A stretch of 64,000 nt of DNA, from the IMG/VR virus record IMGVR_UViG_3300000271_000006, positions 1 through 64,000 of that record. One strand, given 5' to 3'. The notes under the pieces were generated by a model. That model saw only the letters and a program-made list of their open reading frames with translations, searched no databases and was not told the origin of the DNA. Within the stretch, counting starts at the first letter, position 1. Each line of letters starts with the position of its first letter. This DNA is from a virus. Positions 1-64,000 of this stretch are shown piece after piece. The position numbers were made by a program, and so were the translations under genes.

Positions 1-480
1 GTGGAGTTCCAGCCCCTTGACCCCCTTGGCAATCAGGAGGTCAACGGCCTTGTTTGTGGCGGCGCCCGCCGTGGCTCCGTGGATTTGGGAGGGACGCGAA
101 GCGGAATGGCTGGCCGGCGCTGCGGCTTGGGCAGGCGGAGGAGTCGTTCCCTTGGATTGGTGGTAGACCTCCACGAACTGGAACTGGCCAGACTTGTTGA
201 CGTGAAGCTCTTGGGTTGTCTTCCCGTTGTACTCGTTCAACTTGGTGAACAAGCCCTGCCCGGCGGCATTCGCGTGAATGACAACGGTCTTCCCCTCCAT
301 CTTGGAAATGTCGGAGTGCTTCCAGACCACCAGCTTGATTTCGCCCGATGGGTCGGCAACAATCGCATTCTGGGGGGCACTAGGGTTGTCCTTCTTGGGA
401 TAGACCTTTTTGAGGGTCACGGAAACCTCGTCAACCGGAGATTCGGGCGGGAGGTTTTTTACATCACTGAGTTTCATCAT
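1..480 (-). CDS. OB-fold-like protein, possible ssDNA-binding protein (partial, runs off window start)
   Basis: Own translation of the minus strand from ATG 480 gives MMKLSDVKNLPPESPVDEVSVTLKKVYPKKDNPSAPQNAIVADPSGEIKLVVWKHSDISKMEGKTVVIHANAAGQGLFTKLNEYNGK..., open to nt 1. It is absent from the ORF track because there is no in-window stop. ATGA overlap with the stop of ORF 477..962. Function is guessed from the beta-rich N-domain plus Pro/Ala linker. Confidence 0.4.
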   Translation of the reverse strand, partial: MMKLSDVKNLPPESPVDEVSVTLKKVYPKKDNPSAPQNAIVADPSGEIKLVVWKHSDISKMEGKTVVIHANAAGQGLFTKLNEYNGKTTQELHVNKSGQFQFVEVYHQSKGTTPPPAQAAAPASHSASRPSQIHGATAGAATNKAVDLLIAKGVKGLELH

Positions 481-962
481 GTTGTTTTTGTTTCAGGTTC
501 AGGACTGAAATACTGGATCATACTCATGCTCCGCAAGCCCAAATGTCCAAGCAACGCCTTCTTTGGCTGTTTTTGTGGTCGGGGGCACGCGCAGGTGTTC
601 GTCCTTGGTCGCGATGCCGTAGCTCCGCCCCATTGGGCCGGTGCCTTGGCCGTTGAGTGCGCCGAACTTTCGGAGCGCCACGAGCGCAGCCCCCTTGCCG
701 CGTCGCCCAGCGGCTTTTCGATTGCACCGAACATGAAGACGATCGCATTGAGCGCCTGGGCCTGTGTCTTCGCCGCAACCCGAGGCGCCATGTCCTCGAG
801 CCAGGCGCGCACCCGTTCCTCGTTGGTCGAGTCGCGGTGGTTGCGCGCAACGAAGTCAATGAAGTCACGGGCGCGGGAGCAATATACAAGCTCCGTGTTG
901 TAGCTGAGGTGGCGGGTGCGGCAGACCGCCTGCATTCGGTTGATGATTTCTGACTTTGTCAT
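477..962 (-). CDS. Tyrosine-recombinase N-terminal SAM-like domain protein (IntI/XerD-type N-domain only, no catalytic domain)
   Basis: ORF track 477..992. ATG at 962 gives MTKSEIINRMQAVCRTRHLSYNTELVYCSRARDFIDFVARNHRDSTNEERVRAWLEDMAPRVAAKTQAQALNAIVFMFGAIEKPLGD, which fits the YS.RTE..Y..W...FI.F...E.V..FL..L...V...T..QAL.AL.F.Y pattern of integron-integrase/Xer N-domains. The remaining ~75 aa are low complexity, and no catalytic R..HxxR..Y region appears in any frame downstream. Confidence 0.5.
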   Translation of the reverse strand: MTKSEIINRMQAVCRTRHLSYNTELVYCSRARDFIDFVARNHRDSTNEERVRAWLEDMAPRVAAKTQAQALNAIVFMFGAIEKPLGDAARGLRSWRSESSAHSTAKAPAQWGGATASRPRTNTCACPRPQKQPKKALLGHLGLRSMSMIQYFSPEPETKTT

Positions 963-988
963 GATATAGGGGAAAATCGGCAGGATAA

Positions 989-1336
989 TCACTGGTTAGC
1001 CTTGGCGTGCGTGAGTCGGATAAAGACGATGCTCCCGGCCCCCTCGCCGATGTCCCACTCGTAGTGCCACGGCTCCCACGCTGCGTGCCACCAGTTGCCC
1101 TTGTCGGCCACATCCGCGACGAAGTCCGCGAGCTGATCATCTGGGGCATCACTGAGTCCGTGTAGCCACTGCGCCTCGGCCCAGAATCGTGCGACCTCGT
1201 CGCCCTTGATTTGCTCCGTCTTGTAGGACTCGCTGTCCGCGACGACAGCCAGGAGATCTAAACCGGCTAACCATGCGTCCACAGCCAACGCCGGGGATTG
1301 TCCGGCCGGCGATTGAGTTTCACTTTTCATCTCCAT
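989..1336 (-). CDS. hypothetical protein (accessory cassette ORF)
   Basis: ORF track, 115 aa. The ATG lies in the loop of structured repeat 1265..1395. The N-terminus MEMKSETQSPAGQSPALAVDAWLAG follows the leader pattern imposed by the repeat. Confidence 0.55.
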   Translation of the reverse strand: MEMKSETQSPAGQSPALAVDAWLAGLDLLAVVADSESYKTEQIKGDEVARFWAEAQWLHGLSDAPDDQLADFVADVADKGNWWHAAWEPWHYEWDIGEGAGSIVFIRLTHAKANQ

Positions 1337-1395
1337 AGAGTGCTGTCTTGAGGTTATTGGTTTTCGCCCGGCGTCGGCTGATACGCGGTGTTCTG
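1265..1395 (-). repeat. attC-like structured inverted repeat (copy 1)
   Basis: Gene-sense reading: CAGAAC-n9-CAGCCGACGCCGGG-[loop with ATG 1336]-CCCGGCGTTGGCTG-n10-GTTAGCC. 14-bp stem including one G.T. Confidence 0.65.
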
Positions 1396-1962
1396 CTGAT
1401 CGAGTTTCGCGAGGATCTGGCGCCCGAGAGCGTGCAGGTCGCTGAAGTATTTTTCGGAGTTGCGCCGCTCGTATTCGCGCTCAAAGACACGGCCGGACCA
1501 CTCTTCCCATCCGCGCGCAGAAATCACTTCGGACATCGCGCGGCAGTCGTCGTCGCTCGCCGGGTCGAACCCGTGTTCGGTGAAGTGGTCCACCTCGGCC
1601 TCGCACCCGTAGTTTGTGAGCGTGTTCGACAGCAGTTTTCCGCAGCCCTCGCAGAACGGCGTAGAGTCGCCCTCGTTACCCCAGCCCCCATCGACCAGCC
1701 ACTCGCCTTCGGGATCGGCCTGCTTGAGCTTCGCGATTTCCTTTTCCGCGCACTCGTAGCAGTAGCTTGTGCTCTCGTCGTGATCGCGATTGCTGCCGCA
1801 TATCCAGTGCTCCGGCGCAGCGGGCACGCGGGCCGCGCCTGCATCGAAGAGTTGCACCAGTCGTGCACGTTCGGCCTCAGACAACGGAGGCAGAACCAAG
1901 TGCCCAGAGCCAACAGGCACCGGCTGTCCGTTTTCGAGATTCATTTCAGTAGAGGAGATCAT
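1354..1962 (-). CDS. Cys-rich hypothetical protein (accessory cassette ORF)
   Basis: ORF track, 202 aa, with CYEC and CEGC pairs. ATGA overlap with 1959..2354. An alternative ATG at 1944 (MNLENG) lies inside the loop of repeat 1891..2004. Confidence 0.6.
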   Translation of the reverse strand: MISSTEMNLENGQPVPVGSGHLVLPPLSEAERARLVQLFDAGAARVPAAPEHWICGSNRDHDESTSYCYECAEKEIAKLKQADPEGEWLVDGGWGNEGDSTPFCEGCGKLLSNTLTNYGCEAEVDHFTEHGFDPASDDDCRAMSEVISARGWEEWSGRVFEREYERRNSEKYFSDLHALGRQILAKLDQQNTAYQPTPGENQ

Positions 1963-2004
1963 TGGATTTTCTGCGGTGCCTGCGGCTCATGCACGGCGTT
2001 CGGG
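1891..2004 (-). repeat. attC-like structured inverted repeat (copy 2)
   Basis: CCGAAC-n9-GAGCCGCAGGCACCG-[loop with ATG 1962/1944]-CGGTGCCTGTTGGCTC-n9-GGTTCTG. 5+9 bp stem. Confidence 0.7.
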
Positions 2005-2354
2005 CAAGAGGGCTCGACCATCTCGCAGGCGACCGCGAGGAGCACGACGGGCGAGTGGCCGTCATCGCTCATCTCCTTTGCCACGGGCAGCACGGTTTTG
2101 AGCACGTTATCAGAGCCCTCGTCTTCCATCAGCGCCTCGATTGCCGGGCGGATTTCACAGACCTTATCAGGCCATTTGTCGCCAAGCAGGCGCTTCACGC
2201 CGTCGCGCGTTTCAATGAGTTTCTCGGAGACACGGAGTGCCCGAACCAGTCCGCCAAAGCCAATTCCGGCCCGCGTGCCCGCGTCCGGCTGCTGCGTGTC
2301 ATGTCCCATATCAGTGTCCTTTCGTTTGGTTGTGATGGGCCGGAATCGGCTCAT
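1959..2354 (-). CDS. hypothetical protein (accessory cassette ORF)
   Basis: ORF track, 131 aa. The ATG at 2354 is part of the conserved GATGAGCC of repeat 2240..2368. An alternative ATG at 2309 (MGHDTQQ) lies in the repeat loop and may be the true start. Confidence 0.5.
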   Translation of the reverse strand: MSRFRPITTKRKDTDMGHDTQQPDAGTRAGIGFGGLVRALRVSEKLIETRDGVKRLLGDKWPDKVCEIRPAIEALMEDEGSDNVLKTVLPVAKEMSDDGHSPVVLLAVACEMVEPSCPNAVHEPQAPQKIQ

Positions 2355-2368
2355 CGGAATTGTTAGGC
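2240..2368 (-). repeat. attC-like structured inverted repeat (copy 3)
   Basis: GCCTAAC (its TAA is the stop of 2363..2692)-AATTCCGAT-GAGCCGATTCCGGCCC-[loop]-GGGCCGGAATTGGCTT-n9-GGTTCGGG. ~15 bp stem. Confidence 0.7.
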
Positions 2369-2692
2369 GCCGGACTCGCGGTTTGGGTCGTCGAGTCTTT
2401 TACGCAGCTCCAAAAGGGCGAAGCGGAGTTGGTTAGCCATGTATTCAGCCGCCGGGTTTTCTCCGTGCATCACCTCTACATCGCGGCTCATCTGCTCAAA
2501 GCGCAGCCACGTTTCTTCGAGGCGCTTGCGATAGCTCTCGGCGATCTTCTCCCAGTCCACAAATGCAGGCGGAACCGGGATGCGAGTCACCATCCCGCAG
2601 TGATAGCAGTCCATGTTTACGATCTGCATGGAGACCTTGGGCACGGTCGGAATAGCCGAGAGTGGATTATCGAATTTGTCGTAGTGTTGCAT
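2363..2692 (-). CDS. hypothetical protein (accessory cassette ORF)
   Basis: ORF track, 109 aa. Its TAA stop lies inside the GCCTAAC box of repeat 2240..2368. Confidence 0.6.
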   Translation of the reverse strand: MQHYDKFDNPLSAIPTVPKVSMQIVNMDCYHCGMVTRIPVPPAFVDWEKIAESYRKRLEETWLRFEQMSRDVEVMHGENPAAEYMANQLRFALLELRKRLDDPNRESGA

Positions 2693-2705
2693 CGTTAAAA
2701 TCGGA

Positions 2706-2773
2706 GCCTAACCAGCGATTACACACAACCTCCGGAGCTTCGCTCCTCCGGTGTGTGACCCGCGGTGTTAGCC
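2706..2773 (-). repeat. attC-like structured inverted repeat (copy 4, short loop)
   Basis: GGCTAAC (its TAA is the stop of 2768..2974)-n9-CACACACCGGAGGAGC-gaa-GCTCCGGAGGTTGTGTG-n9-GTTAGGC. Confidence 0.7.
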
Positions 2774-2974
2774 AAGACCGCGCTTTCGCATCTCTTGGCG
2801 AATCATATATTCGCGGGCTTTCGCTTCACTACCAGAGCATCCCCGCGCAAAGCGTAGAGCGTTTCTCAGGTGCTTCTCCGTGTGCTGCGAATACATATCG
2901 GGCTCGTCCCGAATGGACCGGGCTGCGTCTCGGTCGCGCCAGTCGGCACGTTTATCGTATCGGAATGCGGGCAT
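2768..2974 (-). CDS. hypothetical protein
   Basis: ORF track, 68 aa. The ATG is 7 nt after the GTTAGCC box of repeat 2982..3069, and the TAA stop lies inside the GGCTAAC box of repeat 2706..2773. Confidence 0.5.
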   Translation of the reverse strand: MPAFRYDKRADWRDRDAARSIRDEPDMYSQHTEKHLRNALRFARGCSGSEAKAREYMIRQEMRKRGLG

Positions 2975-2981
2975 AAAAAGA

Positions 2982-3069
2982 GGCTAACAAGTAGATGGAG
3001 CCAAGCCGGATACCTGTCACGGCGAGCGAGAACCGCCGTCCTCCGGCTGGTTCATTATGGTGTTTCGCC
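2982..3069 (-). repeat. attC-like structured inverted repeat (copy 5)
   Basis: GGCGAAAC..-GAACCAGCCGGA-[loop]-TCCGGCTTGGCTC-CATCTACTT-GTTAGCC. One mismatch plus one bulge. It ends 7 nt before ATG 2974. Confidence 0.55.
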
Positions 3070-3159
3070 ATCCAACCAAGCAACAACTTGGTAGACGAGT
3101 ACGAGAAAGAGGAAAACGCAAACAAAGGCAGCGGTCTCAAAGGCTTCAATTGGTTTCAT
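3055..3159 (-). CDS. 34-aa single-pass membrane micro-protein
   Basis: Own translation: MKPIEAFETAAFVCVFLFLVLVYQVVAWLDGETP. ATGA overlap with the upstream 58-aa ORF. Below the ORF-track size cut-off. Confidence 0.4.
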   Translation of the reverse strand: MKPIEAFETAAFVCVFLFLVLVYQVVAWLDGETP

Positions 3160-3332
3160 GGCTTGGTATGGTTTGCGGCAAAGCCCGCGAGCTTGTCAAT
3201 TTGTTTCTTGGTGAGGACAACGGAGCAGTATTCTCCGGTTGGGCGCGAAACGGTCAAAAGGAACTCTCCCCTGCCTGCTGGCGCGGCTTCTAGGGCCGAT
3301 TCCTTGCCTTTTAAGACAATTATGTCAGTCAT
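3156..3332 (-). CDS. hypothetical protein (58 aa)
   Basis: Own translation: MTDIIVLKGKESALEAAPAGRGEFLLTVSRPTGEYCSVVLTKKQIDKLAGFAANHTKP. Overlaps neighbours at both ends (coupled operon). Confidence 0.45.
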   Translation of the reverse strand: MTDIIVLKGKESALEAAPAGRGEFLLTVSRPTGEYCSVVLTKKQIDKLAGFAANHTKP

Positions 3333-3546
3333 GGGGGTTAGTCCTTACCCTTCGCTTCCGGCCTTCAGTAAAAGCCTCTTCTTGGGCCGCGTCAAGGCGG
3401 TTCCGATCGAGGGCAGAAGGCTTTTTCTCACTACCCGCGAGCAGCAATGCCTCGATCTCGGCTTCTGAGCGGTCGGGCGGGGCTTGGTTCATGCGGACAA
3501 CGGCAGCGTAATCCAGTTGAGATATTTCGACCCGACCTTTCGGCAT
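3325..3546 (-). CDS. hypothetical protein
   Basis: ORF track 3325..3600. Internal ATG 3546 (MPKGRVEISQLDY...) preferred because it reduces the overlap with 3489..3689. Start uncertain. Confidence 0.45.
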   Translation of the reverse strand: MPKGRVEISQLDYAAVVRMNQAPPDRSEAEIEALLLAGSEKKPSALDRNRLDAAQEEAFTEGRKRRVRTNPHD

Positions 3547-3689
3547 CCATGGTCGTTTGCTACGTCCTCGGGGATTCGCGCGAGGGTTTCGGCGTTCCAT
3601 ATCTTGTCGAGCAAATCTGAAACGAGTCGGGATTCAGATGCGGTTTCAGACTGGAGGCGAATACGGTCAGCTTCGATTTTTATTTTCAT
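3489..3689 (-). CDS. hypothetical protein
   Basis: ORF track 3489..3818. ATG 3689 (MKIKIEADRIRLQ...) makes an ATGA overlap with 3686..3877. It overlaps the next ORF by ~57 nt, so one of the two calls may be wrong. Confidence 0.4.
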   Translation of the reverse strand: MKIKIEADRIRLQSETASESRLVSDLLDKIWNAETLARIPEDVANDHGCRKVGSKYLNWITLPLSA

Positions 3690-3877
3690 GCGGTTGCCTT
3701 TGCGGTTGCGAGTCCTAGGCCAACGTAAGGACGGCTTGACTTGGGGCCTTGGATTGCGCGAACCATTATGCCCGCATGGCGCATGGTCAAGACTAGTTTT
3801 TCCTGAACTAACCAGCAAGCCCTTTCATAGTTGGTTAGCTTGCTCCAGTTGGCCGGTAGTTTGGCTGGGTCGATCAT
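3686..3877 (-). CDS. hypothetical protein
   Basis: ORF track, 63 aa; coupled to the downstream ORF. Confidence 0.5.
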   Translation of the reverse strand: MIDPAKLPANWSKLTNYERACWLVQEKLVLTMRHAGIMVRAIQGPKSSRPYVGLGLATAKATA

Positions 3878-3880
3878 GGG

Positions 3881-4078
3881 TTAGGTTGAAATAAAGCGGT
3901 ATCTGCCTTTTTTGCGATCCCAAGCAACGCCAACGTAGGCCTTTTGTTGACCTTCCTTCATGCGCGAGATGGTTCCGTCTTCGTTGAATAGAGGCGGAGG
4001 GTTTCCGACAAAGAACCGCTCGACAACCTTCCCTAACGCGGGAAGGGTCGGGGCTGTTGCGAGAACTAGGGCTTTCAT
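3881..4078 (-). CDS. hypothetical protein
   Basis: ORF track, 65 aa (MKALVLATAPTLPALGKVVERFF...). Confidence 0.55.
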   Translation of the reverse strand: MKALVLATAPTLPALGKVVERFFVGNPPPLFNEDGTISRMKEGQQKAYVGVAWDRKKGRYRFIST

Positions 4079-4088
4079 TGTGATGCGT

Positions 4089-4238
4089 CTATGGCTTTTT
4101 GATGGGCTTGGGTTGGATTGCGAGCTTGCTTTCTAGCTCGCGAATGCGAGCTAGGGCAAAGAAGTAGTTTTCTTGGATTAAGGTTAGTTGGGCCTAAAGG
4201 TCGGCAATGACTAGGGCTTGGCGTTCGGTTGGGGTCAT
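4089..4238 (-). pseudogene. 49-codon coiled-coil-like ORF interrupted by an in-frame TAG (4194..4196)
   Basis: Own translation: MTPTERQALVIADL-TAG-AQLTLIQENYFFALARIRELESKLAIQPKPIKKP-TAG. There is no alternative start after the TAG, and the ORF fills an otherwise unexplained 150-nt gap in a packed operon. Confidence 0.4.
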
Positions 4239-4240
4239 GA

Positions 4241-4480
4241 CTATGCTTTGTTATGCGCGAGCCATGCAGGATCGGAAGTTGTGGCGGAAGGGTCTGAGTC
4301 CTGCCCGAAAGAGTAGCCGGCGCAGTAAGCCTCATCCCAGCCAGGCAATGGAGTGCCGTTAGCGTCTCTGTGCGCGGGTAGGGCCGTGGAAAGCCTCCGG
4401 TCGATGCCCTTGGCTTTATTGAGGCGTCCGTCATGGTATCCCCAGTTGAAGCGGACCCTCTCAGGGAATTTCGGTGTCAT
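4241..4480 (-). CDS. hypothetical protein
   Basis: ORF track 4241..4630. ATG 4480 (MTPKFPERVRFNWGYHDG...) makes an ATGA overlap with the upstream micro-ORF. Confidence 0.55.
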   Translation of the reverse strand: MTPKFPERVRFNWGYHDGRLNKAKGIDRRLSTALPAHRDANGTPLPGWDEAYCAGYSFGQDSDPSATTSDPAWLAHNKA

Positions 4481-4608
4481 GACGCAACCTCCTTTACGAG
4501 TAGGGCGAGGCCTGCGGCAAAGGCAAGGCCAAGAATTGGGCTGACAAGCCACGCGAGGCAGACCCATGCAAGGCCAAGGATTGCGAGGGGAAAGAGGAAA
4601 TCGTTCAT
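4477..4608 (-). CDS. 43-aa hydrophobic membrane micro-protein
   Basis: Own translation: MNDFLFPLAILGLAWVCLAWLVSPILGLAFAAGLALLVKEVAS. ATGA overlaps at both ends. Confidence 0.45.
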   Translation of the reverse strand: MNDFLFPLAILGLAWVCLAWLVSPILGLAFAAGLALLVKEVAS

Positions 4609-4907
4609 GGCTGGCCTTCCGCTTTGGCAATGGCTTCGGTGAGGTCGCGAAGCACTACCTCGGCCGCGATGGTTCCGCTTTGCAGCCCCTCGGCGCGCAG
4701 TCGAAGCAGCAGGGCCTCGACCGCCTCAACCGAGTTTTGACAAGCCGTCAGTAAATCCGGCGCGGATGAAAACAAGGCAGCATTGCGGTTTGCGGCCCCC
4801 TCCGTAGGGAAGTAGCACTCGACTACTCCGTTGTTTGCAAGGCATGAGTGCATTTCCCTGCCTTCGCTTTCGTTTGCATAACTACGAGATGCGAGTAAGT
4901 GCTTCAT
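4605..4907 (-). CDS. hypothetical protein (APDLL-motif family)
   Basis: ORF track, 100 aa. Contains ...NAALFSSAPDLLTACQNSVEAVEALL..., a pattern shared with 6080..6397. Confidence 0.6.
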   Translation of the reverse strand: MKHLLASRSYANESEGREMHSCLANNGVVECYFPTEGAANRNAALFSSAPDLLTACQNSVEAVEALLLRLRAEGLQSGTIAAEVVLRDLTEAIAKAEGQP

Positions 4908-5005
4908 TTGGTTTCGGTGTCAATGGTTTCTGAGTTGTGGCCCAGGACTAGAACGGCAAAAGCCGCGCAAGCCATGCACCAGAGGAAAAGGAGGGCGTTT
5001 TTCAT
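4904..5005 (-). CDS. 33-aa signal/anchor-like micro-protein
   Basis: Own translation: MKNALLFLWCMACAAFAVLVLGHNSETIDTETK. ATGA overlap with 4605..4907. Confidence 0.4.
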   Translation of the reverse strand: MKNALLFLWCMACAAFAVLVLGHNSETIDTETK

Positions 5006-5011
5006 GGAAGG

Positions 5012-5200
5012 TTACTTCGTGTCGCAGTAGGCTTGGAAGGAGACTTTGCCCTTGAGGTAGAGGGCGGCGGCATGGGCCTTGGTGAGTGAAAATCCGTAGT
5101 CCTCTTGAGCGGACTGCATGAGCCTCCAGAATGGCGCGCGCTTGGCCGCTTTTTTGGCGTCCTTGAGGTTCCCGTTGATGAGGTCGCGAATGGCTTTCAT
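5012..5200 (-). CDS. hypothetical protein
   Basis: ORF track 5012..5371. ATG 5200 (MKAIRDLINGNLKDAKKAAKR...) preferred, because the upstream part is Pro/Ala/Thr low complexity. Confidence 0.5.
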   Translation of the reverse strand: MKAIRDLINGNLKDAKKAAKRAPFWRLMQSAQEDYGFSLTKAHAAALYLKGKVSFQAYCDTK

Positions 5201-5219
5201 GGCTGCATGGGGTTGGGGG

Positions 5220-5642
5220 TTAAAAGCAAACGGCAATGCCGCGGTTGTAGAAGCGGCCAATGGGCTCGCCGGCCGGGATGTCGGATTTGCGCCCAAGGTA
5301 GAGCGCGCAACCCCTGGGGTCGGTCTGCACGTAGGCCCAAAGGTCGGGGAATCCGGCCATGATGGCAGCAAGGCGCCTCTTGGCTCCGGCTTCCTTGTCG
5401 GGAATGGGCCTGCGATAGCTTTTGCCCGTATGGGGATGGGTCACGAGGTAGGGCTTGCCCGTTGCTTCGTCGCGTTCAATCGACCATGAAGCGTAGTCGT
5501 TCCCATCCCCGCATTCCAGTTCATGCCAGCGATGCAGAGCCATTTCAATCCTGCGAAGTCGCTGGGCCGTCGAGTAGTCAATTCCGAGCCGTTCCATCGC
5601 GGAAAAAAAGCGGATGGCGTTTTGTGTGCGTGAGTTGCTCAT
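5220..5642 (-). CDS. hypothetical protein
   Basis: ORF track, 140 aa, protein-like composition (…LHRWHELECGDGNDYASWSIERDEATGKPYLV…). Confidence 0.65.
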   Translation of the reverse strand: MSNSRTQNAIRFFSAMERLGIDYSTAQRLRRIEMALHRWHELECGDGNDYASWSIERDEATGKPYLVTHPHTGKSYRRPIPDKEAGAKRRLAAIMAGFPDLWAYVQTDPRGCALYLGRKSDIPAGEPIGRFYNRGIAVCF

Positions 5643-5687
5643 AGTAAAAGCCGTTTAACGTCTGGCGCCGACGATTTGGTTTTGGGT

Positions 5688-5801
5688 TTACTGACTGAGA
5701 GAGCGTCGCAGAAGGCTGGCGAGAGCCTCTGCGAGTCTGGGGAAACCGTTGGCTTGCGCGGACTGAATGGCAAGCGCAATGCGTAGCTGGTCGGAGGTCA
5801 T
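5688..5801 (-). CDS. hypothetical micro-protein (37 aa)
   Basis: Own translation: MTSDQLRIALAIQSAQANGFPRLAEALASLLRRSLSQ. It fills the gap between 5811..6074 and 5220..5642. Confidence 0.3.
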   Translation of the reverse strand: MTSDQLRIALAIQSAQANGFPRLAEALASLLRRSLSQ

Positions 5802-5810
5802 TAGGGGAGA

Positions 5811-6074
5811 TTATGCGCTGCGGCCATAGAGGCGAACCATTGCCTGCTTCCATTCGTCCGCAAATGCTGCGCAGCGTTCGGTTGCGGCAAACCGGGTCAG
5901 CTCTCCGCCCTCAAAGTCTGCGATGGCGTAGGCTTTCCCGTCAATCGCGCAAACCAGCTGGCACTGAATCCAGCGCTCACCATCCGCAGTCGTGAAGTCT
6001 CCGCCCTTATGGGATAGGAAACCCGTATCCCGGAAAGGAAGGGCATCGGCAAGATAGGAGTGATTTTCATTCAT
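5811..6074 (-). CDS. hypothetical protein
   Basis: ORF track, 87 aa. Confidence 0.6.
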   Translation of the reverse strand: MNENHSYLADALPFRDTGFLSHKGGDFTTADGERWIQCQLVCAIDGKAYAIADFEGGELTRFAATERCAAFADEWKQAMVRLYGRSA

Positions 6075-6079
6075 GGGCG

Positions 6080-6397
6080 TTAAGCGTTAAGGGTTGGGTT
6101 GGTTGCGCCGAGCTTGGCCAGCGTTGCTCTTGCCTGCATGATGGCAGAAAGGAGTTCGGTTGCAATGGGATGGCGGGAAGTCTTTTCGTATGCTGCGTCA
6201 ATGGCCTGAAGGGCCTGTAGTAGGTCGGGGGATGCCAGCAGCAAATTGCCGTTGTTTTCGTTTTCGCCCTCAACGGCTGCGTGATGCTGAACTTGCTTGG
6301 CGATTACGAATCCCGAGCAATCGGAAATTTTCCAGCCATCGGTAAGGGATACGTCTTTCCGCCAAGGAAGAAATGAGGGGAGCGTGAGCGGTTTCAT
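6080..6397 (-). CDS. hypothetical protein (APDLL-motif family), first gene of an early-left sub-operon
   Basis: ORF track, 105 aa. Contains ...NLLLASPDLLQALQAIDAAYE.... It is preceded by the ORF-free regulatory region. Confidence 0.6.
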   Translation of the reverse strand: MKPLTLPSFLPWRKDVSLTDGWKISDCSGFVIAKQVQHHAAVEGENENNGNLLLASPDLLQALQAIDAAYEKTSRHPIATELLSAIMQARATLAKLGATNPTLNA

Positions 6398-6509
6398 GGG
6401 AATGAGTCGGTTTGAGTCGGTTTTTCGGCCGCATCAGTGCCGCCGATGAAAGGACCGTGCGCAATTTCCCGCATCCCGGCAAGCATTTCTCCAAAAAAAG
6501 ATTCACAGA

Positions 6510-6537
6510 CTACGCAAACCTACGCATTGGCAACGCA
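6510..6537. promoter_or_regulatory. three phased direct repeats (C)TACGCA, operator/iteron-like
   Basis: CTACGCAaacCTACGCAttggcAACGCA, with 10-12 bp periodicity, ~115-140 nt upstream of the ATG 6397 operon. A tandem TGAGTCGGTT x2 also lies at 6403..6420. Confidence 0.3.
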
Positions 6538-7546
6538 TTAAGCCTAATTATTCATTTCAACTCATCCCGTTGAGTAAACCTGCTTTCGCGGCAAGCCAAC
6601 GCTGCGCTCTCGCATTGCGTACCGTTTCGCGCCCTCCCCAAACAACCACCGTCCTACCAAGAAAGAAGAGCCGTCGCCACCAAGAGAGAGCCCATGGGAC
6701 TAAGGGAATGCTAGGGGGCAGCGAGCGTTAGCGAGCTGGTGAGGGAATGCGGTTGCCCGGTGGGCCAGGCCTTTGCCTCGCATGGCCGTGTCTCTGCGGG
6801 AACGCGGAGCAGGGCTTAAGGGTGGTACTTTCTGAGACTATATCTCAATAGCCAAGCCAAACAAAGTTAGGTGAGACTAACTTTCCTACCCAACCCTAAG
6901 CACTGCAAGCCCTTAGCTCTACCGAGGTAGGGCCAAACCCAGCATCCTGCCGGCCCGATCCCGGGTCAAAGCAGGCCAGGCAAGTCCCTTGCGGTCTCAA
7001 TTGGGTAGGGGTTATGTTAGGATTCCGGCATTATTGCCATTCTGGCCGGTGGGGACTTCCCATATCCTAACGTTTTCCACGGTCCACAAGGTACCTTATG
7101 TCTAGTCAACTGTTAGCTTTAGGGTTGGATAAGACTATTAGGCTATGCTAAGGATCTTAGTCTAGGCTAATTCTGCCGCCGGACTGGCAGCTACCGACCA
7201 CCGGGGGTACCCCCACCCCCGCTTCTGGGGGCCTACGTCAAAAATGGGTACCCACCACCCTGAGGCACGTGAAGACTGGTTGCTCGGTAGTTTGAGGGCC
7301 AATAGACCCTCACGCCCATGAGCAATTGCTTTATGGATATTTCATGGCCAAGGCCCCACCACTCCCTTTAAGGGTTGGGGGATTAGGGGCCTATGGGTCT
7401 AAGTTGGCCCCTAAAAATTTTTTTGGGTGGTTTGGGGTTTGGGGGATGGCCGGAAGTGGGCTTTACGTGGCTTATACGGGGCTTTTGTGGCTTGGGGTAG
7501 GCTGGGGTAGGGGTTTGGCCTTAAAGGCCCGTAAAAGGCAAGGAAA

Positions 7547-7583
7547 GGGCAAAAGAAAAGGCCTACCCGGTTAAAGGTAGGCC
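7547..7583 (-). terminator. intrinsic terminator after gene 7676..8194
   Basis: Minus strand: GGCCTACC-TTTAACCG-GGTAGGCC followed by TTTTCTTTTG. Confidence 0.55.
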
Positions 7584-7675
7584 GTGGGGAGTTTGGGGCT
7601 TGGTGTGGTGGTTGGCTTACTTAATCAGATGGCTGATGTATTCGATGAGGTAGGGGGTTGGCGCGAAAGGTCTTC

Positions 7676-8194
7676 TTATTGCGACTTGATCTCAGTTTGG
7701 ATTTTCTTGATGAGGGCCTCAAGGTTGCCTACTCGCTCTTCAAGGGTCTTGGGGGTGGGGCCGGGGAGGGGCGGCAAGGTAGCTTCACCCGCGCACCATT
7801 TGTAAACCTGCTCCCAGAAGTCGTGCCCTTGGGGGGACGCCGCCCAATCAAACGCACCGAGCAGGGCATCCGCTACGTCAGACGAGGTGGTCAAATTGAG
7901 CGATCCCTCATCGAAGTTCTTGATGGCGAGGTCGCGGTAGCCGTCCGGAAGCTCCATGAGCCAGTCCTTGATGGTCTTGGGCTTGGCGGGTTCTTCCTTT
8001 TTGGGGAGGAAGTGGCCGGAGGCGATCTTGGGTTTGGCGATGCGGTAAAAGTACACGCCCCAAGACCATGATGGGTTAGGGTTGGGGTCATAGCCTTTGC
8101 CGAAAAGGCTATACTCCACCGGCTTGCCTTCCTTTGCGGCCTGCATTACGGCGATCTTGTAGTCCAGGCTGTCTTCGTATTCGTGGATATTCAT
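7676..8194 (-). CDS. hypothetical protein
   Basis: ORF track, 172 aa. Contains the GAFDWAASPQGHDFWEQVY motif. Followed by an intrinsic terminator at 7547..7583. Confidence 0.65.
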   Translation of the reverse strand: MNIHEYEDSLDYKIAVMQAAKEGKPVEYSLFGKGYDPNPNPSWSWGVYFYRIAKPKIASGHFLPKKEEPAKPKTIKDWLMELPDGYRDLAIKNFDEGSLNLTTSSDVADALLGAFDWAASPQGHDFWEQVYKWCAGEATLPPLPGPTPKTLEERVGNLEALIKKIQTEIKSQ

Positions 8195-8206
8195 TTGGTT
8201 TGTTAC

Positions 8207-8255
8207 TTGAGACTAAGTCTCATTACTTTTGAGTATTTGAGACTAAGCCTCATTA
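8207..8255. promoter_or_regulatory. two copies of a 19-nt repeat containing the palindrome TGAGACTaAGTCTCA
   Basis: TTGAGACTAAGTCTCATTA (8207..8225) and TTGAGACTAAGCCTCATTA (8237..8255), between and overlapping genes 8243..8521 and 7676..8194. TGAGACTA half-sites also occur at 6833 and 6872. Confidence 0.4.
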
Positions 8256-8521
8256 GTATTGTTGTGGTTTATGGCTTCGTCGGGGAGGCCGTAATCTTTA
8301 GGGTTGGGCCGGTAGTCGAGCCCAAACATTAGCGCCCAAATGGCATCTGCCCGCATGAAGCAGTAGCTGGCTACGTTGGGCTGGCCGTCCAGCTTGGCGT
8401 AGTACCCTGCCACCTGAAGGGCGACCGCGATTTTTGTAAGGGAGGGTTGCTGGAACTTGATCCAAGCCTTCTTGTACCAAGGAATCTCGGCGATGGCATT
8501 CTGTGCTTCTAGTAGGGTCAT
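8243..8521 (-). CDS. hypothetical protein
   Basis: ORF track 8243..8626. ATG 8521 (MTLLEAQNAIAEIPWYKK...) makes an ATGA overlap with 8518..8727. Confidence 0.55.
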   Translation of the reverse strand: MTLLEAQNAIAEIPWYKKAWIKFQQPSLTKIAVALQVAGYYAKLDGQPNVASYCFMRADAIWALMFGLDYRPNPKDYGLPDEAINHNNTNEA

Positions 8522-8727
8522 GCTAATTTGGGTTCGTGGGTAAATTGCCTTTTGCAGGTTTCGCAGCGCCAGACTGCGGGAATCGTTTGGCAGTTGGCAA
8601 GCACAATCCGGCAATCTTCCGCACAATAGGGACAGTCAGGCTTGTTGTCGTTGAGGTAGTCCCGCCGCGCAATCAGTTCATCAACGATGCGCCGGGCCTC
8701 CCTGTCCATGTGGCTGAAGTCTTTCAC
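8518..8727 (-). CDS. zinc-ribbon-like small protein
   Basis: ORF track, 69 aa, with CPYC...C...CETC spacing. Confidence 0.6.
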   Translation of the reverse strand: MKDFSHMDREARRIVDELIARRDYLNDNKPDCPYCAEDCRIVLANCQTIPAVWRCETCKRQFTHEPKLA

Positions 8728-9032
8728 CGTGTCTCGTAGAGCAGGATCAGTCTTTCGGCCCGATCAACCAAGGGAAGTCGGGATTTTAGGCTAGTAGAGT
8801 CTCTAATACCAAGCATAATGGATTCTACTGAGTCTGATCCAAGCCTCGGCAAATATCCGGCAAGTATGAGGTTTCGTATTTCCCATAGCCGGTGGAGTAG
8901 TTTTTCAAGGTATTCCGTCACGACCCATTCCTCCGAGTCAATCGAGTAGGCTTCTCCGCAATCCTCACAGTAAAACCCGCCAAGAACGAGCTGGCGGTTG
9001 CGATGGGTGCAGTATTCCGGGTTAAGCCTCAA
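8724..9032 (-). CDS. hypothetical protein
   Basis: ORF track, 102 aa; ATGA overlap downstream. Confidence 0.6.
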   Translation of the reverse strand: MRLNPEYCTHRNRQLVLGGFYCEDCGEAYSIDSEEWVVTEYLEKLLHRLWEIRNLILAGYLPRLGSDSVESIMLGIRDSTSLKSRLPLVDRAERLILLYETR

Positions 9033-9348
9033 CCGAGTAGTCGGTCGCGTCGTTTAGCGACTGAGGGCCAAAATAAAGGACCATCCTGATCCATGGCCCA
9101 TCCTCGCCATCCCCCTCGTCCTTGAGGACGGTAAGCCCGCCCGTGCTGTTTACTCTATTCCCGCGCTTGGCGGAATCTTCCATCATGTCAATGGCTTGGG
9201 TAATCATTTCGCCGATGGAAGGCACGCGCATTTCACCATCCATAAACCACTCCCAGTTGGTTGCCACCATCATCTTGTGGGCCTCTTCCCAGTCAAAAAT
9301 AGCAACGACTTCCTTGATCTGCTTCTTGATTGCTTGGTCTTTAGTCAT
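9022..9348 (-). CDS. hypothetical protein
   Basis: ORF track 9022..9618. ATG 9348 (MTKDQAIKKQIKEVVAIFDWEEAHK...) preferred. Confidence 0.6.
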   Translation of the reverse strand: MTKDQAIKKQIKEVVAIFDWEEAHKMMVATNWEWFMDGEMRVPSIGEMITQAIDMMEDSAKRGNRVNSTGGLTVLKDEGDGEDGPWIRMVLYFGPQSLNDATDYSVEA

Positions 9349-9688
9349 GGCGATGTGATTTGAATTCGCGAGTGCCGACAAACCATAGCTTGCTCTTGGG
9401 TATTCGGTTGGGTGTGCGGTATTCCGCCATCCACCAGTTTTCCTTCCCTTTGTGGGTATGGTCAAGTGGTACGGCAACGTTTGACCAGCAACACCAAAGG
9501 TCCCATGACTGAGGCTTTTGATGGGTTGCCGATAAAGCCCACGAGACGGTGGGGTAGCGCGAAAAGCAGATGTAGGACGGGTTCCATTGCCCACAAACAG
9601 ACTTCTTGCCCGGCACAAGCCCGTACTTTTTGATGGATGCCCGATTTTTGCTTGGGCTCCAGTGGTAGAGCATAAAAGGCCTAGTCAT
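9341..9688 (-). CDS. hypothetical protein
   Basis: ORF track, 115 aa. The N-terminal LYHWSPSKNRASIKKYGLVPGKK loosely recalls Tpt1/ART-fold openings, but this is too weak to call. Confidence 0.55.
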   Translation of the reverse strand: MTRPFMLYHWSPSKNRASIKKYGLVPGKKSVCGQWNPSYICFSRYPTVSWALSATHQKPQSWDLWCCWSNVAVPLDHTHKGKENWWMAEYRTPNRIPKSKLWFVGTREFKSHRHD

Positions 9689-9783
9689 GCGCCAAATGCC
9701 ATTAGTCCAAGCACAATTGCGGTAACGTAGTTTCCTTCAAGTAAATGAAGGAAGGCAAGAAAGAAGGCAATTAGTTCAATCAT
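9685..9783 (-). CDS. 32-aa hydrophobic micro-protein
   Basis: Own translation: MIELIAFFLAFLHLLEGNYVTAIVLGLMAFGA. ATGA overlap with 9341..9688. Confidence 0.4.
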   Translation of the reverse strand: MIELIAFFLAFLHLLEGNYVTAIVLGLMAFGA

Positions 9784-9907
9784 GGCGCTTGGGTTTCTTA
9801 TCTTTTCGGTCGATTAGGATGGAGAGGCCGTAGAGGATGGAAGGGGCGGTTATGACGGCAAGCGTCACGACCCCAACGAAAAACGACGTTGCCTCCCATT
9901 TATTCAT
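9776..9907 (-). CDS. 43-aa single-pass membrane protein
   Basis: ORF track 9776..9967. ATG 9907 (MNKWEATSFFVGVVTLAVITAPSILYGLSILIDRKDKKPKRHD) makes an ATGA overlap with 9904..10461. Confidence 0.45.
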   Translation of the reverse strand: MNKWEATSFFVGVVTLAVITAPSILYGLSILIDRKDKKPKRHD

Positions 9908-10461
9908 GGCTTCTTTTGAAGGAGAAAGGAGGACCAAGCGCAGGTTGTCAAGCCGGTAAGCTCCCAATCAGATTCTAGGCAGAAGTCTTCAACGGCCTCG
10001 ATTACGCCGAATCCCGCCTGCCGGCACCAGCCATTGTCAATGAAGTCGTGGCCCATAAGCCAGCCAGTGGGTTTGACGACCCTTGACCATGCGCGGAGGT
10101 CTTCCAGCACATGCTCATAGCTGTGGTTCGCGTCGATGTAGGCAAAGTCCAAGGAGCCTTGGGGAAGGCGCGAAGCCGCTTCCAATGATGTCATGCGGTG
10201 AATCTTGGCTCGGTAGTAGCCACCAAAGAGACCGAGGACGTAGCGGTAGTTCTCGTCCTGCGCACCTTGGGGCACGTTGGCCGGGTCGCCGTCATAGCCG
10301 GAATCAAAGTGGACCCAAGGGTCAACGAGGTGGAGAAGCTCAACCTGGGTTTCGTGGAAGATTTCCTTGGAGAACTCGCCTCGCTGAACTCCAATCTCGG
10401 CTCCTACGGCCCCGCTTGGCAATGCCTTGACCATGGCAACCCTGTCGGCAAAGTACCTCAT
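9904..10461 (-). CDS. class I SAM-dependent methyltransferase (Methyltransf_24-like)
   Basis: ORF track, 185 aa. Motif I-like GAEIGVQRGEFS and the DFAYIDANHSYEHVLEDL signature are typical of this O-methyltransferase-like family. Confidence 0.75.
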   Translation of the reverse strand: MRYFADRVAMVKALPSGAVGAEIGVQRGEFSKEIFHETQVELLHLVDPWVHFDSGYDGDPANVPQGAQDENYRYVLGLFGGYYRAKIHRMTSLEAASRLPQGSLDFAYIDANHSYEHVLEDLRAWSRVVKPTGWLMGHDFIDNGWCRQAGFGVIEAVEDFCLESDWELTGLTTCAWSSFLLQKKP

Positions 10462-11027
10462 TTGATTTTTCCTTTGCTAGCCTTGAAAAGCAGGTTCTTT
10501 ACGTGCCAATAGACGGTAATGCCGATGGATCGCCACCACAAATGGCGGACCTTCATGCCCTCAAACTTGGGCTTGCAGCCAAAGCGGTAGCAGTAGGAGA
10601 TGGGTTCGCCGCCGATGCGGGACCAGCGCCGGAAGACGTTGCCGGTCGGGTCCCCTTGGTCAACGTGCGCCCAATTGCCAATTTCAATGTCGCAGACCTT
10701 GGGTTTGCCGACAATGAACCAGTCGTCAAATTGGTTGTTCCGCGAATCCCCCTTCCATGTGAGGACGTACTTGCCCTTGGGGAGGCAGGTGAAGTTTGAG
10801 AGGGCGTTCCCTCGGTTGCGATTTGCCCCATCCACGCAATCCTCCCGCCCGCCTACGACGTAAAAGGAGTCAAAGGTTACGTTCTCACATTGATGGATTT
10901 TGCAGGTATCGTCCCAAGACAGGGGCTTAAACCCAATTGCAATTGGGTCAAGATGCTCGCCGACGATCTTGGAACCGGGTTCAAGCCGGGAGTAGGACTT
11001 GTAGTTAACGTCTATCTTGTTGCTCAT
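10458..11027 (-). CDS. hypothetical protein
   Basis: ORF track, 189 aa; ATGA overlaps at both ends. Confidence 0.65.
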   Translation of the reverse strand: MSNKIDVNYKSYSRLEPGSKIVGEHLDPIAIGFKPLSWDDTCKIHQCENVTFDSFYVVGGREDCVDGANRNRGNALSNFTCLPKGKYVLTWKGDSRNNQFDDWFIVGKPKVCDIEIGNWAHVDQGDPTGNVFRRWSRIGGEPISYCYRFGCKPKFEGMKVRHLWWRSIGITVYWHVKNLLFKASKGKIK

Positions 11028-11191
11028 TTGCGGACCTTCCTTTGGCTGGCTACTTTGGTTGTTTCCTTTTTCCGGAAAATGGAATCGTAGTTATCGCGGA
11101 ACTTAGGTCCGAGATTGCGAGCGGGCCACGAGCCCTTCCCGTTGCCGGAAAGCTGATAAGACGATGCCTTGTGGGGAGTGGGTGTGCTCAT
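11024..11191 (-). CDS. hypothetical protein (55 aa)
   Basis: Own translation: MSTPTPHKASSYQLSGNGKGSWPARNLGPKFRDNYDSIFRKKETTKVASQRKVRK. ATGA overlaps at both ends. Confidence 0.45.
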   Translation of the reverse strand: MSTPTPHKASSYQLSGNGKGSWPARNLGPKFRDNYDSIFRKKETTKVASQRKVRK

Positions 11192-11592
11192 TTGATTGAT
11201 CGTTCAATGATTTGCTGAAACAGGTACTGAGAGAAGTAGGTGTAGAACTCGCAGCTCTCATTGCAAGGCAGAAATCCTATTTGCCTCCCAATGAACAAGG
11301 TCGCATGGGTTGCCTCGTGGAGAATCGCGCCAAGCGTTTCAACCTTGGGCGATACGGACTCCAGCCAGATAAGCGCCCCTCCGTCAAGCTCCCAGCATCC
11401 CCCGCCAAGCTGGGACTCGTGGGGTGCTTGCAGTTCGTCGCTGAGGCCGAGGAGGCCAGCCCTTCGGGCAAAGGAGGTCAGCCCCTTGATTGTTGGCGGG
11501 CCAACCCACACCCCAACCTCAAAGGGAAAGATTGGGTTCTTGATTACGAACTTCCGAACCCTTGCCTTCGAGGTGCGCTTTGATTTGCCCAT
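11188..11592 (-). CDS. putative zinc metallopeptidase (HExxH)
   Basis: ORF track, 134 aa, with an AILHEATHA motif. Confidence 0.55.
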   Translation of the reverse strand: MGKSKRTSKARVRKFVIKNPIFPFEVGVWVGPPTIKGLTSFARRAGLLGLSDELQAPHESQLGGGCWELDGGALIWLESVSPKVETLGAILHEATHATLFIGRQIGFLPCNESCEFYTYFSQYLFQQIIERSIK

Positions 11593-11612
11593 AAATGCGG
11601 TTTCCTTGGCCT

Positions 11613-12251
11613 TTACGGCGTTTTCTCGCTTGGGCTAGGCTCTTGGCCCAATCTGCCCCCGTTATTGTCTGAAATTGGCTTGGATCGGTCGTCCAAAGCC
11701 CGTCCGTCAATTTCGTTTTCAATGATGTATGCGAGCCTAATCATAGCGTGGGCCAATGGATGGCATTTGCTTTCGTGATCCTCATTGCAGCCGTTGAGGT
11801 AGTCGCGGATATGCCGGAGTGCGCAAGAGGCGTTTCGAGTAACCTCAAGCCCGCGCTTCCAGTTATCCCATTCCCCGTACTTCCCATAGCCGTATGCCTG
11901 AACGTTCGCCATCTCATCCAGCGCCTTCCACGGCAGCCGGGCCAACGGCGGTTTACCGTCGTCGTGCGTTGCGGCCTTCCCGTCGGCCCCCGTTGACGCC
12001 GCCGTCCGAGCATCCTTCCAAGTCGGGTCGGTGTCTCCCTGCTTGGCTACGGGGAGCTTGCGGTAAATGTTCCAGCCACATGACAATGCAACCGGGTACT
12101 CTGCCAATAAATCGCCGATCATATCACACTTTATGAAGTATTTCGGTGCGCCATGCAAAACCCACATATCACCTTCGCGTAGGCGCTCATTCCTGCTAAT
12201 TGCCTGCCATCCGCCAAGGTCTTTAGGAAGGTCTTCGTTATTTGTGCTCAT
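11613..12251 (-). CDS. DUF5664-like (dATP/dGTP pyrophosphohydrolase N-domain-like) protein
   Basis: ORF track, 212 aa. The C-terminal half DDGKPPLARLPWKALDEMANVQAYGYGKYGEWDNWKRGLEVTRNASCALRHI...HPLAHAMIRLAYIIE matches the family pattern from memory. Confidence 0.6.
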   Translation of the reverse strand: MSTNNEDLPKDLGGWQAISRNERLREGDMWVLHGAPKYFIKCDMIGDLLAEYPVALSCGWNIYRKLPVAKQGDTDPTWKDARTAASTGADGKAATHDDGKPPLARLPWKALDEMANVQAYGYGKYGEWDNWKRGLEVTRNASCALRHIRDYLNGCNEDHESKCHPLAHAMIRLAYIIENEIDGRALDDRSKPISDNNGGRLGQEPSPSEKTP

Positions 12252-12504
12252 TAGGGTCTAGGAATAGGCAGTCAATTAGTTCAGTTGGTACGGCTACGGC
12301 TTCGGAGTCGCCCACCTTGACGACCCTGGCCTTTTTGTTTCGGACCAGAGTACGAAGGTTTACGCGAAGCCTGTCAATCGGAAATGAGGTGAAGGTGGAT
12401 GAATCTTTGGTTTGCGCGGTTCGGACGGTAAAGAATCGGTCCCGCTCCGTCAGGAACCCGCAATCCTGCCCCCTCTTGCGGTATTGGAAGACGACTTCCG
12501 TCAT
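12238..12504 (-). CDS. hypothetical protein
   Basis: ORF track, 88 aa. Confidence 0.55.
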   Translation of the reverse strand: MTEVVFQYRKRGQDCGFLTERDRFFTVRTAQTKDSSTFTSFPIDRLRVNLRTLVRNKKARVVKVGDSEAVAVPTELIDCLFLDPNEHK

Positions 12505-12719
12505 GGCCCTTCAAAGTATTTGTCAATCTGCTTTTGCCAAGGGGCGTTGAGCTTATCCAGCTCGTCGGCAATCCATCGCAAGTGGTGGCTCGATAAATGG
12601 CCACCAAAGTCAGCCGATGGCTACCAATACACAAAGCCATCAACGTCGGTCACAAACTCGCCACGATCATCGCATAGCTTGATAAGTCTATCGCGGATGG
12701 CTTCCGATTCCTTATTCAT
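12501..12719 (-). pseudogene. 72-codon ORF interrupted by an in-frame TAG (12621..12623)
   Basis: Own translation: MNKESEAIRDRLIKLCDDRGEFVTDVDGFVYW-TAG-PSADFGGHLSSHHLRWIADELDKLNAPWQKQIDKYFEGP. ATGA overlaps with both neighbours, and both halves look protein-like. Confidence 0.5.
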
Positions 12720-12931
12720 ACCATTGCCCACCTGCTTACAAGGGTTTCGCAGCCGGCCTTAAGGGCAGACGCTTTGTTTTCGCGGGTCGGCCCCCCAATC
12801 AGCACCATACCCACGGGATCGGCCCAAACGGCACTGAAGCCTCCTTTGGTTGAGTCAATGCGAAGCCCAATGCCAAGTTGGGATGCTGCGTAGCAGATGG
12901 TGCCACAGTAGCGGATTGCGTCCTCGTCCAT
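12716..12931 (-). CDS. hypothetical protein
   Basis: ORF track, 71 aa. Its start abuts the shared 54-nt segment 12930..12983. Confidence 0.55.
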   Translation of the reverse strand: MDEDAIRYCGTICYAASQLGIGLRIDSTKGGFSAVWADPVGMVLIGGPTRENKASALKAGCETLVSRWAMV

Positions 12932-12983
12932 TAGTTAAACTTATTCACTACACGTCGGCATATCCGCCTTGTTGGGCGAAGAA
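12930..12983 (-). repeat. 54-nt segment shared (inverted) with 32715..32768
   Basis: Minus reading TTCTTCGCCCAACAAGGCGGATATGCCGACGTGTAGTGAATAAGTTTAACTAAT versus plus-strand TTCTTCGCCGAAGAAGGCGGATATGCCGACGTGCAGTGAATAAGTTTAACTAAT. Three to four mismatches. Confidence 0.85.
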
Positions 12984-13051
12984 GGGCGGGGCGATTCGAG
13001 GATGCCGCGAAGCTGGGCCTGATTTTCGTGTAGGGCTTCAACGCTCATCAT
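12941..13051 (-). CDS. 36-aa ORF ending in KADMPTCSE (last ORF of accessory array A)
   Basis: ORF track 12941..13201. ATG 13051 gives MMSVEALHENQAQLRGILESPRPSSPNKADMPTCSE. The C-terminus is encoded by the 54-nt segment shared with 32715..32768. Confidence 0.35.
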   Translation of the reverse strand: MMSVEALHENQAQLRGILESPRPSSPNKADMPTCSE

Positions 13052-13310
13052 CTGTCCTCCGTTCGGTCGGGCGCGGCTCATGTGCGACGTTGGGCGAAAG
13101 AGCGGCCTTCGCTTTTTCGTAGATGCGCTCCGCTTCGGCGGCGATGCCGTGCTTGTCATCGTCTTCCCAGAACGCACGTTGTGCGATTGCGTCCTCTTCA
13201 AGCGTGTCCAGTGCCGCCGATAGCGCGCTCCGCAGTTGTTCGTTTTCGTGTGTGGAGGTCACTAGCTCAGCACGAAGCCGTCCGACCTCCTCCTTGTAGA
13301 AGTCTTGCAT
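13038..13310 (-). CDS. coiled-coil hypothetical protein (accessory ORF)
   Basis: ORF track 13038..13481. ATG 13310 (MQDFYKEEVGRLRAELV...) shares 1 nt with the stop of 13310..13684. Confidence 0.55.
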   Translation of the reverse strand: MQDFYKEEVGRLRAELVTSTHENEQLRSALSAALDTLEEDAIAQRAFWEDDDKHGIAAEAERIYEKAKAALSPNVAHEPRPTERRTDDER

Positions 13311-13684
13311 CACGACGCAGGCCCTCCCTCGCCACGGTTCACGCGATCCACTTCGTCTTCGACTTCTGGTGGGCATTGCGAGAAGTCCGCGTGCTTCGCC
13401 ACGAGCGCGATCACCCGGCGAAGATCTGCCAGTTGGTGCTCCTGCCATTCGACGGTGAGTTGCTTGTCGCGCTCTCCACACTTGTGAGCAGTCACCTCAC
13501 GCTCCAGCTTTTCGAGCGTATGGATTGCGCGGAATAGCGTGAGCGTTACGGGGTGTTGGTTCGCACGAAATTCGGCAGCCCACTCGCGGAGGTTGTCCAC
13601 GACATAAGGCACGCCCAACAAATCGCCAGAGACCAACGCGGGCCGCTCCACGGCCTGCGGATGTTGTGATGAGTTCGATTGCAT
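13310..13684 (-). CDS. hypothetical protein (accessory ORF)
   Basis: ORF track, 124 aa. The ATG lies in the loop of repeat 13614..13738. Confidence 0.6.
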   Translation of the reverse strand: MQSNSSQHPQAVERPALVSGDLLGVPYVVDNLREWAAEFRANQHPVTLTLFRAIHTLEKLEREVTAHKCGERDKQLTVEWQEHQLADLRRVIALVAKHADFSQCPPEVEDEVDRVNRGEGGPAS

Positions 13685-13738
13685 AGAGTGTTGGATTGAG
13701 TGAGAGCCCGGCCCGCGTGGCTCAGCCTTGGATGTTAT
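13614..13738 (-). repeat. attC-like structured inverted repeat (copy 6)
   Basis: GAGCCACGCGGGCCG-[loop with ATG 13684]-CGGCCCGCGTTGGTCTC-TGGCGATTT-GTTGGGC. 15 bp with two bulges. The stop of 13722..14051 lies at the 5' arm junction. Confidence 0.7.
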
Positions 13739-14051
13739 CTACACGCAGACGTTGCAGTCGCTCGATTTCCGCGACGATCAGAGCGCCCGCCTTCTCCAGA
13801 TTGCGGATCGGGTCGTCACTCGGCTTCCACCACGCATCGGCCCACGGCCAGACGCGCACCTTGTGCGTGACGTTGGGGCGCTTTCCATCGATCACATGTG
13901 GGTTGTCGAAGCCGCAAGCGGCGAGCGCGTAGATTGCGGCAGCCCCGGCCATTTCACCGAGCTTGTGGTTGTCGTCGTGAGAGGGCGTCCAGCCCTTCAC
14001 GGAGATTTGCCGCGCGCGTTCGGCGGCGATTAGTTCGAGTGCGTTTTTCAT
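13722..14051 (-). CDS. hypothetical protein (accessory ORF)
   Basis: ORF track 13722..14069. ATG 14051 gives MKNALELIAAERARQISVKGWTPSHDDNHKLGEMAGAAAIYA... It starts 10 nt after repeat 14062..14163. Confidence 0.65.
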   Translation of the reverse strand: MKNALELIAAERARQISVKGWTPSHDDNHKLGEMAGAAAIYALAACGFDNPHVIDGKRPNVTHKVRVWPWADAWWKPSDDPIRNLEKAGALIVAEIERLQRLRVDNIQG

Positions 14052-14061
14052 ACAAAAGAAA

Positions 14062-14163
14062 GATAACAAATTACTAGAGCGAACCCGGTTGACTGTTGCA
14101 GTTTGCGCTAGGCACGGCCACGGGCGCTCGATTCTGGCCGGGTTCGCTCAGTATGGTGTTCGG
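14062..14163 (-). repeat. attC-like structured inverted repeat (copy 7)
   Basis: CCGAAC-n8-GAGCGAACCCGG-[49-nt loop with the stop of 14108..14464]-CCGGGTTCGCTC-TAGTAATTT-GTTATC. Perfect 12-bp stem. Confidence 0.7.
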
Positions 14164-14464
14164 CCGAGGTGTCCGGCTTCTTGAGTTCCCAGTAGTAGCA
14201 AGCGCCGTGGGTGTTGAGGTTTTCGAGTGCGGCTGCGTAGAGAGGCGCGACATGTTTGCGCACGGCTTCGAGGATCGGCTCCCTGGCGTCAGCCTCGATC
14301 TCGTATTGCTCTTTGGCCACGTAGCCTTTTCGCGGCATGAAGTTGTCGGCGGTCCATCGCCACTTCGGAGATTCCTCGTCGGGTTCAGTGAGGAAGCTGT
14401 TCACCGGGATGTTTGCATCATCGGCGCCGGCGATTTCGATTGTGCCTTTGTCTTCGTAGTTCAT
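14108..14464 (-). CDS. hypothetical protein (accessory ORF)
   Basis: ORF track, 118 aa. It starts 28 nt after GTTAGGC of repeat 14493..14583, and its stop lies in the loop of repeat 14062..14163. Confidence 0.6.
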   Translation of the reverse strand: MNYEDKGTIEIAGADDANIPVNSFLTEPDEESPKWRWTADNFMPRKGYVAKEQYEIEADAREPILEAVRKHVAPLYAAALENLNTHGACYYWELKKPDTSAEHHTERTRPESSARGRA

Positions 14465-14492
14465 TTGGATTTCGTGAGGTTCTTTTTCGGAG

Positions 14493-14583
14493 GCCTAACC
14501 AGGCGAGACACCCAATTCGCATAGCTCACCGGTCCGGCGAGCTAGCATCAGGGGCTGCGAATTGGGTGCTCTTGTTGTTAGGC
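14493..14583 (-). repeat. attC-like structured inverted repeat (copy 8, canonical core boxes)
   Basis: GCCTAAC-AACAAGA-GCACCCAATTCGC-[34 nt]-GCGAATTGGGTG-TCTCGCCTG-GTTAGGC. 12-bp perfect stem. The boxes fit RYYYAAC / GTTRRRY exactly. Confidence 0.8.
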
Positions 14584-14916
14584 AAGACGCAGTTCATCGG
14601 ACGCAATTTCGACGGCGCGGGGGCAGTCCGCGAAGTCCACGATTGCCTTTAGCGCCTGCCGTGCGCTCTCCAGCTTTGCGGCCATTTTCTGGCACTCCTC
14701 TATCGGGTCGCCGGGCGCGACCGGAGCTGGCACGTGAAGCTCGGCGGCATTGCAGCGGTTGATTACCTCCTGCATCATCGCTTTCGCGTGCTTGCTGTCG
14801 CAGTCGTCGGTATCGACCTCGATTCGCAGATCCTGCCAGCCATCGTTTTGCTCAGCGACCACGAAGGCGCGCTTACCGTCGCCCGATTTACCGTCCCATT
14901 TTAGTGTTACATTCAT
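14578..14916 (-). CDS. hypothetical protein (accessory ORF)
   Basis: ORF track, 112 aa. It starts 30 nt after GTTAGGC of repeat 14947..15002, and its TAA stop is inside GCCTAAC of repeat 14493..14583. Confidence 0.6.
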   Translation of the reverse strand: MNVTLKWDGKSGDGKRAFVVAEQNDGWQDLRIEVDTDDCDSKHAKAMMQEVINRCNAAELHVPAPVAPGDPIEECQKMAAKLESARQALKAIVDFADCPRAVEIASDELRLA

Positions 14917-14946
14917 TGTGTTTTCGTGAGGTTAAAATTCGCTCCA

Positions 14947-15002
14947 GCCTAACCAGCGCATGGAGCCAATTCGCTTCGCTCATGGCTCATGGCATTGTTC
15001 GC
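14947..15002 (-). repeat. attC-like structured inverted repeat (copy 9, short)
   Basis: GCGAAC-AATGCCAT-GAGCCA-[14 nt]-TGGCTC-CATGCGCTG-GTTAGGC. Near-identical twin at 37211..37265. Confidence 0.6.
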
Positions 15003-15188
15003 TTGTGTATGACGCTCAATCTTAGCGCGCGCAGACTCAAGATTGCGGATGGCCTCGTCAATCCAAGCCATGGATTCGTTCCATTGCCCATCTTTCCATT
15101 CCTCTTCGGCCATAAACACATCGGCTCGGGCTCCTCCGAGATTTAGGTAGGCGGATTCTATACATGGAATAGGTTCGTTCATCGGCAA
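14949..15188 (-). CDS. hypothetical protein (first early-left ORF)
   Basis: ORF track, 79 aa. The C-terminus is encoded by repeat 14947..15002. Confidence 0.55.
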   Translation of the reverse strand: MPMNEPIPCIESAYLNLGGARADVFMAEEEWKDGQWNESMAWIDEAIRNLESARAKIERHTQANNAMSHERSELAPCAG

Positions 15189-15295
15189 ATGGGGCTGTTG
15201 GGGTCACGCTTGGGAGGGGCGTTGCGGCGGTTGTGTTTTGCAAGCTGGGCAACCCGACCTCGGGGCTTTTCGTCTTCCTCTTCAATCCAATTACG

Positions 15296-15315
15296 AGCCC
15301 GGAGCCGGGCTTTTT
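15296..15315 (+). terminator. terminator-like hairpin plus T-run in the divergent control region
   Basis: AGCCCGGAGCCGGGCT followed by TTTTC. A weaker CCCGAcctCGGGG-CTTTT lies at 15253..15270. No plus-strand ORF lies upstream. Confidence 0.3.
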
Positions 15316-15442
15316 CAAGGTGCTTTCGGGATGGCGGTTTAATGCGCATATTTTGTGTATTTGTATAGGTGGGTTTCGTCTTTGTGCTCCGGCATCCCCA
15401 TTAAGAAAGAAAGAATTTCGCGAAGATTCAAGAAAAAAGGTG

Positions 15443-15471
15443 TTGACGGGGCAACTTTTCTTTGCATGATT
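15443..15471 (+). promoter_or_regulatory. sigma70-like promoter candidate (early-right)
   Basis: TTGACG-n15-TGCATGATT. It shares the TGCATnAT element with the candidates at 16354 and 40853. Confidence 0.3.
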
Positions 15472-15773
15472 CGTCTTCGTTAGGTCTGGCGATTGGTATT
15501 GGTTGATGCGTCTCTCGTTGTGGTTTGCCTCCGGTATATATCCCGCGCAAAGGACCACCTTGCAGGAAAGTAGGACTGGCGAGAGGGCGACCAAGGTTCT
15601 TTTTCACGGTCGGCGGCTGAAAGAATGCCGAGGTATCCCGGCCACCAGTTTCCGGTAGATCATTGAGGGGGCTTGCCCAATGGGCGGCTAGCGACCTGAG
15701 TCTTCCGGACCAATTCGGCCCGGCGGCAGGCAGTAGAGGGCGACGAACACCTCATTAAAAAACGGCTATCGAC

Positions 15774-16148
15774 ATGCCGCCGGGCCACCATTTCAAGCAT
15801 AGCCGTAGAATCTCTTTTAAGGCTTGCCAAGGGCGACGGAGGGGTAGATACTACCCTCCGTCAAGAAAATCTCTTAAAACCCAAGCAAATGCCCTGTGCA
15901 ACCAAATCCAGCTCCATGAGCTACCCCAAGAAGAAAAAGAAGAAGACCAAGAAGTGAGGGTGGCTGGCAAAGTCTTGGCTGTAATCGGCGGCATCTCCCT
16001 TGGTCTTTTGGCCATTGCGGGGGTTCGCGGATACTACGAAGCCCGTCTTCAGCAGGAGAGGGTAATCGGCCACGCCACCGGCTTCCTTGAGGGCTTTGCC
16101 TTGGGGATTCAGATCAAGGAATCAACTGACAAAAACAAGCGGCTATGA
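15774..16148 (+). CDS. possible small membrane protein (start uncertain)
   Basis: ORF track, 124 aa. Only the C-terminal ~64 aa (from GTG 15955: RVAGKVLAVIGGISLGLLAIAGV...) look protein-like. Confidence 0.3.
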   Translation: MPPGHHFKHSRRISFKACQGRRRGRYYPPSRKSLKTQANALCNQIQLHELPQEEKEEDQEVRVAGKVLAVIGGISLGLLAIAGVRGYYEARLQQERVIGHATGFLEGFALGIQIKESTDKNKRL

Positions 16149-16324
16149 AGGGCAGGAACCGAAAGAACGTGAATTGGGTATCCCCCTTCCATTGGAAGGA
16201 TGCGCTGGGCATGGAGCGGGACCGCAAGGGAAACCTGATCGTTGATACCCGCCCCAACTGCATGAGGCCGGAGCGCCCCAAGATTGATATGAGCTTGGGG
16301 TTCGCGCAGGCGGCTAAGGGTTAG
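16145..16324 (+). CDS. hypothetical protein (59 aa)
   Basis: Own translation: MKGRNRKNVNWVSPFHWKDALGMERDRKGNLIVDTRPNCMRPERPKIDMSLGFAQAAKG. ATGA overlap with 15774..16148. Confidence 0.4.
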   Translation: MKGRNRKNVNWVSPFHWKDALGMERDRKGNLIVDTRPNCMRPERPKIDMSLGFAQAAKG

Positions 16325-16353
16325 GTTAAGTTTTCGACAACACCACTTAGGTA

Positions 16354-16383
16354 TTGACCTAGGTGGGGAGGTTGGTGCATTAT
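16354..16383 (+). promoter_or_regulatory. sigma70-like promoter candidate for the initiator gene
   Basis: TTGACC-n18-CATTAT with an upstream TG (gTGCATTAT), embedded in the near-palindrome CACTTAGGTattgACCTAGGTG. Confidence 0.35.
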
Positions 16384-16451
16384 TTGCACATCGGCGAGAC
16401 TATCGCCAAGGGAGTGAAGCCCCTTTCCATGACAAAATCATCTCACAATTT

Positions 16452-16528
16452 CCCCCCCCAGTTTGGCGCGAGCGGCTGTCATGGGCCAATCTTCACCTCG
16501 TTCCGGCTGGGGGGGGCTCTTTTTTTTT
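16452..16528 (+). terminator. leader hairpin C8...G8 followed by T9, ending at the initiator ATG
   Basis: CCCCCCCC (16452..16459), 49 nt, GGGGGGGG (16509..16516), CTC, then TTTTTTTTT (16520..16528), then ATG 16529. Confidence 0.45.
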
Positions 16529-17017
16529 ATGGCCGCGTTTAAGGGAGTTTGGATTGCGGCGGCGCTCTTCAAGGACAAGAGGCTGACGGACAAGGACCGA
16601 CTACTCTATTCCTACATGACCTCGTTTCCGTCCGGTGACTTCTTTGCGTCCGACAGTCATATCGCAGAAACCCTTGGTTGGCCGCATAAGACTGTGCGTA
16701 ACGTGATGTCCCGTTTGCGTAAGCTGGGGTACGTTGAAGGCAGAAAGCCAATGTCCCGCCAGCGGGACAACGATACCCCTCAAATGTCCCGCTACAGGGA
16801 CAAATCATGTCCCGCTAGCGGGACGATAGATAAAAGAGTAGAAAAAAGAACAGAAGAGATTAAAGTTAATACTAAGCTTAATCTTAAGGGTAAGGTTGTT
16901 GATGATGATTTTGAGCCTTTCTTTGACGATCCGCCAGCAGACCGACCACCAACCCGCAGCGTAACCCCATCGGCGAACGCAAAGGAAGATGCCGTCGGAA
17001 TGCTTGGTCATTTTTGA
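16529..17017 (+). CDS. winged-HTH (HTH_36-like) DNA-binding protein, putative replication initiator
   Basis: ORF track 16463..17017. ATG 16529 preferred because it lies directly after the C8...G8-T9 hairpin. KDKRLTDKDRLLYSYMTSFPSGDFFASDSHIAETLGWPHKTVRNVMSRLRKLGYVEG fits the HTH_36 pattern. The gene contains three iterons plus an AT-rich tract, and has an acidic C-terminus. Confidence 0.6.
   Translation: MAAFKGVWIAAALFKDKRLTDKDRLLYSYMTSFPSGDFFASDSHIAETLGWPHKTVRNVMSRLRKLGYVEGRKPMSRQRDNDTPQMSRYRDKSCPASGTIDKRVEKRTEEIKVNTKLNLKGKVVDDDFEPFFDDPPADRPPTRSVTPSANAKEDAVGMLGHF
16751..16825. promoter_or_regulatory. putative replication origin iterons inside the initiator gene
   Basis: ATGTCCCGCCAGCGGGACA (16751), ATGTCCCGCTACAGGGACA (16784) and ATGTCCCGCTAGCGGGACG (16807). 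Each contains the dyad GTCCCGC-nn-GCGGGAC. A half-site lies at 16705, and an A/T-rich tract at 16826..16915 follows. Confidence 0.5.
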
Positions 17018-17099
17018 GTGGTTGTTGTCGAAAAAGGAATGCCGTCGGTAAACGAAAAGCCTTGACGTCCGCCGTAACCCTTGTTTTCACGTAGACCCA

Positions 17100-17390
17100 A
17101 TGACAACCGCTGAAGTCCGCTACATCAAAAAACGCGCAAGGGAGATGATTCCAAATGCAATCAGTATCAGCCACATCCTCCCAAGGGCTTACTGCGTTGC
17201 CAAGACGGCTGAATGGTGTGCCGTTTTCGCCGTTCCTACCCAAGACCGAGAGCCGCAGGTAAGATTTGATCCTTGGGCCGTCGTCCAAAACAAGTCTGCC
17301 GTCGGAGTAAAAACAGGCGACTGGCGTTCGCTGGCTTACATCGCCAGCAAAGACGGAACCGGCTCAATGTACGTGATTGATACCCAATGA
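17100..17390 (+). CDS. hypothetical protein
   Basis: ORF track, 96 aa. Confidence 0.55.
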   Translation: MTTAEVRYIKKRAREMIPNAISISHILPRAYCVAKTAEWCAVFAVPTQDREPQVRFDPWAVVQNKSAVGVKTGDWRSLAYIASKDGTGSMYVIDTQ

Positions 17391-17707
17391 GCCTTCCCGA
17401 CGAAATGGTGCGTGCGCAGGAACGAGCCTTCAGGCTAACGGCCAAAGATAGCGATTTAAAGCACCTTATCGGCCCAGACCACCTCAGATACCTCCTTGAG
17501 GTAGAAAACCCCTTAAAAGCCAAGGAAACGGCAAAGGACGCGAAATTACGGAAGGCCGTAAAGGAGTTCATTGACCTAATGGGCAGGGTTGAGGAGTCCG
17601 ACAGCGGAAAGGAGTTTCGGCCCAACCAAATCTCAAGCTGCCGAGCATTGGAAGGAGAACGCCTGCAAGCCCTGATGGATGAGATGGGCAAACTTGTTAA
17701 TGATTGA
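17387..17707 (+). CDS. hypothetical protein
   Basis: ORF track, 106 aa; ATGA overlap upstream. Confidence 0.55.
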   Translation: MSLPDEMVRAQERAFRLTAKDSDLKHLIGPDHLRYLLEVENPLKAKETAKDAKLRKAVKEFIDLMGRVEESDSGKEFRPNQISSCRALEGERLQALMDEMGKLVND

Positions 17708-18455
17708 CTTTAGTTCCTGTATCCAAGAAACTATTCAAAATGGCATCAGCCAAAAGGCCCAAAAACCAATTGAAATGAGCCGGGTTCTTGCTTTCTCTTG
17801 CACTCACTGCCCGGCGATCCATCCAAGATTCATTGACTTCTTGCTTTCGGTCAAGGAGAAGTATCGGTGCAATCGAGTTGTCCACCTTGGGGACTTGGTT
17901 GATTGGCACGCAATCAGTTTTCACGAAAAAGACCCATCAATGCCATCGGTCCACGATGAGTACCGGGCCGCAAAGAAGCAGGTTGAAAAGCTTCACAAGG
18001 CCTTCCCGAAGGCGGATTACCTGATAGGAAACCACTCTGACTTGCCTAACAGAAAGGCAATAACAGTTGGGTTAATGGAAGAGCAGCTGGTCCCGTTTGG
18101 CCAATTCTGGGGGCTGAAGGGGTGGGCAATCCACCCAAGGTTCAGCAAGTTATTCATAGACGGCGTGCAGTACCGCCACGGCGATTCCGGGAAGGGCGGA
18201 TCGGTAAATGCCGCCTACAACAACAGCCTCGCTGAGTTCTGCTCTGTCGTTCAGGGAGACAAGCATTCGCAGGGCGGAGTTGTTTACCATACCAATGAAA
18301 ACCATTGCGTCTTCGGAATGCAGGTTGGGTGCGGGGTCAAACCCAACCATCGGGCCATGAACTACGGCAAGAAGTACGCATCCCGCCCTATTCTAGGTTG
18401 CGGGGTGGTGATTGACGGCAAAGAGGCCTACTTTGAGCGAATGAATCTACGATGA
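17700..18455 (+). CDS. calcineurin-like metallophosphoesterase
   Basis: ORF track 17679..18455. HLGDLVDWH and IGNHSD motifs (GD / GNH). ATG 17700 chosen. Confidence 0.65.
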   Translation: MIDFSSCIQETIQNGISQKAQKPIEMSRVLAFSCTHCPAIHPRFIDFLLSVKEKYRCNRVVHLGDLVDWHAISFHEKDPSMPSVHDEYRAAKKQVEKLHKAFPKADYLIGNHSDLPNRKAITVGLMEEQLVPFGQFWGLKGWAIHPRFSKLFIDGVQYRHGDSGKGGSVNAAYNNSLAEFCSVVQGDKHSQGGVVYHTNENHCVFGMQVGCGVKPNHRAMNYGKKYASRPILGCGVVIDGKEAYFERMNLR

Positions 18456-18832
18456 AGCACTCAGCAGAACATAACCTAAGCAGGCGTATTGCCTGCAATA
18501 AGTACGAGAAGACCAAGAACGGGTTTATCATGCGGCTTTATCGCAACATGAAATCTCGAGTCACCGGCATCCAGTGGAGTAAGCACCATCTCTATGTCGG
18601 ATGCGAAATCCTTCCAAAAGAAGAATTTTACAAGTGGGCAAGCAGCAATTCCGAATTTCATCGACTGTTCGCTAACTACGAGGCAAATGGGTTTCCGCGC
18701 AAGCTCGCGTCAAGCGTTGATCGCATAGACAGCCGAAAGGGATACGAAATAAGCAACATGGAGTTTGTCACGATGTCCGAAAATTCCCGCCGCGGCTCTG
18801 TAAGTCAACACCGTCAACGCCGGGCGGCGTAA
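18452..18832 (+). CDS. HNH_3-like nuclease-fold protein (first His replaced: SVDRIDSRKGY...FVTMSEN)
   Basis: ORF track, 126 aa. The motif spacing resembles HNH_3 homing endonucleases. Its position upstream of the terminase is typical of packaging-associated HNH proteins. Confidence 0.45.
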   Translation: MKHSAEHNLSRRIACNKYEKTKNGFIMRLYRNMKSRVTGIQWSKHHLYVGCEILPKEEFYKWASSNSEFHRLFANYEANGFPRKLASSVDRIDSRKGYEISNMEFVTMSENSRRGSVSQHRQRRAA

Positions 18833-18877
18833 ATCGGCAATTTCCCTTACAAAGCCAGCGCGTTCAAAGATTTCTAA

Positions 18878-19345
18878 ATGGAGGAACCAAAAGACAGTCT
18901 TGCCCTAAGCCCGTCCGACCAGATCGGCAAATTGATCGGCAATTCTGCCGTCATTAAGGAGGACGATGGGGCCGAGATCGTAGTCCCCTTAGATACGAAA
19001 TCCGCCCTGACAGCGGACCGCATCTTGGCCGCGCAAGGCCGCCACCTACTTCAAGAAACGATCCGGCAATACCGAGCCGACGGCAACAAGCTCACCCCCG
19101 CAGAACTAAAGGCCGTAATGGACGGTATAGGGGCGCTGGCCAAGGCCTCCGGCCCCCTCTACAACCCAACAACGAAGGAGATTGAGGAGGATGAAGAAAA
19201 GAACGCACGCAGGCTCGGAAAGAGGTTGACAGGACTCAGCTTTGAGGCATTGACCAAGAAGGTCGAACCCGCCAACCCAAATGAGTCTGGACAAAGCCAT
19301 AGCCCACAAGAAGGAGAAGCGCAAGCCGTACAGGAAGGCAGCTAG
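18878..19345 (+). CDS. hypothetical protein, possible small terminase subunit (position only)
   Basis: ORF track, 155 aa, immediately upstream of the large terminase. No motif recognised. Confidence 0.4.
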   Translation: MEEPKDSLALSPSDQIGKLIGNSAVIKEDDGAEIVVPLDTKSALTADRILAAQGRHLLQETIRQYRADGNKLTPAELKAVMDGIGALAKASGPLYNPTTKEIEEDEEKNARRLGKRLTGLSFEALTKKVEPANPNESGQSHSPQEGEAQAVQEGS

Positions 19346-19445
19346 GTGGGACAAGTCTTGCCGAAACCACGGGTCATGCGGATACTGCCTGAGTAACCGG
19401 ACCCACAAGCACAAGCGCCATGATCCAATCTTATCAGACCTATAA
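19281..19445 (+). CDS. small basic Cys-rich protein (54 aa)
   Basis: Own translation: MSLDKAIAHKKEKRKPYRKAARWDKSCRNHGSCGYCLSNRTHKHKRHDPILSDL. It overlaps the end of 18878..19345 in another frame. Confidence 0.35.
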   Translation: MSLDKAIAHKKEKRKPYRKAARWDKSCRNHGSCGYCLSNRTHKHKRHDPILSDL

Positions 19446-19454
19446 GGAGTCCTA

Positions 19455-21365
19455 ATGGAGATCAAGGAAGCAGCCAAGATACGGGACTACATCGTCAAGG
19501 GCGAATGGGTGATGGCGGCAAACTTCACCCTAAGCCTCATGGGGAAGGACCCCATCGTTGAAACTAAGGATGATGCCTTGGTGGTTCTGCGCGGCCTGCT
19601 TCAGCACCTCCTTGACAGCGAACTTTATCTCCACGCCGGAACGCTTCTTTGGGGTCCGGAAATGTTTTGCGCGGAACCCAAGTTTGTTCAAGACGTCTTC
19701 CGCATCCTTCACTCCGAGGCAAAGATACTCATTCAGGGGGCCGCGTCAACGGGCAAGTCGTATAATGCAGGTGTTTGGATGTACCTTGATTGGAGGCGCG
19801 ACCCAGAATACACGTCAATCAAGTGCATTGGTACGTCAGAGGATCAGGTGCGAAAGCATGTATTTGCCCACTTGGTAAAGCTCCACAGGGCAGCATGTAT
19901 CCCCATGGAGGAGGAGGTCATTATCCGCGACTCGGATATGTGGCTCGGGGTCAAGGGGGCTGGATTCGAGTTTGGCATTACGTCAATCGCCTACAAGCAG
20001 TCACAGGAAACGTCGGGCGCGGTTAAGGGATACAAGTCCATGCCGGTCCGCACCCATCCCCACCCAAAGTTTGGGCTTTTTAGCCGCCTTCGCCTACTTG
20101 CTGACGAGGCTCAAAATATTCCCGGCGGCCCATTCCAAGACCTTAACTCATGGGTCAGTCAAATTGATGGAACTGAATTTGTTAAGATCGCGCTCGCGTA
20201 CAACCCCGAGGACGTAACGCGCACGGTTGTAACAATGGCCGAACCTGAACAGGGCTGGGGCATTGAAGACTTGGATAAGCTCTACGAGTGGAAGTCCAAA
20301 GCCGGTTGGAATGTGCTTAGGCTTGATGCCGCAAAGTCAGAAAACGTCATAGCCAAGCGCAAGATTTACCACGGCATTCAGTCCTATGAAGGCTTCATGG
20401 GATATATCCTTGCCGGCGGAGATACTTCGGCTTCGTATATGTGCTTTGGTCGAGGATTTCCGCCAACCAAGGGCGTCAGCAACACAATCATCCCCATGAG
20501 CTGGCCACAAGAAGCGCGTGGCGAAGCAATCTTCATCGGCGTCCCAGAGAACGTAGCCGCCGTTGACTTGGCATTCATGGGCATGGATAGCGCCCAAATG
20601 GCCGTTGGGCGATGGGGTCTCGCGTCCGGCTACCGCGTAGAAGCACCCAATACCCTAGAGGGATATAAGGTGGTGAACTTTACAAGCCGTCTCAATATCT
20701 CCAAAAAAGAACCCCGTCACGTCTTGCAGCTTGACCAAGTGATACCAATGGAAAAGCATGACGACACGGTAATGATGGCCGAAGAGATCATGGGCCGGTG
20801 CAACATGCTTGGCATCAAGCCAGAATGGGTTGGTGTGGATTGCACGGGAATCGGTCTCGGAACCCACTCTCACCTCAACAAAGTTTGGGGCGATGTTATG
20901 GGCATAGCTTGGAATACGATGGCGTCGGAAAAGAAGATTCTAGCCGAAGACAAGCAGAATGCCCGCGAGACGTGCGACGGAGTAATGAGCGAAATGTGGT
21001 ACGCGTTTCGGCGCTGGCTTGACCCGCGAGTCAAAGCGGTTCTAATAAACCCCATCATCCCGCAAACCCCGCTCAATAGCCAGCTAACCACCCGCCGCTA
21101 TAGCACCGGTAAAAACGGGATCAAGGTTGAGTCAAAGGAGCAATACAAGGCCCGCAACCAGCGATCGCCAGACGAGGCGGATTGCGCAATCATGCTTTGC
21201 CATGTGGTGCGGATGCGGGCGGAAGTAACCCCTGGGCTTGTCGAGGAAACCAAGCCCAGCCACAATACCGTACAAAGAGATGAAGGAACTGGCTTTACTC
21301 CCGTAACCAAGCGGGAATCAGTTGACGCAGAGGACTCAATCTGCAAGGATGGGGTTGATGGCTAA
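19455..21365 (+). CDS. terL: terminase large subunit
   Basis: ORF track, 636 aa. Walker A-like LIQGAASTGKSYNAG, Walker B-like LRLLADEAQNIP, and a C-terminal nuclease-like VDCTGIGLG. AAGGAG is 6 nt upstream of the ATG. Confidence 0.85.
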   Translation: MEIKEAAKIRDYIVKGEWVMAANFTLSLMGKDPIVETKDDALVVLRGLLQHLLDSELYLHAGTLLWGPEMFCAEPKFVQDVFRILHSEAKILIQGAASTGKSYNAGVWMYLDWRRDPEYTSIKCIGTSEDQVRKHVFAHLVKLHRAACIPMEEEVIIRDSDMWLGVKGAGFEFGITSIAYKQSQETSGAVKGYKSMPVRTHPHPKFGLFSRLRLLADEAQNIPGGPFQDLNSWVSQIDGTEFVKIALAYNPEDVTRTVVTMAEPEQGWGIEDLDKLYEWKSKAGWNVLRLDAAKSENVIAKRKIYHGIQSYEGFMGYILAGGDTSASYMCFGRGFPPTKGVSNTIIPMSWPQEARGEAIFIGVPENVAAVDLAFMGMDSAQMAVGRWGLASGYRVEAPNTLEGYKVVNFTSRLNISKKEPRHVLQLDQVIPMEKHDDTVMMAEEIMGRCNMLGIKPEWVGVDCTGIGLGTHSHLNKVWGDVMGIAWNTMASEKKILAEDKQNARETCDGVMSEMWYAFRRWLDPRVKAVLINPIIPQTPLNSQLTTRRYSTGKNGIKVESKEQYKARNQRSPDEADCAIMLCHVVRMRAEVTPGLVEETKPSHNTVQRDEGTGFTPVTKRESVDAEDSICKDGVDG

Positions 21366-21473
21366 CTCCTGAGATGAGCCACGAGCCCGCAGAAAACTCT
21401 ATGGAAACGACAACTCAAAAACCACCCGAAAACGTACCGGCTGCGAGCGTTGGCTCTGGACGGCTGGTTCGGC
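21361..21473 (+). repeat. attC-like structured inverted repeat (copy 10)
   Basis: GCTAAC (its TAA is the terminase stop)-TCCTGAGAT-GAGCCACGAGCCCGCAG-[loop with ATG 21401]-CTGCGAGCGTTGGCTC-n10-GTTCGGC. Confidence 0.65.
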
Positions 21474-21742
21474 TCCGTCTTTTTTTGGCGCACGGGACGG
21501 CCGGTGCGCTCGGCTTCATGCCCCACCAAAGGACAGGCGTGAAGGACACAGCGAAAAACCTGATATGGCTCCCCAAGCAGGCGGTGAACATAGTGCGTCA
21601 ATCCCCGGCCAAGGCGTGGACATGGCGGGAAACAGATTTGGAGATATGTTCAATCTTCGCTCGCAGGAAGGGGCTGCTGCCCTACGCCTTGCCGAACGGT
21701 CGGGATGAGCCGCGAGCACAGCGCGAAAACAAAAACACATGA
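21401..21742 (+). CDS. hypothetical protein (accessory ORF)
   Basis: ORF track 21374..21742. The in-frame ATG 21401 (METTTQKPPENVPAASVGSGRLV...) lies in the loop of repeat 21361..21473, as in the paralogous leaders. The sequence is of low plausibility. Confidence 0.4.
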   Translation: METTTQKPPENVPAASVGSGRLVRLRLFLAHGTAGALGFMPHQRTGVKDTAKNLIWLPKQAVNIVRQSPAKAWTWRETDLEICSIFARRKGLLPYALPNGRDEPRAQRENKNT

Positions 21743-21809
21743 GCACTCACGCAAATGAATCGAGCACCAAGGGGCCGCTGTGCTCGTTGGCTCTGGCACA
21801 TGGTTCGGC
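21691..21809 (+). repeat. attC-like structured inverted repeat (copy 11)
   Basis: GCCGAAC-GGTCGGGAT-GAGCCGCGAGCACAGCG-[loop with ATG 21739]-CGCTGTGCTCGTTGGCTC-TGGCACATG-GTTCGGC. 5+11 bp stem, and the outer boxes are perfectly complementary. Confidence 0.8.
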
Positions 21810-22035
21810 AATCGTGCGCCGCGCTACATTCTGGAGCGATACCGGACTGGCTATCGCCGCTCGCCAATGCTTCGGAAGCAATGCGGATGTAGGAGGGTGG
21901 AATAGCCCAATCGACATCTGGGACGAAAAGGCCGCAGACCTCGTGGCTTTCTGTGAACTGGTCGATGAATGGCCGGTTACGATGAGCTTGCCGAACAACA
22001 TGATATGCGAATCTCATGAGAATTTGAATGGCTAA
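21739..22035 (+). CDS. hypothetical protein (accessory ORF)
   Basis: ORF track, 98 aa. The ATG lies in the loop of repeat 21691..21809. Confidence 0.45.
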   Translation: MSTHANESSTKGPLCSLALAHGSAIVRRATFWSDTGLAIAARQCFGSNADVGGWNSPIDIWDEKAADLVAFCELVDEWPVTMSLPNNMICESHENLNG

Positions 22036-22615
22036 GGTAATCAATAAAGACCAAGGGCGCGAGCCCTTTGGTGGCCACCACTTCTACCAAAAGCAGGGGG
22101 GGCAAACCTTGCTCATTCGCGCCAGCTCCTACCGCGAACTCATTGAGGAGATCAAGTCCTTCCGGCTATCCAATGGCATTCCCATTGGGGACCCGGCAAA
22201 AGAAGTCGTTGACTACTACGCCGCAAACTGGCCTTGGATGGTAATTGAGGACTTCAAGCCTGAGAAAGGGCCGGAAGACCCCGATTACGCCGCATGGAAG
22301 GCTTGGATTTACAAGGTATGGGTCCGCGCCTCCCCCAAGATTGTAACGCGCCTACAAGCGAAGGAAAGGTGGGAGAAATGCAAAGCCTGCCCGGCCAACC
22401 AACCCCTCAAGGGCCATGACTCAGAGGAAGCGGAAGAACTGCAAAAGCGGGCCTTCATCTACCGAAGGGGAGAATGGACGCCAAAAGAACTCGGATTTTG
22501 CTTGCACCACAAATGGGACATCGCCACAGCTTCCGTCCTAGAAAGCCCCAAGACCTATTCGGAGAATCCACTGAAGGAATTTCCGGGGTGCTGGGTAAAT
22601 GAACCAACTCCATGA
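22028..22615 (+). CDS. hypothetical protein
   Basis: ORF track, 195 aa. Confidence 0.6.
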   Translation: MAKVINKDQGREPFGGHHFYQKQGGQTLLIRASSYRELIEEIKSFRLSNGIPIGDPAKEVVDYYAANWPWMVIEDFKPEKGPEDPDYAAWKAWIYKVWVRASPKIVTRLQAKERWEKCKACPANQPLKGHDSEEAEELQKRAFIYRRGEWTPKELGFCLHHKWDIATASVLESPKTYSENPLKEFPGCWVNEPTP

Positions 22616-22854
22616 ATCCACAACCATCCGATACCGATATACTTGACTTCATTGAGCGCAATGAGGCCAACGTCACCCACGCGACCGCTGAGCCTCCATA
22701 TAGCCGCTGGCGCTGCTATATTTACGAGCGCCGCCTACCAAGCCCTCACGTAGACGAAAGACCGGGGAGGATCGGGTTTGGCAGTACCGCTAGGGGTGCT
22801 GTGCTTGCGGCCATGTCCGAGAAGGGGCTTAGTGACTTTTACCCAGCCCGATAG
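22612..22854 (+). CDS. hypothetical protein
   Basis: ORF track, 80 aa. Confidence 0.5.
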   Translation: MNPQPSDTDILDFIERNEANVTHATAEPPYSRWRCYIYERRLPSPHVDERPGRIGFGSTARGAVLAAMSEKGLSDFYPAR

Positions 22855-22936
22855 GGTTTTAAGTTCCGCGCCCAGCCAATCCCGACAATAATCCCGACAT
22901 TGTGTCGCGATACAGACTAACTATCGCCAAATACCT

Positions 22937-25855
22937 ATGAGTGACGCATCAGCCATCAATCAAATGCTTCTTTCCCGCATGGAAGAGTTCTGTGCGTATA
23001 TCCTGCCAAACGGCAAGCGAATGGGCAACAAATGGGTGGTTGGAAGCTCCGATGGAGAGCAGGGTAAATCCTTCCAAGTTACCATGGCCGGAAGCAAGGC
23101 CGGTATGTTCAAGGACTTTGCCGGCGAAGACAAGGGCGGTACTCCGCTTTGGCTGTTGTCTCAGGTCAAGAAAATTCCCTTCGCCCAAGCCGTCAAAGAA
23201 GCGGCAGACTGGCTTGGGATCAAGGCCGACGACTACGGGGTTAAGCGCCACAAACCCAAGTCCTACGCCAAGCCCGATAAAGCCCCCATCCGCCAATCCG
23301 AGCCCAACACAAAGGTCATGGACTACCTCACAATCGAAAGGAAGATTGACCCGAGGGTGATCGCGGAATCCAAGATCGCCGAGACCGAGAACGGCGAAAC
23401 CATCGTCTTCAACTACGCAGACTACGACGACGAAACCCAGCGCTGGCTTGTCGCCCACCGCAAATACCTAGATGTGGACCGCCCCGAAGGGAAAAAGAAG
23501 ATGTGGGCCACCAAGGACACCAAGCCATGCCTCTACGGCAAGCAAATGGTGGGGGATGACGTAAGGGAACTGCTGGTTAGTGAGGGCGAAATCGACCAGC
23601 TTTCATGGCTCTCTTGGTCCATCCCTGCCGTCAGTGTGCCAATGGGGGCTAAGAACCTCCAATGGATCGACATTGACTGGGATTGGCTTTCCCGATTTGA
23701 GAAGATTTACATTGCCCTAGACCAAGACGAAGTAGGGATTCAGGCCGCTCAGGACGTATGCAAGCGCCTCGGAATCCACCGATGCTACATCGTCACGATG
23801 CCCAAGAAGGACGCCAATGAATGCTTGCAACAGGGGTTTACGCGGGAGCAAATGCTTCAAGTGCTCAAGGAGTCCAAGGCCATCGAGCTTGACGAGATTA
23901 AGCGCCCCAGCGACTTCCGCCAAGAGGTTCACGACCTCTACGACGTGGACCCTAGTAAGATGGGGCTTGAGACGCCATGGTATCCCGAACTTCCGTGGCG
24001 TTTGCGCAAGGCCGAGTTTACCATCCTTACTGGATTTTCGGGCGGGGGGAAAGCGCTCGATGTCTCAACCCCCATCCCGACGCCTACCGGTTGGACTACC
24101 ATGGGGGATATAAGGGTCGGAGACAGGGTGTTTGATGAAAACGGAAAACCGTGCAACGTAGTGCTTGTTACCGATTTTCAGTATGACCGAAAATGCTTTA
24201 GCGTTAACTTTTCGGACGGCAGCGCAATCATTGCGGACGAAGACCATCTGTGGGAAACGTGGACACCCCACGCCCGCAATTCCCATGCCCGTGCTATGCG
24301 ACGGGGTCCACTAAAGCCAAAGGGAACAGACCAAAGCCATAAACGCATCCAACCGCAGGTTGTAACAACCAAAGAGATTTCCGAAACCATTTACGAAACG
24401 AAATGGAAGTCCGGAAAGCACTTGCGCCATGCAGTTCCGGTAACAAAGCCGATAGAAATGCCCGCCGTCGCGCTCCCCATTGACCCCTACTGCTTGGGGT
24501 ATTGGCTTGGAAACGGAACGGCAAGAGTCGGGGATGTGACCTTTGGCAACGGAGACGAGGAGGTTTTGGAAAACTACCGCGCAGCGGGTTACGAGATTGG
24601 GCACAACAAGGCCAGTGAGGATCGGGCACCAACCCACCGCATAATTGGGCTTCGTGAGCAGCTGTCTTCGCTCAATCTCATTGAGAATAAGCACGTCCCC
24701 AAAATCTATCTTCGGGCGTCTGCCGCCCAACGACTTGCGCTACTCCAGGGGCTCATGGACTCAGATGGCTACGGGGCTCAAGACGGGTCTTGCGAATTTT
24801 GCTCAACTACGCTTGAACTGGCTGAAGCATGCCAAGAGCTACTTCTCTCGTTTGGCATTCGTGCCGGGATTAACGAGGGCCGCGCCATGCTCTACGGCAA
24901 GGATTGTGGGCCAAAATACCGGGTTCTTTTCACGCCGTCGATTCCGGTGTTTCGCCTGAAACGAAAACTGGACAGATTGAAGATGGACAGCTTCCCGGCA
25001 TATCGAAACTATCGCTATATAACCTCTGTGGAGCCGGTGGCCTCTCGCCCAGTTAAGTGCATTCAGGTGGATTCACCAAGGCATCTATACCTTTGCGGCA
25101 AGGCAATGATTCCAACCCACAACACAATAAGCCTTAATCAGTTAATGGTTTATGCAATGTCCAATGGCATGAAGGTTCTGGATGCGAGTTTGGAGGTAAG
25201 GCCCGGCATGACTCTTTACAACATGACCCGAACGGCCTTGGCAAAGCGGGTTAGCACAAAGGAAGAGCGCAACGCCTGCATCAACTGGCTGGAGGAGGGG
25301 ATGCTGTTCCTTGACTGCGTGGGTACGGTGAATGTAGACCGGCTTATGCAAGCAATGGAGTACGCCCGCAAGCGCCACGGCGTTGACGTGTTCGTTATCG
25401 ACTCCTTGTTTAAGTGCGGACTTTCAGGGGAAGACTACGCGGGTGCTCGCGCCTTCGTGGACCGCCTTACGACATTCTGCAACAATACCGGCGCCCACGT
25501 CATCCTAGTCGCCCATAGCCGCAAGACAGCAAACGGCAATGAGCTTTCGCCGCCGTCCAAGTCTGACGTGGCCGGTTCATCGGACATCACCAACGCGGCC
25601 TTCAACGTACTTGTCGTATGGCGCAACAAGCTCAAAAAGCGAAAGATGGACGAGGCGAAGCAGGCCGGCAACCTTGAAGAGTACGCCAAATGGGAGTCTG
25701 AACCGGACGGCAAGATCATACTGGACAAACAGCGGTTCGGCGAAGGCGAAGAGTGCGAGATTCCGATATGGTTTAACCGCGATGCGATGCAATTTCATAC
25801 TGTTCAGGGTAGAAGCTACCCCTATTTCGTCATGGAAGGGGCAGATCAGGCCTAA
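22937..25855 (+). CDS. bifunctional DNA primase-helicase (Toprim + DnaB/gp4-like), interrupted by an intein in the P-loop
   Basis: ORF track, 972 aa. Toprim-like LVSEGEIDQLSWL...IALDQDEVG. Walker A GFSGGGK|[intein]|T. The helicase C-domain contains VFVIDSL and ILVAHSRK. Confidence 0.9.
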   Translation: MSDASAINQMLLSRMEEFCAYILPNGKRMGNKWVVGSSDGEQGKSFQVTMAGSKAGMFKDFAGEDKGGTPLWLLSQVKKIPFAQAVKEAADWLGIKADDYGVKRHKPKSYAKPDKAPIRQSEPNTKVMDYLTIERKIDPRVIAESKIAETENGETIVFNYADYDDETQRWLVAHRKYLDVDRPEGKKKMWATKDTKPCLYGKQMVGDDVRELLVSEGEIDQLSWLSWSIPAVSVPMGAKNLQWIDIDWDWLSRFEKIYIALDQDEVGIQAAQDVCKRLGIHRCYIVTMPKKDANECLQQGFTREQMLQVLKESKAIELDEIKRPSDFRQEVHDLYDVDPSKMGLETPWYPELPWRLRKAEFTILTGFSGGGKALDVSTPIPTPTGWTTMGDIRVGDRVFDENGKPCNVVLVTDFQYDRKCFSVNFSDGSAIIADEDHLWETWTPHARNSHARAMRRGPLKPKGTDQSHKRIQPQVVTTKEISETIYETKWKSGKHLRHAVPVTKPIEMPAVALPIDPYCLGYWLGNGTARVGDVTFGNGDEEVLENYRAAGYEIGHNKASEDRAPTHRIIGLREQLSSLNLIENKHVPKIYLRASAAQRLALLQGLMDSDGYGAQDGSCEFCSTTLELAEACQELLLSFGIRAGINEGRAMLYGKDCGPKYRVLFTPSIPVFRLKRKLDRLKMDSFPAYRNYRYITSVEPVASRPVKCIQVDSPRHLYLCGKAMIPTHNTISLNQLMVYAMSNGMKVLDASLEVRPGMTLYNMTRTALAKRVSTKEERNACINWLEEGMLFLDCVGTVNVDRLMQAMEYARKRHGVDVFVIDSLFKCGLSGEDYAGARAFVDRLTTFCNNTGAHVILVAHSRKTANGNELSPPSKSDVAGSSDITNAAFNVLVVWRNKLKKRKMDEAKQAGNLEEYAKWESEPDGKIILDKQRFGEGEECEIPIWFNRDAMQFHTVQGRSYPYFVMEGADQA
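24053..25123 (+). mobile_element. intein (357 aa) with LAGLIDADG homing-endonuclease domain, class-3-like (Ala1, W-C-T)
   Basis: It starts ALDVSTPIPTPTGWTTMGDIRVGDRVF directly after GGGK. Block B reads IIADEDHLWETW. LAGLIDADG motifs are LGYWLGNGT and LQGLMDSDGY. Block F reads VKCIQVDSPRHLYL. It ends IPTHN followed by Thr, and excision restores GFSGGGKT. Confidence 0.85.
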
Positions 25856-25932
25856 ATTTGTTGTTGCAAAGTTCTGAAATACTGCAATACTTCATCTAAT
25901 AACTCAAAGGAGGAATGCTTATAGCCCAATAA

Positions 25933-28110
25933 ATGCCGAACCAACTCCCCGACAGCGCGACCGACGAAAGCAACAGTGACAATTTCGGGACAACCCCGGA
26001 AATCAACAGCCGGCTTGAAAACGAGGTTCGTTCAGTAAGCTCCGTAGCGCAGGCTTACGCCATCATTGAAACGATGGTGGCTGATTGGGAGGACGGCATC
26101 AAAAAGGCGGCGCGAATTACGGCCAAGCTCAACGGAGAGCGCCCGTACAACCAAAGCCTACTCAAGAAGGCCGGTAAGGGTCACAAGACCAATATCTCCA
26201 CTCGGTTCCTCGCTACGGAGTGCAACCGGGTGGTTCCGCGTTTCTTCATGCCGATCAAGACGGCCCGCTACCTCACGGCAGCGGCGCTGCCTGCGAATTG
26301 GCCGGACGGTCTTCGCAAGACAGAAATCTTCCGCGAGGCGTTTACGGAGAAGATTCGCTCATGGCCCAAGTTCAACTTTTACATCCGTGGCCTTGCTCGC
26401 GAGGTAGGCATCTTCGGATTCGCGTTCAACGTATTCTTTGACGAGTATAGCTGGCAACCCACCCTGATCCGCATGGACCGGGGGTTCGTGCCAAAGGGAA
26501 CGGAGGTCCTTGAAGAGCCGTCATTCTTTTTGGCGAAGTACAACTATCGCCCAGATGAGCTTCTGGAATTGCTCAAGCGCAACATTGACGGAGGCAGGAC
26601 GGAATGGAAAAAGAAGGCGGTTGTAAATGCGATCAACCATGCCGCCCCCCCCGACACGGAACCAACGGACGAGAATGCGCGGTCCTACGAGGAACTTCTC
26701 CGCCAGTCGGCAGTCGGGTACTCCTATCAAAAGGGGGCAAACCTTGTTGAGACCTACCACCTGTTTGCCAAGGAAACGAGTGGAAAGGTAAGCCATTACG
26801 TGTTTCTGGCTAACGTTGGGTCCGTTAGCGGTGCAGACCGCGCCGAAGCCATGGATGGCAACCAGCTTCTTTACGAGAACATGGACCAATACGAGTCCAT
26901 CAGTGATGCAGTCCACGCCATGGTCTTTGACTACGGTGACGGCACCATTCACGGTTCTTGGGGTGCGGGCGCAATCCTGTACGACCTTGCCGCTATGGTT
27001 GAGAAGATTCGTTGCGACTCGATGGACAATCTTCGCAACACGAACAAGATCAAGGCAAATGTCCCCGACGCCACGAAGGTCAACGACGTAAAGCTCCTTG
27101 TTGACGACGAGATGATGGTGGTTAGCGGCGCTCAGTTCGCCGGCAACTCCGCTGCAATGGGGCAGGAGGTTAACGGGTACGAGGCCCTTGACCAGAAGCT
27201 CGCTTCGCTTGCCCAGCAGCAGATTGGTTCCTTCATCCCGCCCATCCCCCTCCAGCCCTCCGACATCAAGGCCACCCAGATCAACGCGGCCATCTCCAAA
27301 GAACGCGAAATCCAGGAGGCCTTGCTTGAGAACTGGCTGATTCAGTGGGCTTATCTTGCCAAGCCGATTGCGAAGCGCCTTTGCATGAAGGGCTCGCCGG
27401 ACAAGGACGCCAAGGAGTTCCGCAAGCACCTTCTGGAAAAGGGGCTGACAGAGGAGGAAATCCAGTACCTTGCCGAACGCGCTCCCGTTCAGTCGGTCAT
27501 GGAATTTACCGAGTACAAGACCCAGCAGAAGGCCTTGTTTGCGGCGAACATCCTTGGGAATCCCCTCTTCCGTCAGAACGTGGCAGCGCGGACCATGGCG
27601 GCGGGGGCAGGAGACCTTCGTTTCGTGGATGAGATCGTCGTGCCGGAGGGCGATCAATCTGAGCAGATGGAAGCTGCGAGACTCCAACTCATGGAGAACG
27701 CGGCGATGGCGCTTGGCCAGCCGGTTCCCGTTCTGCCCAAGGACAATGATTGGGTGCATATGCAGACGATGGAGCCGGGGCTCTTGGCGGCGATTGAAAG
27801 CAATCAGGCCGAGATTGCGCAAGTCGGACTCCAGCACTACGCAGCCCACTACGAGCAGGGGGTTGCGAAGAAGACTATCCCAAAGGAGGAAATCAATCAG
27901 AAGAAGAGTCTGATTGCGGCCTTGGAGAAGCGCATCGGAGTTATCGTGGAAAATCAGCTCATTGAGCAGCAGAAGGCGCAGGCCCAAGCCACGGCTGAGG
28001 CCGAGGCGCAGCGAATCATTTCGGCGGAGTTGGCCGGCGGCATCCGTCAAGTACCGCGAATTGGGCAGACCGCCCAAATCCCCGAAGGGGCATTCGCGCC
28101 AAACCAATAA
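25933..28110 (+). CDS. putative portal protein
   Basis: ORF track, 725 aa. Size and position (after the terminase region, before the scaffold). No motif recognised. Confidence 0.6.
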   Translation: MPNQLPDSATDESNSDNFGTTPEINSRLENEVRSVSSVAQAYAIIETMVADWEDGIKKAARITAKLNGERPYNQSLLKKAGKGHKTNISTRFLATECNRVVPRFFMPIKTARYLTAAALPANWPDGLRKTEIFREAFTEKIRSWPKFNFYIRGLAREVGIFGFAFNVFFDEYSWQPTLIRMDRGFVPKGTEVLEEPSFFLAKYNYRPDELLELLKRNIDGGRTEWKKKAVVNAINHAAPPDTEPTDENARSYEELLRQSAVGYSYQKGANLVETYHLFAKETSGKVSHYVFLANVGSVSGADRAEAMDGNQLLYENMDQYESISDAVHAMVFDYGDGTIHGSWGAGAILYDLAAMVEKIRCDSMDNLRNTNKIKANVPDATKVNDVKLLVDDEMMVVSGAQFAGNSAAMGQEVNGYEALDQKLASLAQQQIGSFIPPIPLQPSDIKATQINAAISKEREIQEALLENWLIQWAYLAKPIAKRLCMKGSPDKDAKEFRKHLLEKGLTEEEIQYLAERAPVQSVMEFTEYKTQQKALFAANILGNPLFRQNVAARTMAAGAGDLRFVDEIVVPEGDQSEQMEAARLQLMENAAMALGQPVPVLPKDNDWVHMQTMEPGLLAAIESNQAEIAQVGLQHYAAHYEQGVAKKTIPKEEINQKKSLIAALEKRIGVIVENQLIEQQKAQAQATAEAEAQRIISAELAGGIRQVPRIGQTAQIPEGAFAPNQ

Positions 28111-28116
28111 AGCACT

Positions 28117-28350
28117 ATGGAGCAGCCATCACGCAGCACGCGCCTCCAACTACGGAGGTTCCTAAAGGAAGACTTTGGCAAGGAGGTCTTTTCGTTTCTT
28201 CGCGGGGAGACCCCCCGCATCGGCGGTCTGGACAAGGACGGAATCACCTTTACGGCTGGCAAGGCCGAGGGTTGGCGGCAATGCCTTGACCTGATGGAGA
28301 AGCTAGCGGAAGTGGACAAGCAGAAGGAGGAAGACATTGAAAACAAATGA
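28117..28350 (+). CDS. hypothetical protein
   Basis: ORF track, 77 aa. Confidence 0.5.
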   Translation: MEQPSRSTRLQLRRFLKEDFGKEVFSFLRGETPRIGGLDKDGITFTAGKAEGWRQCLDLMEKLAEVDKQKEEDIENK

Positions 28351-28577
28351 GCGCCCGGCCCCACAAGTATGTCCTCAAGCAGTTTCGGGAAGATGTGGAA
28401 CGACTGGCCGAAACCATGTATGGGATTTACACCTCCATCGTGGCAGGGAGTACCAGTCAAAACCCTCCCGAATGGAAGATTGTAAAAACCCGATGGGATC
28501 AATCGGGAAACTACCGGGAGTGGATGAACAGCGCGGCTCGCGTATGGGATGAGCAATGGAAGGCGGGGGGTCGGTAA
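28347..28577 (+). CDS. hypothetical protein
   Basis: ORF track, 76 aa; ATGA overlap. Confidence 0.5.
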   Translation: MSARPHKYVLKQFREDVERLAETMYGIYTSIVAGSTSQNPPEWKIVKTRWDQSGNYREWMNSAARVWDEQWKAGGR

Positions 28578-28605
28578 TAACTTTGGTTAGAACAACAACA
28601 ACAAA

Positions 28606-30051
28606 ATGGCTGAAACAACGATTGAAGTAGAAAAAGGGGAGGCTTCGCCTGCCACCATCATCACGAAGACGGAGACCCGCGAGGTCTTGGGCAAGGACGG
28701 CAATCCGCTGGCCCTTAATACCGCGTTTGCGGATGCGCTGGCAAAAGCGCAGTCAAAGAAGCTTGGCAAGCCCGTCATTGACGAGGCCCGCGCTAAGGAA
28801 GCGGCCGAGAAGGAGGCAACCGAAGAGCCCAAGGCCGAGACCGAAACGGCTGAGGAATTGCCCAAACCCGAGGAAACCAAGGCTGAGGCCACGGAGACCC
28901 CCGGAGGCGAGGAAAAGCCCGCAGAAGAGAAGGAAGAGGCCAAGGAAACGAAGCCAGAAGCCAAGGAGGAAGACGATGCGATCAAGGACGAGGAGCTTAC
29001 GGTTTTGCCGCACGACAAGCCGAAGACCCGCCGCCGCATCCTTGCCCTCCTTGAAAAGATTGAGAAAGTCAGCAACTCCGAGGCCAACACCAAGAAGGAA
29101 CTCGCCGCCAAGGACGAGAAGTTGAAGGCGCTGGAAGAGGAGCTTGCGAAGGTCAAGACGACAAGCCCCGAGGTAAACGAGGAACTCAAGAAGGAACTGG
29201 ACGAACTCAAGATGCTGCGCCGCCGCTACCAGCTTGAGAACGACCCCGAGGTTCAGACGAAGTTTACCTCCCGAATCGAGGGCGGCGAGAAGACCATCGT
29301 TGGGATGATCCAGAAGAAAGGGGCTTCCGGCGAGGCCATTGCTAAACTGATTGAGGCCGAAGGTGGCTGGCTCAAGTTTAGTGAGTCTGGCCGCGAAATC
29401 CCGCTTGCGGACGGAACGGCCACGACTGCCGCGGAGCTTGCAGACACGATCAAGTCCAAGCTGCCCCTGTCCGAACGCCGGTCCATTGAAGCCCTTGAAC
29501 GGGACATCGTTTCAGCCAAAATTGAAAGGGACCGATTCTTTGAAGAGGAGTCCAAGCGCGCAGACGAATACTTCAAGAAGCAGACCGAATCCCAGAAGAA
29601 GGCTCAGGAGGAGCGCGAACGCCTTGTCGCGGAAAACCAGAAGAAGGCGGACGAATGGACGAAGAAGTTCCTTGCCGCTGACTGGCTCAAGGAAAAGGAC
29701 GGAAGTGACGATGCCGTCAAGGACCACAACGAGTTTGTGAAGCAGGTTAAGGGCGAACTCACGAAGGCCCTTTCCGCCAACTCCCTCGAGGACATGCTTA
29801 AGGTGGTTGAGGACGCAATGGTACTCCACAAGGAGCGCCGCGAACTTGCCGCTGCGCAGGCCCGCATCCAAGCCCTTGAGGCCAAGCTCAAGGAAGAGGA
29901 GGCCAAGTGGGAGAAGCACAAGAAGGCGTCTGCCTCTACGCCCCGATCCGGGTCCATCGCATCCAGCGGTTCGGGAGTGGAGTCCAGCAAGCGCCCAATG
30001 AGCATCGAGGAGGCCATCATCGCCAAGTGGAAGGAGAAGCGTAACGGCTAA
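28606..30051 (+). CDS. putative scaffolding protein
   Basis: ORF track, 481 aa. Very Glu/Lys/Ala-rich with predicted coiled coil, located between the portal and the capsid module. Confidence 0.65.
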   Translation: MAETTIEVEKGEASPATIITKTETREVLGKDGNPLALNTAFADALAKAQSKKLGKPVIDEARAKEAAEKEATEEPKAETETAEELPKPEETKAEATETPGGEEKPAEEKEEAKETKPEAKEEDDAIKDEELTVLPHDKPKTRRRILALLEKIEKVSNSEANTKKELAAKDEKLKALEEELAKVKTTSPEVNEELKKELDELKMLRRRYQLENDPEVQTKFTSRIEGGEKTIVGMIQKKGASGEAIAKLIEAEGGWLKFSESGREIPLADGTATTAAELADTIKSKLPLSERRSIEALERDIVSAKIERDRFFEEESKRADEYFKKQTESQKKAQEERERLVAENQKKADEWTKKFLAADWLKEKDGSDDAVKDHNEFVKQVKGELTKALSANSLEDMLKVVEDAMVLHKERRELAAAQARIQALEAKLKEEEAKWEKHKKASASTPRSGSIASSGSGVESSKRPMSIEEAIIAKWKEKRNG

Positions 30052-30055
30052 GGCA

Positions 30056-30982
30056 ATGGGGCTGGTCAAAAAGGTTCTGGCCAAGATTGATGAACTTGGC
30101 ACCGCAGAGGCGTCTAAGTTCTTTGGGGTAAGCGCGGGCACGATTGCCAACTGGAAGTCGGGCAAATCCAAGCCGTCCATTGAGGCGGCGGAGCTTTGCC
30201 TCGGTTTTGGCGAACCCCCAACCACAAAGGACGAAGACGACTTCTTCACGGATTGGGAAGGCAAGGACTTGCTGATCCTCATCCCTGCCTACCAATACAT
30301 GAACCCCAAGACCCACTTCTCCCTCTTTGCGAACTACGCGAAGTACGGGCCGGAGAAGATCGGAATCCTTTACAAGCAAAGGACCCTCATCGGAGAGGCG
30401 CGATCCGTCCTCATCAACAAAGCCATGCAGGGCAAGGCCAACAACTTCCTGTTCGTCGACAACGATATGGTCCTGCCATTTGGCAACGAAGGGGTCTTTA
30501 ATGGGAGGTATCGGGCCGGGGTAAAGCCTGAGACGGCAAGGCTGAACGCCATCTCCCGTATCATGAGCCACCCCGAGGACAAGGGAATCGTTGGGGGGCT
30601 CTACTACGGACGCAATGAGTACGGAGTACCGCAATGCGGCCAAGGCTTCCGCAACAAAGACAACTCTGATTTCCGCAAGGGCAAGTATTCGGGGTTAATG
30701 GAAACCGAGTTTGTCGGTACAGGATTCATGCTCATCCGCCGATGGGTCATTGAAAAGATGAAGGAGGCGATTGACTCCGGCAAGTGGCCGGAGTGCAAGC
30801 CGATCAAGGAGGGTTCCCATTACGGGTACTTCACTCACCCGACCGGACAAGGAGAGGACTTAAGTTTTTGCTTGCGTGCCGCGCAAATCGGAATCAAGAC
30901 CTACGTGGATACCGACTTGGTGTGCCTCCACGAAGGGGACATGCTGTTCGGCCCGCGCACCACAAAAGACAAGCCTCAATGA
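30056..30982 (+). CDS. HTH-domain / GT-A (family 2-like) glycosyltransferase fusion
   Basis: ORF track, 308 aa. N-terminal Cro/C1-like FFGVSAGTIANWKSGKSKPS, then LILIPAY..., the DxD motif FVDNDM, and GEDLSFCLRAAQIGIK. Confidence 0.65.
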   Translation: MGLVKKVLAKIDELGTAEASKFFGVSAGTIANWKSGKSKPSIEAAELCLGFGEPPTTKDEDDFFTDWEGKDLLILIPAYQYMNPKTHFSLFANYAKYGPEKIGILYKQRTLIGEARSVLINKAMQGKANNFLFVDNDMVLPFGNEGVFNGRYRAGVKPETARLNAISRIMSHPEDKGIVGGLYYGRNEYGVPQCGQGFRNKDNSDFRKGKYSGLMETEFVGTGFMLIRRWVIEKMKEAIDSGKWPECKPIKEGSHYGYFTHPTGQGEDLSFCLRAAQIGIKTYVDTDLVCLHEGDMLFGPRTTKDKPQ

Positions 30983-31524
30983 AGTTTTCTCGCACATGGG
31001 CAATGCCAAGTGAGGACACGTTTAGCGTCCCACCAATTGGCGCATTTGTGCGCAGTTATCTAAGCTCCGCCAATGTGTCTGTTGATCCTTTCGCTCGCGA
31101 TAAACGCTGGGCAACGCACACCAATGACCTAAACCCGGCTACGCAGGCCGAATACCACTTGGACGCTGAAAAGTTCCTTATGATGCTTGGCAAGCAGGGT
31201 GTAAAAGCGGACCTAGTAATCTTCGACCCGCCATACAGCCCGCGCCAAATCAGCGAGTGCTACAAGTCGGTCGGGCTAGAAGTAGGCATGAAGGAAACGC
31301 AGTCGGCGCTGCTCTATCAGCGCGTGCGCAACGCCATAGTGCCAATCCTCACGGAGGGCGCCATCGTACTTTCGTTTGGGTGGAATACCGTTGGCATGGG
31401 AAAAAAGCGCGGATTTGAGATAATTGAAATCCTGCTGTGCTGTCATGGTGGTGCGCACAATGATACGATTTGCATGGCCGAGAGGCGGGTTAAGGATTGT
31501 CAGCAACAAATAAAATTCCTTTGA
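30979..31524 (+). CDS. putative DNA methyltransferase (DPPY motif)
   Basis: ORF track 30784..31524. ATG 30979 makes an ATGA overlap. DLVIFDPPYSPRQ matches motif IV of N6A/N4C methyltransferases. Confidence 0.6.
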   Translation: MKFSRTWAMPSEDTFSVPPIGAFVRSYLSSANVSVDPFARDKRWATHTNDLNPATQAEYHLDAEKFLMMLGKQGVKADLVIFDPPYSPRQISECYKSVGLEVGMKETQSALLYQRVRNAIVPILTEGAIVLSFGWNTVGMGKKRGFEIIEILLCCHGGAHNDTICMAERRVKDCQQQIKFL

Positions 31525-32243
31525 TGAAAACCTACGAACTGAAATCTAACAAGAACAAGCTGGACGCCATTGTGGGCGTGGCAGCTACGGGCAACGACCT
31601 AAAGGAATCGGTCCATTGGGTTGACTCCGCCGCGCTTGCCATCTTGCACGTTCCGGACGGCTTTACGCCCGCCCAGGGGCGGCAGGGCACGGTCTTTGTG
31701 CGCCACCCCAGCCACCCGCCCATGATTGGCGCGATCCTTCGCGATGCCGCAACCCGCTTCATCAGAGGCGAGTGCGTGGCGTTTGCGCGAACGGATGTGG
31801 CCTTTGAAACCGACCTGCGCCACATCCACGACTACATTGAAAAGCATGGGCTGGGGCGGACTTGGGTAATCGGAACCGCAGACTTCATCATCCTGAGTAA
31901 CGCCGTCGTCAAAGCGGTGGCCAATTCGGGAGAGCTTGACTTCATCCCCGCAACCGACCTTGTTTCAGCCATCACGAAAGTAGCCAAAACAAGGGTGGGC
32001 CACAACCGCTACCATAGCGGCGTCTACTTGAATATCGGCTACCCCAAGGTTTATGCTGAGGCAACGGAGCCCGCCCCATTCTCGTTTAGTGAGTCGGTGG
32101 CGGAAGAGTACGGCTTCGGCGACCGGGTCCACGTTGAAACCACGGCAAGTAACGCGAGTACGGTGACGGTTTCGGTTGACGCGAGTGAGAAGTCGTCAAC
32201 AAAGGCGAAGCGAGGCCGCAAACCAAGGAAAGTCGTCAAGTAA
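31524..32243 (+). CDS. hypothetical protein
   Basis: ORF track 31497..32243. ATG 31524 shares 1 nt with the upstream stop. Basic C-terminal tail KAKRGRKPRKVVK. Confidence 0.6.
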   Translation: MKTYELKSNKNKLDAIVGVAATGNDLKESVHWVDSAALAILHVPDGFTPAQGRQGTVFVRHPSHPPMIGAILRDAATRFIRGECVAFARTDVAFETDLRHIHDYIEKHGLGRTWVIGTADFIILSNAVVKAVANSGELDFIPATDLVSAITKVAKTRVGHNRYHSGVYLNIGYPKVYAEATEPAPFSFSESVAEEYGFGDRVHVETTASNASTVTVSVDASEKSSTKAKRGRKPRKVVK

Positions 32244-32284
32244 GGCGAACATCCGGGATTAGGGACGCGCCGGTACTGCCTCCC

Positions 32285-32394
32285 CCGAACTCCTGAGATG
32301 AGCCACACGGCGCGAAAACTTTATGGAAACTCAAACTAAAAAAACCACCGGAGAAGGACAGACCGCCGTGTTGCGCTCTGGCGATTTGTTCGGC
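32285..32394 (+). repeat. attC-like structured inverted repeat (copy 12)
   Basis: CCGAAC-TCCTGAGAT-GAGCCACACGGCG-[loop with ATG 32323]-CGCCGTGTTGCGCTC-TGGCGATTT-GTTCGGC. 13 bp with two bulges, and the outer boxes are complementary. Confidence 0.75.
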
Positions 32395-32757
32395 GAGACC
32401 GTCCGCAAGCACAACCTCGCGGTCGAATCACTGACAGAGCAACAGCTCGCTGAAGTCATCCGTCAGGCTATCGCATCCGGTGACATCGTGCGGAACGTGA
32501 CGCACGACGGCTCCGCGCAGGCGATCACCTACATCCCATATCGCGAGGTCTCGCGCCTGCGGGACCAGTATCACGAACTACTCTATGCGGTCGCCAGCAA
32601 GCATGACGGCGAGACGCGACACGAGACAGCCCTGCGCTACATCAAGGAGCGCGAAGACCACTCGTGCGGCGACTGCGATCCGTGCTTGGGTGGGCGACCC
32701 GACCAATGCGCTCTTTCTTCGCCGAAGAAGGCGGATATGCCGACGTGCAGTGAATAA
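32323..32757 (+). CDS. hypothetical protein (single accessory cassette ORF)
   Basis: ORF track, 144 aa. The ATG lies in the loop of repeat 32285..32394. The C-terminus KKADMPTCSE is encoded by the shared 54-nt segment. Confidence 0.5.
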   Translation: METQTKKTTGEGQTAVLRSGDLFGETVRKHNLAVESLTEQQLAEVIRQAIASGDIVRNVTHDGSAQAITYIPYREVSRLRDQYHELLYAVASKHDGETRHETALRYIKEREDHSCGDCDPCLGGRPDQCALSSPKKADMPTCSE

Positions 32758-32768
32758 GTTTAACTAAT
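32715..32768 (+). repeat. 54-nt segment shared (inverted) with 12930..12983
   Basis: See the partner entry. It forms the promoter-distal end of the single-cassette insertion after 31524..32243. Confidence 0.85.
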
Positions 32769-32821
32769 AGCAAGCAAGACAAGTATTCCTATTCTTACTT
32801 GTTACGAAATAAACTCACTTT

Positions 32822-34132
32822 ATGGCAAGTGAAGGAGTAATGACACTTGGCAGGTTTGGGGACGTGATTATCTCGCTCCCAATCGCCCATAGGCTTGCCG
32901 AGCAGGCAGGCCAACCAACGCGGTTCTACGTCAGCCGTGACTTTTCCTCAATCATGGACGGGGTAAGCTATGTTGCTCCCGTAGTCATTGACCTGCCCTA
33001 CAACAATCTTCCAGAGGCATTGCGCCTTACCCCGCCGAACGTAAGGGTTGCGCAGTACCACACCAACCCAAACCGCTCCCGCCAAACCAAGTCCTTCCAG
33101 TCTGAGGCATGGCGGTTGGCTGGGATGGACCCTAACTTGGCCAATTCGGTTCCGATCTTCGACCGCCGAAGCCCCGAGCGCGAAAGGGCTCTCATAGCCG
33201 CTATTCCCAAGCCATATATCCTTTTTTGCGGATTCTCCCATAGCAGCCCATTCCCAAAGGCAGAAAGCCTCTTAAAAGCCCTGCAAACCGCCTTCCCATG
33301 CCACTACGTTTACGACATCGGCAACCTGCGAGCGGAACGGGTCTATGACCTGATCGGCCTGATGGACGAAGCGGAACTGCTTGTCACGGTGGACACGATG
33401 CACCTCCACCTTAGCCGCGCATCCAAAGTGCCTTCGGTAGTGATTACGAATAATGGGTGGTACGGTTCGCTACCTCCGCCCAACTGCGTCTCGTGGACTA
33501 GTTACGCTTCCGTAACGGCATACAATCTTGTGCTTACCTGCTCTGCTGCGCTAGGTCGCGCTAGCCAGCTACTCCACGTCGTCAGTCCTTATGGCGAAAA
33601 CGAGCGCCAAACGCAGGCAATGGCTACATGGGAGAACCCAATTAAGGTGGGCGCAGAGACGATCAACCAAGTTCTTGCCTCCCATAAGTGTAGCGACAGG
33701 GACGTGATCCTTTGGACCAACAACGACATCCAGCTTAACGATGAACTGCGCAAGAAAATCCACGACCACGTAAGCGTTTACGGTTGCGCATCCTTCCACC
33801 GCAACGAAGAAGGGCATGTAGGCAGGGATGGTTTTGCGTTTAGGGCTGACGTGCTGGCTAAGATGCTCCCGCGCATCCCCAGGTTCTACTTAGGCTACCC
33901 CATGTTTGACCTAGTGATTGCTGCCATGATCCGCGAATACCACGGCCTGCGTAAATCAACCTTGGGGAACATGGCGGAAAGAATCTTTCCAGCCGAGATT
34001 CCCGGTTTCGCGCTACCCCACGAACCCCATAAGAGCGAATGGGTTGGCCGCGACTCCCACCCCAAATACCAAGAGAACAGAAAAAATGCGCTTGACTGGA
34101 CTAGGCGGTTTATGCCTTCGTTGGCGTTATGA
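32822..34132 (+). CDS. putative glycosyltransferase (GT9/heptosyltransferase-like N-domain)
   Basis: ORF track, 436 aa. N-terminal MTLGRFGDVIISLPIAHRLAEQ resembles the GT9 opening motif. The rest is unassigned. Confidence 0.5.
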   Translation: MASEGVMTLGRFGDVIISLPIAHRLAEQAGQPTRFYVSRDFSSIMDGVSYVAPVVIDLPYNNLPEALRLTPPNVRVAQYHTNPNRSRQTKSFQSEAWRLAGMDPNLANSVPIFDRRSPERERALIAAIPKPYILFCGFSHSSPFPKAESLLKALQTAFPCHYVYDIGNLRAERVYDLIGLMDEAELLVTVDTMHLHLSRASKVPSVVITNNGWYGSLPPPNCVSWTSYASVTAYNLVLTCSAALGRASQLLHVVSPYGENERQTQAMATWENPIKVGAETINQVLASHKCSDRDVILWTNNDIQLNDELRKKIHDHVSVYGCASFHRNEEGHVGRDGFAFRADVLAKMLPRIPRFYLGYPMFDLVIAAMIREYHGLRKSTLGNMAERIFPAEIPGFALPHEPHKSEWVGRDSHPKYQENRKNALDWTRRFMPSLAL

Positions 34133-34584
34133 GAGGAATCCAATTTGGTTCAGGCGGTCGTAAGATTGATGGATGGGCTAACCATGATCGGGATTTGGAC
34201 ATCTCGGTTACGCCATTCAAGATTCCTGACAACCATTACGACGCAGCATTTGCGTCCCACGTTGTTGAGCATATCACCGGCCCGCAAGCCCTGCGATTCT
34301 TTCAGGAGTGCCACCGAATCATTAAGCCGGGAGGCTGGCTGCGAATCTCAATCCCGGTAGTAGGCCCTTGGCTCACCCTTGACCACGCCCGCGACCTCAC
34401 CGTAAACCACGGCCACCTTTGCTGTTGGAATGAGGACTTGCTTCGCGCCTTCTTTTGGATGGCTGGGTTTGACCAGCAAAAAACCCGCAGGGTTGATCGG
34501 GATGACCGCTACGACCGCCACCACCTTGAAATTGGAGAAGAGCTTGACGCTATCGAAAGCTGCCGGATGATTGCTTGGAAATGA
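34129..34584 (+). CDS. class I SAM-dependent methyltransferase (type 11-like)
   Basis: ORF track, 151 aa, with IQFGSGGRKIDGWANHD and ASHVVEHITGPQALRFFQECHRIIKPGGWLRISIP. Confidence 0.7.
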   Translation: MRGIQFGSGGRKIDGWANHDRDLDISVTPFKIPDNHYDAAFASHVVEHITGPQALRFFQECHRIIKPGGWLRISIPVVGPWLTLDHARDLTVNHGHLCCWNEDLLRAFFWMAGFDQQKTRRVDRDDRYDRHHLEIGEELDAIESCRMIAWK

Positions 34585-34648
34585 AGGAAATAAGGCTTTC
34601 CAATTCCGATCTTGTCGCAGTGGTTGACGACGAAGACTACGATCTAGT

Positions 34649-35344
34649 ATGAAATACCTACTTGGCAGCGGCTATTACCGCCCGGAAAACAGCGGCTACG
34701 ATCTATTCAAGTATAATTGGGCGGAAAATACGGCTAAGGCTGCCCCAGCACCAAACATGGTGGTAATTATTTGCGCGGGCCACGAGGCCCCGGAGACCGT
34801 TGGTGCATTTCACCCAATACAAGCACTTGAACTTCGCATGGGTCAGAATTTAGGCCATGTTGGCGACCTGCTTAACGGAAGTAAAGCATATGAGTTTTGT
34901 GGATGGTCTGCCTCGGTTCTTGCCCTAGCCCTGCTGGCATACAATGCCGAACTAGACTTGCTTTACAAAGAATCTGATGCCCTAGCCTTCGGCCCTTGGG
35001 TAGAGCGCATGTACGCAGATATGGGCGACGGAGATATGGTGTTCGGGCGAAAGATGAACAGCCCGCCCTACATGGCCTGCTCCCAAAGCCTGTTCCTGAT
35101 CCGCCACCGATTCCTGCCGGCCTTCGTAGCCTCCTACATCGCAATGGGGAAGGACGGGGACCCGCACAACCTACCCGAGACCAAGTTTGCCAAGTTGGAA
35201 GAGATTATCGGGACAGACCGGATTAAGCGGCTTAGTTTTGGCGTGGATCGAGAAAGACCTATTCCTTGGGACGACGAGGTTTTCTTTGCTCAGAAGTGGA
35301 CCGATGAGGAACTTAACGAAGCCAAGCGAAGGGAGTTGATATGA
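34649..35344 (+). CDS. hypothetical protein in glycosylation cluster
   Basis: ORF track, 231 aa. Confidence 0.6.
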   Translation: MKYLLGSGYYRPENSGYDLFKYNWAENTAKAAPAPNMVVIICAGHEAPETVGAFHPIQALELRMGQNLGHVGDLLNGSKAYEFCGWSASVLALALLAYNAELDLLYKESDALAFGPWVERMYADMGDGDMVFGRKMNSPPYMACSQSLFLIRHRFLPAFVASYIAMGKDGDPHNLPETKFAKLEEIIGTDRIKRLSFGVDRERPIPWDDEVFFAQKWTDEELNEAKRRELI

Positions 35345-35925
35345 CCGACCAAACCGTCCACCTTATCCACCTAGGAGAGCCGAGTGGTTACGCCTACGGC
35401 CAAGCCCGCGAAGCTGTTAACTCCTTTAACGCGATGGGCAATCCTTGCGCGCTATGGGAGGAGGACGACCTTCGCCTGCGCTATGGTAGGGCTTTGGTGA
35501 ACCGAGTCGTCATGGACTTCCCCTCGCTTGCCGGCGCAAGCAACGTGTTCCGCCTCTGGGTCATCAACGACTTCGGGGGTATCTACGCCGATACGGACAT
35601 CATCTGCCACAAGCCAATCCACAAGCTCTTTGAGCACGAGGCATTCGGCGCAATCCAAGATGACGAAGGCCGCATCTGCAATGCGTTCTTTGGTGCTCGC
35701 AAAAACCACCCATGGATTCGGTGGCAGATTGACCATGTTTACGAATACAAGGGGCTTGGGGCGTACTGGGGGGTTGACCTAATGAGCCGCGCCCCTCGCG
35801 AGGGAGTAACGCTTATCGACCCCGCAATCTGCTACCCCTATTCATGGACAACCCCAAAGGACGAACGCAAACTAAAGCCCGAAACGCTCGTTGAGCACAA
35901 ATGGGCTGGGAGCTGGATCAAATGA
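35341..35925 (+). CDS. glycosyltransferase, DXD sugar-binding type (GT32-like)
   Basis: ORF track, 194 aa. SNVFRLWVINDFGGIYADTDI matches the Gly_transf_sug signature. Confidence 0.65.
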   Translation: MTDQTVHLIHLGEPSGYAYGQAREAVNSFNAMGNPCALWEEDDLRLRYGRALVNRVVMDFPSLAGASNVFRLWVINDFGGIYADTDIICHKPIHKLFEHEAFGAIQDDEGRICNAFFGARKNHPWIRWQIDHVYEYKGLGAYWGVDLMSRAPREGVTLIDPAICYPYSWTTPKDERKLKPETLVEHKWAGSWIK

Positions 35926-36719
35926 TCCTAATTTTTACAATCTGCCGCAATGGGATGCCGTTCATCAAGCATCACATTGAGGAGTTCAAGAAGCTGGACG
36001 AACCTTGGGAGTGGTACATTGCGGAGGGCGCATCCAACAACAAGCGGGATACGGCGTGGTGCGCGACTCCCGAGCCAGGCCTTTCGGGCGATGGCACGAC
36101 GGAGTACCTGCAAAAGCTATCGGTCGCCAACGACAACGTTTTCGTCTACCGCAACCGTCTTTGGCCATGCAAGACCTCAATGGTCAATACGCTTACCTCG
36201 GCCATGCACAACGACGGGGTGCTCATTCAGGTTGACGTGGATGAGTTCTGGACGGCGGAGCAACTTGCTAAAATCTCGTTCCTGTTTCGCGCCAACCCAA
36301 CCTACACCGCAGCAAGGTTTGACTGCCGGTACTACGTAGGCAAAAACCTGGCCAGCGTTAAACGCGGAACATACGGCAATAATCCGGGAGAATGGGTCAG
36401 GGCTTGGCGGTTCAAGGTGGGCGATACCTTCAAGTCCCATGAGCCCCCCGTCATGCACGGCCCGCAACCCCGCATCATTGACAACGAGACAACGCGGAAG
36501 TGCGGGCTTGTCTTTGACCACCTAAGCTGGGTGTTCCCCGATCAGGTCAAGAAGAAGGAGAAGTTTTACAAGTACGAGGGAGCCTATGCTGGCTGGGAAA
36601 GGCTGCAATCCAATGACAAATTCCCCGCCCCCCTAAATCGGTTCTTGCCTTGGGTGGATAAGGGGGCTGTTGTGGACCGAATCAACCCGCCAGAACGAAT
36701 CCAACGAATCTTTCAATAG
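35922..36719 (+). CDS. putative GT-A glycosyltransferase (family 2-like)
   Basis: ORF track 35901..36719. ATG 35922 makes an ATGA overlap. Contains MILIFTICRNGMPFI..., DGTTEYL and VDVDEFW. Confidence 0.55.
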   Translation: MILIFTICRNGMPFIKHHIEEFKKLDEPWEWYIAEGASNNKRDTAWCATPEPGLSGDGTTEYLQKLSVANDNVFVYRNRLWPCKTSMVNTLTSAMHNDGVLIQVDVDEFWTAEQLAKISFLFRANPTYTAARFDCRYYVGKNLASVKRGTYGNNPGEWVRAWRFKVGDTFKSHEPPVMHGPQPRIIDNETTRKCGLVFDHLSWVFPDQVKKKEKFYKYEGAYAGWERLQSNDKFPAPLNRFLPWVDKGAVVDRINPPERIQRIFQ

Positions 36720-36720
36720 T

Positions 36721-36870
36721 ATGAATACTACGAATCGACTCGGGCCACACGCACCCGAAACACAGAAGGTGCTCGACGCCGGGCTGCACGAGCGAGCGGC
36801 TGATCTGCCGCCTGAGTTGGCACAATGGCGCGATGCTGCTCCCGACAGCCCGTTTCCGCCGAACTCCTAA
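36721..36870 (+). CDS. 49-aa ORF (accessory array D, d1)
   Basis: ORF track 36670..36870. ATG 36721 comes directly after the upstream stop. Its TAA stop lies in the spacer of repeat 36859..36957. Confidence 0.35.
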   Translation: MNTTNRLGPHAPETQKVLDAGLHERAADLPPELAQWRDAAPDSPFPPNS

Positions 36871-36957
36871 GATGTGCAAGATGCACCAACTCTATCACTC
36901 TATAAAAAACACTAAAAACGTCCGCTGGTGCATCTTGGCACTGGCGATTTGTTCGGC
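36859..36957 (+). repeat. attC-like structured inverted repeat (copy 13)
   Basis: CCGAAC-TCCTAAGAT-GTGCAAGATGCACCA-[37-nt loop, no ATG]-TGGTGCATCTTGGCAC-TGGCGATTT-GTTCGGC. 15 bp with one bulge. Confidence 0.75.
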
Positions 36958-37138
36958 CTTCTGCGCGTCCGGCTGTATGGATTCACGCACGCTAGCCAAA
37001 GATGCGCCAGAAGTTCTGCAAACCATCGAACTGCAAGGCTGTGAATACTTCTTCACGGAGTTCAGTGCCCGCCAATCCAACAACTATGCGGTGGCGATCA
37101 ACGCCTCGGCCGAGGCGGAGGGGGAAGTGTTTGGGTGA
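36872..37138 (+). CDS. putative secreted protein or lipoprotein (d2)
   Basis: ORF track 36833..37138. MCKMHQLYHSIKNTKNVRWCILALAICSAFCASGCMD has a signal peptide with an imperfect lipobox (ASGC). The signal peptide is encoded by the 3' arm of repeat 36859..36957. Confidence 0.5.
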   Translation: MCKMHQLYHSIKNTKNVRWCILALAICSAFCASGCMDSRTLAKDAPEVLQTIELQGCEYFFTEFSARQSNNYAVAINASAEAEGEVFG

Positions 37139-37210
37139 ACCATGCGGAAGAGGCGTCTCTCATGGTCCAGAATTTCTGTCAGCCAACCGAAAATCAAAAA
37201 TCCAATACAA

Positions 37211-37265
37211 TGAACAATGCCATGAGCCATGAGCGAAGCGAATTGGCTCCATGAGCTGGTTGGAC
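37211..37265 (+). repeat. attC-like structured inverted repeat (copy 14, short)
   Basis: GAACAATGCCAT-GAGCCA-[14 nt]-TGGCTC-CATGAGCTG-GTTGGAC. An alternative upstream 5' arm CAGCCAAC-CGAAAA lies at 37180. Confidence 0.55.
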
Positions 37266-37594
37266 TCCGTAATAACTTTTTAAATACAATGAAAGCATCC
37301 GATTACAAAATGACCGTGAATCAGCGCATCGAGGTCGAGCATCTGACCGAAAGGGCGCAGGACGATCTAGAGTCCACGCTAGCTCGCCTGGTGTGCCAGC
37401 GCGACCTAGCAATAGAGGGCGCAACCAAGCAAAAGGCCGAATCCGACGATCAGGCCCAATGGGCCAAGGATGCCAGCGCACGAATGAACCGCATGGAAGA
37501 CGCCATCCGCGCGGTGCTGGCGGTCAATATACCGCTGCCGTCTGGACTCGGGGCGCAACTCTGCAACGCCATCGAATACAACGAAAAACCATGA
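37229..37594 (+). CDS. hypothetical protein (d3)
   Basis: ORF track, 121 aa. An alternative in-frame ATG at 37289 (MKASDYK) lies 23 nt after the GTTGGAC box. Confidence 0.5.
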   Translation: MSEANWLHELVGLRNNFLNTMKASDYKMTVNQRIEVEHLTERAQDDLESTLARLVCQRDLAIEGATKQKAESDDQAQWAKDASARMNRMEDAIRAVLAVNIPLPSGLGAQLCNAIEYNEKP

Positions 37595-37986
37595 ACCGAG
37601 AAATCTTTAATCTCTTCGCAGACAACAAACCGCTTCCGAAAAATGCCATGCTCCGAGGCGAACCGATTTCGCGCATCGCACTTGAAAGCGCGAACAAAGT
37701 CCCGAACCACATGAGCGAACACGTTCCGTTCTGGGTGCTCGGTTGGCGTGACCTGCATGATGACCTTACGATCCGCTCAGAAGCTGTCTGCTACGGCGGG
37801 CCGTGGGACGGTCGCGAAGTCATCGACGCGGGCGAATACAAGGCCGAGAAACTCGACCGCCAAACGGGGCTGATCCACGTCTATGAGCGCAGCGCACGCG
37901 GCTTTGACTACCGGGGCACGCAGCTTTTCGGCTCTCTGTCCAACAATAAGCTGACCGGCGCGGGCAGCAGCCCGCGTTCGGTCTAA
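37591..37986 (+). CDS. hypothetical protein (d4)
   Basis: ORF track 37393..37986. ATG 37591 makes an ATGA overlap (MNREIFNLFADNKPLPKN...). Confidence 0.55.
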   Translation: MNREIFNLFADNKPLPKNAMLRGEPISRIALESANKVPNHMSEHVPFWVLGWRDLHDDLTIRSEAVCYGGPWDGREVIDAGEYKAEKLDRQTGLIHVYERSARGFDYRGTQLFGSLSNNKLTGAGSSPRSV

Positions 37987-38006
37987 CGCCTTGTTCGCCA
38001 ATTTTT

Positions 38007-38333
38007 ATGAACACCGAAGGACCTCGAAAATTCACTATTCCGCGGCGCTCCGTAACCGAATGCGGAGCCTGCAAGTATCACGTCTGTCATAGCTCTTTCC
38101 ACACCCGTAGCGGATCGGGCGGGTGGCGCGATTATGCCTGCTCGCATCCCGACGCATTCAAAGACGAATCGCTTGTCGGCGTGGCACCGGAAGAAAACGC
38201 GGCGCTCGTGGCGCACATCGCCGCGATTGAGAAGCAGAGCTACGGGGGCCGGCTGATTGGTCGCACCGAAGCGACGCCCAACTGGTGCCCATATTTGGCG
38301 AACACCAAGGTGAGCCACACGGCCGGGAAATAA
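38007..38333 (+). CDS. Cys-rich hypothetical protein (d5)
   Basis: ORF track, 108 aa. Its stop lies in the loop of repeat 38297..38418. Confidence 0.5.
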   Translation: MNTEGPRKFTIPRRSVTECGACKYHVCHSSFHTRSGSGGWRDYACSHPDAFKDESLVGVAPEENAALVAHIAAIEKQSYGGRLIGRTEATPNWCPYLANTKVSHTAGK

Positions 38334-38418
38334 CTCTATGAGCAATACAACCGAACAGAAAACCCCTGATGCGAGTAGCGCGGCCAATGGCCGTGTTGGC
38401 TCTAGCGATTTGTTAGCC
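38297..38418 (+). repeat. attC-like structured inverted repeat (copy 15)
   Basis: GGCGAAC-n8-GAGCCACACGGCC-[loop with the stop of d5 and ATG 38338]-GGCCGTGTTGGCTC-TAGCGATTT-GTTAGCC. 13 bp with one bulge. Confidence 0.75.
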
Positions 38419-38553
38419 GCTTTGGGCGGAAGCATGTGTGTAAGCGGCGAAGTGCTGACCGGGCAGCGCGCACTCGACTACATCGAAACAATGCACCCGG
38501 TGGACCGCGGATCACTCGTGGAAGACCTGCGCAGCCTCGAAATGCTCAAATAA
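38338..38553 (+). CDS. hypothetical protein (d6)
   Basis: ORF track, 71 aa. The ATG lies in the loop of repeat 38297..38418. Confidence 0.5.
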   Translation: MSNTTEQKTPDASSAANGRVGSSDLLAALGGSMCVSGEVLTGQRALDYIETMHPVDRGSLVEDLRSLEMLK

Positions 38554-38554
38554 T

Positions 38555-38755
38555 ATGGACTTCTCTGGAATGCCCGGACCGGGCGCTTTCTTCTTCGTCG
38601 CGGCCCTCGTGTGCTCGCTTCTCGCAACTCTCGTCGGCGTGGCCCTAAAGCTCGGCGGCGTGCTCTTGCTCTCGTGGTGGTGGGTGCTTTCGCCGCTGCC
38701 TATTCTGCTCGTGCTGGCGGTAATCGTGGCCGGCCTCGGAGCTTTGTTCGGCTAA
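38555..38755 (+). CDS. two-TM membrane protein (d7)
   Basis: ORF track, 66 aa, strongly hydrophobic. It ends in ...GALFG, encoded by a degenerate GTTCGGC box. Confidence 0.5.
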   Translation: MDFSGMPGPGAFFFVAALVCSLLATLVGVALKLGGVLLLSWWWVLSPLPILLVLAVIVAGLGALFG

Positions 38756-38779
38756 CGACCAAGGTCAGACACGCTCGCC

Positions 38780-39088
38780 ATGAAGAATAATAAAATCCCC
38801 GCGCGTAGAACCAGCTCCCGAAAACGGACGGCTGGCGAGCGTTGTTCTGTAGCGACTGGTTCTCATGCCGTGCGCAAACGGCGGGACTCCTTCGACATCG
38901 GCCAAGCCGCGAGGATCAAGGGACTCAAGCGGATCGATAACCCCTACGAAGGCTTTTCGTATTCGTGGTATGGGTGGGACGCCGGATGGTCTGTCGAAGA
39001 CCAGAATCTCGGGCATGAGAACGCTGAGGTCTCGCACAGAGACCGGGAGCGCCAGCCCGATGCCGATCAACCACCCAAGCAACCCTAA
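38780..39088 (+). CDS. ribosome-modulation-factor (Rmf)-like domain protein (d8)
   Basis: ORF track, 102 aa. FDIGQAARIKGLKRIDNPYEGFSYSWYGWDAGWS fits the G..A...G......NPY.....W..GW pattern of Rmf-like proteins. Confidence 0.45.
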   Translation: MKNNKIPARRTSSRKRTAGERCSVATGSHAVRKRRDSFDIGQAARIKGLKRIDNPYEGFSYSWYGWDAGWSVEDQNLGHENAEVSHRDRERQPDADQPPKQP

Positions 39089-39136
39089 AACTCAACTACA
39101 AGGCGGGTCTCTGTTGCGAGCACCGTTTTGTTCTGC
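39017..39136 (+). repeat. attC-like structured inverted repeat (copy 16)
   Basis: GAGAAC-n8-CTCGCACAGAGACC-[loop with the stop of d8]-GGTCTCTGTTGCGAG-CACCGTTTT-GTTCTGC. 14 bp with one bulge. The arm sequence co-varies relative to other copies. Confidence 0.7.
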
Positions 39137-39168
39137 CTCTTGAAAATCTCCGACAACACCAAGAAACC

Positions 39169-39444
39169 ATGAAAATAAAACAGATTATCGACCGCACGAA
39201 AACCGAATATGAATATTCCGATCCCCACGGATCAGCAACCACAACGCTCGCCGCGCTGAACCTGCTCGCGGAAATCGAGAGGTGGCTATCTGAGGGTGCC
39301 ACGCTAAAGGCCACGAATGCCGATGGATTCGGATTCGAGATATTGGAAGATGGTTCCGTGCGATCTGAAATGACGATCACCGGGGCTAAGGCAGGCGTCA
39401 TCTTGTACCGGCAGAACGTTCCCGATGAGCCACGCGGAAAATGA
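39169..39444 (+). CDS. hypothetical protein (d9)
   Basis: ORF track, 91 aa. It starts 32 nt after repeat 39017..39136. Confidence 0.5.
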   Translation: MKIKQIIDRTKTEYEYSDPHGSATTTLAALNLLAEIERWLSEGATLKATNADGFGFEILEDGSVRSEMTITGAKAGVILYRQNVPDEPRGK

Positions 39445-39500
39445 AGCCTGAACAACACAAGCAGCCGTCGCCCGCGTTGCGCTCTGGCGGGTGGTTGGGG
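39412..39500 (+). repeat. attC-like structured inverted repeat (copy 17)
   Basis: CAGAAC-GTTCCCGAT-GAGCCACGCGG-[loop with ATG 39441]-CCGCGTTGCGCTC-TGGCGGGTG-GTTGGGG. Confidence 0.65.
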
Positions 39501-39641
39501 GCGCCCTCGGCAATCGTCTGCGTGAAGATCGAAGACGACGGCCTTCCTCCGTGCCCTCTCTGCGGAGGACCACTAAAAGACGACTGGCACGGCGTCGCCG
39601 CATGCTTCTGCAACTTCGGCGGGCAACCGCCACGAATTTAA
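39441..39641 (+). CDS. small zinc-ribbon-like protein (d10)
   Basis: ORF track, 66 aa, with CPLC...C.C. The ATG lies in the loop of repeat 39412..39500. Confidence 0.45.
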   Translation: MKPEQHKQPSPALRSGGWLGAPSAIVCVKIEDDGLPPCPLCGGPLKDDWHGVAACFCNFGGQPPRI

Positions 39642-39644
39642 GCC

Positions 39645-39751
39645 CCCAACAGTCGGGATGAGCTAACGGCGCCCCCGACCCCCGACCACAAATGAACTCT
39701 TGCGAAAACCAAGTGAGCCCCGTCGCCGTTAGCTCTGGCCCGTGGTTCGGA
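39645..39751 (+). repeat. attC-like structured inverted repeat (copy 18)
   Basis: CCCAAC-AGTCGGGAT-GAGCTAACGGCG-[loop with ATG 39692]-CGCCGTTAGCTC-TGGCCCGTG-GTTCGGA. Perfect 12-bp stem with a compensatory C>T / G>A change relative to the consensus. Confidence 0.8.
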
Positions 39752-39973
39752 AGTTCAGGACGTGAGAAGCACTGCAAGACCATCGATGCCATCCCGGCGT
39801 GGAAACGCTTCCTGCTTTGCTGGCTATCGTATCGCAAATGGAAGCTGGCTCGCGCCTGCGACCACGCAGCAATCCACGCGCTGAAACGTCTCGACGACTA
39901 CGCGCTATTCGACCGCCTGCTGCGCGTGTCTGACGCCCAATGGGCTGAAATTTTCAATCTTCCGAACAAGTGA
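39692..39973 (+). CDS. hypothetical protein (d11)
   Basis: ORF track, 93 aa. The ATG lies in the loop of repeat 39645..39751. Confidence 0.45.
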   Translation: MNSCENQVSPVAVSSGPWFGSSGREKHCKTIDAIPAWKRFLLCWLSYRKWKLARACDHAAIHALKRLDDYALFDRLLRVSDAQWAEIFNLPNK

Positions 39974-40001
39974 TTCTGGAAAGGCGTCTTCGTATATCAG
40001 C

Positions 40002-40772
40002 ATGAGCGGTAGGCTTCTACTTATCGCCCAATTCTGCCGGGAAGACGCAAAAGAGATGGCGGCGCTTATCCGCCTCATTTGCGATTTGAGAACGGCGAAT
40101 AAGCTCAAGGACAGCGCAGACCTTATCTTTCTACCCAAGCCGGAAGTCAGGCGGTACGACGATAGCCTCTTAACCTACGCCAGAACCGCTTTTAGGCGTG
40201 TTTCCGAGTCGAGGGGTAGTCGCGGCCCCACCGGATGGCCTATGGGGCCTAATGCCCTTGCAATGGACGCTTTTGCGCTCACCCACAAGCTCTGGAAGGC
40301 TGGTCAGTTTGATTTCACGGCCGCAATGCTGGTTGAGGCCGACTGTGTACCCCTCTATCCCGACTTTGTTGAGCGGCTGGCGAGGGACTACGCTGAACGT
40401 AAGCGCCTCGTCACCGGCCATCTCCAATTCAGCCCGCTACCCCATATCAACGGGAACCTCCTCTTCCACCCCATGCTGTTCGACCTAGAGCCTAGTTTGG
40501 CTTTCGGCGAAACCCCCAAAGAGGCATGGGATTTGAAGTTCTGGCCTAAATTGGAGCCCTATTCCGCCCCAACGGACCTGATTCTAAACGACTACCGGCT
40601 CAATACCCACAAGAACCCGTGGAAGGGCTGCGACTACCTCTACAAGCCAAGGCTTTACGAGACCCCCCACCCATTCGCAGGGTCCATGACACGCCAAGTT
40701 TGGCTGCATGGCGTTAAGGGAATGGCGGGGATTGACTGCATCCGCAACCGCTACGGGTTGCAAGGGGCATAA
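40002..40772 (+). CDS. hypothetical protein, possibly glycosyltransferase-related
   Basis: ORF track, 256 aa. The guess rests on position next to the glycosylation cluster only; GWPMGPNA is the sole motif noted. Followed by two hairpins. Confidence 0.55.
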   Translation: MSGRLLLIAQFCREDAKEMAALIRLICDLRTANKLKDSADLIFLPKPEVRRYDDSLLTYARTAFRRVSESRGSRGPTGWPMGPNALAMDAFALTHKLWKAGQFDFTAAMLVEADCVPLYPDFVERLARDYAERKRLVTGHLQFSPLPHINGNLLFHPMLFDLEPSLAFGETPKEAWDLKFWPKLEPYSAPTDLILNDYRLNTHKNPWKGCDYLYKPRLYETPHPFAGSMTRQVWLHGVKGMAGIDCIRNRYGLQGA

Positions 40773-40820
40773 GCAACCCTGATGGGTTGCGCCCGGCGTA
40801 AGGTAAAAACTTTTACCTTA
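40773..40820 (+). terminator. two consecutive hairpins after gene 40002..40772
   Basis: GCAACCC-tgat-GGGTTGC (40773..40790) and TAAGGTAAAA-ac-TTTTACCTTA (40799..40820). Confidence 0.4.
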
Positions 40821-40833
40821 GCTTGCGCAATGT

Positions 40834-40875
40834 CGCATATATCGGTCGTTACTTGACTTAAAGTGCGATATATCG
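40834..40875. promoter_or_regulatory. pair of CGATATATCG-type palindromes flanking a TTGACT box
   Basis: CGCATATATCGG (40834..40845) and GCGATATATCG (40865..40875) flank TTGACT (40853..40858), with gTGCATTAT at 40875..40883. Confidence 0.3.
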
Positions 40876-40964
40876 TGCATTATCCTGCAAGGTTACGCAT
40901 TACGCGCCTCTTTCCGTGGATTATTTGCCATGGCATAAGTTTTTACAAATAGGTCAAATTAGGC

Positions 40965-40993
40965 TTGACCTGCATAAGATTCTCTAATCTAAT
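40965..40993 (+). promoter_or_regulatory. sigma70-like promoter candidate upstream of the capsid gene
   Basis: TTGACC-n17-TCTAAT, about 200 nt upstream of ATG 41198. Confidence 0.4.
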
Positions 40994-41197
40994 AGGGGTG
41001 CGGTAAATTGAGATGGGGCTGTAGGCCGCACTAATCGCCCCAAATCGTAGGCAAGACTCTATTCCGTCGCCGGGAAACCAAAGCGAGGTCCACGAAGGAT
41101 TTCGCGGTAATCCAAACGGTGGCGGAGCCTGCGACCCAAGAAAAGGAAGCGGAGGAAGCTACCGAACAGCAAGGTAACTTCAAATTCTACTTCCTAA

Positions 41198-42442
41198 ATG
41201 GCTACGACTATCCCTGTTGATTGCGATCTTGATCCCGGTGAGGTTTCAAACGTAATCGCCTCTCAGGTTGCCCAGCTCAAGAACGATATGGTTCGCTTCA
41301 ATGCGCTTAACGCGCCCTACGCGAACATGATCGACGGCGGGACGACCCCCAACAACAACGGCACCGAGATCAAGACTCTCGTCACGTCCCGCATGGTGAC
41401 TGGCCAGAGCCTTACCCGTCCGGTGTTCGTGGACACGATTGACGCCTGCGGCACCAAGGGTCCGAAGGCCGAACCGAATCAGACCCTGTTTACGACCAAG
41501 CTCCAGACCCTTCGCGGTCTCGGCCCGGTCATCTGCGTTAAGCAGGCCATGTACTCGGTTATCGAGTCCTACTCCATCGTTGAGCAGAACCTCAAGGATG
41601 CGATCAAGGCTCTGTACGATGCCGACATCCGTAACAACATGCTCACGCTTTCGGGCGTCAAGGCGGTTCTTACGAGTGGCGCGACCCACCTCGGGCAGGT
41701 GCTAACGGGCGGCTACAACAGCCTCTCGGCCCCCTTCCTTGGCGGTGCCCCCTCGGCTCCGATCAGCCAGAAGTTCCTCGTGGCACTGTCCCACTACATG
41801 CGCGACCAGCTCTCGCCGGAGTTCTTCGGTGACGGCGCTGGCCAGCATTTCGTGTACGTCGGTTCCTCGGAATCGGTTGAGAAGCTCCGCAATGAAGCTG
41901 GTCTCAAGACCGAGACTCTGGCCTTCGTGCAGGGTTCGGATGCCCAGGCCAAGGAGGCCCTCCGTCGGTACGCCTTCATCGACTACCCGTATCGCGGTAT
42001 CAAGCTGGCCATCGACCAGCAGCCCCTCCGCTTTGACGACGTTGACGGCAACGGCTTCCCGCAGTTCTACGAGCCCCTGATCCCGACCGCTACGGATTAC
42101 GGTGACGAGAACGCGGTCAATCCGGCGTGGGTTTCGGCCCGCTACGAAGTCGGCTTCCTCGTCTCCAAGGGCACCTTCAAGCGCCTTGTGCCGGAGAAGT
42201 ACACGGGTGAGGATTCCTTCCGCTGGCCGGCTCAGTTCGCGATGGGCGAACTCAAGTGGAAGCTCGGTGGCAACGACTGCGACATCTGGGAGGACTATGG
42301 CTACCATATGTACCAGATCGAGCGTGCGTTTCAGGCCAAGCGCCCCCACGGCGTCATCCCGATCCTCATGCAGCGCTGCCAGCAGGACCTCGGCCTGACC
42401 TCCGAGGGCTGCACCCCGCTGGTGACGGACGAGGAGACCTAA
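41198..42442 (+). CDS. putative major capsid protein
   Basis: ORF track, 414 aa. Its own promoter-like element and a ~200-nt leader lie upstream, and a strong hairpin with a T-run lies downstream. Position and size are typical. No fold evidence is available by eye. Confidence 0.6.
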   Translation: MATTIPVDCDLDPGEVSNVIASQVAQLKNDMVRFNALNAPYANMIDGGTTPNNNGTEIKTLVTSRMVTGQSLTRPVFVDTIDACGTKGPKAEPNQTLFTTKLQTLRGLGPVICVKQAMYSVIESYSIVEQNLKDAIKALYDADIRNNMLTLSGVKAVLTSGATHLGQVLTGGYNSLSAPFLGGAPSAPISQKFLVALSHYMRDQLSPEFFGDGAGQHFVYVGSSESVEKLRNEAGLKTETLAFVQGSDAQAKEALRRYAFIDYPYRGIKLAIDQQPLRFDDVDGNGFPQFYEPLIPTATDYGDENAVNPAWVSARYEVGFLVSKGTFKRLVPEKYTGEDSFRWPAQFAMGELKWKLGGNDCDIWEDYGYHMYQIERAFQAKRPHGVIPILMQRCQQDLGLTSEGCTPLVTDEET

Positions 42443-42457
42443 TCGGCTTAGTTCTTC

Positions 42458-42485
42458 GAGCCCCTGAGTAATCGGGGGCTCTTTA
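42458..42485 (+). terminator. intrinsic terminator/attenuator after the capsid gene
   Basis: GAGCCCC-tgagtaatcg-GGGGCTC followed by TTTAG, 16 nt after the stop. Confidence 0.5.
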
Positions 42486-42490
42486 GAGCT

Positions 42491-42673
42491 ATGATGATGC
42501 TCCCCTCAGTCAATGACTCCAATCAGAACCTTTGGTTCAAGGTCGCGTACAATTGGTACGAATGGGCGGTTAGCTACGGAATCACCGGACTTCGTCCGCC
42601 GCGCTTTGACGATACCGAGTCCGAACTGATGAAGAAAGCGGCCTACTACACGGCCCGCATGGCAGACTTGTAA
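42491..42673 (+). CDS. hypothetical protein
   Basis: ORF track, 60 aa. Confidence 0.45.
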   Translation: MMMLPSVNDSNQNLWFKVAYNWYEWAVSYGITGLRPPRFDDTESELMKKAAYYTARMADL

Positions 42674-42715
42674 GATACCCTGACCGAACTCCCCAAAACT
42701 CCGAAGTGAAAACCT

Positions 42716-44662
42716 ATGGCAGTCCAATATCCTAGCCCGAACGACGGGCCGGCCGATCTTCTCAAGAAGCTCGTTTACAATGCTGCCGAAGGCGGCACAG
42801 GTGGTGGAGGTGGTACGCAGGGAGCACAGGGAGTTCAGGGACCGCAAGGCGATGCAGGAGGCCCGCAAGGGGCACAAGGAGCGCAAGGTGCTCAGGGTTC
42901 GGTAGGCCCACAGGGCGCAACGGGTTCTGGGGCACAGGGCGCTCAGGGTGCAACCGGCGCACAGGGAAGTCAAGGAGCCCAAGGAGCACAGGGCTCGGGG
43001 TCCCAGGGTGCCCAAGGACCACAGGGAGCCGCAAGTGATGCGACGCTGGCCGCAAACCAGACATGGACTGGCAGCAATACGTTCAGCATCAGTCCCCGCA
43101 TAGTCCGGTACAGCCTTGGCTCAGGAACAGCCCTTACGCTTGGGCTCCACTACTACGCCAGCCTTTCGGCCAACCGGACGCTTACCTTTAGCGGAACGCC
43201 GGCAGAGGGGTCTACTACCAGCGTTGTCATTACGACCACGGCCGCAATCACCCTTACGTTCCCGAGTTCCAAGCGGAGCGGCTCGTCTTCAACGCCGATT
43301 ACCTCGATTGCGCTTGAGGGCGCGCAAATCTATACGTTCCTCTGGACCTATGCTGGCGGAGAGTGGGTGCTTGCGGATTCGGTTGGCATTGATGATCCGC
43401 TGGCAACGACAGAGGAAATGGAGTTGCGCACAGAGACGGACCCCCGCCGCATGAGCCCCGCCAACGTTGGCACGGCGATTGATGGGGCATTGCTTGAGGT
43501 TATTTCCACCGACGGCACCTTGGGTGACAACAGCGACAATGTGGTGCCTAGCGAGAAGGCCGTCAAGGCCTACGTTGACAACAACTCTGGCAGTGTGCCT
43601 GACGCGATGTACGTCTTGCGCGAAACCGCAGACCTAGGTACTTTGCCTGCCGGCTGGTATGTAGCCGACGGCACCGAGGGGACCGTTGACCTTTCGCTTG
43701 AGGCGCCCGCTGGCATGACATGGGTGAAGCGCACGCAGGGCCTTGCACCGACAGTCGTGAGCGCGAAAATCTTGGCGGACGGCGAAACGCTTGAGGTGGT
43801 CTTTGACAAGGCCGTCACGGGTAATGGAAGCGGCTTCACGCTAACCCCGAGCGGTGGCGCAGCCGGCCTGAGCTACCTGTCAGGTGATACTACCGCGACG
43901 TGGCGCTGGACCATTGATCGCCCGATTATCGACACCGAGACCGCGACGTTGGGCTACAATGCGGGTGTAGGCAACATGGCTGCGGTCAACAACAGCGTTG
44001 CTCTTGCGACCTTCTCTGGCGAGTCGGTCACGAACAACTCGGCCGAAAGCGGCATCACGTACCTCGTCAACCAGCGCTTCGAGGGTGCTGGGTATGACAA
44101 CGGTGAGACGTGGACCACGTCCGTTGGTACGCCTGACCCCGACTATACTACGACGGTGCTGGATGGCTCGCAGTCGCTCTTCCTCAACCTTGCAACTGGT
44201 ACGCCGGCGCGAATCCGGCTGGACTTCCTCAACCAAGACACGGTCTATTTCTACTGCCTGTTCCGGCTAGTCGGAAGCGCGCCCGGCGGAAACCGCGACA
44301 TCGTTGCGTTCGGTCCGAACGGAAGTGCCGACCAAGACCTGCGCATCGTCGTAACCTCGGCGGGAAGGCTATCGACGCATATCACCGGAGTTAGCCCGGC
44401 AGATGCCCTGAGCTTTGGCACGACCTACCACCTCTGGGCGCGCTACTCGAAGGGGACCGGCTCAGACGCGGTCGTGGAGGTCGCATACTCGACCGACGGC
44501 ACCAAGCCGACTTCCGGCACCAAGTACGCGACGGCGACGAATCTCGCGCACACGGCTCAAGCGGGCCGCGTTTGGCTCGGTTTCAACGCAACCGGAAACT
44601 ACGACGTGATCTTTGATAAGGTTTTGGTGGCGGCGACGGAGATTGGCAGCAACCCGACCTAA
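42716..44662 (+). CDS. collagen-like repeat tail fibre protein
   Basis: ORF track, 648 aa. Gly-X-Y tract over about nt 42794..43027 ([23 protein letters not shown]...). Fibre motif NVVPSEKAVKAYVD. Large beta-rich C-terminal domain. Confidence 0.8.
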   Translation: MAVQYPSPNDGPADLLKKLVYNAAEGGTGGGGGTQGAQGVQGPQGDAGGPQGAQGAQGAQGSVGPQGATGSGAQGAQGATGAQGSQGAQGAQGSGSQGAQGPQGAASDATLAANQTWTGSNTFSISPRIVRYSLGSGTALTLGLHYYASLSANRTLTFSGTPAEGSTTSVVITTTAAITLTFPSSKRSGSSSTPITSIALEGAQIYTFLWTYAGGEWVLADSVGIDDPLATTEEMELRTETDPRRMSPANVGTAIDGALLEVISTDGTLGDNSDNVVPSEKAVKAYVDNNSGSVPDAMYVLRETADLGTLPAGWYVADGTEGTVDLSLEAPAGMTWVKRTQGLAPTVVSAKILADGETLEVVFDKAVTGNGSGFTLTPSGGAAGLSYLSGDTTATWRWTIDRPIIDTETATLGYNAGVGNMAAVNNSVALATFSGESVTNNSAESGITYLVNQRFEGAGYDNGETWTTSVGTPDPDYTTTVLDGSQSLFLNLATGTPARIRLDFLNQDTVYFYCLFRLVGSAPGGNRDIVAFGPNGSADQDLRIVVTSAGRLSTHITGVSPADALSFGTTYHLWARYSKGTGSDAVVEVAYSTDGTKPTSGTKYATATNLAHTAQAGRVWLGFNATGNYDVIFDKVLVAATEIGSNPT

Positions 44663-46344
44663 TGGCGACGATTGTAGCAGACTCCGCAGGGTTTGACGAC
44701 GTGCAGGCGGCATACCTCGCTGCCGCGCCGGGCGATACCGTGAAAATTCCCGCAGGCGATGTGACGTGGGGCGCGTCTCTTAGCATCACGAAGCTTGTCA
44801 CACTTCAAGGGGCAGGTGTCGGTAACACGATCATCCGGCGCACTGGCACGTCCATGATCGGCGGCAGCTACAACGTGGTCTATCACGTGGACGGGCTGGA
44901 GCTACGCCTCACCCACACGAACAATTCGGCCAATATCCTCTTTCTATCTGGTCGAGGTCACAAGATTTCTAACTGTAAATTCGTCGGAGAGACATCCAAG
45001 GTCGTTGGAACAATCTGGCGGGGAGGCACGCTGTGCCCGCATCCCAGCGGAGTCGTCTGGAACTGTACATATGAGAGCGCCCGAGTCATGGTGCAAGGTG
45101 ACTCTGCAAGTACACCCGGTTACGTTTACGGTCGGCGGATTTGGGCAGACCTCGACGACGTAGTCTCGTGGGGCATGGAGCATACGGTGTTCATTGAGGA
45201 CTGCATTTTCGACGCGACTGCAACGACCGGGAACATCACCGACGCTGAGATCGGCGGGCACTACGTGATCCGTTACTGCGACATCACTGGCGGCGGCGTC
45301 TTCGTGCACGGCATATCGAGCAATGGAGAGCGGGGTACCCGACAGATCGAGGTGTACGGCAATACCATGCACTACGAAGGAACGGGTGCTCAAGACCCGC
45401 CGATCCGCGTGCGCGGTGGAACGGCTTTGATTTGGGGAAACACGATCACGGGTGGGTGGACCAACTGGTCGACCGCGACGATCATGCTGGACAACGAGCT
45501 TCAGCGGTTCGGCAACGACATTGGCGACGGCAACGAGCCGGTGGAGAACGGCACAGGCTCTCACACGGGCGGCACGTCGTCCACGGTATTGACGGACTCC
45601 GGCAAGAGCTGGACGCCGTCTGCCTTTGTCGGATGGACTGTTTACAACCTGACCGACGGAAGCCTTGGCACGATCACGGCGAACACCGCGACGACCGTTA
45701 CCGTCTCCGCACTTTCCGGCGGCTCCGATAACCAATGGGAGTCCGGCGACTCCTACAAGGTGACATCCGGCTACCCAACCCGCGACCAAGTCGGCCGCGG
45801 AAAGGACGCCGAGTTCTGGGTGCTTGACACCCCCGGCCCGGCACAGGAACTCGTACCGGTTTACCAGTGGAACAACACGCGGAACGGCTTTGCCCTCACG
45901 CCTTCGGACGTGGTGGTTGCGAATAACTCTGGCGGATGGATTCAGCTTAACCGCGACTACTACAACGCCGAGTTCACCTACACCCCCTACCCATATCCGC
46001 ACCCCCTGCGCGGCACCGCAGCCGCCCCCGTCGTCACCAGCAACCCCACCAGCGCAACCCGCGACGTAGGCCAGTCGGTGACGTTCAGCATCACCGCATC
46101 TGGCAACCCAACCCCGACCTATCAATGGCGGAAGGCGGGTGTTAACATCAGCGGCGCGACCTCATCCAGCTACACTATCGCCTCCGTCCAGCTCTCCGAC
46201 GCGGCGGACTACGACTGCGTTGTGGCCAACTCCGAAGGAGCCGACACGAGCGGCGTTGCGACACTCACGGTCAATAGCCCTTCTGCTGGCGTAACCGGCC
46301 CCGGAGGGCGCGGCGGAAGACGCGCCATTGCATCAATGGTATGA
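44662..46344 (+). CDS. beta-helix tailspike/depolymerase-like protein with C-terminal Ig (I-set) domain
   Basis: ORF track, 560 aa. N-terminal pectate-lyase-like pattern (TVKIPAGDVTWGASLSITKLVTLQGAGVGNTII). C-terminal SVTFSITASGNPTPTYQWRKAGVNISGATSSSYTIASVQLSDAADYDCVVANSEG. Confidence 0.7.
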   Translation: MATIVADSAGFDDVQAAYLAAAPGDTVKIPAGDVTWGASLSITKLVTLQGAGVGNTIIRRTGTSMIGGSYNVVYHVDGLELRLTHTNNSANILFLSGRGHKISNCKFVGETSKVVGTIWRGGTLCPHPSGVVWNCTYESARVMVQGDSASTPGYVYGRRIWADLDDVVSWGMEHTVFIEDCIFDATATTGNITDAEIGGHYVIRYCDITGGGVFVHGISSNGERGTRQIEVYGNTMHYEGTGAQDPPIRVRGGTALIWGNTITGGWTNWSTATIMLDNELQRFGNDIGDGNEPVENGTGSHTGGTSSTVLTDSGKSWTPSAFVGWTVYNLTDGSLGTITANTATTVTVSALSGGSDNQWESGDSYKVTSGYPTRDQVGRGKDAEFWVLDTPGPAQELVPVYQWNNTRNGFALTPSDVVVANNSGGWIQLNRDYYNAEFTYTPYPYPHPLRGTAAAPVVTSNPTSATRDVGQSVTFSITASGNPTPTYQWRKAGVNISGATSSSYTIASVQLSDAADYDCVVANSEGADTSGVATLTVNSPSAGVTGPGGRGGRRAIASMV

Positions 46345-46919
46345 AGCTAATCGCGGCAATACTCGTTTCCTTGGCTTTTACGGGCTGCAACTTACTTCCG
46401 AAGGCCAAGGTGGGAAGCGCCTCGGTAACGGGCATTAAAGACCAAGGAACAGCCGCTACGATTGATTCCGGCAAGGCAGGTGAGTCCTTTGAGGTTCCGG
46501 CCAACTCAACCTACACAATCACCAAGGTTGATCCGGGCTTGGATATGCCGGCAACGGTTGTGGAGTCATGGACCTTCGCCGGCCCAACCAAGTTTGTCAG
46601 AACAAGCGAAACGACCAAGGCCTCTACGGGAGCGGTTGACCAATCCGTTGCCAAGGCCCGAATCGTTGAGGAGAGCCGGCGCTATCTTGTTTGGGCAGGC
46701 ATTGGCCTTATTGCCATCGGCGCAATCCTCGCCTTCAACCCGCTGGCCCGCTACCCACTTGGGGGAATCGGCCTCGGCGGAACCGGAGGATTACTCCTTT
46801 TCGCCCACCAAAACCCAACCCTTTTCTACGTTGCTATTGGGGTAGGGGCTTTGGCGGTAGGCATCATCTTCGGCGGAGAGATCATGGAGAAACTGAAAAA
46901 GAAGGGGGATGATACCTAA
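46341..46919 (+). CDS. lipoprotein-signal protein with C-terminal TM segments (unimolecular-spanin-like topology)
   Basis: ORF track, 192 aa. MKLIAAILVSLAFTGC lipobox. The C-terminal third is hydrophobic (WAGIGLIAIGAILAF..., VAIGVGALAVGIIFGG). Confidence 0.6.
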   Translation: MKLIAAILVSLAFTGCNLLPKAKVGSASVTGIKDQGTAATIDSGKAGESFEVPANSTYTITKVDPGLDMPATVVESWTFAGPTKFVRTSETTKASTGAVDQSVAKARIVEESRRYLVWAGIGLIAIGAILAFNPLARYPLGGIGLGGTGGLLLFAHQNPTLFYVAIGVGALAVGIIFGGEIMEKLKKKGDDT

Positions 46920-47760
46920 CCTTACGGTCAACGACTCCACTCGCACCGCTATCTATCGCGGAACGCAGGCCCTTGCCCAGCTTTCAGGCTCCCAAGCCCC
47001 CGACCTGCAAAAGGACTCCATCACCGACTTTGAGCGGAAGATGGTTCAGAGCCTCATCAGTCTGGCGAATAGCGGATTCGGTGCTCTGACAGGACCGCAA
47101 GGGTCCCAAGGAAGCCAAGGGATTCAAGGCGCGCAGGGGCCACAAGGCCCATCCGGCCCTCAGGGTGCTTCCGGAGCCCAAGGACCGCAAGGCGTTGCGG
47201 GGTCTCAGGGCAATCAAGGCGCGCAGGGGCCACAAGGAGCCAATCCCGCTGGGGACGTTAACTTTACCTCTATCGGCGCGACGACGCCGGGTACAGGGGC
47301 GTTTACGACGCTGAGTAGCACCACTGGGGCCAACTTTGCGACCACCTCCGGCAACGTCGGTATCGGGACGGCGTCGCCCGTAAATGGGCGGCTGCAAGTT
47401 CAAACCGATACGAACAAAAATGCAGCGTTTATCAATGCTGTGCACGATACTTTTACAAATAACGCCACAGGCATTGGATTTAGCCGGTCTTCGGATGGCG
47501 TCTTTGCTTTAAGTGCCATTTTTGACACTGCCGCCGGCGGGCTGGCCGTTACTGGACGAGAGGGGTTGTTTTTCGCCACGGGCGGGGGTTCTCTTTACAA
47601 CAGTACCGTTGAACACATGCGCATCACAGACGCAGGCAACGTCGGCATCGGGACGACGACGCCCGGAAGCAAGCTGTCCATAGTTGGCTTGCCAACCTCT
47701 TCCGCAGGACTTTCCGCAGGCGATATCTGGAACGACGGTGGAACACTAAGAATAGTCTAA
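46909..47760 (+). CDS. collagen-like repeat fibre protein
   Basis: ORF track, 283 aa. [34 protein letters not shown] tract. The C-terminal domain has GNVGIGT repeats. Confidence 0.8.
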   Translation: MIPNLTVNDSTRTAIYRGTQALAQLSGSQAPDLQKDSITDFERKMVQSLISLANSGFGALTGPQGSQGSQGIQGAQGPQGPSGPQGASGAQGPQGVAGSQGNQGAQGPQGANPAGDVNFTSIGATTPGTGAFTTLSSTTGANFATTSGNVGIGTASPVNGRLQVQTDTNKNAAFINAVHDTFTNNATGIGFSRSSDGVFALSAIFDTAAGGLAVTGREGLFFATGGGSLYNSTVEHMRITDAGNVGIGTTTPGSKLSIVGLPTSSAGLSAGDIWNDGGTLRIV

Positions 47761-47764
47761 CTCT

Positions 47765-47998
47765 ATGTATATGGTAGTGCCGGTCATCAAAAACAACGTA
47801 GCCCCCCTCGCCGGAAACGTCGGGACATGGCTGGCAACTCTTTTGAGTTACCAATCGGCCCAAGCCACCTTAACCCTTATCGCCACCGCGTTCTCAATCA
47901 CGGTGAGCTTGGTTACGCTCCTTTGGATAGCCAAGCAATGGCGGGACAAGAACCGCGATTACAAGGCAACAAAGCCGGATGGCGAACCCAAGGAATAA
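47765..47998 (+). CDS. membrane protein (holin-like topology, speculative)
   Basis: ORF track, 77 aa, with two hydrophobic stretches and a charged C-terminus. Confidence 0.45.
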   Translation: MYMVVPVIKNNVAPLAGNVGTWLATLLSYQSAQATLTLIATAFSITVSLVTLLWIAKQWRDKNRDYKATKPDGEPKE

Positions 47999-47999
47999 C

Positions 48000-48029
48000 T
48001 TGACCTTTAGGCAAATAAGAGATACTAAT
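48000..48029 (+). promoter_or_regulatory. sigma70-like promoter candidate
   Basis: TTGACC-n18-ACTAAT, upstream of 48049..48390. Confidence 0.3.
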
Positions 48030-48048
48030 ACACCGAACAAAAAAACTT

Positions 48049-48390
48049 ATGGAATCCACGTCTGGCATGGTTAACTTGGGCAAGGAATACGGGTTGCCGG
48101 CAATGCTGGACGCGCCCTCCGCAACGGCGGGCAGCGAAGAAAAGCGGGTGGACTACCCAACCCTCTATATCAGCGGGGTTAACGTGGAATTGCCCGACGA
48201 TGAGTTTTACTTTGTGGCCAAGGGCAAAAAGGTCGCCTACCGCAAGCCAATTGACGGCGAACCCTCCTGCGAAATCGCGGTTATGAGCATGAAGGTCAAG
48301 GGACTTGCTGAGGACCACAAAGAGGAGGAAGAAGAGGATGCGGGTCTGCGCCTCCTTGCTGCAATGCTCAAGTACAAGGGCAAGAAGTAA
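48049..48390 (+). CDS. hypothetical protein
   Basis: ORF track, 113 aa, with a promoter-like TTGACC element upstream. Confidence 0.55.
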   Translation: MESTSGMVNLGKEYGLPAMLDAPSATAGSEEKRVDYPTLYISGVNVELPDDEFYFVAKGKKVAYRKPIDGEPSCEIAVMSMKVKGLAEDHKEEEEEDAGLRLLAAMLKYKGKK

Positions 48391-48393
48391 CCT

Positions 48394-48660
48394 ATGGCTT
48401 GCGGAACCACCACGTCAACGGCTTGCGGCACGTTTGAGGAGGCAACCAACCCCGACGAGGGGTGCTGCCATGCCTACCGCGTCAAGCGGGACTGCGAGCG
48501 CCCAGCGCTTACCGTTATTGAGTGCGACGATACGGAGTACGTGACTGAGGTAAGCAACGATCCAACCCGCCCATTTCGCGTACTTGCCCGCATCTTTGAC
48601 GAGGACTGCGATCCAATCCTTGACGAGAATAGCGAAGAAATCACCGCCTACGTTAACTAA
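48394..48660 (+). CDS. hypothetical Cys-rich protein
   Basis: ORF track, 88 aa. Confidence 0.5.
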   Translation: MACGTTTSTACGTFEEATNPDEGCCHAYRVKRDCERPALTVIECDDTEYVTEVSNDPTRPFRVLARIFDEDCDPILDENSEEITAYVN

Positions 48661-48667
48661 CCCCGCC

Positions 48668-49087
48668 ATGCCCCAACTTGGAACCTATCCCGTAATTACG
48701 ACCCTTGCCGCGAACGACCAAATCCCGATTCAGCAGGAGGCATCGGGTGCGCTCAAACTGATTGAGGCGGAAGATTTGGCGACCGAAGTCAAGGCCCTTG
48801 CCCCCGTTGAGCGTGAAGTCACCACGCTTTCGTCCAACACAACCCTTTCCACGCAGGACGTTGTTGTTGGAAATTCAGGTGGCGGGATCACCCTGACCCT
48901 TCCCGATGCGGCCACGAACGAAGGCAAGCGGTACTACATTTCCAACCGAGGCGCTGGGGCGGTTACGGTTGAGGCGGATTCGGGCGACACGATCAACGGG
49001 GATGCCTCCGTTGTCCTAGCCCAGTATGAGGGATGCGTAGTTATCTCGGTGGGTAACGGTCTCTGGCAAACCTACGGGGCGGCTTAA
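48668..49087 (+). CDS. hypothetical virion-module protein
   Basis: ORF track 48584..49087. ATG 48668 (MPQLGTYPVITTLAAND...). Confidence 0.55.
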   Translation: MPQLGTYPVITTLAANDQIPIQQEASGALKLIEAEDLATEVKALAPVEREVTTLSSNTTLSTQDVVVGNSGGGITLTLPDAATNEGKRYYISNRGAGAVTVEADSGDTINGDASVVLAQYEGCVVISVGNGLWQTYGAA

Positions 49088-49097
49088 CAAAAGGATT

Positions 49098-50045
49098 GTG
49101 GTTGTATCCGACATCATTGACGACCTGAAAAGTGCTGAGATTCTCGGCACTTGCGACAACCGGACGATCTTCAACCGGCTGACCGATGCGCAGCGGCTTC
49201 TCGCCAACCAAGGCATCATTGACCCGCTCATCGGAGAGATGGACCTCTGCGTGTGCGATGGGTGCGTGACTTTGCCGGCGGAGGTTGAGACCCCCCTCGC
49301 CGTTAACGTCGCCGGCCAGCCCACCCTTATTCGCGATGAATGGTTCCAGTACCACATCGGAGGCACGGGCTCTCAGTCCTATGCCGATTGGCGCTATACC
49401 GACCACCTTGGAACGGTTGCCACCTTCCGCGACCCCAGCGCCCCCGTAAAGCTCGTTGCAGAGGTAGAGAACGCCAAGGACAGCAATACCCAGCTTCGTG
49501 TCTTCGGTTGGGATTCTACAGGCAAGCGCATCTATACCCCTGATGAGAATGGAGACCTTCAAGACGGCTTCCTCGTCCCGACCGTTTACGGCTTCTCCCA
49601 GCCCAATCCCGCCGCCCCCCTTATCGCACGTATAGACCGGGTGCAGAAACTCGTTACAAACGGGTTTATCCGGCTTCTGGCGGTCAACGACGACGGCTCC
49701 GCGCACACCCTCATCGGCCACTACCGGCCCAACGAGACGAATCCCCGCTATGCCCGAATCCGCGTCGGGAACAAGAAGTGGATCAGGCTCAAGTACCGCA
49801 AGCGGGATTTTGAAGTCCGCTCGGTAAACGACTGGATCAACATCGAGAACCGCGAGGCAATTCTGTTGGCGGTCAAGGCGGTCCACCTTCGCCGTCGGGG
49901 CCAGTACGAGGCAGCCCGTACCGCAGAGGCGGAAGCCGTGCGCATCCTTGGCAACGAAGCCCATGCCAAGCGCCCGCCGGGAATATCCCCCTTCCAAGTC
50001 ATCTATAACGACTTCCCGCAAGGGACCGAGAGCCTTACCTACTAA
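49098..50045 (+). CDS. virion structural protein (function unassigned)
   Basis: ORF track, 315 aa (GTG start). Shares 1 nt with the next ORF. Confidence 0.6.
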   Translation: MVVSDIIDDLKSAEILGTCDNRTIFNRLTDAQRLLANQGIIDPLIGEMDLCVCDGCVTLPAEVETPLAVNVAGQPTLIRDEWFQYHIGGTGSQSYADWRYTDHLGTVATFRDPSAPVKLVAEVENAKDSNTQLRVFGWDSTGKRIYTPDENGDLQDGFLVPTVYGFSQPNPAAPLIARIDRVQKLVTNGFIRLLAVNDDGSAHTLIGHYRPNETNPRYARIRVGNKKWIRLKYRKRDFEVRSVNDWINIENREAILLAVKAVHLRRRGQYEAARTAEAEAVRILGNEAHAKRPPGISPFQVIYNDFPQGTESLTY

Positions 50046-51994
50046 TGGCCGATGCCTCAGTCCTCATTCCGCCGCAAGGAGACGACTTTCTGGCGCTAGG
50101 CCAGAACAGCTATCTTAAGCCCCAGAAACTCCAAGCTGGCCAGTATGTCGAGGGCATGAACATCATGTGCCGAGGGGGTAGCCCGCAAACCCGCCCCGGC
50201 TCCCGTACCGTCTTCACCGTACCGGACGGCAACTTCCAGGGGGTGACGTTCTTCTCGCCGGCAAACGGGGTCGGCCATATCGTCTTTGCGGTGGATGGTC
50301 GGGTTTACGCCGCATCCCATCCCTTCACGGCCTGCGTTCGCCTACCCGGAATCCAGTTTTCGGTTGATGCCCCTCAAATCGCTTGGGCTTCCTGCCTAAA
50401 GTCCACCTTCTACGATTCCAACGGAGAGCTGCAATCGCACGACACTCCCTACTCCGTCCTTATGATGCAGGACGGTCGGACCCGTGCGGCCTACTGGGAC
50501 GGAACGGTTTCCGGCCATATTGACCCGACCCAGAGCGACAACTTCGCCGAAGACGGAAGTCGCATCACAATTGATGGGAGGGACGGCACGCCTGTTGGGT
50601 TGTGGATGGTTTGGAGCAACAACCGCCTTTGGGTTTCGCGGGGCAATCAGGTTTTCGCCTCCGACATCGGCAACCCCCTTAAGTTTACGGAGGCCCAATA
50701 CATCAATGAGGCCAGGGCCTTCTACCTCCCATGCCCGTGCACGGGCATGGTTGAGACAAGCGACCAGCAGGGCATCATATGCTTTACCGAGACGACCGGC
50801 ACGTTCCTGACAACCTCCATCCAAGACCGGTTGAAGTGGTTGGACACCCCTGAGTTCCAGAAGACCGTACTGCCAACCATTGGATGCGTGGCCCCGCGCT
50901 CAATCGTCCAGCAGTACGGCATGGTGTGGTGGTATTCGGCGAAGGGGCTAATCAGTCTTAACGACGCACTCCGCCAGAACTTCACGTCTCGTCTCGACAT
51001 CCAAGACAACGAGATGTTTTCAACTAAGTTCAACGTAAGCTACGACTTGAGCAGGATTTGCGGCCACTCCTACGAGAACCTGCTCCTGATGAGTGTGCCA
51101 TATGGGGATGCACTTAACACTCGAACGATGGTGCTGGATCAGGCGCCCTTCAACGAGAACGTGAACGCATGGGCGTCCCACTGGACGGGATGGAGACCGA
51201 TTGAGTGGGCCAAGGGGCTCATCAACAGCGAGGAACGAATCTTCTTTGGGTCCGTGGACTATGACGGAAAGAACCGGATATGGGAAGCTATGACGCCGGA
51301 CAAGACGGACAACGGGACCCCCATCACCTGCTACGTCATGACCCGCGAGCACTTGTTTGATTCGCGGGACTACAAGGTGTTCAACTATGCCGAGATCGAG
51401 GTTGAGGGGCTTTATGGGAATTGCGCGGTCATGGTGGCGGCGGCTGGGGTACGCGGGGCATTCCAGAAGATCGGCACGTTCGACTTGGTCGCAACAAAGG
51501 GCACGGTCTACGGGGACAAGAACTACGGCGTAAGCCATAGGTTCGGAGGCTCTCGGCCGCAAACCCGTCTCATCAAAACTCAGGACCGGGTGCCGGCTAG
51601 CGAATGCAATGAGGCCTGTGTTGAGGGGGATGTGGCGCCCATGAAGGACAAGGCGTTCAGCCTGCTTATCGCTTGGTCGGGGGTAATGGCGGTGAACTCA
51701 TACCGAATCTTTGTCCAGTCCACCGACCAAACCTACCAAGGGGCCTGCGAAACGGACGAGGAAGGTCCGCGCCTGCTTACTGAAGAGGGGTGTGGGGCGC
51801 TTGCCTACTTCACAGACCTAAAGCCGTTTGAGGAGTACGAGTCCACCAAGACCTTTTCCAAAGTCAACCCCGAGACGGCGATTCTCAATACCTACACTTG
51901 GACGGCGGAATCAAAGATCAGCCAGAAGGACGCCGACCGAAAGGCGGAGACGGCGGCAGAGGTTTACGTGCTGACTCAACTCGGAGAAGCGTAG
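50045..51994 (+). CDS. large virion structural protein (function unassigned)
   Basis: ORF track, 649 aa. Confidence 0.7.
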   Translation: MADASVLIPPQGDDFLALGQNSYLKPQKLQAGQYVEGMNIMCRGGSPQTRPGSRTVFTVPDGNFQGVTFFSPANGVGHIVFAVDGRVYAASHPFTACVRLPGIQFSVDAPQIAWASCLKSTFYDSNGELQSHDTPYSVLMMQDGRTRAAYWDGTVSGHIDPTQSDNFAEDGSRITIDGRDGTPVGLWMVWSNNRLWVSRGNQVFASDIGNPLKFTEAQYINEARAFYLPCPCTGMVETSDQQGIICFTETTGTFLTTSIQDRLKWLDTPEFQKTVLPTIGCVAPRSIVQQYGMVWWYSAKGLISLNDALRQNFTSRLDIQDNEMFSTKFNVSYDLSRICGHSYENLLLMSVPYGDALNTRTMVLDQAPFNENVNAWASHWTGWRPIEWAKGLINSEERIFFGSVDYDGKNRIWEAMTPDKTDNGTPITCYVMTREHLFDSRDYKVFNYAEIEVEGLYGNCAVMVAAAGVRGAFQKIGTFDLVATKGTVYGDKNYGVSHRFGGSRPQTRLIKTQDRVPASECNEACVEGDVAPMKDKAFSLLIAWSGVMAVNSYRIFVQSTDQTYQGACETDEEGPRLLTEEGCGALAYFTDLKPFEEYESTKTFSKVNPETAILNTYTWTAESKISQKDADRKAETAAEVYVLTQLGEA

Positions 51995-51995
51995 C

Positions 51996-52145
51996 ATGGC
52001 GAGGAACGTACTCATCAAGGATAGTGCAACGGCGTTCAAGACGTTAGACCCCACGCCGCCAACCCGAGTTGTGATCGAATACCAAGCGTTTCCTACGGAC
52101 AAGTACGTGGTTCCAGAAGAAGAGGAGGAAGACGAAGAAGAATAA
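51996..52145 (+). CDS. 49-aa acidic-tail protein
   Basis: Own translation: MARNVLIKDSATAFKTLDPTPPTRVVIEYQAFPTDKYVVPEEEEEDEEE. Confidence 0.35.
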   Translation: MARNVLIKDSATAFKTLDPTPPTRVVIEYQAFPTDKYVVPEEEEEDEEE

Positions 52146-52991
52146 TTGGACTACATCGGTGGAGAGCGATCTACGGCGTTTCGCCAGATGGGGGTGCGGT
52201 ATCCGCGCCTTAGCGGACTTGACTACATCGCCTTCCCGGTGGACATGGCCCCCGGAGACCAAGGTCCGCCCGGCGCCCCCGGAACACAAGGCGAGCAGGG
52301 GCTTCAAGGCATCACCGGCAACGCCGGACCCCAAGGCATAAGCGGAGAGGGCGGCGCACAGGGACCGCAAGGAACCTTCGGGGCTCAGGGTCTGCCCGGC
52401 TTGCAAGGTGTGGTTGGTGTCCAAGGGGCACCGGGAAGCAACGGTGTCCAAGGGGCAACCGGAACACAGGGAGCCGTTGGCGCTCGAGGGACGCAGGGCG
52501 TGCAGGGTCCCCAAGGATTTCAGGGACCAAATGGAGCGAACGGTCCGCAAGGCCCGCAGGGGAGTCAGGGCGTACAAGGCCCGCAAGGGGTGCAGGGCGC
52601 GCAAGGCAACCAAGGTGCGCAGCTTACCGGACAGACCGGAGACCCCGGCGCCACCGGCCCCCAAGGCGTTTCTGGCAGCAATGGAATCCAAGGACCCCAA
52701 GGACCGCAAGGGCCACAGGGCTTCAATGGCGCTAATGGCGCACAAGGCCCTTCCGGTGGCACGGGTCCGCAGGGGCTGCAAGGACCACAAGGGAGTCAAG
52801 GTGTTCAGGGTCCACAGGGCCAGCTTGGTCCGCAAGGCGCAACAGGCAATGATGGACAGGAGGGCGCAGAGGGGGACGGGTCTGAGTTTTATCTTGGGTA
52901 TGGTGACGGTTATGCGGACTTCCGAAAACCATATGAATCATACCTTGCTGGCTATGATGAGGGCGTAGCATCTTGTTGCGGTGGAGGATAA
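52146..52991 (+). CDS. collagen-like repeat protein 1 of tandem trio
   Basis: ORF track, 281 aa (TTG start, true start uncertain). Long Gly-X-Y tract. The C-terminus is ...[16 protein letters not shown]. Confidence 0.75.
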
Positions 52992-53776
52992 TGGCTACTG
53001 ACATCTGTATTCCGTGTGGCGACCAGGGACCCCAAGGGTTTCAGGGAGCATCCGGCCCGCAAGGGGTTCAAGGCCCCCCCGGATTTGATGGGGCGCAGGG
53101 CGCTACGGCACCCAATGGCCCACAGGGGGTAGCGGGGGCACAGGGCTCCATCGGCGCAACGGGTCCTGCCGGGCCACAGGGGTTTAATGGTTCCAATGGA
53201 GCACAAGGCGCAATTGGGGCAACGGGCGCACAAGGAACCACGGGCGCGGGCGGCGCTCAGGGCGCAAGAGGCGCTCAGGGTAGCCAAGGGGTGGCCGGCG
53301 CTCAGGGCGTCGCAGGAATTGGCGGGCCTATCGGGTTTCAGGGGCCTCCCGGACCAATTGGATCAACGGGAGTATCTGGCGTACAGGGAGCCAAGGGTGC
53401 ACAAGGAACAATTGGCCCACAAGGGGCTCCGGGCGCCAATGGTGCAAATGGCCCACAGGGTGCTCAGGGTCCCAGGGGCGCTCAGGGCGGAGCCGGCAAT
53501 ACGGGGCCGTCTGGGGCAAGTGGCGGCCAGGGGCCTCAAGGCACAGTTGGTGGTAATGGTGGTCCGGGTACGCAAGGTACGCAAGGCCCGGTTGGCGAGA
53601 ATGGAGACGACGGTCCTCCGGGCGAGGATGGCGAACCCGGCACCTATGCCGACGGCTACGCCGCTGGCATTGGCGATGCGGAAGACGCCAACACCATAGA
53701 CTTTCTCGCCGGCTACGATGATGGGTGTAGCTGCGCCACGGGTAAAACTTGCGATACCGCACCCTCATCCTGCTAA
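52991..53776 (+). CDS. collagen-like repeat protein 2 of tandem trio
   Basis: ORF track 52973..53776. ATG 52991 ([19 protein letters not shown]...). The C-terminus is ...[24 protein letters not shown]. Confidence 0.8.
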
Positions 53777-54417
53777 TGAGCGACGATTGCATATCAAGAG
53801 GTGTTCAGGGAATCCAAGGCGACGAGGGCGTACAAGGCCCGCAGGGCGCTCAAGGTCCGCAGGGAGCACAAGGAACGACAGGCCCGCAAGGGGCTCCGGG
53901 CGCAACGGGGCCGCAGGGTGGTACCGGCGCGCAAGGCGCTCAAGGTCCGCAGGGGCTGGCCGGAACCACTGGCCCGCAAGGCGCAACGGGTGCTCAGGGA
54001 GCGCAGGGTGCTCAGGGGTTTCAGGGAACAAGTGGCACCCATGGATCACAAGGGGGCGCTGGTGCCCAAGGTGGCCAAGGCCCGCAGGGCTCGCGTGGCG
54101 TTCAGGGGCGTCAAGGCACACAGGGTGCCCAAGGCCCGCAAGGCGCAAACGGGGCTCAGGGAGCGCAAGGCCCATCTGGCAACCAAGGGCCGCAGGGAGT
54201 GAACGGAAGCAATGGTGCGCAGGGTGCGCAAGGTGCTCAGGGGACATCTGGCGTTGCAGGAGAGGATGGGCCTCCGGGTGCAGACGGTCCAGATGGCCCG
54301 CAAGGCCCGCAGGGGGCGTTCGGGGACTTTGGTCCCCAGGGGGCTCAAGGACCACAAGGACCAAAGGGAGAGACTGGCGCACAAGGGCCTCCCGGACCGC
54401 CGTTCTCTGGGTTTTAA
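53776..54417 (+). CDS. collagen-like repeat protein 3 of tandem trio
   Basis: ORF track 53749..54417. ATG 53776 ([24 protein letters not shown]...). Confidence 0.8.
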
Positions 54418-54454
54418 CTTGACACATAAGGACTACTAATCCACGAATTGGTTC

Positions 54455-55681
54455 ATGGCAAAAGTCAGCGTAATCACCCCCACAAATTCGGTTGAGCGGT
54501 TTCGCAAGGCAAAGCAAAGCCTCCTCTATCAAACCGAGCAGGACTGGGAGTGGATTGTGCTGTTCAATGGTGGGGCACAAGCGCCGATTGAAGACGATCC
54601 GCGCATCCGCTGCATCAATTCCCGCATCAGCCTTCCATTCGTTGGAGCCCTGAAAAAGGAGGCATGTAGCTATGCGACGGCTCCCTTCATCGTGGAGTTT
54701 GACCATGACGATGAGCTTTCGCGAGATTGCCTTGAGGAAGTGGTAAAGGCGTTTGAGACGACCCCCGCCGTGTTCGTCTACTCGGACGACGCCTGCGTAA
54801 ATGCCGACGCCACCCCGCGTACCCCCTACTCCTCGTGGTACGGATGGAGCACAAGAGTGGATACGTTTAAGGGCGAGAAGGATGAGGAGTTGATGGTGCA
54901 TAACCGCCCCCTTCTCATCCCCCAGAACGTAAGCCGAATCCTCTTCGCCCCTGACCATGTTCGGGCTTGGCGAAAGGACGCCTACGAGGCAGTAGGAGGG
55001 CACGACCCCTCGCTTAAGATTTGCGACGACCTCGACCTGATGCAGAAGCTCTACGCCTATTCCGGCGGGAAGTTTCACTACATCCAGAAGTGCCTCTACA
55101 AGTACATCGTCCACGGGTCTAACACTTGGCTCAAGAATCAGGATGAGATTCAGGTCAAGATGATGGAGCTTCACGACAAGATGGTGGAGCCAATGGCCCG
55201 CGCCCATTGCAACAACTGGGGGCTGGCGATTGCGGAACTTGGGGTCAACTTCCCCATCAACGACCTTCGGGCCATAGAGAATGCCGGCGGTCATTGGCCG
55301 CTCAAGGACAGCTCCGTTGGGCTCATCGTAAGCAAGGGGGCAATCGAGCAGCTAGAGAAGCCCGTCCACCTTATGAACGAGGCCTACCGCGCGCTTGTGC
55401 ATGGAGGGCTATTCATCATTGAAGTTCCGGAGTCCCCAAGCTCCATCACCTTCCACCCTGCCAACAAGAGTCAATGGAACATGACGAGCTTCTGGTACTT
55501 CACCCGTAAGCAGAACCAAGAGTTCATCCGCCACCTTGGCGTTGATTGCCGGTTTCAGGAGGTCCAGCTTTCGCGGTTCTACCCTAGCGACTGGCACAAG
55601 GAAAACAACCTCCCCTACATCCGCGCCCACCTTGCCGCCATCAAAGACGGGCCGGTTCTCCACGGCGGCTACCATATCTAA
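54455..55681 (+). CDS. bifunctional GT2 glycosyltransferase / SAM-methyltransferase
   Basis: ORF track, 408 aa. KVSVITPTNSVERF...QDWEWIVLFNGG and FDHDDEL (GT2). C-terminal LVHGGLFIIEVP methyltransferase-type motif. Confidence 0.75.
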   Translation: MAKVSVITPTNSVERFRKAKQSLLYQTEQDWEWIVLFNGGAQAPIEDDPRIRCINSRISLPFVGALKKEACSYATAPFIVEFDHDDELSRDCLEEVVKAFETTPAVFVYSDDACVNADATPRTPYSSWYGWSTRVDTFKGEKDEELMVHNRPLLIPQNVSRILFAPDHVRAWRKDAYEAVGGHDPSLKICDDLDLMQKLYAYSGGKFHYIQKCLYKYIVHGSNTWLKNQDEIQVKMMELHDKMVEPMARAHCNNWGLAIAELGVNFPINDLRAIENAGGHWPLKDSSVGLIVSKGAIEQLEKPVHLMNEAYRALVHGGLFIIEVPESPSSITFHPANKSQWNMTSFWYFTRKQNQEFIRHLGVDCRFQEVQLSRFYPSDWHKENNLPYIRAHLAAIKDGPVLHGGYHI

Positions 55682-55684
55682 TCC

Positions 55685-55888
55685 ATGAAAACATACGAAA
55701 TAAAACAAGTCGCAAACGGTTACATTGTTAGCGATTCACACGACCGATTTGAGGGTTGCCACGCATCCACTCCGCCCCACGTGTTTGAGACCTTTGAGGC
55801 CATGAGCGCGTGGCTTGAGTGCCAGTTTCTTGCCTTGGATAAGAAAACGAATGATGGGTGCATTGGAACGATGGGCATTGTTGGATAA
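55685..55888 (+). CDS. hypothetical protein
   Basis: ORF track, 67 aa. Confidence 0.5.
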   Translation: MKTYEIKQVANGYIVSDSHDRFEGCHASTPPHVFETFEAMSAWLECQFLALDKKTNDGCIGTMGIVG

Positions 55889-55891
55889 GCC

Positions 55892-56557
55892 GTGAATAGG
55901 GGCGTCCTTTACATCGTCTGGGGCAACAAGGCTGAACAAGCCCTTAATCGCTCCATTGCGTCCGTTAAGCGCCACCACCCCGAGCTGTCCATCCACGTCC
56001 ACCGCCTAGACCAAGGAAGCCTCAAGTCCAAGGTTGTCATGGGAAGCCTTAGCCCGTTTGACACGACCCTTTACCTTGACGCTGACACTGTTGTATTGGG
56101 CGATCTTAACGCGGGGTTTAAGAAGGCGGAGTGGTTCGGGCTTGCCTGCTGCATTTGTGAGGCGCCATGGATGAGACGGTACGGTCACGAGCATGGCGAC
56201 ATGATTGAGTACAATACCGGCGTAATCTTCTGGCACAAGGAGAAGGCGAAGCCCGTTATGGACCTCTGGCCAACTGAGGCAGAGGGACCAAGCAAGTCTT
56301 CGTGGACGACCTTTGACAACGTTGTACGCGGGCTGGCATTTGACGATCAGGCGGGCTTTGCGCGAGCCGTCGATAAGAGCGGGATCAACCCGTTCGTCCT
56401 TCCCGTCAACTACAACTACCGAGGGGACTACTTTCAGCGATGGGCATTTTCACCCATCAAAGTCTGGCATGGGTACAGCGAACCTCCGCCTCATGCCCAG
56501 ATGATTAGCGAATCCACAGAGCGAGGAGAACGTCTTGTAACCTACATTACCACCTAG
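55892..56557 (+). CDS. GT8-like glycosyltransferase
   Basis: ORF track, 221 aa (GTG start). TLYLDADTVVLGDL (DxD) and EYNTGVIFW. Confidence 0.65.
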   Translation: MNRGVLYIVWGNKAEQALNRSIASVKRHHPELSIHVHRLDQGSLKSKVVMGSLSPFDTTLYLDADTVVLGDLNAGFKKAEWFGLACCICEAPWMRRYGHEHGDMIEYNTGVIFWHKEKAKPVMDLWPTEAEGPSKSSWTTFDNVVRGLAFDDQAGFARAVDKSGINPFVLPVNYNYRGDYFQRWAFSPIKVWHGYSEPPPHAQMISESTERGERLVTYITT

Positions 56558-56595
56558 GAGGTATAAAGTACGACCACCACTTAAAACAAGTATCA

Positions 56596-57249
56596 ATGGA
56601 AAAAGGCCACCTTGTCCTCTATACCTATTCACGAACCGGCGAAGCGCCGCCCCCGTTCTTACTGGAGGATAAGAAAGGCCGTCCCATTGAGAAGGTGTGC
56701 TTTATCAGGTCGGACGAGGACCGCGACGAGAACGGTTGGGCGCTTGTGCCAGTCCGTGAAATCATGGCCAACAAGCCGGACGAGATCATCGAGACCCAGC
56801 TTAAGTGCTTCTCGGTAGGCCAGTTCAAGAGTGAGTTTACGGTGTGGTTCAATTTTGGATCACCCCCCGAGGTAAATCCTTGGGAGCTGGTGGACGCGAT
56901 GGTTGCGGATGGGGCGTGCATTGCCATGCCTCGCATGGGTAAGCAGGTTTACGCAACCCTTCCGCGCACCCACGAAACCCGCAAGGATCAGGCGATTGTC
57001 AACCGACTTGAGACCGCACTCAACGAAGCCAGCGTAGGGGAAGAGGTCCCCGTTGATAGCTCGGTAGTGGTACGCCGGCAATGCGTTGATCTTTTCAGGC
57101 TTGAGCGGGCGTGGATTAATGAATCCCTCAAGACGATGGGGCGCTTTCCAAATCAGGCCTTCTTTCTGGCAAAGAAGAAAGCCGAAGCCACAAAGTTCAA
57201 AACCATTGCCGATGAAAAGCTACGCAAGGAAGACGCTATTAAGGGTTAA
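56596..57249 (+). CDS. hypothetical protein
   Basis: ORF track, 217 aa. Confidence 0.6.
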   Translation: MEKGHLVLYTYSRTGEAPPPFLLEDKKGRPIEKVCFIRSDEDRDENGWALVPVREIMANKPDEIIETQLKCFSVGQFKSEFTVWFNFGSPPEVNPWELVDAMVADGACIAMPRMGKQVYATLPRTHETRKDQAIVNRLETALNEASVGEEVPVDSSVVVRRQCVDLFRLERAWINESLKTMGRFPNQAFFLAKKKAEATKFKTIADEKLRKEDAIKG

Positions 57250-57429
57250 GCCCGGCACGCTGTTCAAGTGGGTAATAAGGCCCTATGTCCTTTTTAGCGA
57301 CAAGTTTATGGGTACGTCGCTGGCGACCTGCACCCGATGCAAGGCACGGGAGATTCGCTGGAACGGCAAGTGGGAGCGGCTTGTCAAGAAAATCCTTCCA
57401 ATTCCAAGCGAAGACAAGAGACTATTAGA

Positions 57430-57458
57430 TTGACTTAACGCTCTCATTAGGAAACAAT
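57430..57458 (+). promoter_or_regulatory. sigma70-like promoter candidate
   Basis: TTGACT-n17-AACAAT, ~20 nt upstream of the AAGGAG RBS and ATG 57479. Confidence 0.25.
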
Positions 57459-57478
57459 ACCCCTACTAACCAAGGAGA

Positions 57479-58378
57479 ATGGCCACCCAAGTACCCCTAA
57501 ACTTCCGAGTCCATCCCTTTCCGGCTGGGTATGACAAGCCGATAAACGAGTTTGCGCAGGACTTCGCCAACCGACTTCGCGGGTTCTCCTCTTCCCCGAC
57601 CGCCCTCATTGCAAGTGGGACTGTTCTTCCCACAAGCGATGTTGGGCCGTTTTGGAAGGAGGACACAAGGGAGTGGTACGGTTGGAACGCGGGAACAGGA
57701 ACCTACATTGCTCAGGCGATTGGAGACGAAAGCCTTGGGTATATTGCCCAGATTTCCCCCGGCCCGAACCAAGCGGTTTATACCTTCTGGATTGAGCTGG
57801 ATGGAACGGGTAAAGCCAAGTCCATCAGGTACTACTCGGGCGGAGCGTGGAAGGACGTTTACGAGGACAAGTTTGCCCAATACCCCACAACCGCCCAGAT
57901 GAACGCGGCTATCTCCGCCGCTATTGGAGGAAGCTCGTCGTCTGCTGTTCCGGTTGAGGCATTCATCAACGGGGGAAGCCAATCGGTGCTGGCGGATGGT
58001 ACCTTTGATAAGGTTGTTCTCTCAGGCGAGCTGGTTGACCCCGAGGGCGCGTGGAATACTACCAACTCGGAGTTTACCGCCCCGGAGAGCGGTACTTACG
58101 TCGTAAGCGCATGGGCTCAGGTTGATAACGATACCGCCACGGCTTCCGGTATGGAGGTCTTGCTTGCTTTGTTCGTTAACAACGTGCAGTACGGCGTTCC
58201 GGAGGGTACATCCGTTGCATCCCCTCCTAGCGGTCGGTGGTTTCCCAACCTGAGCGGCAAGATCGTGGCGCTCTCACAAAACGACGTTCTAGACCTTCGT
58301 CTTGCACCGGGAGACGGGGTCGGCTCTGGCAACGTTACGATTACCCACGCCCGTATCTCAATCCATAAGATTGCCTAA
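57479..58378 (+). CDS. tail fibre-like protein with C1q/TNF-like C-terminal domain
   Basis: ORF track, 299 aa. C-terminal FTAPESGTYVVSAWAQV...VLLALFVNN...VLDLRL pattern of C1q-type jelly rolls. AAGGAG RBS. Confidence 0.6.
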   Translation: MATQVPLNFRVHPFPAGYDKPINEFAQDFANRLRGFSSSPTALIASGTVLPTSDVGPFWKEDTREWYGWNAGTGTYIAQAIGDESLGYIAQISPGPNQAVYTFWIELDGTGKAKSIRYYSGGAWKDVYEDKFAQYPTTAQMNAAISAAIGGSSSSAVPVEAFINGGSQSVLADGTFDKVVLSGELVDPEGAWNTTNSEFTAPESGTYVVSAWAQVDNDTATASGMEVLLALFVNNVQYGVPEGTSVASPPSGRWFPNLSGKIVALSQNDVLDLRLAPGDGVGSGNVTITHARISIHKIA

Positions 58379-58749
58379 TGATTGAGGTAAAGGAAACCAA
58401 GGACAGGGATTACGTCAAGTCGGTGCTTTCCAATCCCGGAATGGGAAGGCTTTGCAACGGCGGGCGAAATGGCCCGGACGTGTCTGACATTGATGCCGTT
58501 GTTGACCTCCCCATCCATACCTTTCTTGAGGTGACGGAGGACGGAGTGCGCAAGGGGTTCGTTTCGTTTACGGCGTTCGGCGGTGCCCACTTCATCCACT
58601 TGGCGCTTTATACCCGAGGGGCCAAGACCCTTGAGGCTTTTGGCAAGGCGATGGACTACGCCCGTGAGAACCTAGGCTACAACGAAGTCCACGCCATCTA
58701 CCCCGAGGGGCGCAAGAGTTTTGAGCGCATTACTGCTATTGCTGCATAA
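58378..58749 (+). CDS. small GNAT-like protein (weak)
   Basis: ORF track, 123 aa. Size and adjacency to a clear GNAT. No strong motif. Confidence 0.45.
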   Translation: MIEVKETKDRDYVKSVLSNPGMGRLCNGGRNGPDVSDIDAVVDLPIHTFLEVTEDGVRKGFVSFTAFGGAHFIHLALYTRGAKTLEAFGKAMDYARENLGYNEVHAIYPEGRKSFERITAIAA

Positions 58750-59195
58750 TGTACGAAGTTTCCACACTTTCAAAAGATTCTCTGCCTGAGCTTTATCAGC
58801 TTGGCCATGCTTTCTTCAAGGAAGGAAAGCTTCCCGGCGAGTTCATTGAGTCCGAGTTTATCAAGACGTGGAATACGCTTATGGACCTTGGTGTTGGCAC
58901 AATCTTTTCTTTACGAAAGGACGGTGAACTTAAAGGCGGGCTGGGCGCAATTAAATACCCCGACGCAAACGACGGGAAGTGTGTGGTGACAGAGGCGTTT
59001 TGGTATGTGCTAGCGGAAGCAAGGGGACACGGGCTCGCCCTACTGAAGGCCTTTGAGCGATGGGCAGTGGATGTTGGCGCAGAGCGCATTATCATGGTCC
59101 ATCTTTCGGGACTCACTCCAGAGCCTCTCAAAAAGCTATACCTCCGAATGGGGTATGATGAGTGTGAGGTTCATTACGTCAAAAAGATAACCTAA
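58749..59195 (+). CDS. GNAT family N-acetyltransferase
   Basis: ORF track, 148 aa. VLAEARGHGLALLKAFERWA matches GNAT motif A. Confidence 0.65.
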   Translation: MYEVSTLSKDSLPELYQLGHAFFKEGKLPGEFIESEFIKTWNTLMDLGVGTIFSLRKDGELKGGLGAIKYPDANDGKCVVTEAFWYVLAEARGHGLALLKAFERWAVDVGAERIIMVHLSGLTPEPLKKLYLRMGYDECEVHYVKKIT

Positions 59196-60040
59196 TGGCA
59201 ATTACAACCGCAGCGGCTATTGCTATGGGTGTGGGAGCGGCATCCACTGCATACGGCGCATCCCAGCAGCGAAAGGCCCAAAAGGATGCGATTGAGGCGG
59301 GCAAGTCCGGTCAGGTAAACATCGCCGCCATTGACGCCCAAACGCGGGAGATGGCGCGCCGCAACGCCCTTGAGTCGGCAGAGCTTGAGCGCCAGCTTAC
59401 GCCGGAAGTCCCGCAGCTTCGTACTGCCGCCAACCAAGCGGTCATGCAGGGGCTTAACCCGTCCAGCCAGCAGCAGGCCGCAATAGACAGCCTTTATGCT
59501 CGGATGGGGGGTTCGGTATCAACCCCGCTTCTTCAAGCCGCTATTGAGAAGGCTAGGGCCGATCTAGCGCAAGGTGGCCAGCTTAGTGTGGACCAGAGGA
59601 ATGAGGCGGCGCGCAGAGGGCTTGCGCGGGCCGGTACGGTTACGGGCGGGCTTGGGCTTGGCCGCGATCTTGCCGCTCGTGACATTGGTCTTACGTCCTA
59701 CCAAGTCGAACAGCAGAGGCTCCAGAATGCAGCGGGCCTAGGCGCTCAGGAGCTTGGCCGTGAGCAGTTCAATGCAAGCAATTTCCTGAATCAGTTTCAG
59801 GCGCTCCAGAACTACTACAATAACAACCGGAGTTTTGCGCTGGGAGCGGCTCAGTATGGCCAGTCCATCCAGCAACCCATCGTCGGACTCGATCCGTCCT
59901 CGGCGGCGAATCTCGCGGTCGGCAACCAAAACGTCTCAGCTCAAGCCCTTGCCAATCAGGCCAATATCCGTGGGCAGCAAGCGCAAGGACTCACCCAGCT
60001 AGGCGGTCAGTTCCTCGGGTTCGGGCTTTCAAAAATCTAA
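59195..60040 (+). CDS. putative internal virion/ejection protein
   Basis: ORF track, 281 aa. Gln/Ala-rich, with an N-terminal hydrophobic segment, located upstream of larger similar proteins. Confidence 0.5.
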   Translation: MAITTAAAIAMGVGAASTAYGASQQRKAQKDAIEAGKSGQVNIAAIDAQTREMARRNALESAELERQLTPEVPQLRTAANQAVMQGLNPSSQQQAAIDSLYARMGGSVSTPLLQAAIEKARADLAQGGQLSVDQRNEAARRGLARAGTVTGGLGLGRDLAARDIGLTSYQVEQQRLQNAAGLGAQELGREQFNASNFLNQFQALQNYYNNNRSFALGAAQYGQSIQQPIVGLDPSSAANLAVGNQNVSAQALANQANIRGQQAQGLTQLGGQFLGFGLSKI

Positions 60041-60043
60041 TCC

Positions 60044-61447
60044 ATGGCTATTCAAACCAGGGGATTTCAGACCCAAGCTCAGCCAATGCCTGCTTTGGCC
60101 GATCCCCGCCTTGTTGCGTTTAACCCCGCCCTGATTGGTCAAGGGATTGGTCAAGGTCTTCAACTCGCGGACCAATACGCCACGATGAGGGAGAATCGGG
60201 CGATGGCCCCCATCCGGCAGAGTACCGCCCAGAATCAAGCCGACCTGACGAAGATTCAGCTTGAGGAGGCGGAGCGCCGGGCCGGAGAAACCCCGCTTGG
60301 GGTTGCGATTCGTGAGGTGCCGCGAGGAGACTTCCCCATGCCGGCAGAAGTTCCGCCGGGTACGGTTGGCAATCCCAACGTTCCGGCCGGAACCCCTGTC
60401 GATATTGTGGAGGTTGAGCGGGTTCAACTAAAGGACGGGTCAATTGTTGAGCGGCCTCGGCGAATTGTCCAATCGGCGGAAGAGCTTCCGCAAATCCTGA
60501 CCATGACCCCCGACCAGCTTGCGGGTCTTGCGCCGGGAAGCCGTTATCAGATTGTGGGCCAGAACCCCGACGGTACGGTTCAGGTTTCCAATCTCCAAGG
60601 TCAGGTTCTTGGAGGGACTACCGCACGCCTTCAGCAGGGAGGGGCGGTTCGCCTTCCGGACGGAACCGTTGTCAAGACTTACTTTGACCCCAACAATCAG
60701 GGTTACTTTTATCAGGATGCCTCGGGTAATGCAGTGCCTGTTCCTGCAAATGCGCAGCCAACGACTGTTTCGGCAGAGTCGCGAGCCTTGCTTTCGGTCA
60801 AGGATTTCAACAACCTTGAGAACGCCATCAAGCAAGAGGAGGGAAGCCTTCGCGCGCTTGAGTCGTATTACAACACTTCTGAGGGAACCCGGCAGGGCAT
60901 CGGCGGGCTGGTTGATAAGCTCTCTGCCTCGTTGCTGACTCTGCTTGGCAACGAGAACCTTAGCGATGAGCAACTTGGAACTTTTGTTAGGGAGGGCCAG
61001 CTTCAGGGACTCATCGGGCGTGTCCGAACCGATATTCTTGGGCCGGGTGTATTGACCAATCAAGACGCAGCCCGCATTATGGAGTTTCTTGGTGGCGACA
61101 GCCTCTTGCTGCGCAACAAGGAGCGGGTTCGTCAGGCGATTGGGGCGGTAATGGCTGAGAAGTACGACAGGTACAATATTCTTGTCAATCAATACAATCG
61201 TCAGGCGGGAAGGGGGATTTACTCCGAGTACCAGCCCATTAATCCGATTGAGATTGATCCCTCCAAGTTTGGCGGCAAGTCCACGGATATGTTCGTTCGC
61301 CCAAATGAGTCAAGGCGGGTCAATGCTGCACCCATGACGGGTGGGGTTCGCGCAACCGATGAGAACGCCCAGCAAAACGCCCAGCGGGGAACATCCTCAC
61401 AAGCCGACGCAATCTATCAAGAGCTTCTGAACAAGTACCGCCGCTAA
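60044..61447 (+). CDS. putative internal virion/ejection protein
   Basis: ORF track, 467 aa. Confidence 0.55.
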   Translation: MAIQTRGFQTQAQPMPALADPRLVAFNPALIGQGIGQGLQLADQYATMRENRAMAPIRQSTAQNQADLTKIQLEEAERRAGETPLGVAIREVPRGDFPMPAEVPPGTVGNPNVPAGTPVDIVEVERVQLKDGSIVERPRRIVQSAEELPQILTMTPDQLAGLAPGSRYQIVGQNPDGTVQVSNLQGQVLGGTTARLQQGGAVRLPDGTVVKTYFDPNNQGYFYQDASGNAVPVPANAQPTTVSAESRALLSVKDFNNLENAIKQEEGSLRALESYYNTSEGTRQGIGGLVDKLSASLLTLLGNENLSDEQLGTFVREGQLQGLIGRVRTDILGPGVLTNQDAARIMEFLGGDSLLLRNKERVRQAIGAVMAEKYDRYNILVNQYNRQAGRGIYSEYQPINPIEIDPSKFGGKSTDMFVRPNESRRVNAAPMTGGVRATDENAQQNAQRGTSSQADAIYQELLNKYRR

Positions 61448-61448
61448 A

Positions 61449-64000
61449 ATGGCCCTTACCGAACAGGAAATCAGAGACCGGGGCCGGGAGCTTGAGCAAG
61501 CCGGTGCTACCCCAGATGAAATCCGCTCCTTCATGGATGCGGCTTTTCGCGAGCTTGAAGCGGGAGGGCCAAGCGGAGAACTGATTGCGGGTACGCCAGA
61601 GCAGCGCCGGACCCAACAGCGGGAAGCGGTACGCCGTGAACTTGGCCTAATTGAACCAATCTCAGATCAGCCAGTTGGGCTCGTCCCCCGTGCGGGTGCT
61701 TCATTTGCCCGAAGTGACGAATCTGCTCGCGCCTATTGGGAAAAGCTTTCTGGCGGACCAGATCGCGTCAAGGCTCTTGGTGGTGGTAGGTTTTTGGTCC
61801 TGATGCCCGGTAGCCAGAAGTGGGAACCAACCGACCCTGCCGGTCTTGACATTGGAGACGTTACTGCCGACGTGGCCGGCGAGGCGCTCCCAGCCGTTGC
61901 AGGCTTTGCGGCAGAGCGCGCAGCGGGGCCGATTACGGGGGTGGGTCGCGCCATCACGGGCTCTGCAATCGGGGCCGGGGTTGGCAATCTCGTAGGCGCC
62001 GCGCAAGACGTTGCCTTCAACAAGGCAGTTGGCGTCCCTGTTGACCTTGCCGATATTGCAGTTCGTCGGGGCATTAGCGGCGTTGTTGAGACTGGGGTTG
62101 GCGCGGCACTCCCCGCTGTGCTATCCCCTGTTGTCAGAAACAACATGGCCATTGAGCAACTTGGGGGAGCGGTCAGGGCCAATGCGGCACTTCCTGCCGT
62201 TTCTCGCCAGATCACCGAGGAGGGAATAGAGGCAGCGGGCGGACTTGAACGTAGGTTTGGTGAGGGAGCGGCCCCGCTTACCGCCGGTCAGGCCACAGGC
62301 AACCGTGCCGTCCAAGAGGTTGAATCCGCCGTCCGCAAGTCGGGTCGCTTCGTCAAAGCTGGTCAGGAAATCCAAGAGCAGCAGGAGCGCCTTCCCCAGA
62401 TCGTTCGTGAAAGCCTTACTCGTGGGCTCGACCTTCCGGAGGCCGCTGGTGCCGTTTCCGCCGCAATAGAGCGCAGTGCTAGCCTTACGAGGGACTTCGT
62501 CAAGGAATCGTTTGATTCCGCCGCAAAGGCCGTAGAAGAGGCCCTTGCGAAGAAGATGCAGCAGGTTGCCGCCGGAGAGGTTGCCCCCCTTAGCCTTACA
62601 CAAGCAGGGGCTCGCGTTCGCACAGCCTTCAATGAAAAGATGGCCCAAATGAAGGAGGCAGAGGATGCGGCATACAAGTCATTTCGGGATCAATTCGCCC
62701 AAAGTGGAACGCCCGAAAAGTTCGTCAAGCTGGAGAAGTCTGAGGCGTTGATTGATGAGATCCTTGGAAAGCTCCTTACGACCAAGCGAGCAGCGGACGG
62801 AAAGCTTGTTGATGCCAAGGGCAAACCAATCCCGGAAGAGGTTGAGGAAGTCCTTCGCATCTACGCCCCCCAGCGCGACACCCTTACTCAGATCAAGGAG
62901 GCGGCCAACGATGAGCAGAAGCTTGAGGCAGTCCTCAACCTTCGCTCGTTCATCAACGAACAGGTCCGCAAGATGGGGACGCAAACCAACCTTGAGTCTA
63001 GCGTCGTCAAGCGGCTAACCGCCGCGCTTACCGATGACATCACCCGCTCGGTTGACGAGTTCACAGGCAATGGTTCTGAGGCGCTCAAAGCTGCGTGGGA
63101 GGCAACCCGCACCAAGTACGAACGGTTTGAGAAGTCCCCAGTCCTTTACAATATCCTTGAGGATGCAGCGGATGGAGGGTTCAGGAATAATGCCGAAATC
63201 ATCACCTACTTTACACAGGGAGGCGGCAAGTACGATGAGCTTCGCGCAGTTGGTCAGGTGCTTCCGCCCCGCGAATACAACGCCCTTCGCCGCGCCATGG
63301 TTGATTCGATCATGGGGCAGGACTCCATCACCATCGGCAACCGAAGGACGGCGGACCTCGGGGCAATGGGTAGTCGGATGAAGTCCCTTAGCAAGGAGGT
63401 CAAGGACGAGGTATTCGGAGACCGCAAGACATGGGAGGGACTTGAATCCATCCTTGACTCCTTCAAGGACGTTACCCAAAACAGGTCCATCTTCGTTACC
63501 GAGGGGCTTCCGGATGCTGCGGCGCTTGAGCGGGTCAAGGAGGCGATTGAACGAAACGCCGTTCCCGAAGCTCGCGCCCTCATGGGGCAGGCCGTACAGG
63601 CAGCAAGAAACGAGGCCAAGCAGGCATCGTCCGAAATCGTCAGCAAAATCCGACGCGGGGACTACAGCGGGATTGACGCCGACCCCCACCAGTTCCTTGA
63701 CAAGTTCTTTCTTAGCAAGGACATTGCACCAGCCTACGCCAAGCGGATTTACGACATGCTTCCGGAGCCTCAGCGGAAGAACGTCAGCAAGGCACTCATA
63801 GACACGATGTTTAACCGAGCGCTTGACGCAACGGAGTCTCCACTGTCGACCGCAATTGGAAAAAACCTAGCCGGCACCTACAACCCCGAGAAGTTTGTCA
63901 AAACCCTCATGGGTGGCTCAGACAACCAGAGGGACGCGATTCGGTATGTGGCTGGTTTCGATAACTTTGAGGCGATCAAGGACATGCTGTCCTACCAGCA
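61449..64000 (+). CDS. large virion protein (internal virion/ejection-like), 3' end beyond window
   Basis: Own translation from ATG 61449 (MALTEQEIRDRGRELEQAGATPDEIRSFMDAAFRELEAGGPSGELIAG...) stays open to nt 64000, about 850 codons. It is absent from the ORF track because it has no in-window stop. All listed ORFs in 61.4-64 kb are in other frames or antisense. Confidence 0.65.
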   Translation, partial: MALTEQEIRDRGRELEQAGATPDEIRSFMDAAFRELEAGGPSGELIAGTPEQRRTQQREAVRRELGLIEPISDQPVGLVPRAGASFARSDESARAYWEKLSGGPDRVKALGGGRFLVLMPGSQKWEPTDPAGLDIGDVTADVAGEALPAVAGFAAERAAGPITGVGRAITGSAIGAGVGNLVGAAQDVAFNKAVGVPVDLADIAVRRGISGVVETGVGAALPAVLSPVVRNNMAIEQLGGAVRANAALPAVSRQITEEGIEAAGGLERRFGEGAAPLTAGQATGNRAVQEVESAVRKSGRFVKAGQEIQEQQERLPQIVRESLTRGLDLPEAAGAVSAAIERSASLTRDFVKESFDSAAKAVEEALAKKMQQVAAGEVAPLSLTQAGARVRTAFNEKMAQMKEAEDAAYKSFRDQFAQSGTPEKFVKLEKSEALIDEILGKLLTTKRAADGKLVDAKGKPIPEEVEEVLRIYAPQRDTLTQIKEAANDEQKLEAVLNLRSFINEQVRKMGTQTNLESSVVKRLTAALTDDITRSVDEFTGNGSEALKAAWEATRTKYERFEKSPVLYNILEDAADGGFRNNAEIITYFTQGGGKYDELRAVGQVLPPREYNALRRAMVDSIMGQDSITIGNRRTADLGAMGSRMKSLSKEVKDEVFGDRKTWEGLESILDSFKDVTQNRSIFVTEGLPDAAALERVKEAIERNAVPEARALMGQAVQAARNEAKQASSEIVSKIRRGDYSGIDADPHQFLDKFFLSKDIAPAYAKRIYDMLPEPQRKNVSKALIDTMFNRALDATESPLSTAIGKNLAGTYNPEKFVKTLMGGSDNQRDAIRYVAGFDNFEAIKDMLSYQ

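Follow-up and report, generated by a model that had tools for sequence, protein, structure and literature searches.

Putative virion glycosylation genes in the presumed head-assembly block of an uncultured freshwater phage

The window analysed here, 64,000 nucleotides of the IMG/VR record IMGVR_UViG_3300000271_000006, comes from a widespread lineage of uncultured freshwater phages with genomes of approximately 70 kb, and it carries an island of putative glycan-building genes within what is presumably the head-assembly block. The best reading, unproven and given a probability of about 0.4, is that the island enzymes, together with a bifunctional enzyme encoded at 54455, decorate the virus particle with sugars. 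The gene set and most of the enzyme calls of a preliminary description of this DNA were upheld, and the role of one methyltransferase, the end of the island and the identities of the flanking genes had to be revised.

Layout of the island and its flanks

The features of the island and its surroundings are as follows (AF2, Foldseek, Pfam, PHROG and the like name the basis of the assignment).

25933..28110, +, presumed portal, 725 aa (conservation, position)
28606..30051, +, presumed scaffold, 481-aa acidic E/K-rich coiled coil (position)
30056-40772, +, putative accessory glycan-building island
30056..30982, +, HTH (residues ~1-50) and GT-A fold glycosyltransferase (GT) (AF2, Foldseek, Pfam)
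31003..31524 (alternative start 30979), +, small DPPY adenine DNA methyltransferase (PHROG, identity to phage methylases)
31524..32243, +, 'X' family protein (blastp, hhalign, HMM)
32323..32757, +, 144-aa ORF with a Cys-rich C-terminus, seen in this window only
32822..34132, +, two-domain protein, N-terminal GT9-like (GT-B) and C-terminal domain (profile)
34129..34584, +, small class I SAM-dependent methyltransferase, Methyltransf_11/23 (Pfam 7e-9 and 6e-8)
34649..35344, +, 231-aa protein co-inherited with neighbouring GT and methyltransferase genes (L003 orthologue)
35341..35925, +, DXD glycosyltransferase, Gly_transf_sug, GT32-like, 'ADTD' motif (Pfam PF04488, E 2.5e-8)
35901..36719 (likely start 35922), +, GT2-like GT-A glycosyltransferase, 'DVDE' motif (L003 orthologue)
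36833..39973, +, about ten small ORFs (66-131 aa), variable cargo
40002..40772, +, conserved last island gene, 40002 family (motifs GWPxGPN, ExDCxP, HxNGN)
40960..41197, +, conserved TTGAC box, and structured leader of ~200 nt with an H-type pseudoknot, 5' of the capsid candidate
41198..42442, +, major capsid protein candidate, 414 aa (conservation, position)

All the ORFs named in the preliminary description are present on the + strand and closely packed, and their listing as genes was borne out; intergenic distances range from -25 to +113 nt across 28606-40772, and a gap of 425 nt then precedes 41198. The island does not end at 36719, as was stated there, since the small unconserved ORFs lead on to the conserved gene 40002-40772. 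Homologues of these small ORFs are absent from all relatives compared; the first (36833) is lipoprotein-like and the one at 38555 is a membrane ORF with hydrophobic segments. From the scaffold-like gene onward the reading frames overlap or lie close together on one strand, and sites resembling promoters or terminators show no excess over shuffled sequence. None of the island enzymes has a transmembrane segment and they are therefore predicted to be soluble. No flippase or polymerase gene is present, and no Gtr-type membrane component. The genome appears to be temperate and encodes an integrase N-terminal domain, from which the island lies ~30 kb away.

The labels scaffold and capsid given previously to the flanking genes could not be confirmed. 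Searches with Pfam, PHROGs and PDB profiles, and tblastn against the phages in GenBank, gave no significant match for these proteins or for the one encoded at 25933; here portal, scaffold and capsid are presumed from position. The 725-aa protein shares 56-62% identity in all relatives, is always encoded upstream of the coiled-coil gene and was detected by HMM in a distant clade too. The coiled-coil protein (pI 5.3; sub-threshold Pfam matches only) is 38-42% identical in all relatives, and its gene always follows the one for the 725-aa protein and precedes that for the HTH-GT enzyme. No protein of the lineage is better conserved than the capsid candidate, which shows 60-73% identity among the best 120 of 193 homologues; beyond a conserved Cys, its C-terminal tail is variable and rich in S/T. 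Its AF2 model is poor (pLDDT 44), and the top five Foldseek matches are all HK97-fold capsids at non-significant E-values (0.17-0.97). The leader between the island and the capsid gene has no Rfam match.

Enzymes of the island

The fusion described at 30056 was confirmed as an HTH joined to a GT-A glycosyltransferase. The HTH has a weak Pfam HTH_3 match (E 0.0094; 1.6e-4 in the orthologue of relative L003) and is missing from ~15% of the homologues (n=114, on 50-76 kb contigs). The AF2 model (pLDDT 92) retrieved STIV A197 (PDB 2c0n) as the first Foldseek match in the PDB (E 7e-9, target-normalised TM 0.68), followed by the GT domains of LH3 and COLGALT1, and a BFVD search returned viral GT-A proteins with E-values down to 7e-16. 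Together with the Megavirus collagen lysyl hydroxylase/GT K7YEL3, LH3 and COLGALT1 rank second among the structural matches (E ~1e-8). D135 and D137, in a motif that reads DND here and DDD in the consensus of the family, are invariant, and conservation of E267 and D268 (GED) is 90% or more. Judged from the model, the closest structures are those of GT-A enzymes that glycosylate proteins, the STIV GT among them; the capsid protein of STIV is glycosylated. Like the phage enzyme, A197 is small, viral and of the GT-A type, and has a DXD motif; it differs in coming from an archaeal virus, in being 16% identical in sequence and in having no HTH.

The preliminary description counted the DPPY enzyme at 30979 among the glycan genes. 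It is a real methyltransferase, but its PHROG match is phrog_11619, 'DNA methyltransferase' (E 6e-39), and along its whole length it shares 42-48% identity with proteins annotated as adenine DNA methylases in many unrelated phages, among them Croceibacter, Erwinia, Serratia, Streptococcus and Staphylococcus phages. A role in glycan methylation was thus rejected. The gene is missing from all eight relatives compared and is probably cargo outside the glycan pathway.

The other enzyme calls stood. For the 32822 protein the GT9-like assignment is supported, though borderline: the match of the family profile to heptosyltransferase WaaC (E 0.0017) takes in both GT9 motifs, and Pfam GT9 is matched by 7 of 38 homologues, some of which are fused to GT2 or GH130 domains. 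Its C-terminal domain has conserved acidic residues ('TNNDIQ'), and in L003 the two domains are separate ORFs. The type-11 SAM methyltransferase (34129) and the GT32-like enzyme (35341) were identified directly by Pfam; the former has an orthologue in L003 and the latter also a weak TcdA/TcdB GT match. The GT2-like protein itself gave E 0.06 against Pfam GT2, and the call is supported through its 49% identical L003 orthologue (E 8.5e-8). The 34649 protein gave no match in family searches; it is 55% identical to its L003 orthologue, with the same gene order.

Two further families accompany these enzymes. The X gene follows the HTH-GT gene in most relatives examined, with blastp links to L002_245 and L009_216 and HMM matches in L045-L053; by hhalign the family aligns with residues 275-375 of the GT9-like protein (probability 69.5%, E 4e-5), and the X protein thus seems remotely akin to the C-terminal domain of the latter. 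The 40002 protein, for which Pfam and PDB searches returned no match, belongs to an unannotated family of 360 members. Its gene is found in seven of eight relatives (30-47% identity), always just upstream of the capsid leader, and family members elsewhere are fused to GT2, GT9, Nucleotid_trans and DUF6492 domains, or to Methyltransf_24 (L007).

Conservation, turnover and the collagen-like genes

Of 40 assessable related IMG/VR loci, 32 have a homologue of the HTH-GT gene upstream of the capsid candidate, usually together with a 40002-family gene, and the association reaches a clade with a capsid identity of only 34-38%. The conserved order comprises the 725-aa and scaffold-like genes, the HTH-GT family with or without a DUF6492-like gene, usually the 40002 family, and the capsid candidate; the same arrangement was seen in eight of nine distinct relatives among the loci first examined. 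The slot itself holds from 2 to about 20 genes (3 in L009, 8 in L003, ~20 in the window). The GT9-like, Methyltransf_11, 34649-like and GT2-like genes stand together in the same order in L003 and the window, which suggests that they travel as a unit, like pathway genes. In sub-lineage L005/L006 the slot has none of the GT genes, and the GTs are therefore dispensable for head assembly. Other cargo includes the DNA methylase and the lipoprotein-like ORF of the window, an HNH endonuclease (L011) and a beta-helix protein (L002, L006, L007). Due to such unrelated cargo, position counts only weakly for the variable GTs, and some of them could be host-directed accessory genes. The C-terminal tail of the capsid candidate was tentatively connected with the presence of GTs, but this failed in the wider locus set.

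The five collagen-like proteins reported earlier are indeed encoded by the phage, and next to one group of their genes there is a further glycosyltransferase:

52146..54417, +, three tandem collagen-like genes (GxQ repeats, Cys-rich ends)
54455..55681, +, bifunctional GT2 ('DHDDE') and Methyltransf_11, directly 3' of the collagen-like trio (Pfam)

The analogy drawn previously with BclA and giant viruses fails on chemistry. Across 244 triplets the Y position is Q in 53%, T in 8% and K in 0.8%, and GxQ repeats of this kind support neither a hydroxylysine-type nor a BclA-type glycosylation of the collagen. The hydroxylysine-linked route (LH3, COLGALT1, K7YEL3, Mimivirus) does not fit the lysine content, nor BclA-type GPT glycosylation the composition of the Y position; no 2OG-dependent hydroxylase is on record. 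In addition, the HTH-GT gene is conserved in relatives whose examined DNA shows no collagen-like gene.

The enzyme gene truly linked to collagen-like genes is 54455-55681, outside the island. Its product also has a TuaG-like match (E 1.6e-4). The linkage was found in all six assessable homologues with at least 45% identity and in none of 16 with 39% or less, and it recurs in unrelated phage contigs of at least three genomic backgrounds, in which the fusion is 50-53% identical and the flanking structural proteins only 24-27%.

Possible roles of the island

Were the virus particle the target, the soluble island enzymes would be produced alongside the structural proteins and would work in the cytoplasm, with host nucleotide sugars and SAM as donors, putting short, partly O-methylated glycans on virion proteins before or during assembly. 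The likeliest acceptors would be the capsid protein, for example at an exposed S/T-rich C-terminal tail, and/or the fibres. The conserved frame (HTH-GT-A enzyme, X protein, 40002-family protein) may carry out the basal steps and the swappable middle set (GT9-like, Methyltransf_11, 34649, GT32-like, GT2-like) the extension and capping, so that a swapped set would give related phages different surface glycans, while the 54455 fusion would separately serve the neighbouring collagen-like fibre trio. Lack of transmembrane segments, flippase and polymerase fits cytoplasmic protein glycosylation, and the differing middle content of close relatives is the pattern expected of a diversifying surface glycan. 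The fusion downstream of the collagen-like genes is an independent precedent in the same genome. The multi-step methylated virion glycan of the preliminary description can thus be retained in part: genuine GTs, a SAM methyltransferase and conserved linkage favour it, and the loss of one 'methyltransferase' to DNA methylation and the collagen chemistry do not. The virion-glycosylation model gives no account of the HTH at the N-terminus of the core GT.

The making of LPS and of cell-surface glycans is what GT9 and GT32-like families are chiefly known for, which counts against a virion target. A somewhat unlikely alternative is that the substrates are host glycans, the soluble GTs and the methyltransferase modifying lipid-linked or core intermediates (LPS core, O-antigen, capsule, wall polysaccharide) and so masking receptors and excluding competing phages during infection or lysogeny. 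The WaaC-type relatives of the GT9-like protein (LPS heptosyltransferases), the GT32-like and TuaG-like matches, both to families known mainly from surface glycans of cells, and the moron-like cargo, lipoprotein-like ORF included, would suit it, and the integrase fragment suggests a temperate lifestyle in which lysogenic surface conversion is conceivable; the GT clusters in pelagimyophage hypervariable regions have been read in this way (PMC7029224). However, GtrA/B/C-type and Wzx/Wzy-type membrane proteins and membrane-anchored GTs are absent, and the island lies far from the integrase in a co-oriented structural train with no promoter or terminator excess. Joint conservation of the flanking GT genes and head genes over a deep clade is unusual for conversion morons, and LPS in the host would be an assumption. 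It is also unlikely that the slot is simply an insertion hot spot filled with unrelated accessory genes, the GTs having several, possibly non-virion targets and one shared function being limited to the conserved flanking genes. The DNA methylase, the ORFans, the lipoprotein-like, HNH and beta-helix genes, the range in gene number and the GT-free slots of L005/L006 are what a hot spot would give; the middle set kept in order in L003 and the window, and the recurrent fusion of the same domains elsewhere (GT2+GT9+40002 family, 40002 family+Methyltransf_24), are not.

Glycosylation of phage bases against restriction, by the HTH-fused GT-A enzyme and perhaps the other GTs, is very improbable. A DNA-binding-type HTH, the adjoining DNA methylase gene and a motif (R...DDD...ED) resembling that of phage DNA GT-A enzymes and JGT (bioRxiv 10.1101/2023.12.21.572611) point towards it, and DNA hypermodification clusters, some with multi-GT glycans, likewise hold several GT-A and GT-B enzymes per locus with similar motifs (bioRxiv 10.1101/2023.12.21.572611; PMC13326640). 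The motif pattern is, however, generic for GT-A enzymes. All known routes depend on a hydroxylated pyrimidine, supplied by a ThyA homologue or by a C5-methyltransferase with 5mYOX/TET. The published clusters are defined by a ThyA neighbour or by C5-methyltransferase plus 5mYOX (bioRxiv 10.1101/2023.12.21.572611; PMC13326640). No ThyA-like, TET/5mYOX or C5-methyltransferase gene was found on the ~70 kb genome among precomputed matches of limited sensitivity. The adjoining methylase is of the adenine type and missing from relatives, a share of the HTH-GT homologues are without HTH, and in structure the enzyme comes closest to GTs acting on proteins or lipids rather than to T4 BGT, TarP or JGT-like enzymes. 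Without a hydroxypyrimidine-forming gene or transmembrane segments, DNA glycosylation and Gtr-type O-antigen conversion are both disfavoured, and so is a profile assignment to DNA-sugar transfer or host LPS conversion, which the preliminary description had named as refuting its proposal.

Virion glycosylation by viral enzymes has been described in other systems. In chlorovirus PBCV-1 a methylated glycan is built on the major capsid protein by virus-encoded cytoplasmic enzymes, and A064R combines GT, GT and methyltransferase domains in one protein, as GT and methyltransferase are fused at 54455-55681; PBCV-1 differs in being a eukaryotic giant virus with dispersed glycosylation genes. Its protein Q98454 was found in the BFVD search at E 1.3e-7. 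Mycobacteriophages (Che8, Corndog, Myrna) are reported to use GTs of their own to add sugars to capsid and tail-tube subunits (Freeman 2023, as cited in PMC12363180 and PMC12619734), with glycans reported at C-termini and the system accessory and spread across clusters (PMC12363180, PMC12619734, PMC11256854). The preliminary description cited actinophage GT genes next to capsid genes, which is inaccurate for cluster F1, where they lie near the right genome end (PMC11256854). These GTs share only a generic GT-A fold with the window enzymes (Ardmore gp87 ranks 50th in the BFVD search, E 3.6e-5), and the window adds methyltransferases, a GT9-like protein and uncharacterised families, in a phage of an aquatic host. 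Pelagimyophages and cyanomyophages are also aquatic and carry several GT genes amid structural genes of hypervariable regions, but these are tail-fibre regions of T4-like phages and are interpreted as modifying host O-chains (PMC7029224); here conserved GT-related genes border the island, within the head block of a ~70 kb lineage unrelated to them. In favour of a virion target, the catalytic domain of the HTH-GT enzyme has remote homologues encoded directly after the MCP gene in the unrelated phage MW202711 and, in Synechococcus phage ACG-2014f, amid tail-collar fibre genes beside another GT and an epimerase.

Gene content of the island and its surroundings

The window covers most of a metagenomic phage genome of ~70 kb, and its proteins are also encoded by a 69,916-bp contig and by Logan contigs of run SRR845265. 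Very few window proteins have PHROG or Pfam matches, and megablast of the 28-43 kb region against GenBank phages gave no matches. The related contigs used for comparison (designated with L numbers) were drawn from IMG/VR and a Lake Loclat MAG, and the lineage is therefore probably a freshwater one; a scan of genome contigs retrieved a 2.7 kb fragment of that MAG and nothing else. Nearly all genes past ~16 kb lie on the + strand, among them a block of glycosyltransferase (GT) and methyltransferase genes, here called the island. Genes are referred to by their start positions.

Order of the main + strand genes
19455 (+): conserved 636-aa protein
22937-25855 (+): primase/helicase interrupted by a LAGLIDADG intein
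25933 (+): 725-aa protein, the presumed portal, followed by two small ORFs
28606-30051 (+): 481-aa acidic coiled-coil protein, the presumed scaffold
30056-40772 (+): the island, followed by a 425-nt gap
41198-42442 (+): capsid candidate, 414 aa
Downstream of 41198 (+): collagen-like and Ig-domain fibre genes

All ORFs named in the preliminary description exist, and its observation of a GT and methyltransferase gene cluster was largely right, with some changes of assignment. The first island gene, 30056-30982, had been described as an HTH-GT2-like fusion. No Pfam GT2 match was found and the sequence profiles yielded only a weak HTH_3 match and phrog_1574, but AF2 modelling and Foldseek revealed a GT-A fold. 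The model, based on 34 homologues, has a pLDDT of 92, and its PDB matches include STIV A197 (7e-9), the GT domains of human LH3 and COLGALT1 (~1e-8), B4GALNT1 (~2e-6) and GalNAc-T2 (~8e-5). Essentially all of the 30 PDB matches at E <= 1e-3 are GT-A enzymes or nucleotidyltransferases, and many viral GT-A proteins were matched in BFVD (best 7e-16). Residues D135 and D137 are invariant (DND; family consensus DDD), and conservation of E267 and D268 is 90% or more. As modelled, the protein, referred to as HTH-GT, is a GT-A fold enzyme with a DXD metal/nucleotide-sugar motif. Che8 gp110, Corndog gp38 and PBCV-1 A064R are GTs proven to glycosylate virions; the BFVD matches of HTH-GT to Ardmore gp87 (E 3.6e-5) and PBCV-1 Q98454 (1.3e-7) reflect generic GT-A fold similarity only. 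Single-sequence PDB searches were empty for 30056, 32822 and 35901.

The 30979/31003 product, described as a DPPY methyltransferase, is a real methyltransferase but a DNA methylase rather than a glycan enzyme. It matches the PHROG "DNA methyltransferase" (6e-39), and adenine DNA methylases annotated in phages of Croceibacter, Erwinia, Serratia, Streptococcus and Staphylococcus align with it over the full length at 42-48% identity, on which grounds a role as a glycan methyltransferase was rejected. The gene is missing from all eight relatives compared and counts as cargo. For the GT9-like protein 32822, 97 homologues were collected, some with Pfam GT9, GT2 or GH130 domains. Family GT9 is defined by a GT-B fold, an N-terminal G-D-x-x-x-x-x-P motif, a C-terminal D-T-G-x-x-H-L motif and a score above the PF01075 threshold. 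The 32822 family profile matched both hallmark motifs when aligned with WaaC (E 0.0017), and PF01075 matched seven of 38 homologues (best 2.4e-4) and not the window protein itself. The C-terminal half of 32822 is a separate domain, which is an ORF of its own in the relative L003. The type-11 SAM methyltransferase 34129 (Methyltransf_11, 7e-9) and the GT32-like DXD enzyme 35341 (Gly_transf_sug/DXD, 2.5e-8) were confirmed. The GT2-like assignment of 35901 is weak for the window protein alone but is carried by its 49%-identical L003 orthologue (Pfam GT2, 8.5e-8). Taken together, the fold of 30056, the Gly_transf_sug match, the L003 GT2 match and the GT9-like profile show that one or more glycosyltransferases are encoded by the virus itself.

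An NCBIfam search added nothing useful, and hhalign among the island families detected a single link, which is remote and joins the family of gene X (31524-32243) to the domain at the C-terminus of the GT9-like protein (probability 69.5%, E 4e-5). The family of the last island gene, 40002, has 360 members in a 50%-identity representative library and no Pfam or PDB match. It also occurs inside larger proteins, fused to GT2, GT9, Nucleotid_trans or DUF6492 domains and, in L007 (8414-9793), to Methyltransf_24; the family is clearly a component of glycan-building protein architectures.

Conservation of the island and identity of the presumed head genes

Eight related loci share the order of the 725-aa protein, coiled-coil protein, HTH-GT, variable genes, 40002-like protein and capsid candidate, and in most relatives examined an X gene follows HTH-GT. 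In L009, which with a capsid identity of 72% is the closest relative, the slot holds HTH-GT, X and the 40002-like gene alone. Several other relatives have an additional DUF6492-like gene, and some slots contain a Methyltransf_24 domain, a beta-helix protein or an HNH endonuclease. The GT9-like, type-11 methyltransferase, 34649-like and GT2-like genes of the window are common to L003 only, which keeps their order. Widening the scan gave 46 loci, of which 40 had enough sequence upstream of the capsid gene. HMM searches placed an HTH-GT family gene there in 32 of these 40 loci, including a clade at 34-38% capsid identity; in most of the 32 it is accompanied by a 40002-family gene, often together with a DUF6492-like one. 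The slot of the L005/L006 sub-lineage is devoid of all these genes. The island thus combines a conserved frame with an interior that exchanges rapidly, and assembly does not depend on it. On the same comparison, the GT genes are linked to and co-conserved with structural genes whose head identities are putative. In L011 (9219-9764), an HNH/AP2 endonuclease is encoded just upstream of the capsid leader.

None of the scaffold, capsid and portal labels was verified by a search. Tblastn against phages gave no matches for the capsid candidate, the 725-aa protein, 32822 or 40002, and profile searches against the PDB were empty for the capsid, the portal-like protein, the 40002 family and the GT part of query A5. 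The AF2 model of the capsid candidate is poor (pLDDT 44); its top five Foldseek matches are HK97-fold capsids at E 0.17-0.97, that is, below significance. No consistent family emerged when 38 capsid homologues were compared with PHROGs at a permissive threshold, and hhalign of the capsid and portal-like profiles with the annotated MCP and portal of MW202711 gave nothing. The labels are likely to hold, because they agree with the gene order and the coiled-coil composition, and because no protein of the lineage is better conserved than 41198, which also has its own upstream leader.

The capsid-candidate homologues have a variable S/T(/G)-rich C-terminal tail past a conserved Cys (e.g., STCTSLTDTSL). 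In L005/L006 the final ~5-7 residues of the tail are missing, and so are all GT genes of the slot. A correlation between capsid tail and GT presence, hinted at by these two loci, failed to hold cleanly across the 46 loci.

Collagen-like genes and possible targets of the enzymes

The five collagen-like proteins are real. Their repeats are of the GxQ type: the Y position of 244 triplets is occupied by Q in 53%, T in 8%, S in 5% and K in 0.8% (2/244). Glycosylation of the kind known from BclA, with which these proteins had been compared, would call for GXT-rich (GPT) repeats with O-linked glycans on Thr and is not supported by this composition. Hydroxylysine-linked collagen glycosylation (LH3/COLGALT1/Mimivirus L230), which needs Lys at Y and a lysyl hydroxylase, is not supported either: Lys occupies two of the 244 Y positions, and no 2OG oxygenase is on record in this genome. 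The likeness of HTH-GT to collagen hydroxylysine GTs is thus most plausibly a general GT-A resemblance.

Three of the collagen-like genes form a tandem trio (52146-54417), and a GT2+Methyltransf_11 fusion (54455-55681) starts 38 nt past the third. The six assessable IMG/VR homologues of the fusion at >=45% identity are all closely preceded by collagen-like genes that share their strand:

L021, L023, L024 and L025: collagen-like trio upstream of the fusion, same strand
L026 (225 kb contig): 633-aa collagen-like protein upstream of the fusion, same strand
L027: collagen-like protein three genes upstream of the fusion, same strand

None of the 16 fusion homologues at <=39% identity has a collagen-like gene within 6 kb. 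In L021-L025 the fusion is 50-53% identical to that of the window, whereas the flanking structural proteins are 24-27% identical and arranged differently. Since the linkage recurs and the fusion outlasts the flanking structural genes in conservation, the pattern points to the trio and the fusion being a functionally coupled, mobile cassette. The cassette is located outside the 30056-36719 region for which virion glycosylation had been proposed, and it is the best support within the genome for fibre modification by a GT-methyltransferase. With their GxQ repeats and Cys-rich ends, the three chains possibly form a heterotrimeric fibre.

To our knowledge, phage virion glycosylation has so far been demonstrated only in a few mycobacteriophages. 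In these phages the glycans protect the particles against antibodies. The precedent for phage-encoded virion glycosylation thus comes from mycobacteriophages (PMC12363180, PMC12619734); in cluster F1, however, the GT genes sit close to the genome's right end (PMC11256854). Glycosylation of virion proteins, as suggested in the preliminary description, is the best available reading of the island as well, and we put its probability at roughly 40%. A virion target is favored by the co-orientation and tight packing of the island with the structural genes, by their deep co-conservation and by remote GT-A homologues elsewhere: one directly follows the MCP gene in the unrelated podovirus-like genome MW202711 and another is found among the tail-collar fibre genes of cyanomyophage ACG-2014f.

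Remodelling of the host envelope is a rather unlikely alternative, which draws on the possibility that soluble enzymes may act in the cytoplasm on lipid-linked host glycans. The island enzymes have no transmembrane segments (no hydrophobic 19-residue segment above threshold), and a flippase, a polymerase and GtrABC-type proteins are all absent; together with an integrase domain ~30 kb away (477-992, -), this argues against classical O-antigen conversion. The membrane flippase GtrA, the membrane-anchored bactoprenol GT GtrB and the serotype-specific membrane GT GtrC, which characterize the Gtr type, were thus not found, nor were the integrase/attP adjacency and independent expression typical of lysogenic conversion, promoter- and terminator-like sites being no commoner than in shuffled sequence. 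GtrB ranked just 32nd-34th in the Foldseek search of 30056 (E ~1e-3). That the island is a mixed bag of accessory genes we also regard as unlikely. As for DNA, known glycosylation starts from 5hmC, 5hmU or 5hoC, and the hydroxylated bases are made by ThyA homologues or by a C5-MT with TET-like enzymes, usually clustered with the GTs (bioRxiv 10.1101/2023.12.21.572611; PMC13326640). No ThyA homologue, C5-MT or 5mYOX/TET enzyme was present in the precomputed Pfam annotation of the whole genome, the sensitivity of which is limited for such a divergent phage (a metallophosphoesterase found by PHROGs has no Pfam entry), and the PHROG matches included no hydroxypyrimidine-forming genes. T4 AGT/BGT and JGT/TarP-like DNA GTs fell outside the top 50 PDB matches of 30056, in which a generic R...DxD...ED motif is present. 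It is the HTH on the core GT that keeps DNA glycosylation alive as a very improbable option, and this domain is missing in ~15% of the HTH-GT homologues.

Virion glycosylation could be extended to a joint reading, which we regard as doubtful. In a large uncultured freshwater group (capsid identity down to ~34%), an ancient dedicated module in the head operon, comprising the HTH-fused GT-A, a DUF6492-like GT and an unannotated GT-associated family, would routinely glycosylate the major capsid protein. A swappable set of enzymes would diversify and O-methylate the glycan, and a mobile cassette, made up of a dedicated GT-methyltransferase and three collagen-like chains that possibly form a heterotrimeric fibre, would spread between unrelated phages. 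The system is alike in kind to known virus-encoded glycosylation machinery but differs in its enzyme families, its conserved frame with a variable core and its position in the head block. If virion glycosylation is true, virus-built surface glycans would be widespread among environmental phages and would be produced, as in bacterial O-antigen loci, by a conserved frame with exchangeable parts, with bearing on receptor recognition, particle stability, grazing and immune recognition, and phage engineering; under the joint reading, glycosylated virions would be common in environmental phages beyond actinophages. Whether GT clusters in the structural regions of aquatic phages target the virion, the surface of the host or DNA is a question for the field, and these small soluble proteins make it directly testable. 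The HTH-fused GT-A with its confident model, the 360-member family and the collagen trio with its GT-methyltransferase offer handles.

Accessory genes, inteins and the capsid leader

Two small island ORFs have a counterpart in no relative: 36833-37138 has a lipoprotein-like signal (…LAICSAFCASGC) and 38555-38755 a strongly hydrophobic segment. Both could be morons of the superinfection-exclusion type. At the left end of the window, the gene at 477-992 (-) encodes a phage integrase N-terminal SAM-like domain, which suggests a temperate phage, and the adjoining gene runs past the window end (1-992). Modification-type genes are also found elsewhere in the genome. A Methyltransf_24 protein and a dGTP_diPhyd_N protein are encoded in the early leftward region (9904-10461 (-) and 11613-12251 (-)), and the late region has a weak Acetyltransf_1 match (58749-59195, +).

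The primase/helicase 22937-25855 is 972 aa long with its LAGLIDADG intein-like insert, whereas its counterparts in L008 and L009 have 601-612 aa. For 19455 the situation is reversed: the 636-aa protein corresponds to a 1117-aa homologue in L009 that carries Hint and LAGLIDADG domains (L009 1-444). Inteins thus appear to have been gained or lost in two essential genes within the lineage.

At 40960-41197, in the gap in front of the capsid candidate, a structured ~200-nt leader precedes the start codon, and a conserved TTGAC (-35-like) box lies ahead of this leader. An H-type pseudoknot at ~40998-41045 (S1 GTGCGGT/GCCGCAC; S2 TGGGGC/GCCCCA) is found in all nine phages (the window, L002, L003, L004, L006-L009 and L011), in which the stem sequences differ and complementarity is kept. 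Its pairing amounts to 11-19 bp per sequence against a shuffle mean of 2, with 7% of the shuffles reaching at least 11 bp. The leader gave no Rfam matches at E <= 0.1. It further contains a conserved hairpin (TTCC-GTCGCCG-GGAA) and a long-range GGTGAC/GTCACC pair, and may represent a new cis-regulatory RNA for capsid expression.

Follow-up and report, generated by a model that had tools for sequence, protein, structure and literature searches.

Array D (36721..39973 of the window, i.e. the whole 64,000-nt stretch of viral DNA analysed here) is composed of eight attC elements and a lone terminal 5' box (Table 1). Six of these elements had been located in a previous sequence-only reading and all were recovered, at most 1-2 nt from where it had put them. 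Extra copies had also been suspected at 37938..37999 and around 38746. Both exist, but they are full copies (D3 and D5) rather than degenerate ones. Likewise, the 11 short ORFs listed for the array were present and all on the sense strand. The description of this region as GC-richer was not upheld, its GC content being 57.3% versus 54.5% and 57.5% in the left and right flanks, respectively. No Pfam match was obtained for the ten array D ORFs scanned (all but the 49-aa ORF 36721-36870). Codon-usage scores were positive for most of the 11 ORFs (three of which scored out of frame) and negative for all antisense ORFs but one.

Table 1. Coordinates of attC elements, cassette ORFs and integron-related features in the window
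Feature	Position	Strand	Remarks
attC D1	36858..36957	+	E = 5e-10 (covariance model)
attC D2	37209..37265	+	short loop; E = 4e-4
attC D3	37938..37999	+	full canonical layout, 4-nt loop; E = 2.8e-9
attC D4	38297..38418	+	E = 2.7e-15
attC D5	38750..38865	+	E = 7e-11
attC D6	39016..39136	+	E = 1e-6
attC D7	39411..39500	+	ORF 39441 start in loop; E = 2.2e-8
attC D8	39644..39751	+	ORF 39692 start in loop; E = 2.3e-8
Lone terminal 5' box	39961..39975	+	TCCGAAC (39961-39967) then AAGTGATT; right end of array D
11 small sense ORFs (putative cassette cargo)	36721..39973	+	
Array D ORFs 1-6	36721-36870, 36872-37138, 37289-37594, 37591-37986, 38007-38333, 38338-38553	+	
Array D ORFs 7-11	38555-38755, 38780-39088, 39169-39444, 39441-39641, 39692-39973	+	
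Single attC, not in array	32284..32394	+	E = 5.2e-9
Array C	21360..21809	+	two attC (21360-21473, 21691-21809), two cassettes
Array B	13613..15003	- (sense)	four attC (14947-15003, 14493-14583, 14061-14164, 13613-13740)
Array A	1265..3068	- (sense)	five attC (2982-3068, 2706-2773, 2240-2368, 1890-2004, 1265-1396)
Candidate attI junction	983..1001	-	GGCTAAC then CAGTGATTATCC; between last array A cassette and integrase remnant
Integron-integrase remnant	477..959	-	PF13495 E = 1e-14; TIGR02249 E = 1e-10

Element D1 reads GCCGAAC / TCCTAA / GAT / GTGCAA ... TGGCAC / T / GGC / GATTT / GTTCGGC, and the start codon (36872) of the lipoprotein-like ORF downstream lies inside its 5' arm. The variable loop of D4 contains both the stop of the upstream ORF (38333) and the start of the downstream one (38338). 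The 5' box of D5 (GGCTAAC) provides the TAA stop of ORF 38555-38755, and the next ORF starts at 38780 within the D5 loop. D6 displays the co-varying arms CTCGCA/TGCGAG, a perfect lower 3-bp helix and an extrahelical C. Altogether, 20 attC copies were found in the window, distributed over five loci, and their strand was that of the local genes in every case. D2 has a near-twin on the minus strand, the 14947-15003 copy of array B, the likeness being limited by the AAC and GTT boxes. The single element at 32284 and the 21360 copy have homologous loops, embedded ATG included. In array A, one ORF follows each attC.

A re-parse of the repeats placed a 7-nt RYYYAAC/GTTRRRY box pair outermost. Inward of it come an unpaired spacer of 5-6 nt and a helix of 3 bp; the base at position 16 is then extrahelical, a stem of 6 bp follows, and an extrahelical T (position 23) precedes the variable loop (numbering begins at the box's outer end). 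In the 25 copies parsed by hand, of which 19 belong to the window and six to relatives, the AAC/GTT triplets were invariant, the spacer measured 5-6 nt with one exception of 7, and all displayed the unpaired base at position 16 followed by the 6-bp stem. The T at position 23 was extrahelical in 19 of them, and total lengths ranged from 57 to 132 nt. Boxes, central spacer, extrahelical positions, intervening stem and variable terminal structure are those of attC sites in integrons and in CALINs, the latter being attC clusters without integrase as defined with IntegronFinder (PMC4889954, PMC5027507). This geometry agrees with the description of unpaired bases at positions 16 and 23 in attC bottom strands (PMC5027507). 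The spacers of 8-9 nt noted earlier correspond in fact to 5-6 unpaired nucleotides plus the 3-nt helix (and one extrahelical base on the 3' arm), so that their apparent excess over canonical attC vanishes. Yet, some details count against an attC assignment. Position 16 is occupied by T or C, instead of the G usual in clinical attC (C also prevails in the sampled Verrucomicrobiota integrons). The four outer positions of the box are paired in only 45-70% of copies, and the middle pair of the 3-bp helix is present in only about one third.

A structure scanner recorded 22 strand-hits scoring at least 13 in the window, whereas 30 dinucleotide shuffles gave 1.1 on average. In controls, it recovered the two attC sites present in a class 1 integron as well as 16-site arrays upstream of bacterial intI genes, the attC bottom strand always being the intI sense strand. 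When a covariance model was trained exclusively on other contigs, it yielded 20 window hits (E 1.8e-17 to 4e-4), all on the gene-sense strand, the next best having E = 0.07. As in integron attC, structure is conserved rather than sequence. The co-variation of arms put forward earlier was confirmed, 86% of cells being paired versus 33-40% when the partners were slid; 18 of the 23 pairs displayed changes on both sides, and none of 500 shuffles reached the observed values. Recognition also extended to genuine attC sites. A mini-model built from phage copies (R1) matched the bottom strand of attC(aadA1) with 28.8 bits (E = 2e-5) versus 7.7 bits for the top strand. Model R3, derived from other phage contigs, matched the same bottom strand with 38.3 bits (E = 3e-8) and also the attC adjoining IntI in Verrucomicrobiota chromosomal integrons. 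Conversely, the two best matches of model R2, built on bacterial attC only, were both window copies, with D3 as the top window match (19.2 bits, E = 0.012).

The 3' box occurred in all three reading frames, and G.T pairs exceeded A.C pairs on the sense strand (25 vs 8), which indicates that selection acts on nucleotides and on one strand. The enrichment of the transcribed strand in G.U-compatible pairs, together with the location of copies at gene junctions, always in the direction of transcription, would also suit hairpins operating purely at the RNA level in polycistronic phage transcripts (RNase III-type processing, stabilisers or translation control), with a merely coincidental likeness to attC. 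This is very improbable, because chance would have to mimic the sequence of the boxes, the length of the spacer and the two extrahelical positions, and to yield cross-hits with true attC sites at E values near 1e-8. It would not account either for the integrase genes found beside such arrays (see below).

An integron-integrase remnant lies just past the end of array A and shares its strand with the attC bottom strands. Class 1 integrons have the same arrangement, their integrase gene being likewise on the bottom-strand side past the array end. The remnant is limited to the N-terminal SAM-like domain, without catalytic domain, and no intact integrase was found, either in the window or over 3 kb past its left end. 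In a relative carrying the elements (L017), a near-complete IntI is preceded by five sites that belong to the same family. The C-terminal half of the latter is 50% identical to IntI1, IntI-specific insert included, and the L017 IntI fragment matched mostly Verrucomicrobiota integrases among the genomes scanned (45-56% identity). The candidate attI junction is also kept in L017 (GGCCAAC then CATTAATTATCC). However, the three IntI genes of the phage clade examined were all damaged or rearranged, being truncated in the window, frameshifted in L017 and replaced at the N-terminus in L020, which counts against the attC assignment.

Comparison with relatives revealed the predicted presence or absence of whole units. 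L011 contains one cassette where array D has eight, with a flanking gene of 70% amino-acid identity; homology stops at the glycosyltransferase stop codon and restarts exactly at the terminal box 39961. Arrays C and D are both absent from L012 and L015, and array C is an insertion relative to L012, at the junction between two conserved genes. The N-terminal domain of the 37591-37986 protein reappeared in attC arrays of other phage contigs, again as a cassette gene. Numerous dispersed copies with inverted-repeat ends could also evoke miniature selfish repeats of MITE or REP type, spread by a transposase or by a REP-associated tyrosine transposase acting on hairpins. This explanation is disfavoured and the least probable of all: transposase and HUH-type genes were absent from the 85 ORFs scanned, single copies displayed no target-site duplications, the repeats were invariably found at gene junctions in gene direction, and their structure is of the attC type, not that of REP.

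The unusual feature, which had escaped the sequence-only reading, is the inversion of genes relative to canonical cassettes, the phage ORFs being on the attC bottom strand so that each attC precedes its ORF. In viral arrays, 18 of 20 cassettes had their longer ORF on the bottom strand, whereas in 26 of 28 bacterial ones it was antisense to that strand; the inverted layout was also encountered in other viral contigs. In 12 of the 20 attC copies the downstream ORF starts inside the hairpin, and a loop subfamily shares a conserved ATG region. Besides the non-canonical strand of ORFs, a further argument against attC cassettes is that several ORFs reach into the next attC, beyond the site where crossover is presumed to occur, and excision would therefore alter their C-termini. 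Moreover, neither circular cassettes nor variants in the population of a single sample were observed as recombination products.

These features might instead reflect sites descended from attC but no longer moved by an integrase, which would survive as repeated structured modules, the small genes being shuffled by ordinary homologous recombination between copies and the sites doubling as expression signals, since the stop codon of a gene and the start codon of the following one may lie in the same hairpin. A parallel would be found in T4-type phages and their promoter/stem-loop cassettes. The latter, the PeSL (promoter-early stem-loop) cassettes that Arbiol et al. are said to have described in Genome Biol Evol in 2010, reportedly also are repeated structured elements flanking small accessory ORFs in hyperplastic phage regions, and combine modular gene shuffling with expression signals. 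In contrast to the phage attC, they reportedly consist of a promoter and a terminator-like stem-loop, recombine by homology, and have neither AAC/GTT boxes nor extrahelical-base geometry nor a link to an integrase. The state of the integrases and the starts in hairpins speak for such a fate, as do an 8-bp direct repeat (ATGGCTAA) flanking array C, which integrase action alone does not predict, and an ORF module common to the window and L229 that has no attC boundary on its 5' side. It nevertheless appears rather unlikely: 20 diverged copies and several unrelated phage contigs retain features of use to IntI only (box triplets, spacings and extrahelical bases), array D ends on the right precisely at a box, and homologous recombination requires identity, whereas the arms co-vary.

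Array D is therefore most probably an integron-type attC cluster of the CALIN kind, the phage genome comprising five such loci in all. The attC-like architecture proposed earlier was borne out by the re-parse, the cross-hits between models, the integrase remnant and the unit-level polymorphism. The repeats seem to be genuine integron-type attC hairpins packaging small phage genes as swappable cassettes, and the phage lineage apparently maintains a cassette pool of its own.

In integrons, the attC strand with extrahelical bases opposite the AAC triplet forms a hairpin, of which IntI contacts the two boxes and the flipped-out bases. The 5' box is cut between its A and C, and strands are exchanged with another attC, attI or a look-alike secondary site. 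We infer that the window sites would fold, bind IntI, be cut and exchange strands in the same way, whereby cassettes would be gained, lost and reordered as whole units. A gene cassette would consist of one attC and the ORF(s) after it, the latter often starting in the hairpin loop and ending at or near the next 5' box, and the recombinogenic (bottom) strand would be the coding strand in this phage. As the phage intI is reduced to its N-terminal domain, present-day movement would need IntI in trans, and the integrase acting on these sites may be that of the host or of a co-infecting relative. The hairpin may also influence expression.

Like integron and CALIN arrays, those of the phage display a single orientation and one or two small ORFs of unassigned function per unit. 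They differ by their small cassettes (230-730 nt), their dispersal over five loci of a genome of about 70 kb and the truncated local integrase. The sequence-only reading was not aware of such arrays in a phage structural module, but attC clusters and integrons in phage genomes, e.g. in Tetrasphaera phage TJE1, were already published by Qi et al. 2023 (PMC9892861), and IntI1 recombination was demonstrated for some of these sites (PMC9892861). As here, they include attC sites without integrase. The TJE1 site (1016-1075), however, lies after its methyltransferase gene with the bottom strand antisense, which is the canonical bacterial layout, unlike that of the window. The published clusters contain at least two predicted sites each, versus 20, all inverted, in the window, to which is added an integrase remnant belonging to a phage-associated IntI clade. 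In Verrucomicrobiota, sedentary chromosomal integrons (loci L067, L087, L093 and L107) displayed the same attC parse and their sites were matched by the phage-derived model, but their attC sequences are homogeneous within arrays, in contrast to the heterogeneous phage copies.

Integron-type attC elements occurred in the window in 20 copies at five loci, early and late regions both being represented (see table). They were collected with a custom scanner written for the attC architecture, which at a score threshold of 13 or more returned 22 strand-hits, against a mean of 1.1 and a maximum of 3 in 30 dinucleotide shuffles. Likewise, covariance model R3, trained on elements of other contigs and none from the window, gave 20 full-length matches (E = 1.8e-17 to 4e-4; next best E = 0.07), all of them on the local sense strand. 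Model R1, built from loop-trimmed copies, found short-loop copies only because long loops were penalised, and it was replaced by the scanner and full-length R3. All six elements of the sequence-only reading of array D were recovered. The two further copies suspected there were present as well (37938-37999 and 38750-38865), but both were complete rather than degenerate. The array is closed by a lone 5' box (39961-39967). The higher GC content attributed to its ORFs was not upheld when measured.

Location of attC arrays and candidate attI junctions
Feature	Coordinates	Strand	Remarks
Array A	1265-3068	minus	five attC copies
Array B	13613-15003	minus	four attC copies
Array C	21360-21809	plus	two attC copies
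Single attC outside arrays	32284-32394	plus	
Array D	within 36721-39973	plus	eight attC copies
Candidate attI junction	983-1001	minus	GGCTAAC followed by CAGTGATTATCC, before integrase start
Counterpart of candidate attI junction on contig L017	5560-5585		

Bottom strands of attC sites carry R boxes RYYYAAC/GTTRRRY and a UCS of 5-6 nt; in the arm facing the AAC triplet, two bases are extrahelical, the first at position 16 and the second a T at 23/24, with six base pairs between them (PMC5027507). The phage elements shared this layout. Their inverted 7-nt boxes (5'-RYYYAAC ... GTTRRRY-3') displayed invariant AAC and GTT triplets (20/20 window copies, 25/25 parsed copies), while the outer four positions fitted the consensus loosely and were paired in 45-70% of copies. 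Unpaired spacers measured 5-6 nt in both arms (7 nt in one 5' arm). The spacers of 8-9 nt reported initially corresponded to this unpaired stretch plus a 3-nt helix and, in the 3' arm, one unpaired base; so parsed, they equal those of attC(aadA1), attC(dfrA1) and 37 bacterial sites, and the attC architecture first proposed was supported. With numbering started at the outside of the 3' box, position 16 was unpaired in 25/25 parsed copies (T in 19, C in 6) and position 23 was a T in 19/25, with a 6-bp stem between them. The usual attC G was not observed at position 16, yet this base was mostly C in the sampled Verrucomicrobiota integrons. Element length ranged from 57 to 132 nt, with the variable terminal structure typical of attC sites. 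The loop of the single attC was homologous to that of the copy at 21360, embedded ATGGAAAC start included, and some attC sites therefore carry a common leader-peptide region. A AACTCTATG motif also recurred in attC loops.

The covariation of the arms noticed earlier was borne out in an alignment of the 20 R3 hits: 86.2% of cells were paired, versus 33-40% with partners slid, both sides changed in 18 of 23 pairs, and none of 500 shuffles reached the observed values. As in attC sites, it was the structure that was kept and not the sequence. An independent hand parse reproduced this picture. The 3' box was translated in all three frames across different copies and, on the sense strand, G.T pairs outnumbered A.C pairs (25 vs 8), which shows selection at the level of the nucleic acid, on the sense strand. 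Protein-level conservation as the source of the repeats was rejected, the same nucleotides being read in three frames. Intrinsic terminators were discarded since no T-run was found at the elements, as were CRISPR-like or tandem repeats, since ORFs lay between the units and the arms co-varied.

The phage elements were also compared directly with bacterial attC sites. The attC(aadA1) sequence, exactly matched in 1962 plasmids, was parsed in the same way as the phage elements. R1, derived from phage copies alone, gave 28.8 bits on the bottom strand of this site (E = 2.3e-5, with standard pairing throughout its 19 pairs) and 7.7 bits on the top strand; R3 gave 38.3 bits (E = 3.4e-8) on the bottom strand and also matched attC sites in four bacterial integrons. 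Conversely, R2 was trained on attC(aadA1) together with 21 attC sites that adjoin intI on contigs of bacterial genomes. In this weak test, R2 being a short-loop mini-model that cannot score long loops, its top window match was 37936-38000 (E = 0.012) and its second best was the copy at 2705-2775. In control scans, the scanner recovered the two attC sites known in a class 1 integron, with the best parse on the intI1 strand, opposite to the cassette genes. In Verrucomicrobiota genomes it found arrays of up to 16 sites upstream of intI, which also lay on the sense strand of that gene.

The major difference from bacterial arrays lies in gene orientation. For all 20 copies, the coding strand of the window was the attC bottom strand and units were ordered as attC, then ORF. 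This departs from the canonical cassette (a promoterless top-strand ORF followed by its attC), the layout that the control class 1 and Verrucomicrobiota arrays displayed. When the longer ORF of each cassette was compared, 26 of 28 cassettes from the bacterial integrons sampled had it antisense to the bottom strand, and 18 of 20 from viral arrays had it on that strand. Codon-usage scores of sense ORFs in arrays A and B (0.08-0.40) resembled those of control genes. Scores ranged from about 0 to 0.24 for the ORFs of array D that were read in frame; the negative scores of four ORFs (three from array D, one from array C) stem from an out-of-frame entry and stand uncorrected. Antisense ORFs scored negative in all but one case, and pipeline gene calls agreed with the sense-strand ORFs. 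Twelve of the 20 downstream ORFs started within the hairpin and the other eight 8-33 nt past it, and in several upstream ORFs the stop codon was the TAA within a G(G/C)CTAAC box. Phage TJE1, from whose CALIN (a cluster of attC sites lacking an integrase) two sites were assayed with IntI1 (PMC9892861), differed in this respect: the scanner found one attC in this phage, with the canonical bacterial layout. No description of the inverted layout was found in the literature searched.

The same inverted layout was seen at its cleanest in L230 (2491-6371), L231 and L232, where very regular attC sites were each followed by one small same-strand ORF and, for many ORFs, the following GCCTAAC box supplied the TAA stop. 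Each of these three JGI metagenome contigs had at least 9-10 high-scoring attC sites, together with phage-like genes.

A search for an IntI-type recombinase, suggested by the sequence-only reading, yielded an N-terminal remnant beside array A and no intact gene in the window. The remnant is a truncated integron-integrase gene, a 161-aa ORF (477-959, minus strand) that follows immediately after array A in the same orientation. Its first ~80 residues formed a Phage_int_SAM_4 domain (E = 1e-14) and its best NCBIfam match was "integron integrase" (E = 1e-10); an unrelated 65-aa tail made up its C-terminal part. It was recognised only by reading ORF translations, tblastn of IntI1 against the window having given nothing significant. 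The catalytic domain (PF00589) was absent from the 85 window ORFs scanned and from 3 kb beyond the window. Two rival readings of the repeats, as pure RNA elements or as MITEs, leave the integrase remnant, the extrahelical-base geometry and the attC cross-hits unaccounted for.

The closest relative of the remnant (60% identity) occurred on L017, a phage-like contig with a DnaC-like gene and a small terminase. After one frameshift, the L017 integrase ran into a catalytic domain 50% identical to IntI1, including the IntI-specific ERKYP...WFWVFP...DPRSG...RRHH segment, and five elements of the window's attC family lay upstream of it on the same strand. In both the window and L017, the last cassette was followed by GGCYAAC and then by a conserved CA(G/T)T(G/A)ATTATCC just before the integrase start; this junction is a candidate attI. 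As in class 1 integrons, the bottom strand coincided with the integrase sense strand and the integrase stood beyond the array end. The end of array D (39961-39975, CCGAAC then AAGTGATT) and its counterpart at 3413-3430 in L011, a relative of the window, resembled the candidate attI junction.

Queried with the C-terminal IntI fragment of L017, two IMG/VR contigs displayed IntI proteins of 74-75% identity, and the bacterial genomes scanned gave 45-56% identity, mostly in Verrucomicrobiota, a weak hint at Verrucomicrobiota as host. On L020 (IMGVR_UViG_3300044612_003464, 5224-6141), the N-terminal domain of an IntI homologue was replaced by another stretch bearing a cytosine-methyltransferase-like DLFCGVGGW motif, and a window-type attC overlapped the gene start, which looks like a cassette inserted into intI. 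Virus Rctr41k (GenBank KX853513) encoded a full-length integron integrase at 4680-5678, annotated "xerD integrase-like" and 46% identical to IntI1 over 317 aa. AttC-like repeats of ~130 nt were observed downstream of that gene, on the same strand as the genes.

The unit-level variation between relatives for which the sequence-only reading suggested a check was present in L011, which carried one cassette where the window had eight. Its flanking gene was 70% identical to that of the window at the amino-acid level. Collinearity ended at the glycosyltransferase stop (36713-36719) and resumed at the terminal box (L011 3415 = window 39962); between these blocks, L011 displayed a YunG-like gene and one cassette, and the window a 49-aa ORF and eight cassettes. 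The whole accessory block was missing from the more distant relatives L012 and L015. Relative to the window, L011 also bore a 660-nt insertion (1313-1971, a 228-aa ORF) between two glycosyltransferase genes. No attC stood beside it, and part of the accessory-gene turnover here is therefore not linked to attC sites.

Compared with L012, array C was inserted where two conserved genes overlap. Its insertion site was box-like, with ATGGC(C/T)AA before and G after the junction, and the empty site in L012 read GATGGCCAAG. An 8-bp direct repeat, ATGGCTAA, flanked the array (21358-21366 and 22028-22035), its second copy forming the start of the conserved downstream gene. This repeat is not readily explained by integrase action alone; array C could have arisen by insertion at a box-like site or through microhomology.

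No Pfam family was recognised in the 20 cassette ORFs scanned, and BLAST among all 24 revealed no mutual similarity. The N-terminal 61-aa domain of ORF 37591-37986 recurred between two attC sites in L229, another of the contigs compared (87% identity), and as a clean single-ORF cassette in L230-L232 (44% identity). A DNA pattern scan of viral contigs gave mostly chance single matches; the real arrays were told apart by running the structure scanner on the matched loci. Among the matches listed, IMG/VR arrays of the same site family were found in L144 (five sites), L161 (six), L169 and L137. Relatives carried the family, as did contigs with which no similarity was detected apart from the elements.

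The best reading of array D is an attC cassette cluster (CALIN) belonging to a phage-borne, partly decayed integron system. Its 8 sites fall within 2.9 kb, and the closest gene resembling an integrase is 36 kb off and truncated. A complete integron (intact intI, attI and array) was absent from the window, where the integrase was reduced to its N-terminal domain. By analogy with bacterial sites, we infer an attC recombination mechanism for the phage elements. With the local integrase truncated, the arrays may now be frozen, or may be moved in trans by an IntI; as a further possibility, the hairpins may have been recruited as expression modules.

Integrons are usually viewed as bacterial gene-capture devices and phages, to our knowledge, as no more than occasional carriers of a stray cassette. 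The picture emerging from the window differs, with 20 attC sites and an integrase remnant in one phage genome, and with the same site family in relatives and other contigs, genes being flipped with respect to bacterial cassettes in all of them. Integron components in phages were already published (PMC9892861). What is new is the scale (20 sites at five loci, virion-gene region included), the inverted layout with embedded start codons and the association with a phage IntI clade.

Tentatively, and with slightly less than even confidence, we propose that an environmental phage lineage runs its own orientation-inverted integron system with its own IntI clade and cassette pool. In each cassette an attC would precede its ORF, which would lie on the recombinogenic strand, with the start codon often built into the hairpin loop and the stop codon into the next box. 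Such cassettes would be served by the phage-associated IntI clade and exchanged among phages, forming a pool distinct from that of bacterial integrons, and attC would be doubly used, as DNA recombination site and as mRNA expression module. If the sites are active, integron-type site-specific recombination partly drives accessory-gene turnover in these phage lineages, and candidate roles for the small ORFs would be anti-defence or host takeover. Moreover, the inverted layout offers a natural experiment on how attC strand choice relates to transcription and gene expression, and on the origin of cassettes.

The genome is of phage type: the window codes for an intein-bearing primase/helicase, for collagen-like tail-fibre proteins and for a protein with an Ig domain, with genes on the minus strand to ~16 kb and on the plus strand beyond. 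Rfam at gathering thresholds and a tRNA scan returned no match in the window. No close GenBank relative was found when 24 kb of the window were compared with GenBank phages by megablast; a JGI contig of 69.9 kb and Logan assemblies of SRR845265 contained the same sequence. In IMG/VR, the glycosyltransferase flanking array D had relatives of 33-45% identity only, none of those found carrying attC elements, and the gene at 40002 on the other flank had no match. Shine-Dalgarno motifs were missing at gene starts throughout the window (e.g. 37289, 38007, 39169 and 40002), where leaders were A-rich, consistent with a host using no Shine-Dalgarno initiation. The early region displayed a long series of small minus-strand ORFs devoid of attC sites (3500-7600), and the window ORFs included one with a dATP/dGTP diphosphohydrolase N-terminal domain and several methyltransferases. 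The intein, which carries a LAGLIDADG homing-endonuclease domain, interrupted the primase/helicase gene (22937-25855, plus strand); in L012, an intein sat instead in the homologue of the upstream 636-aa gene.
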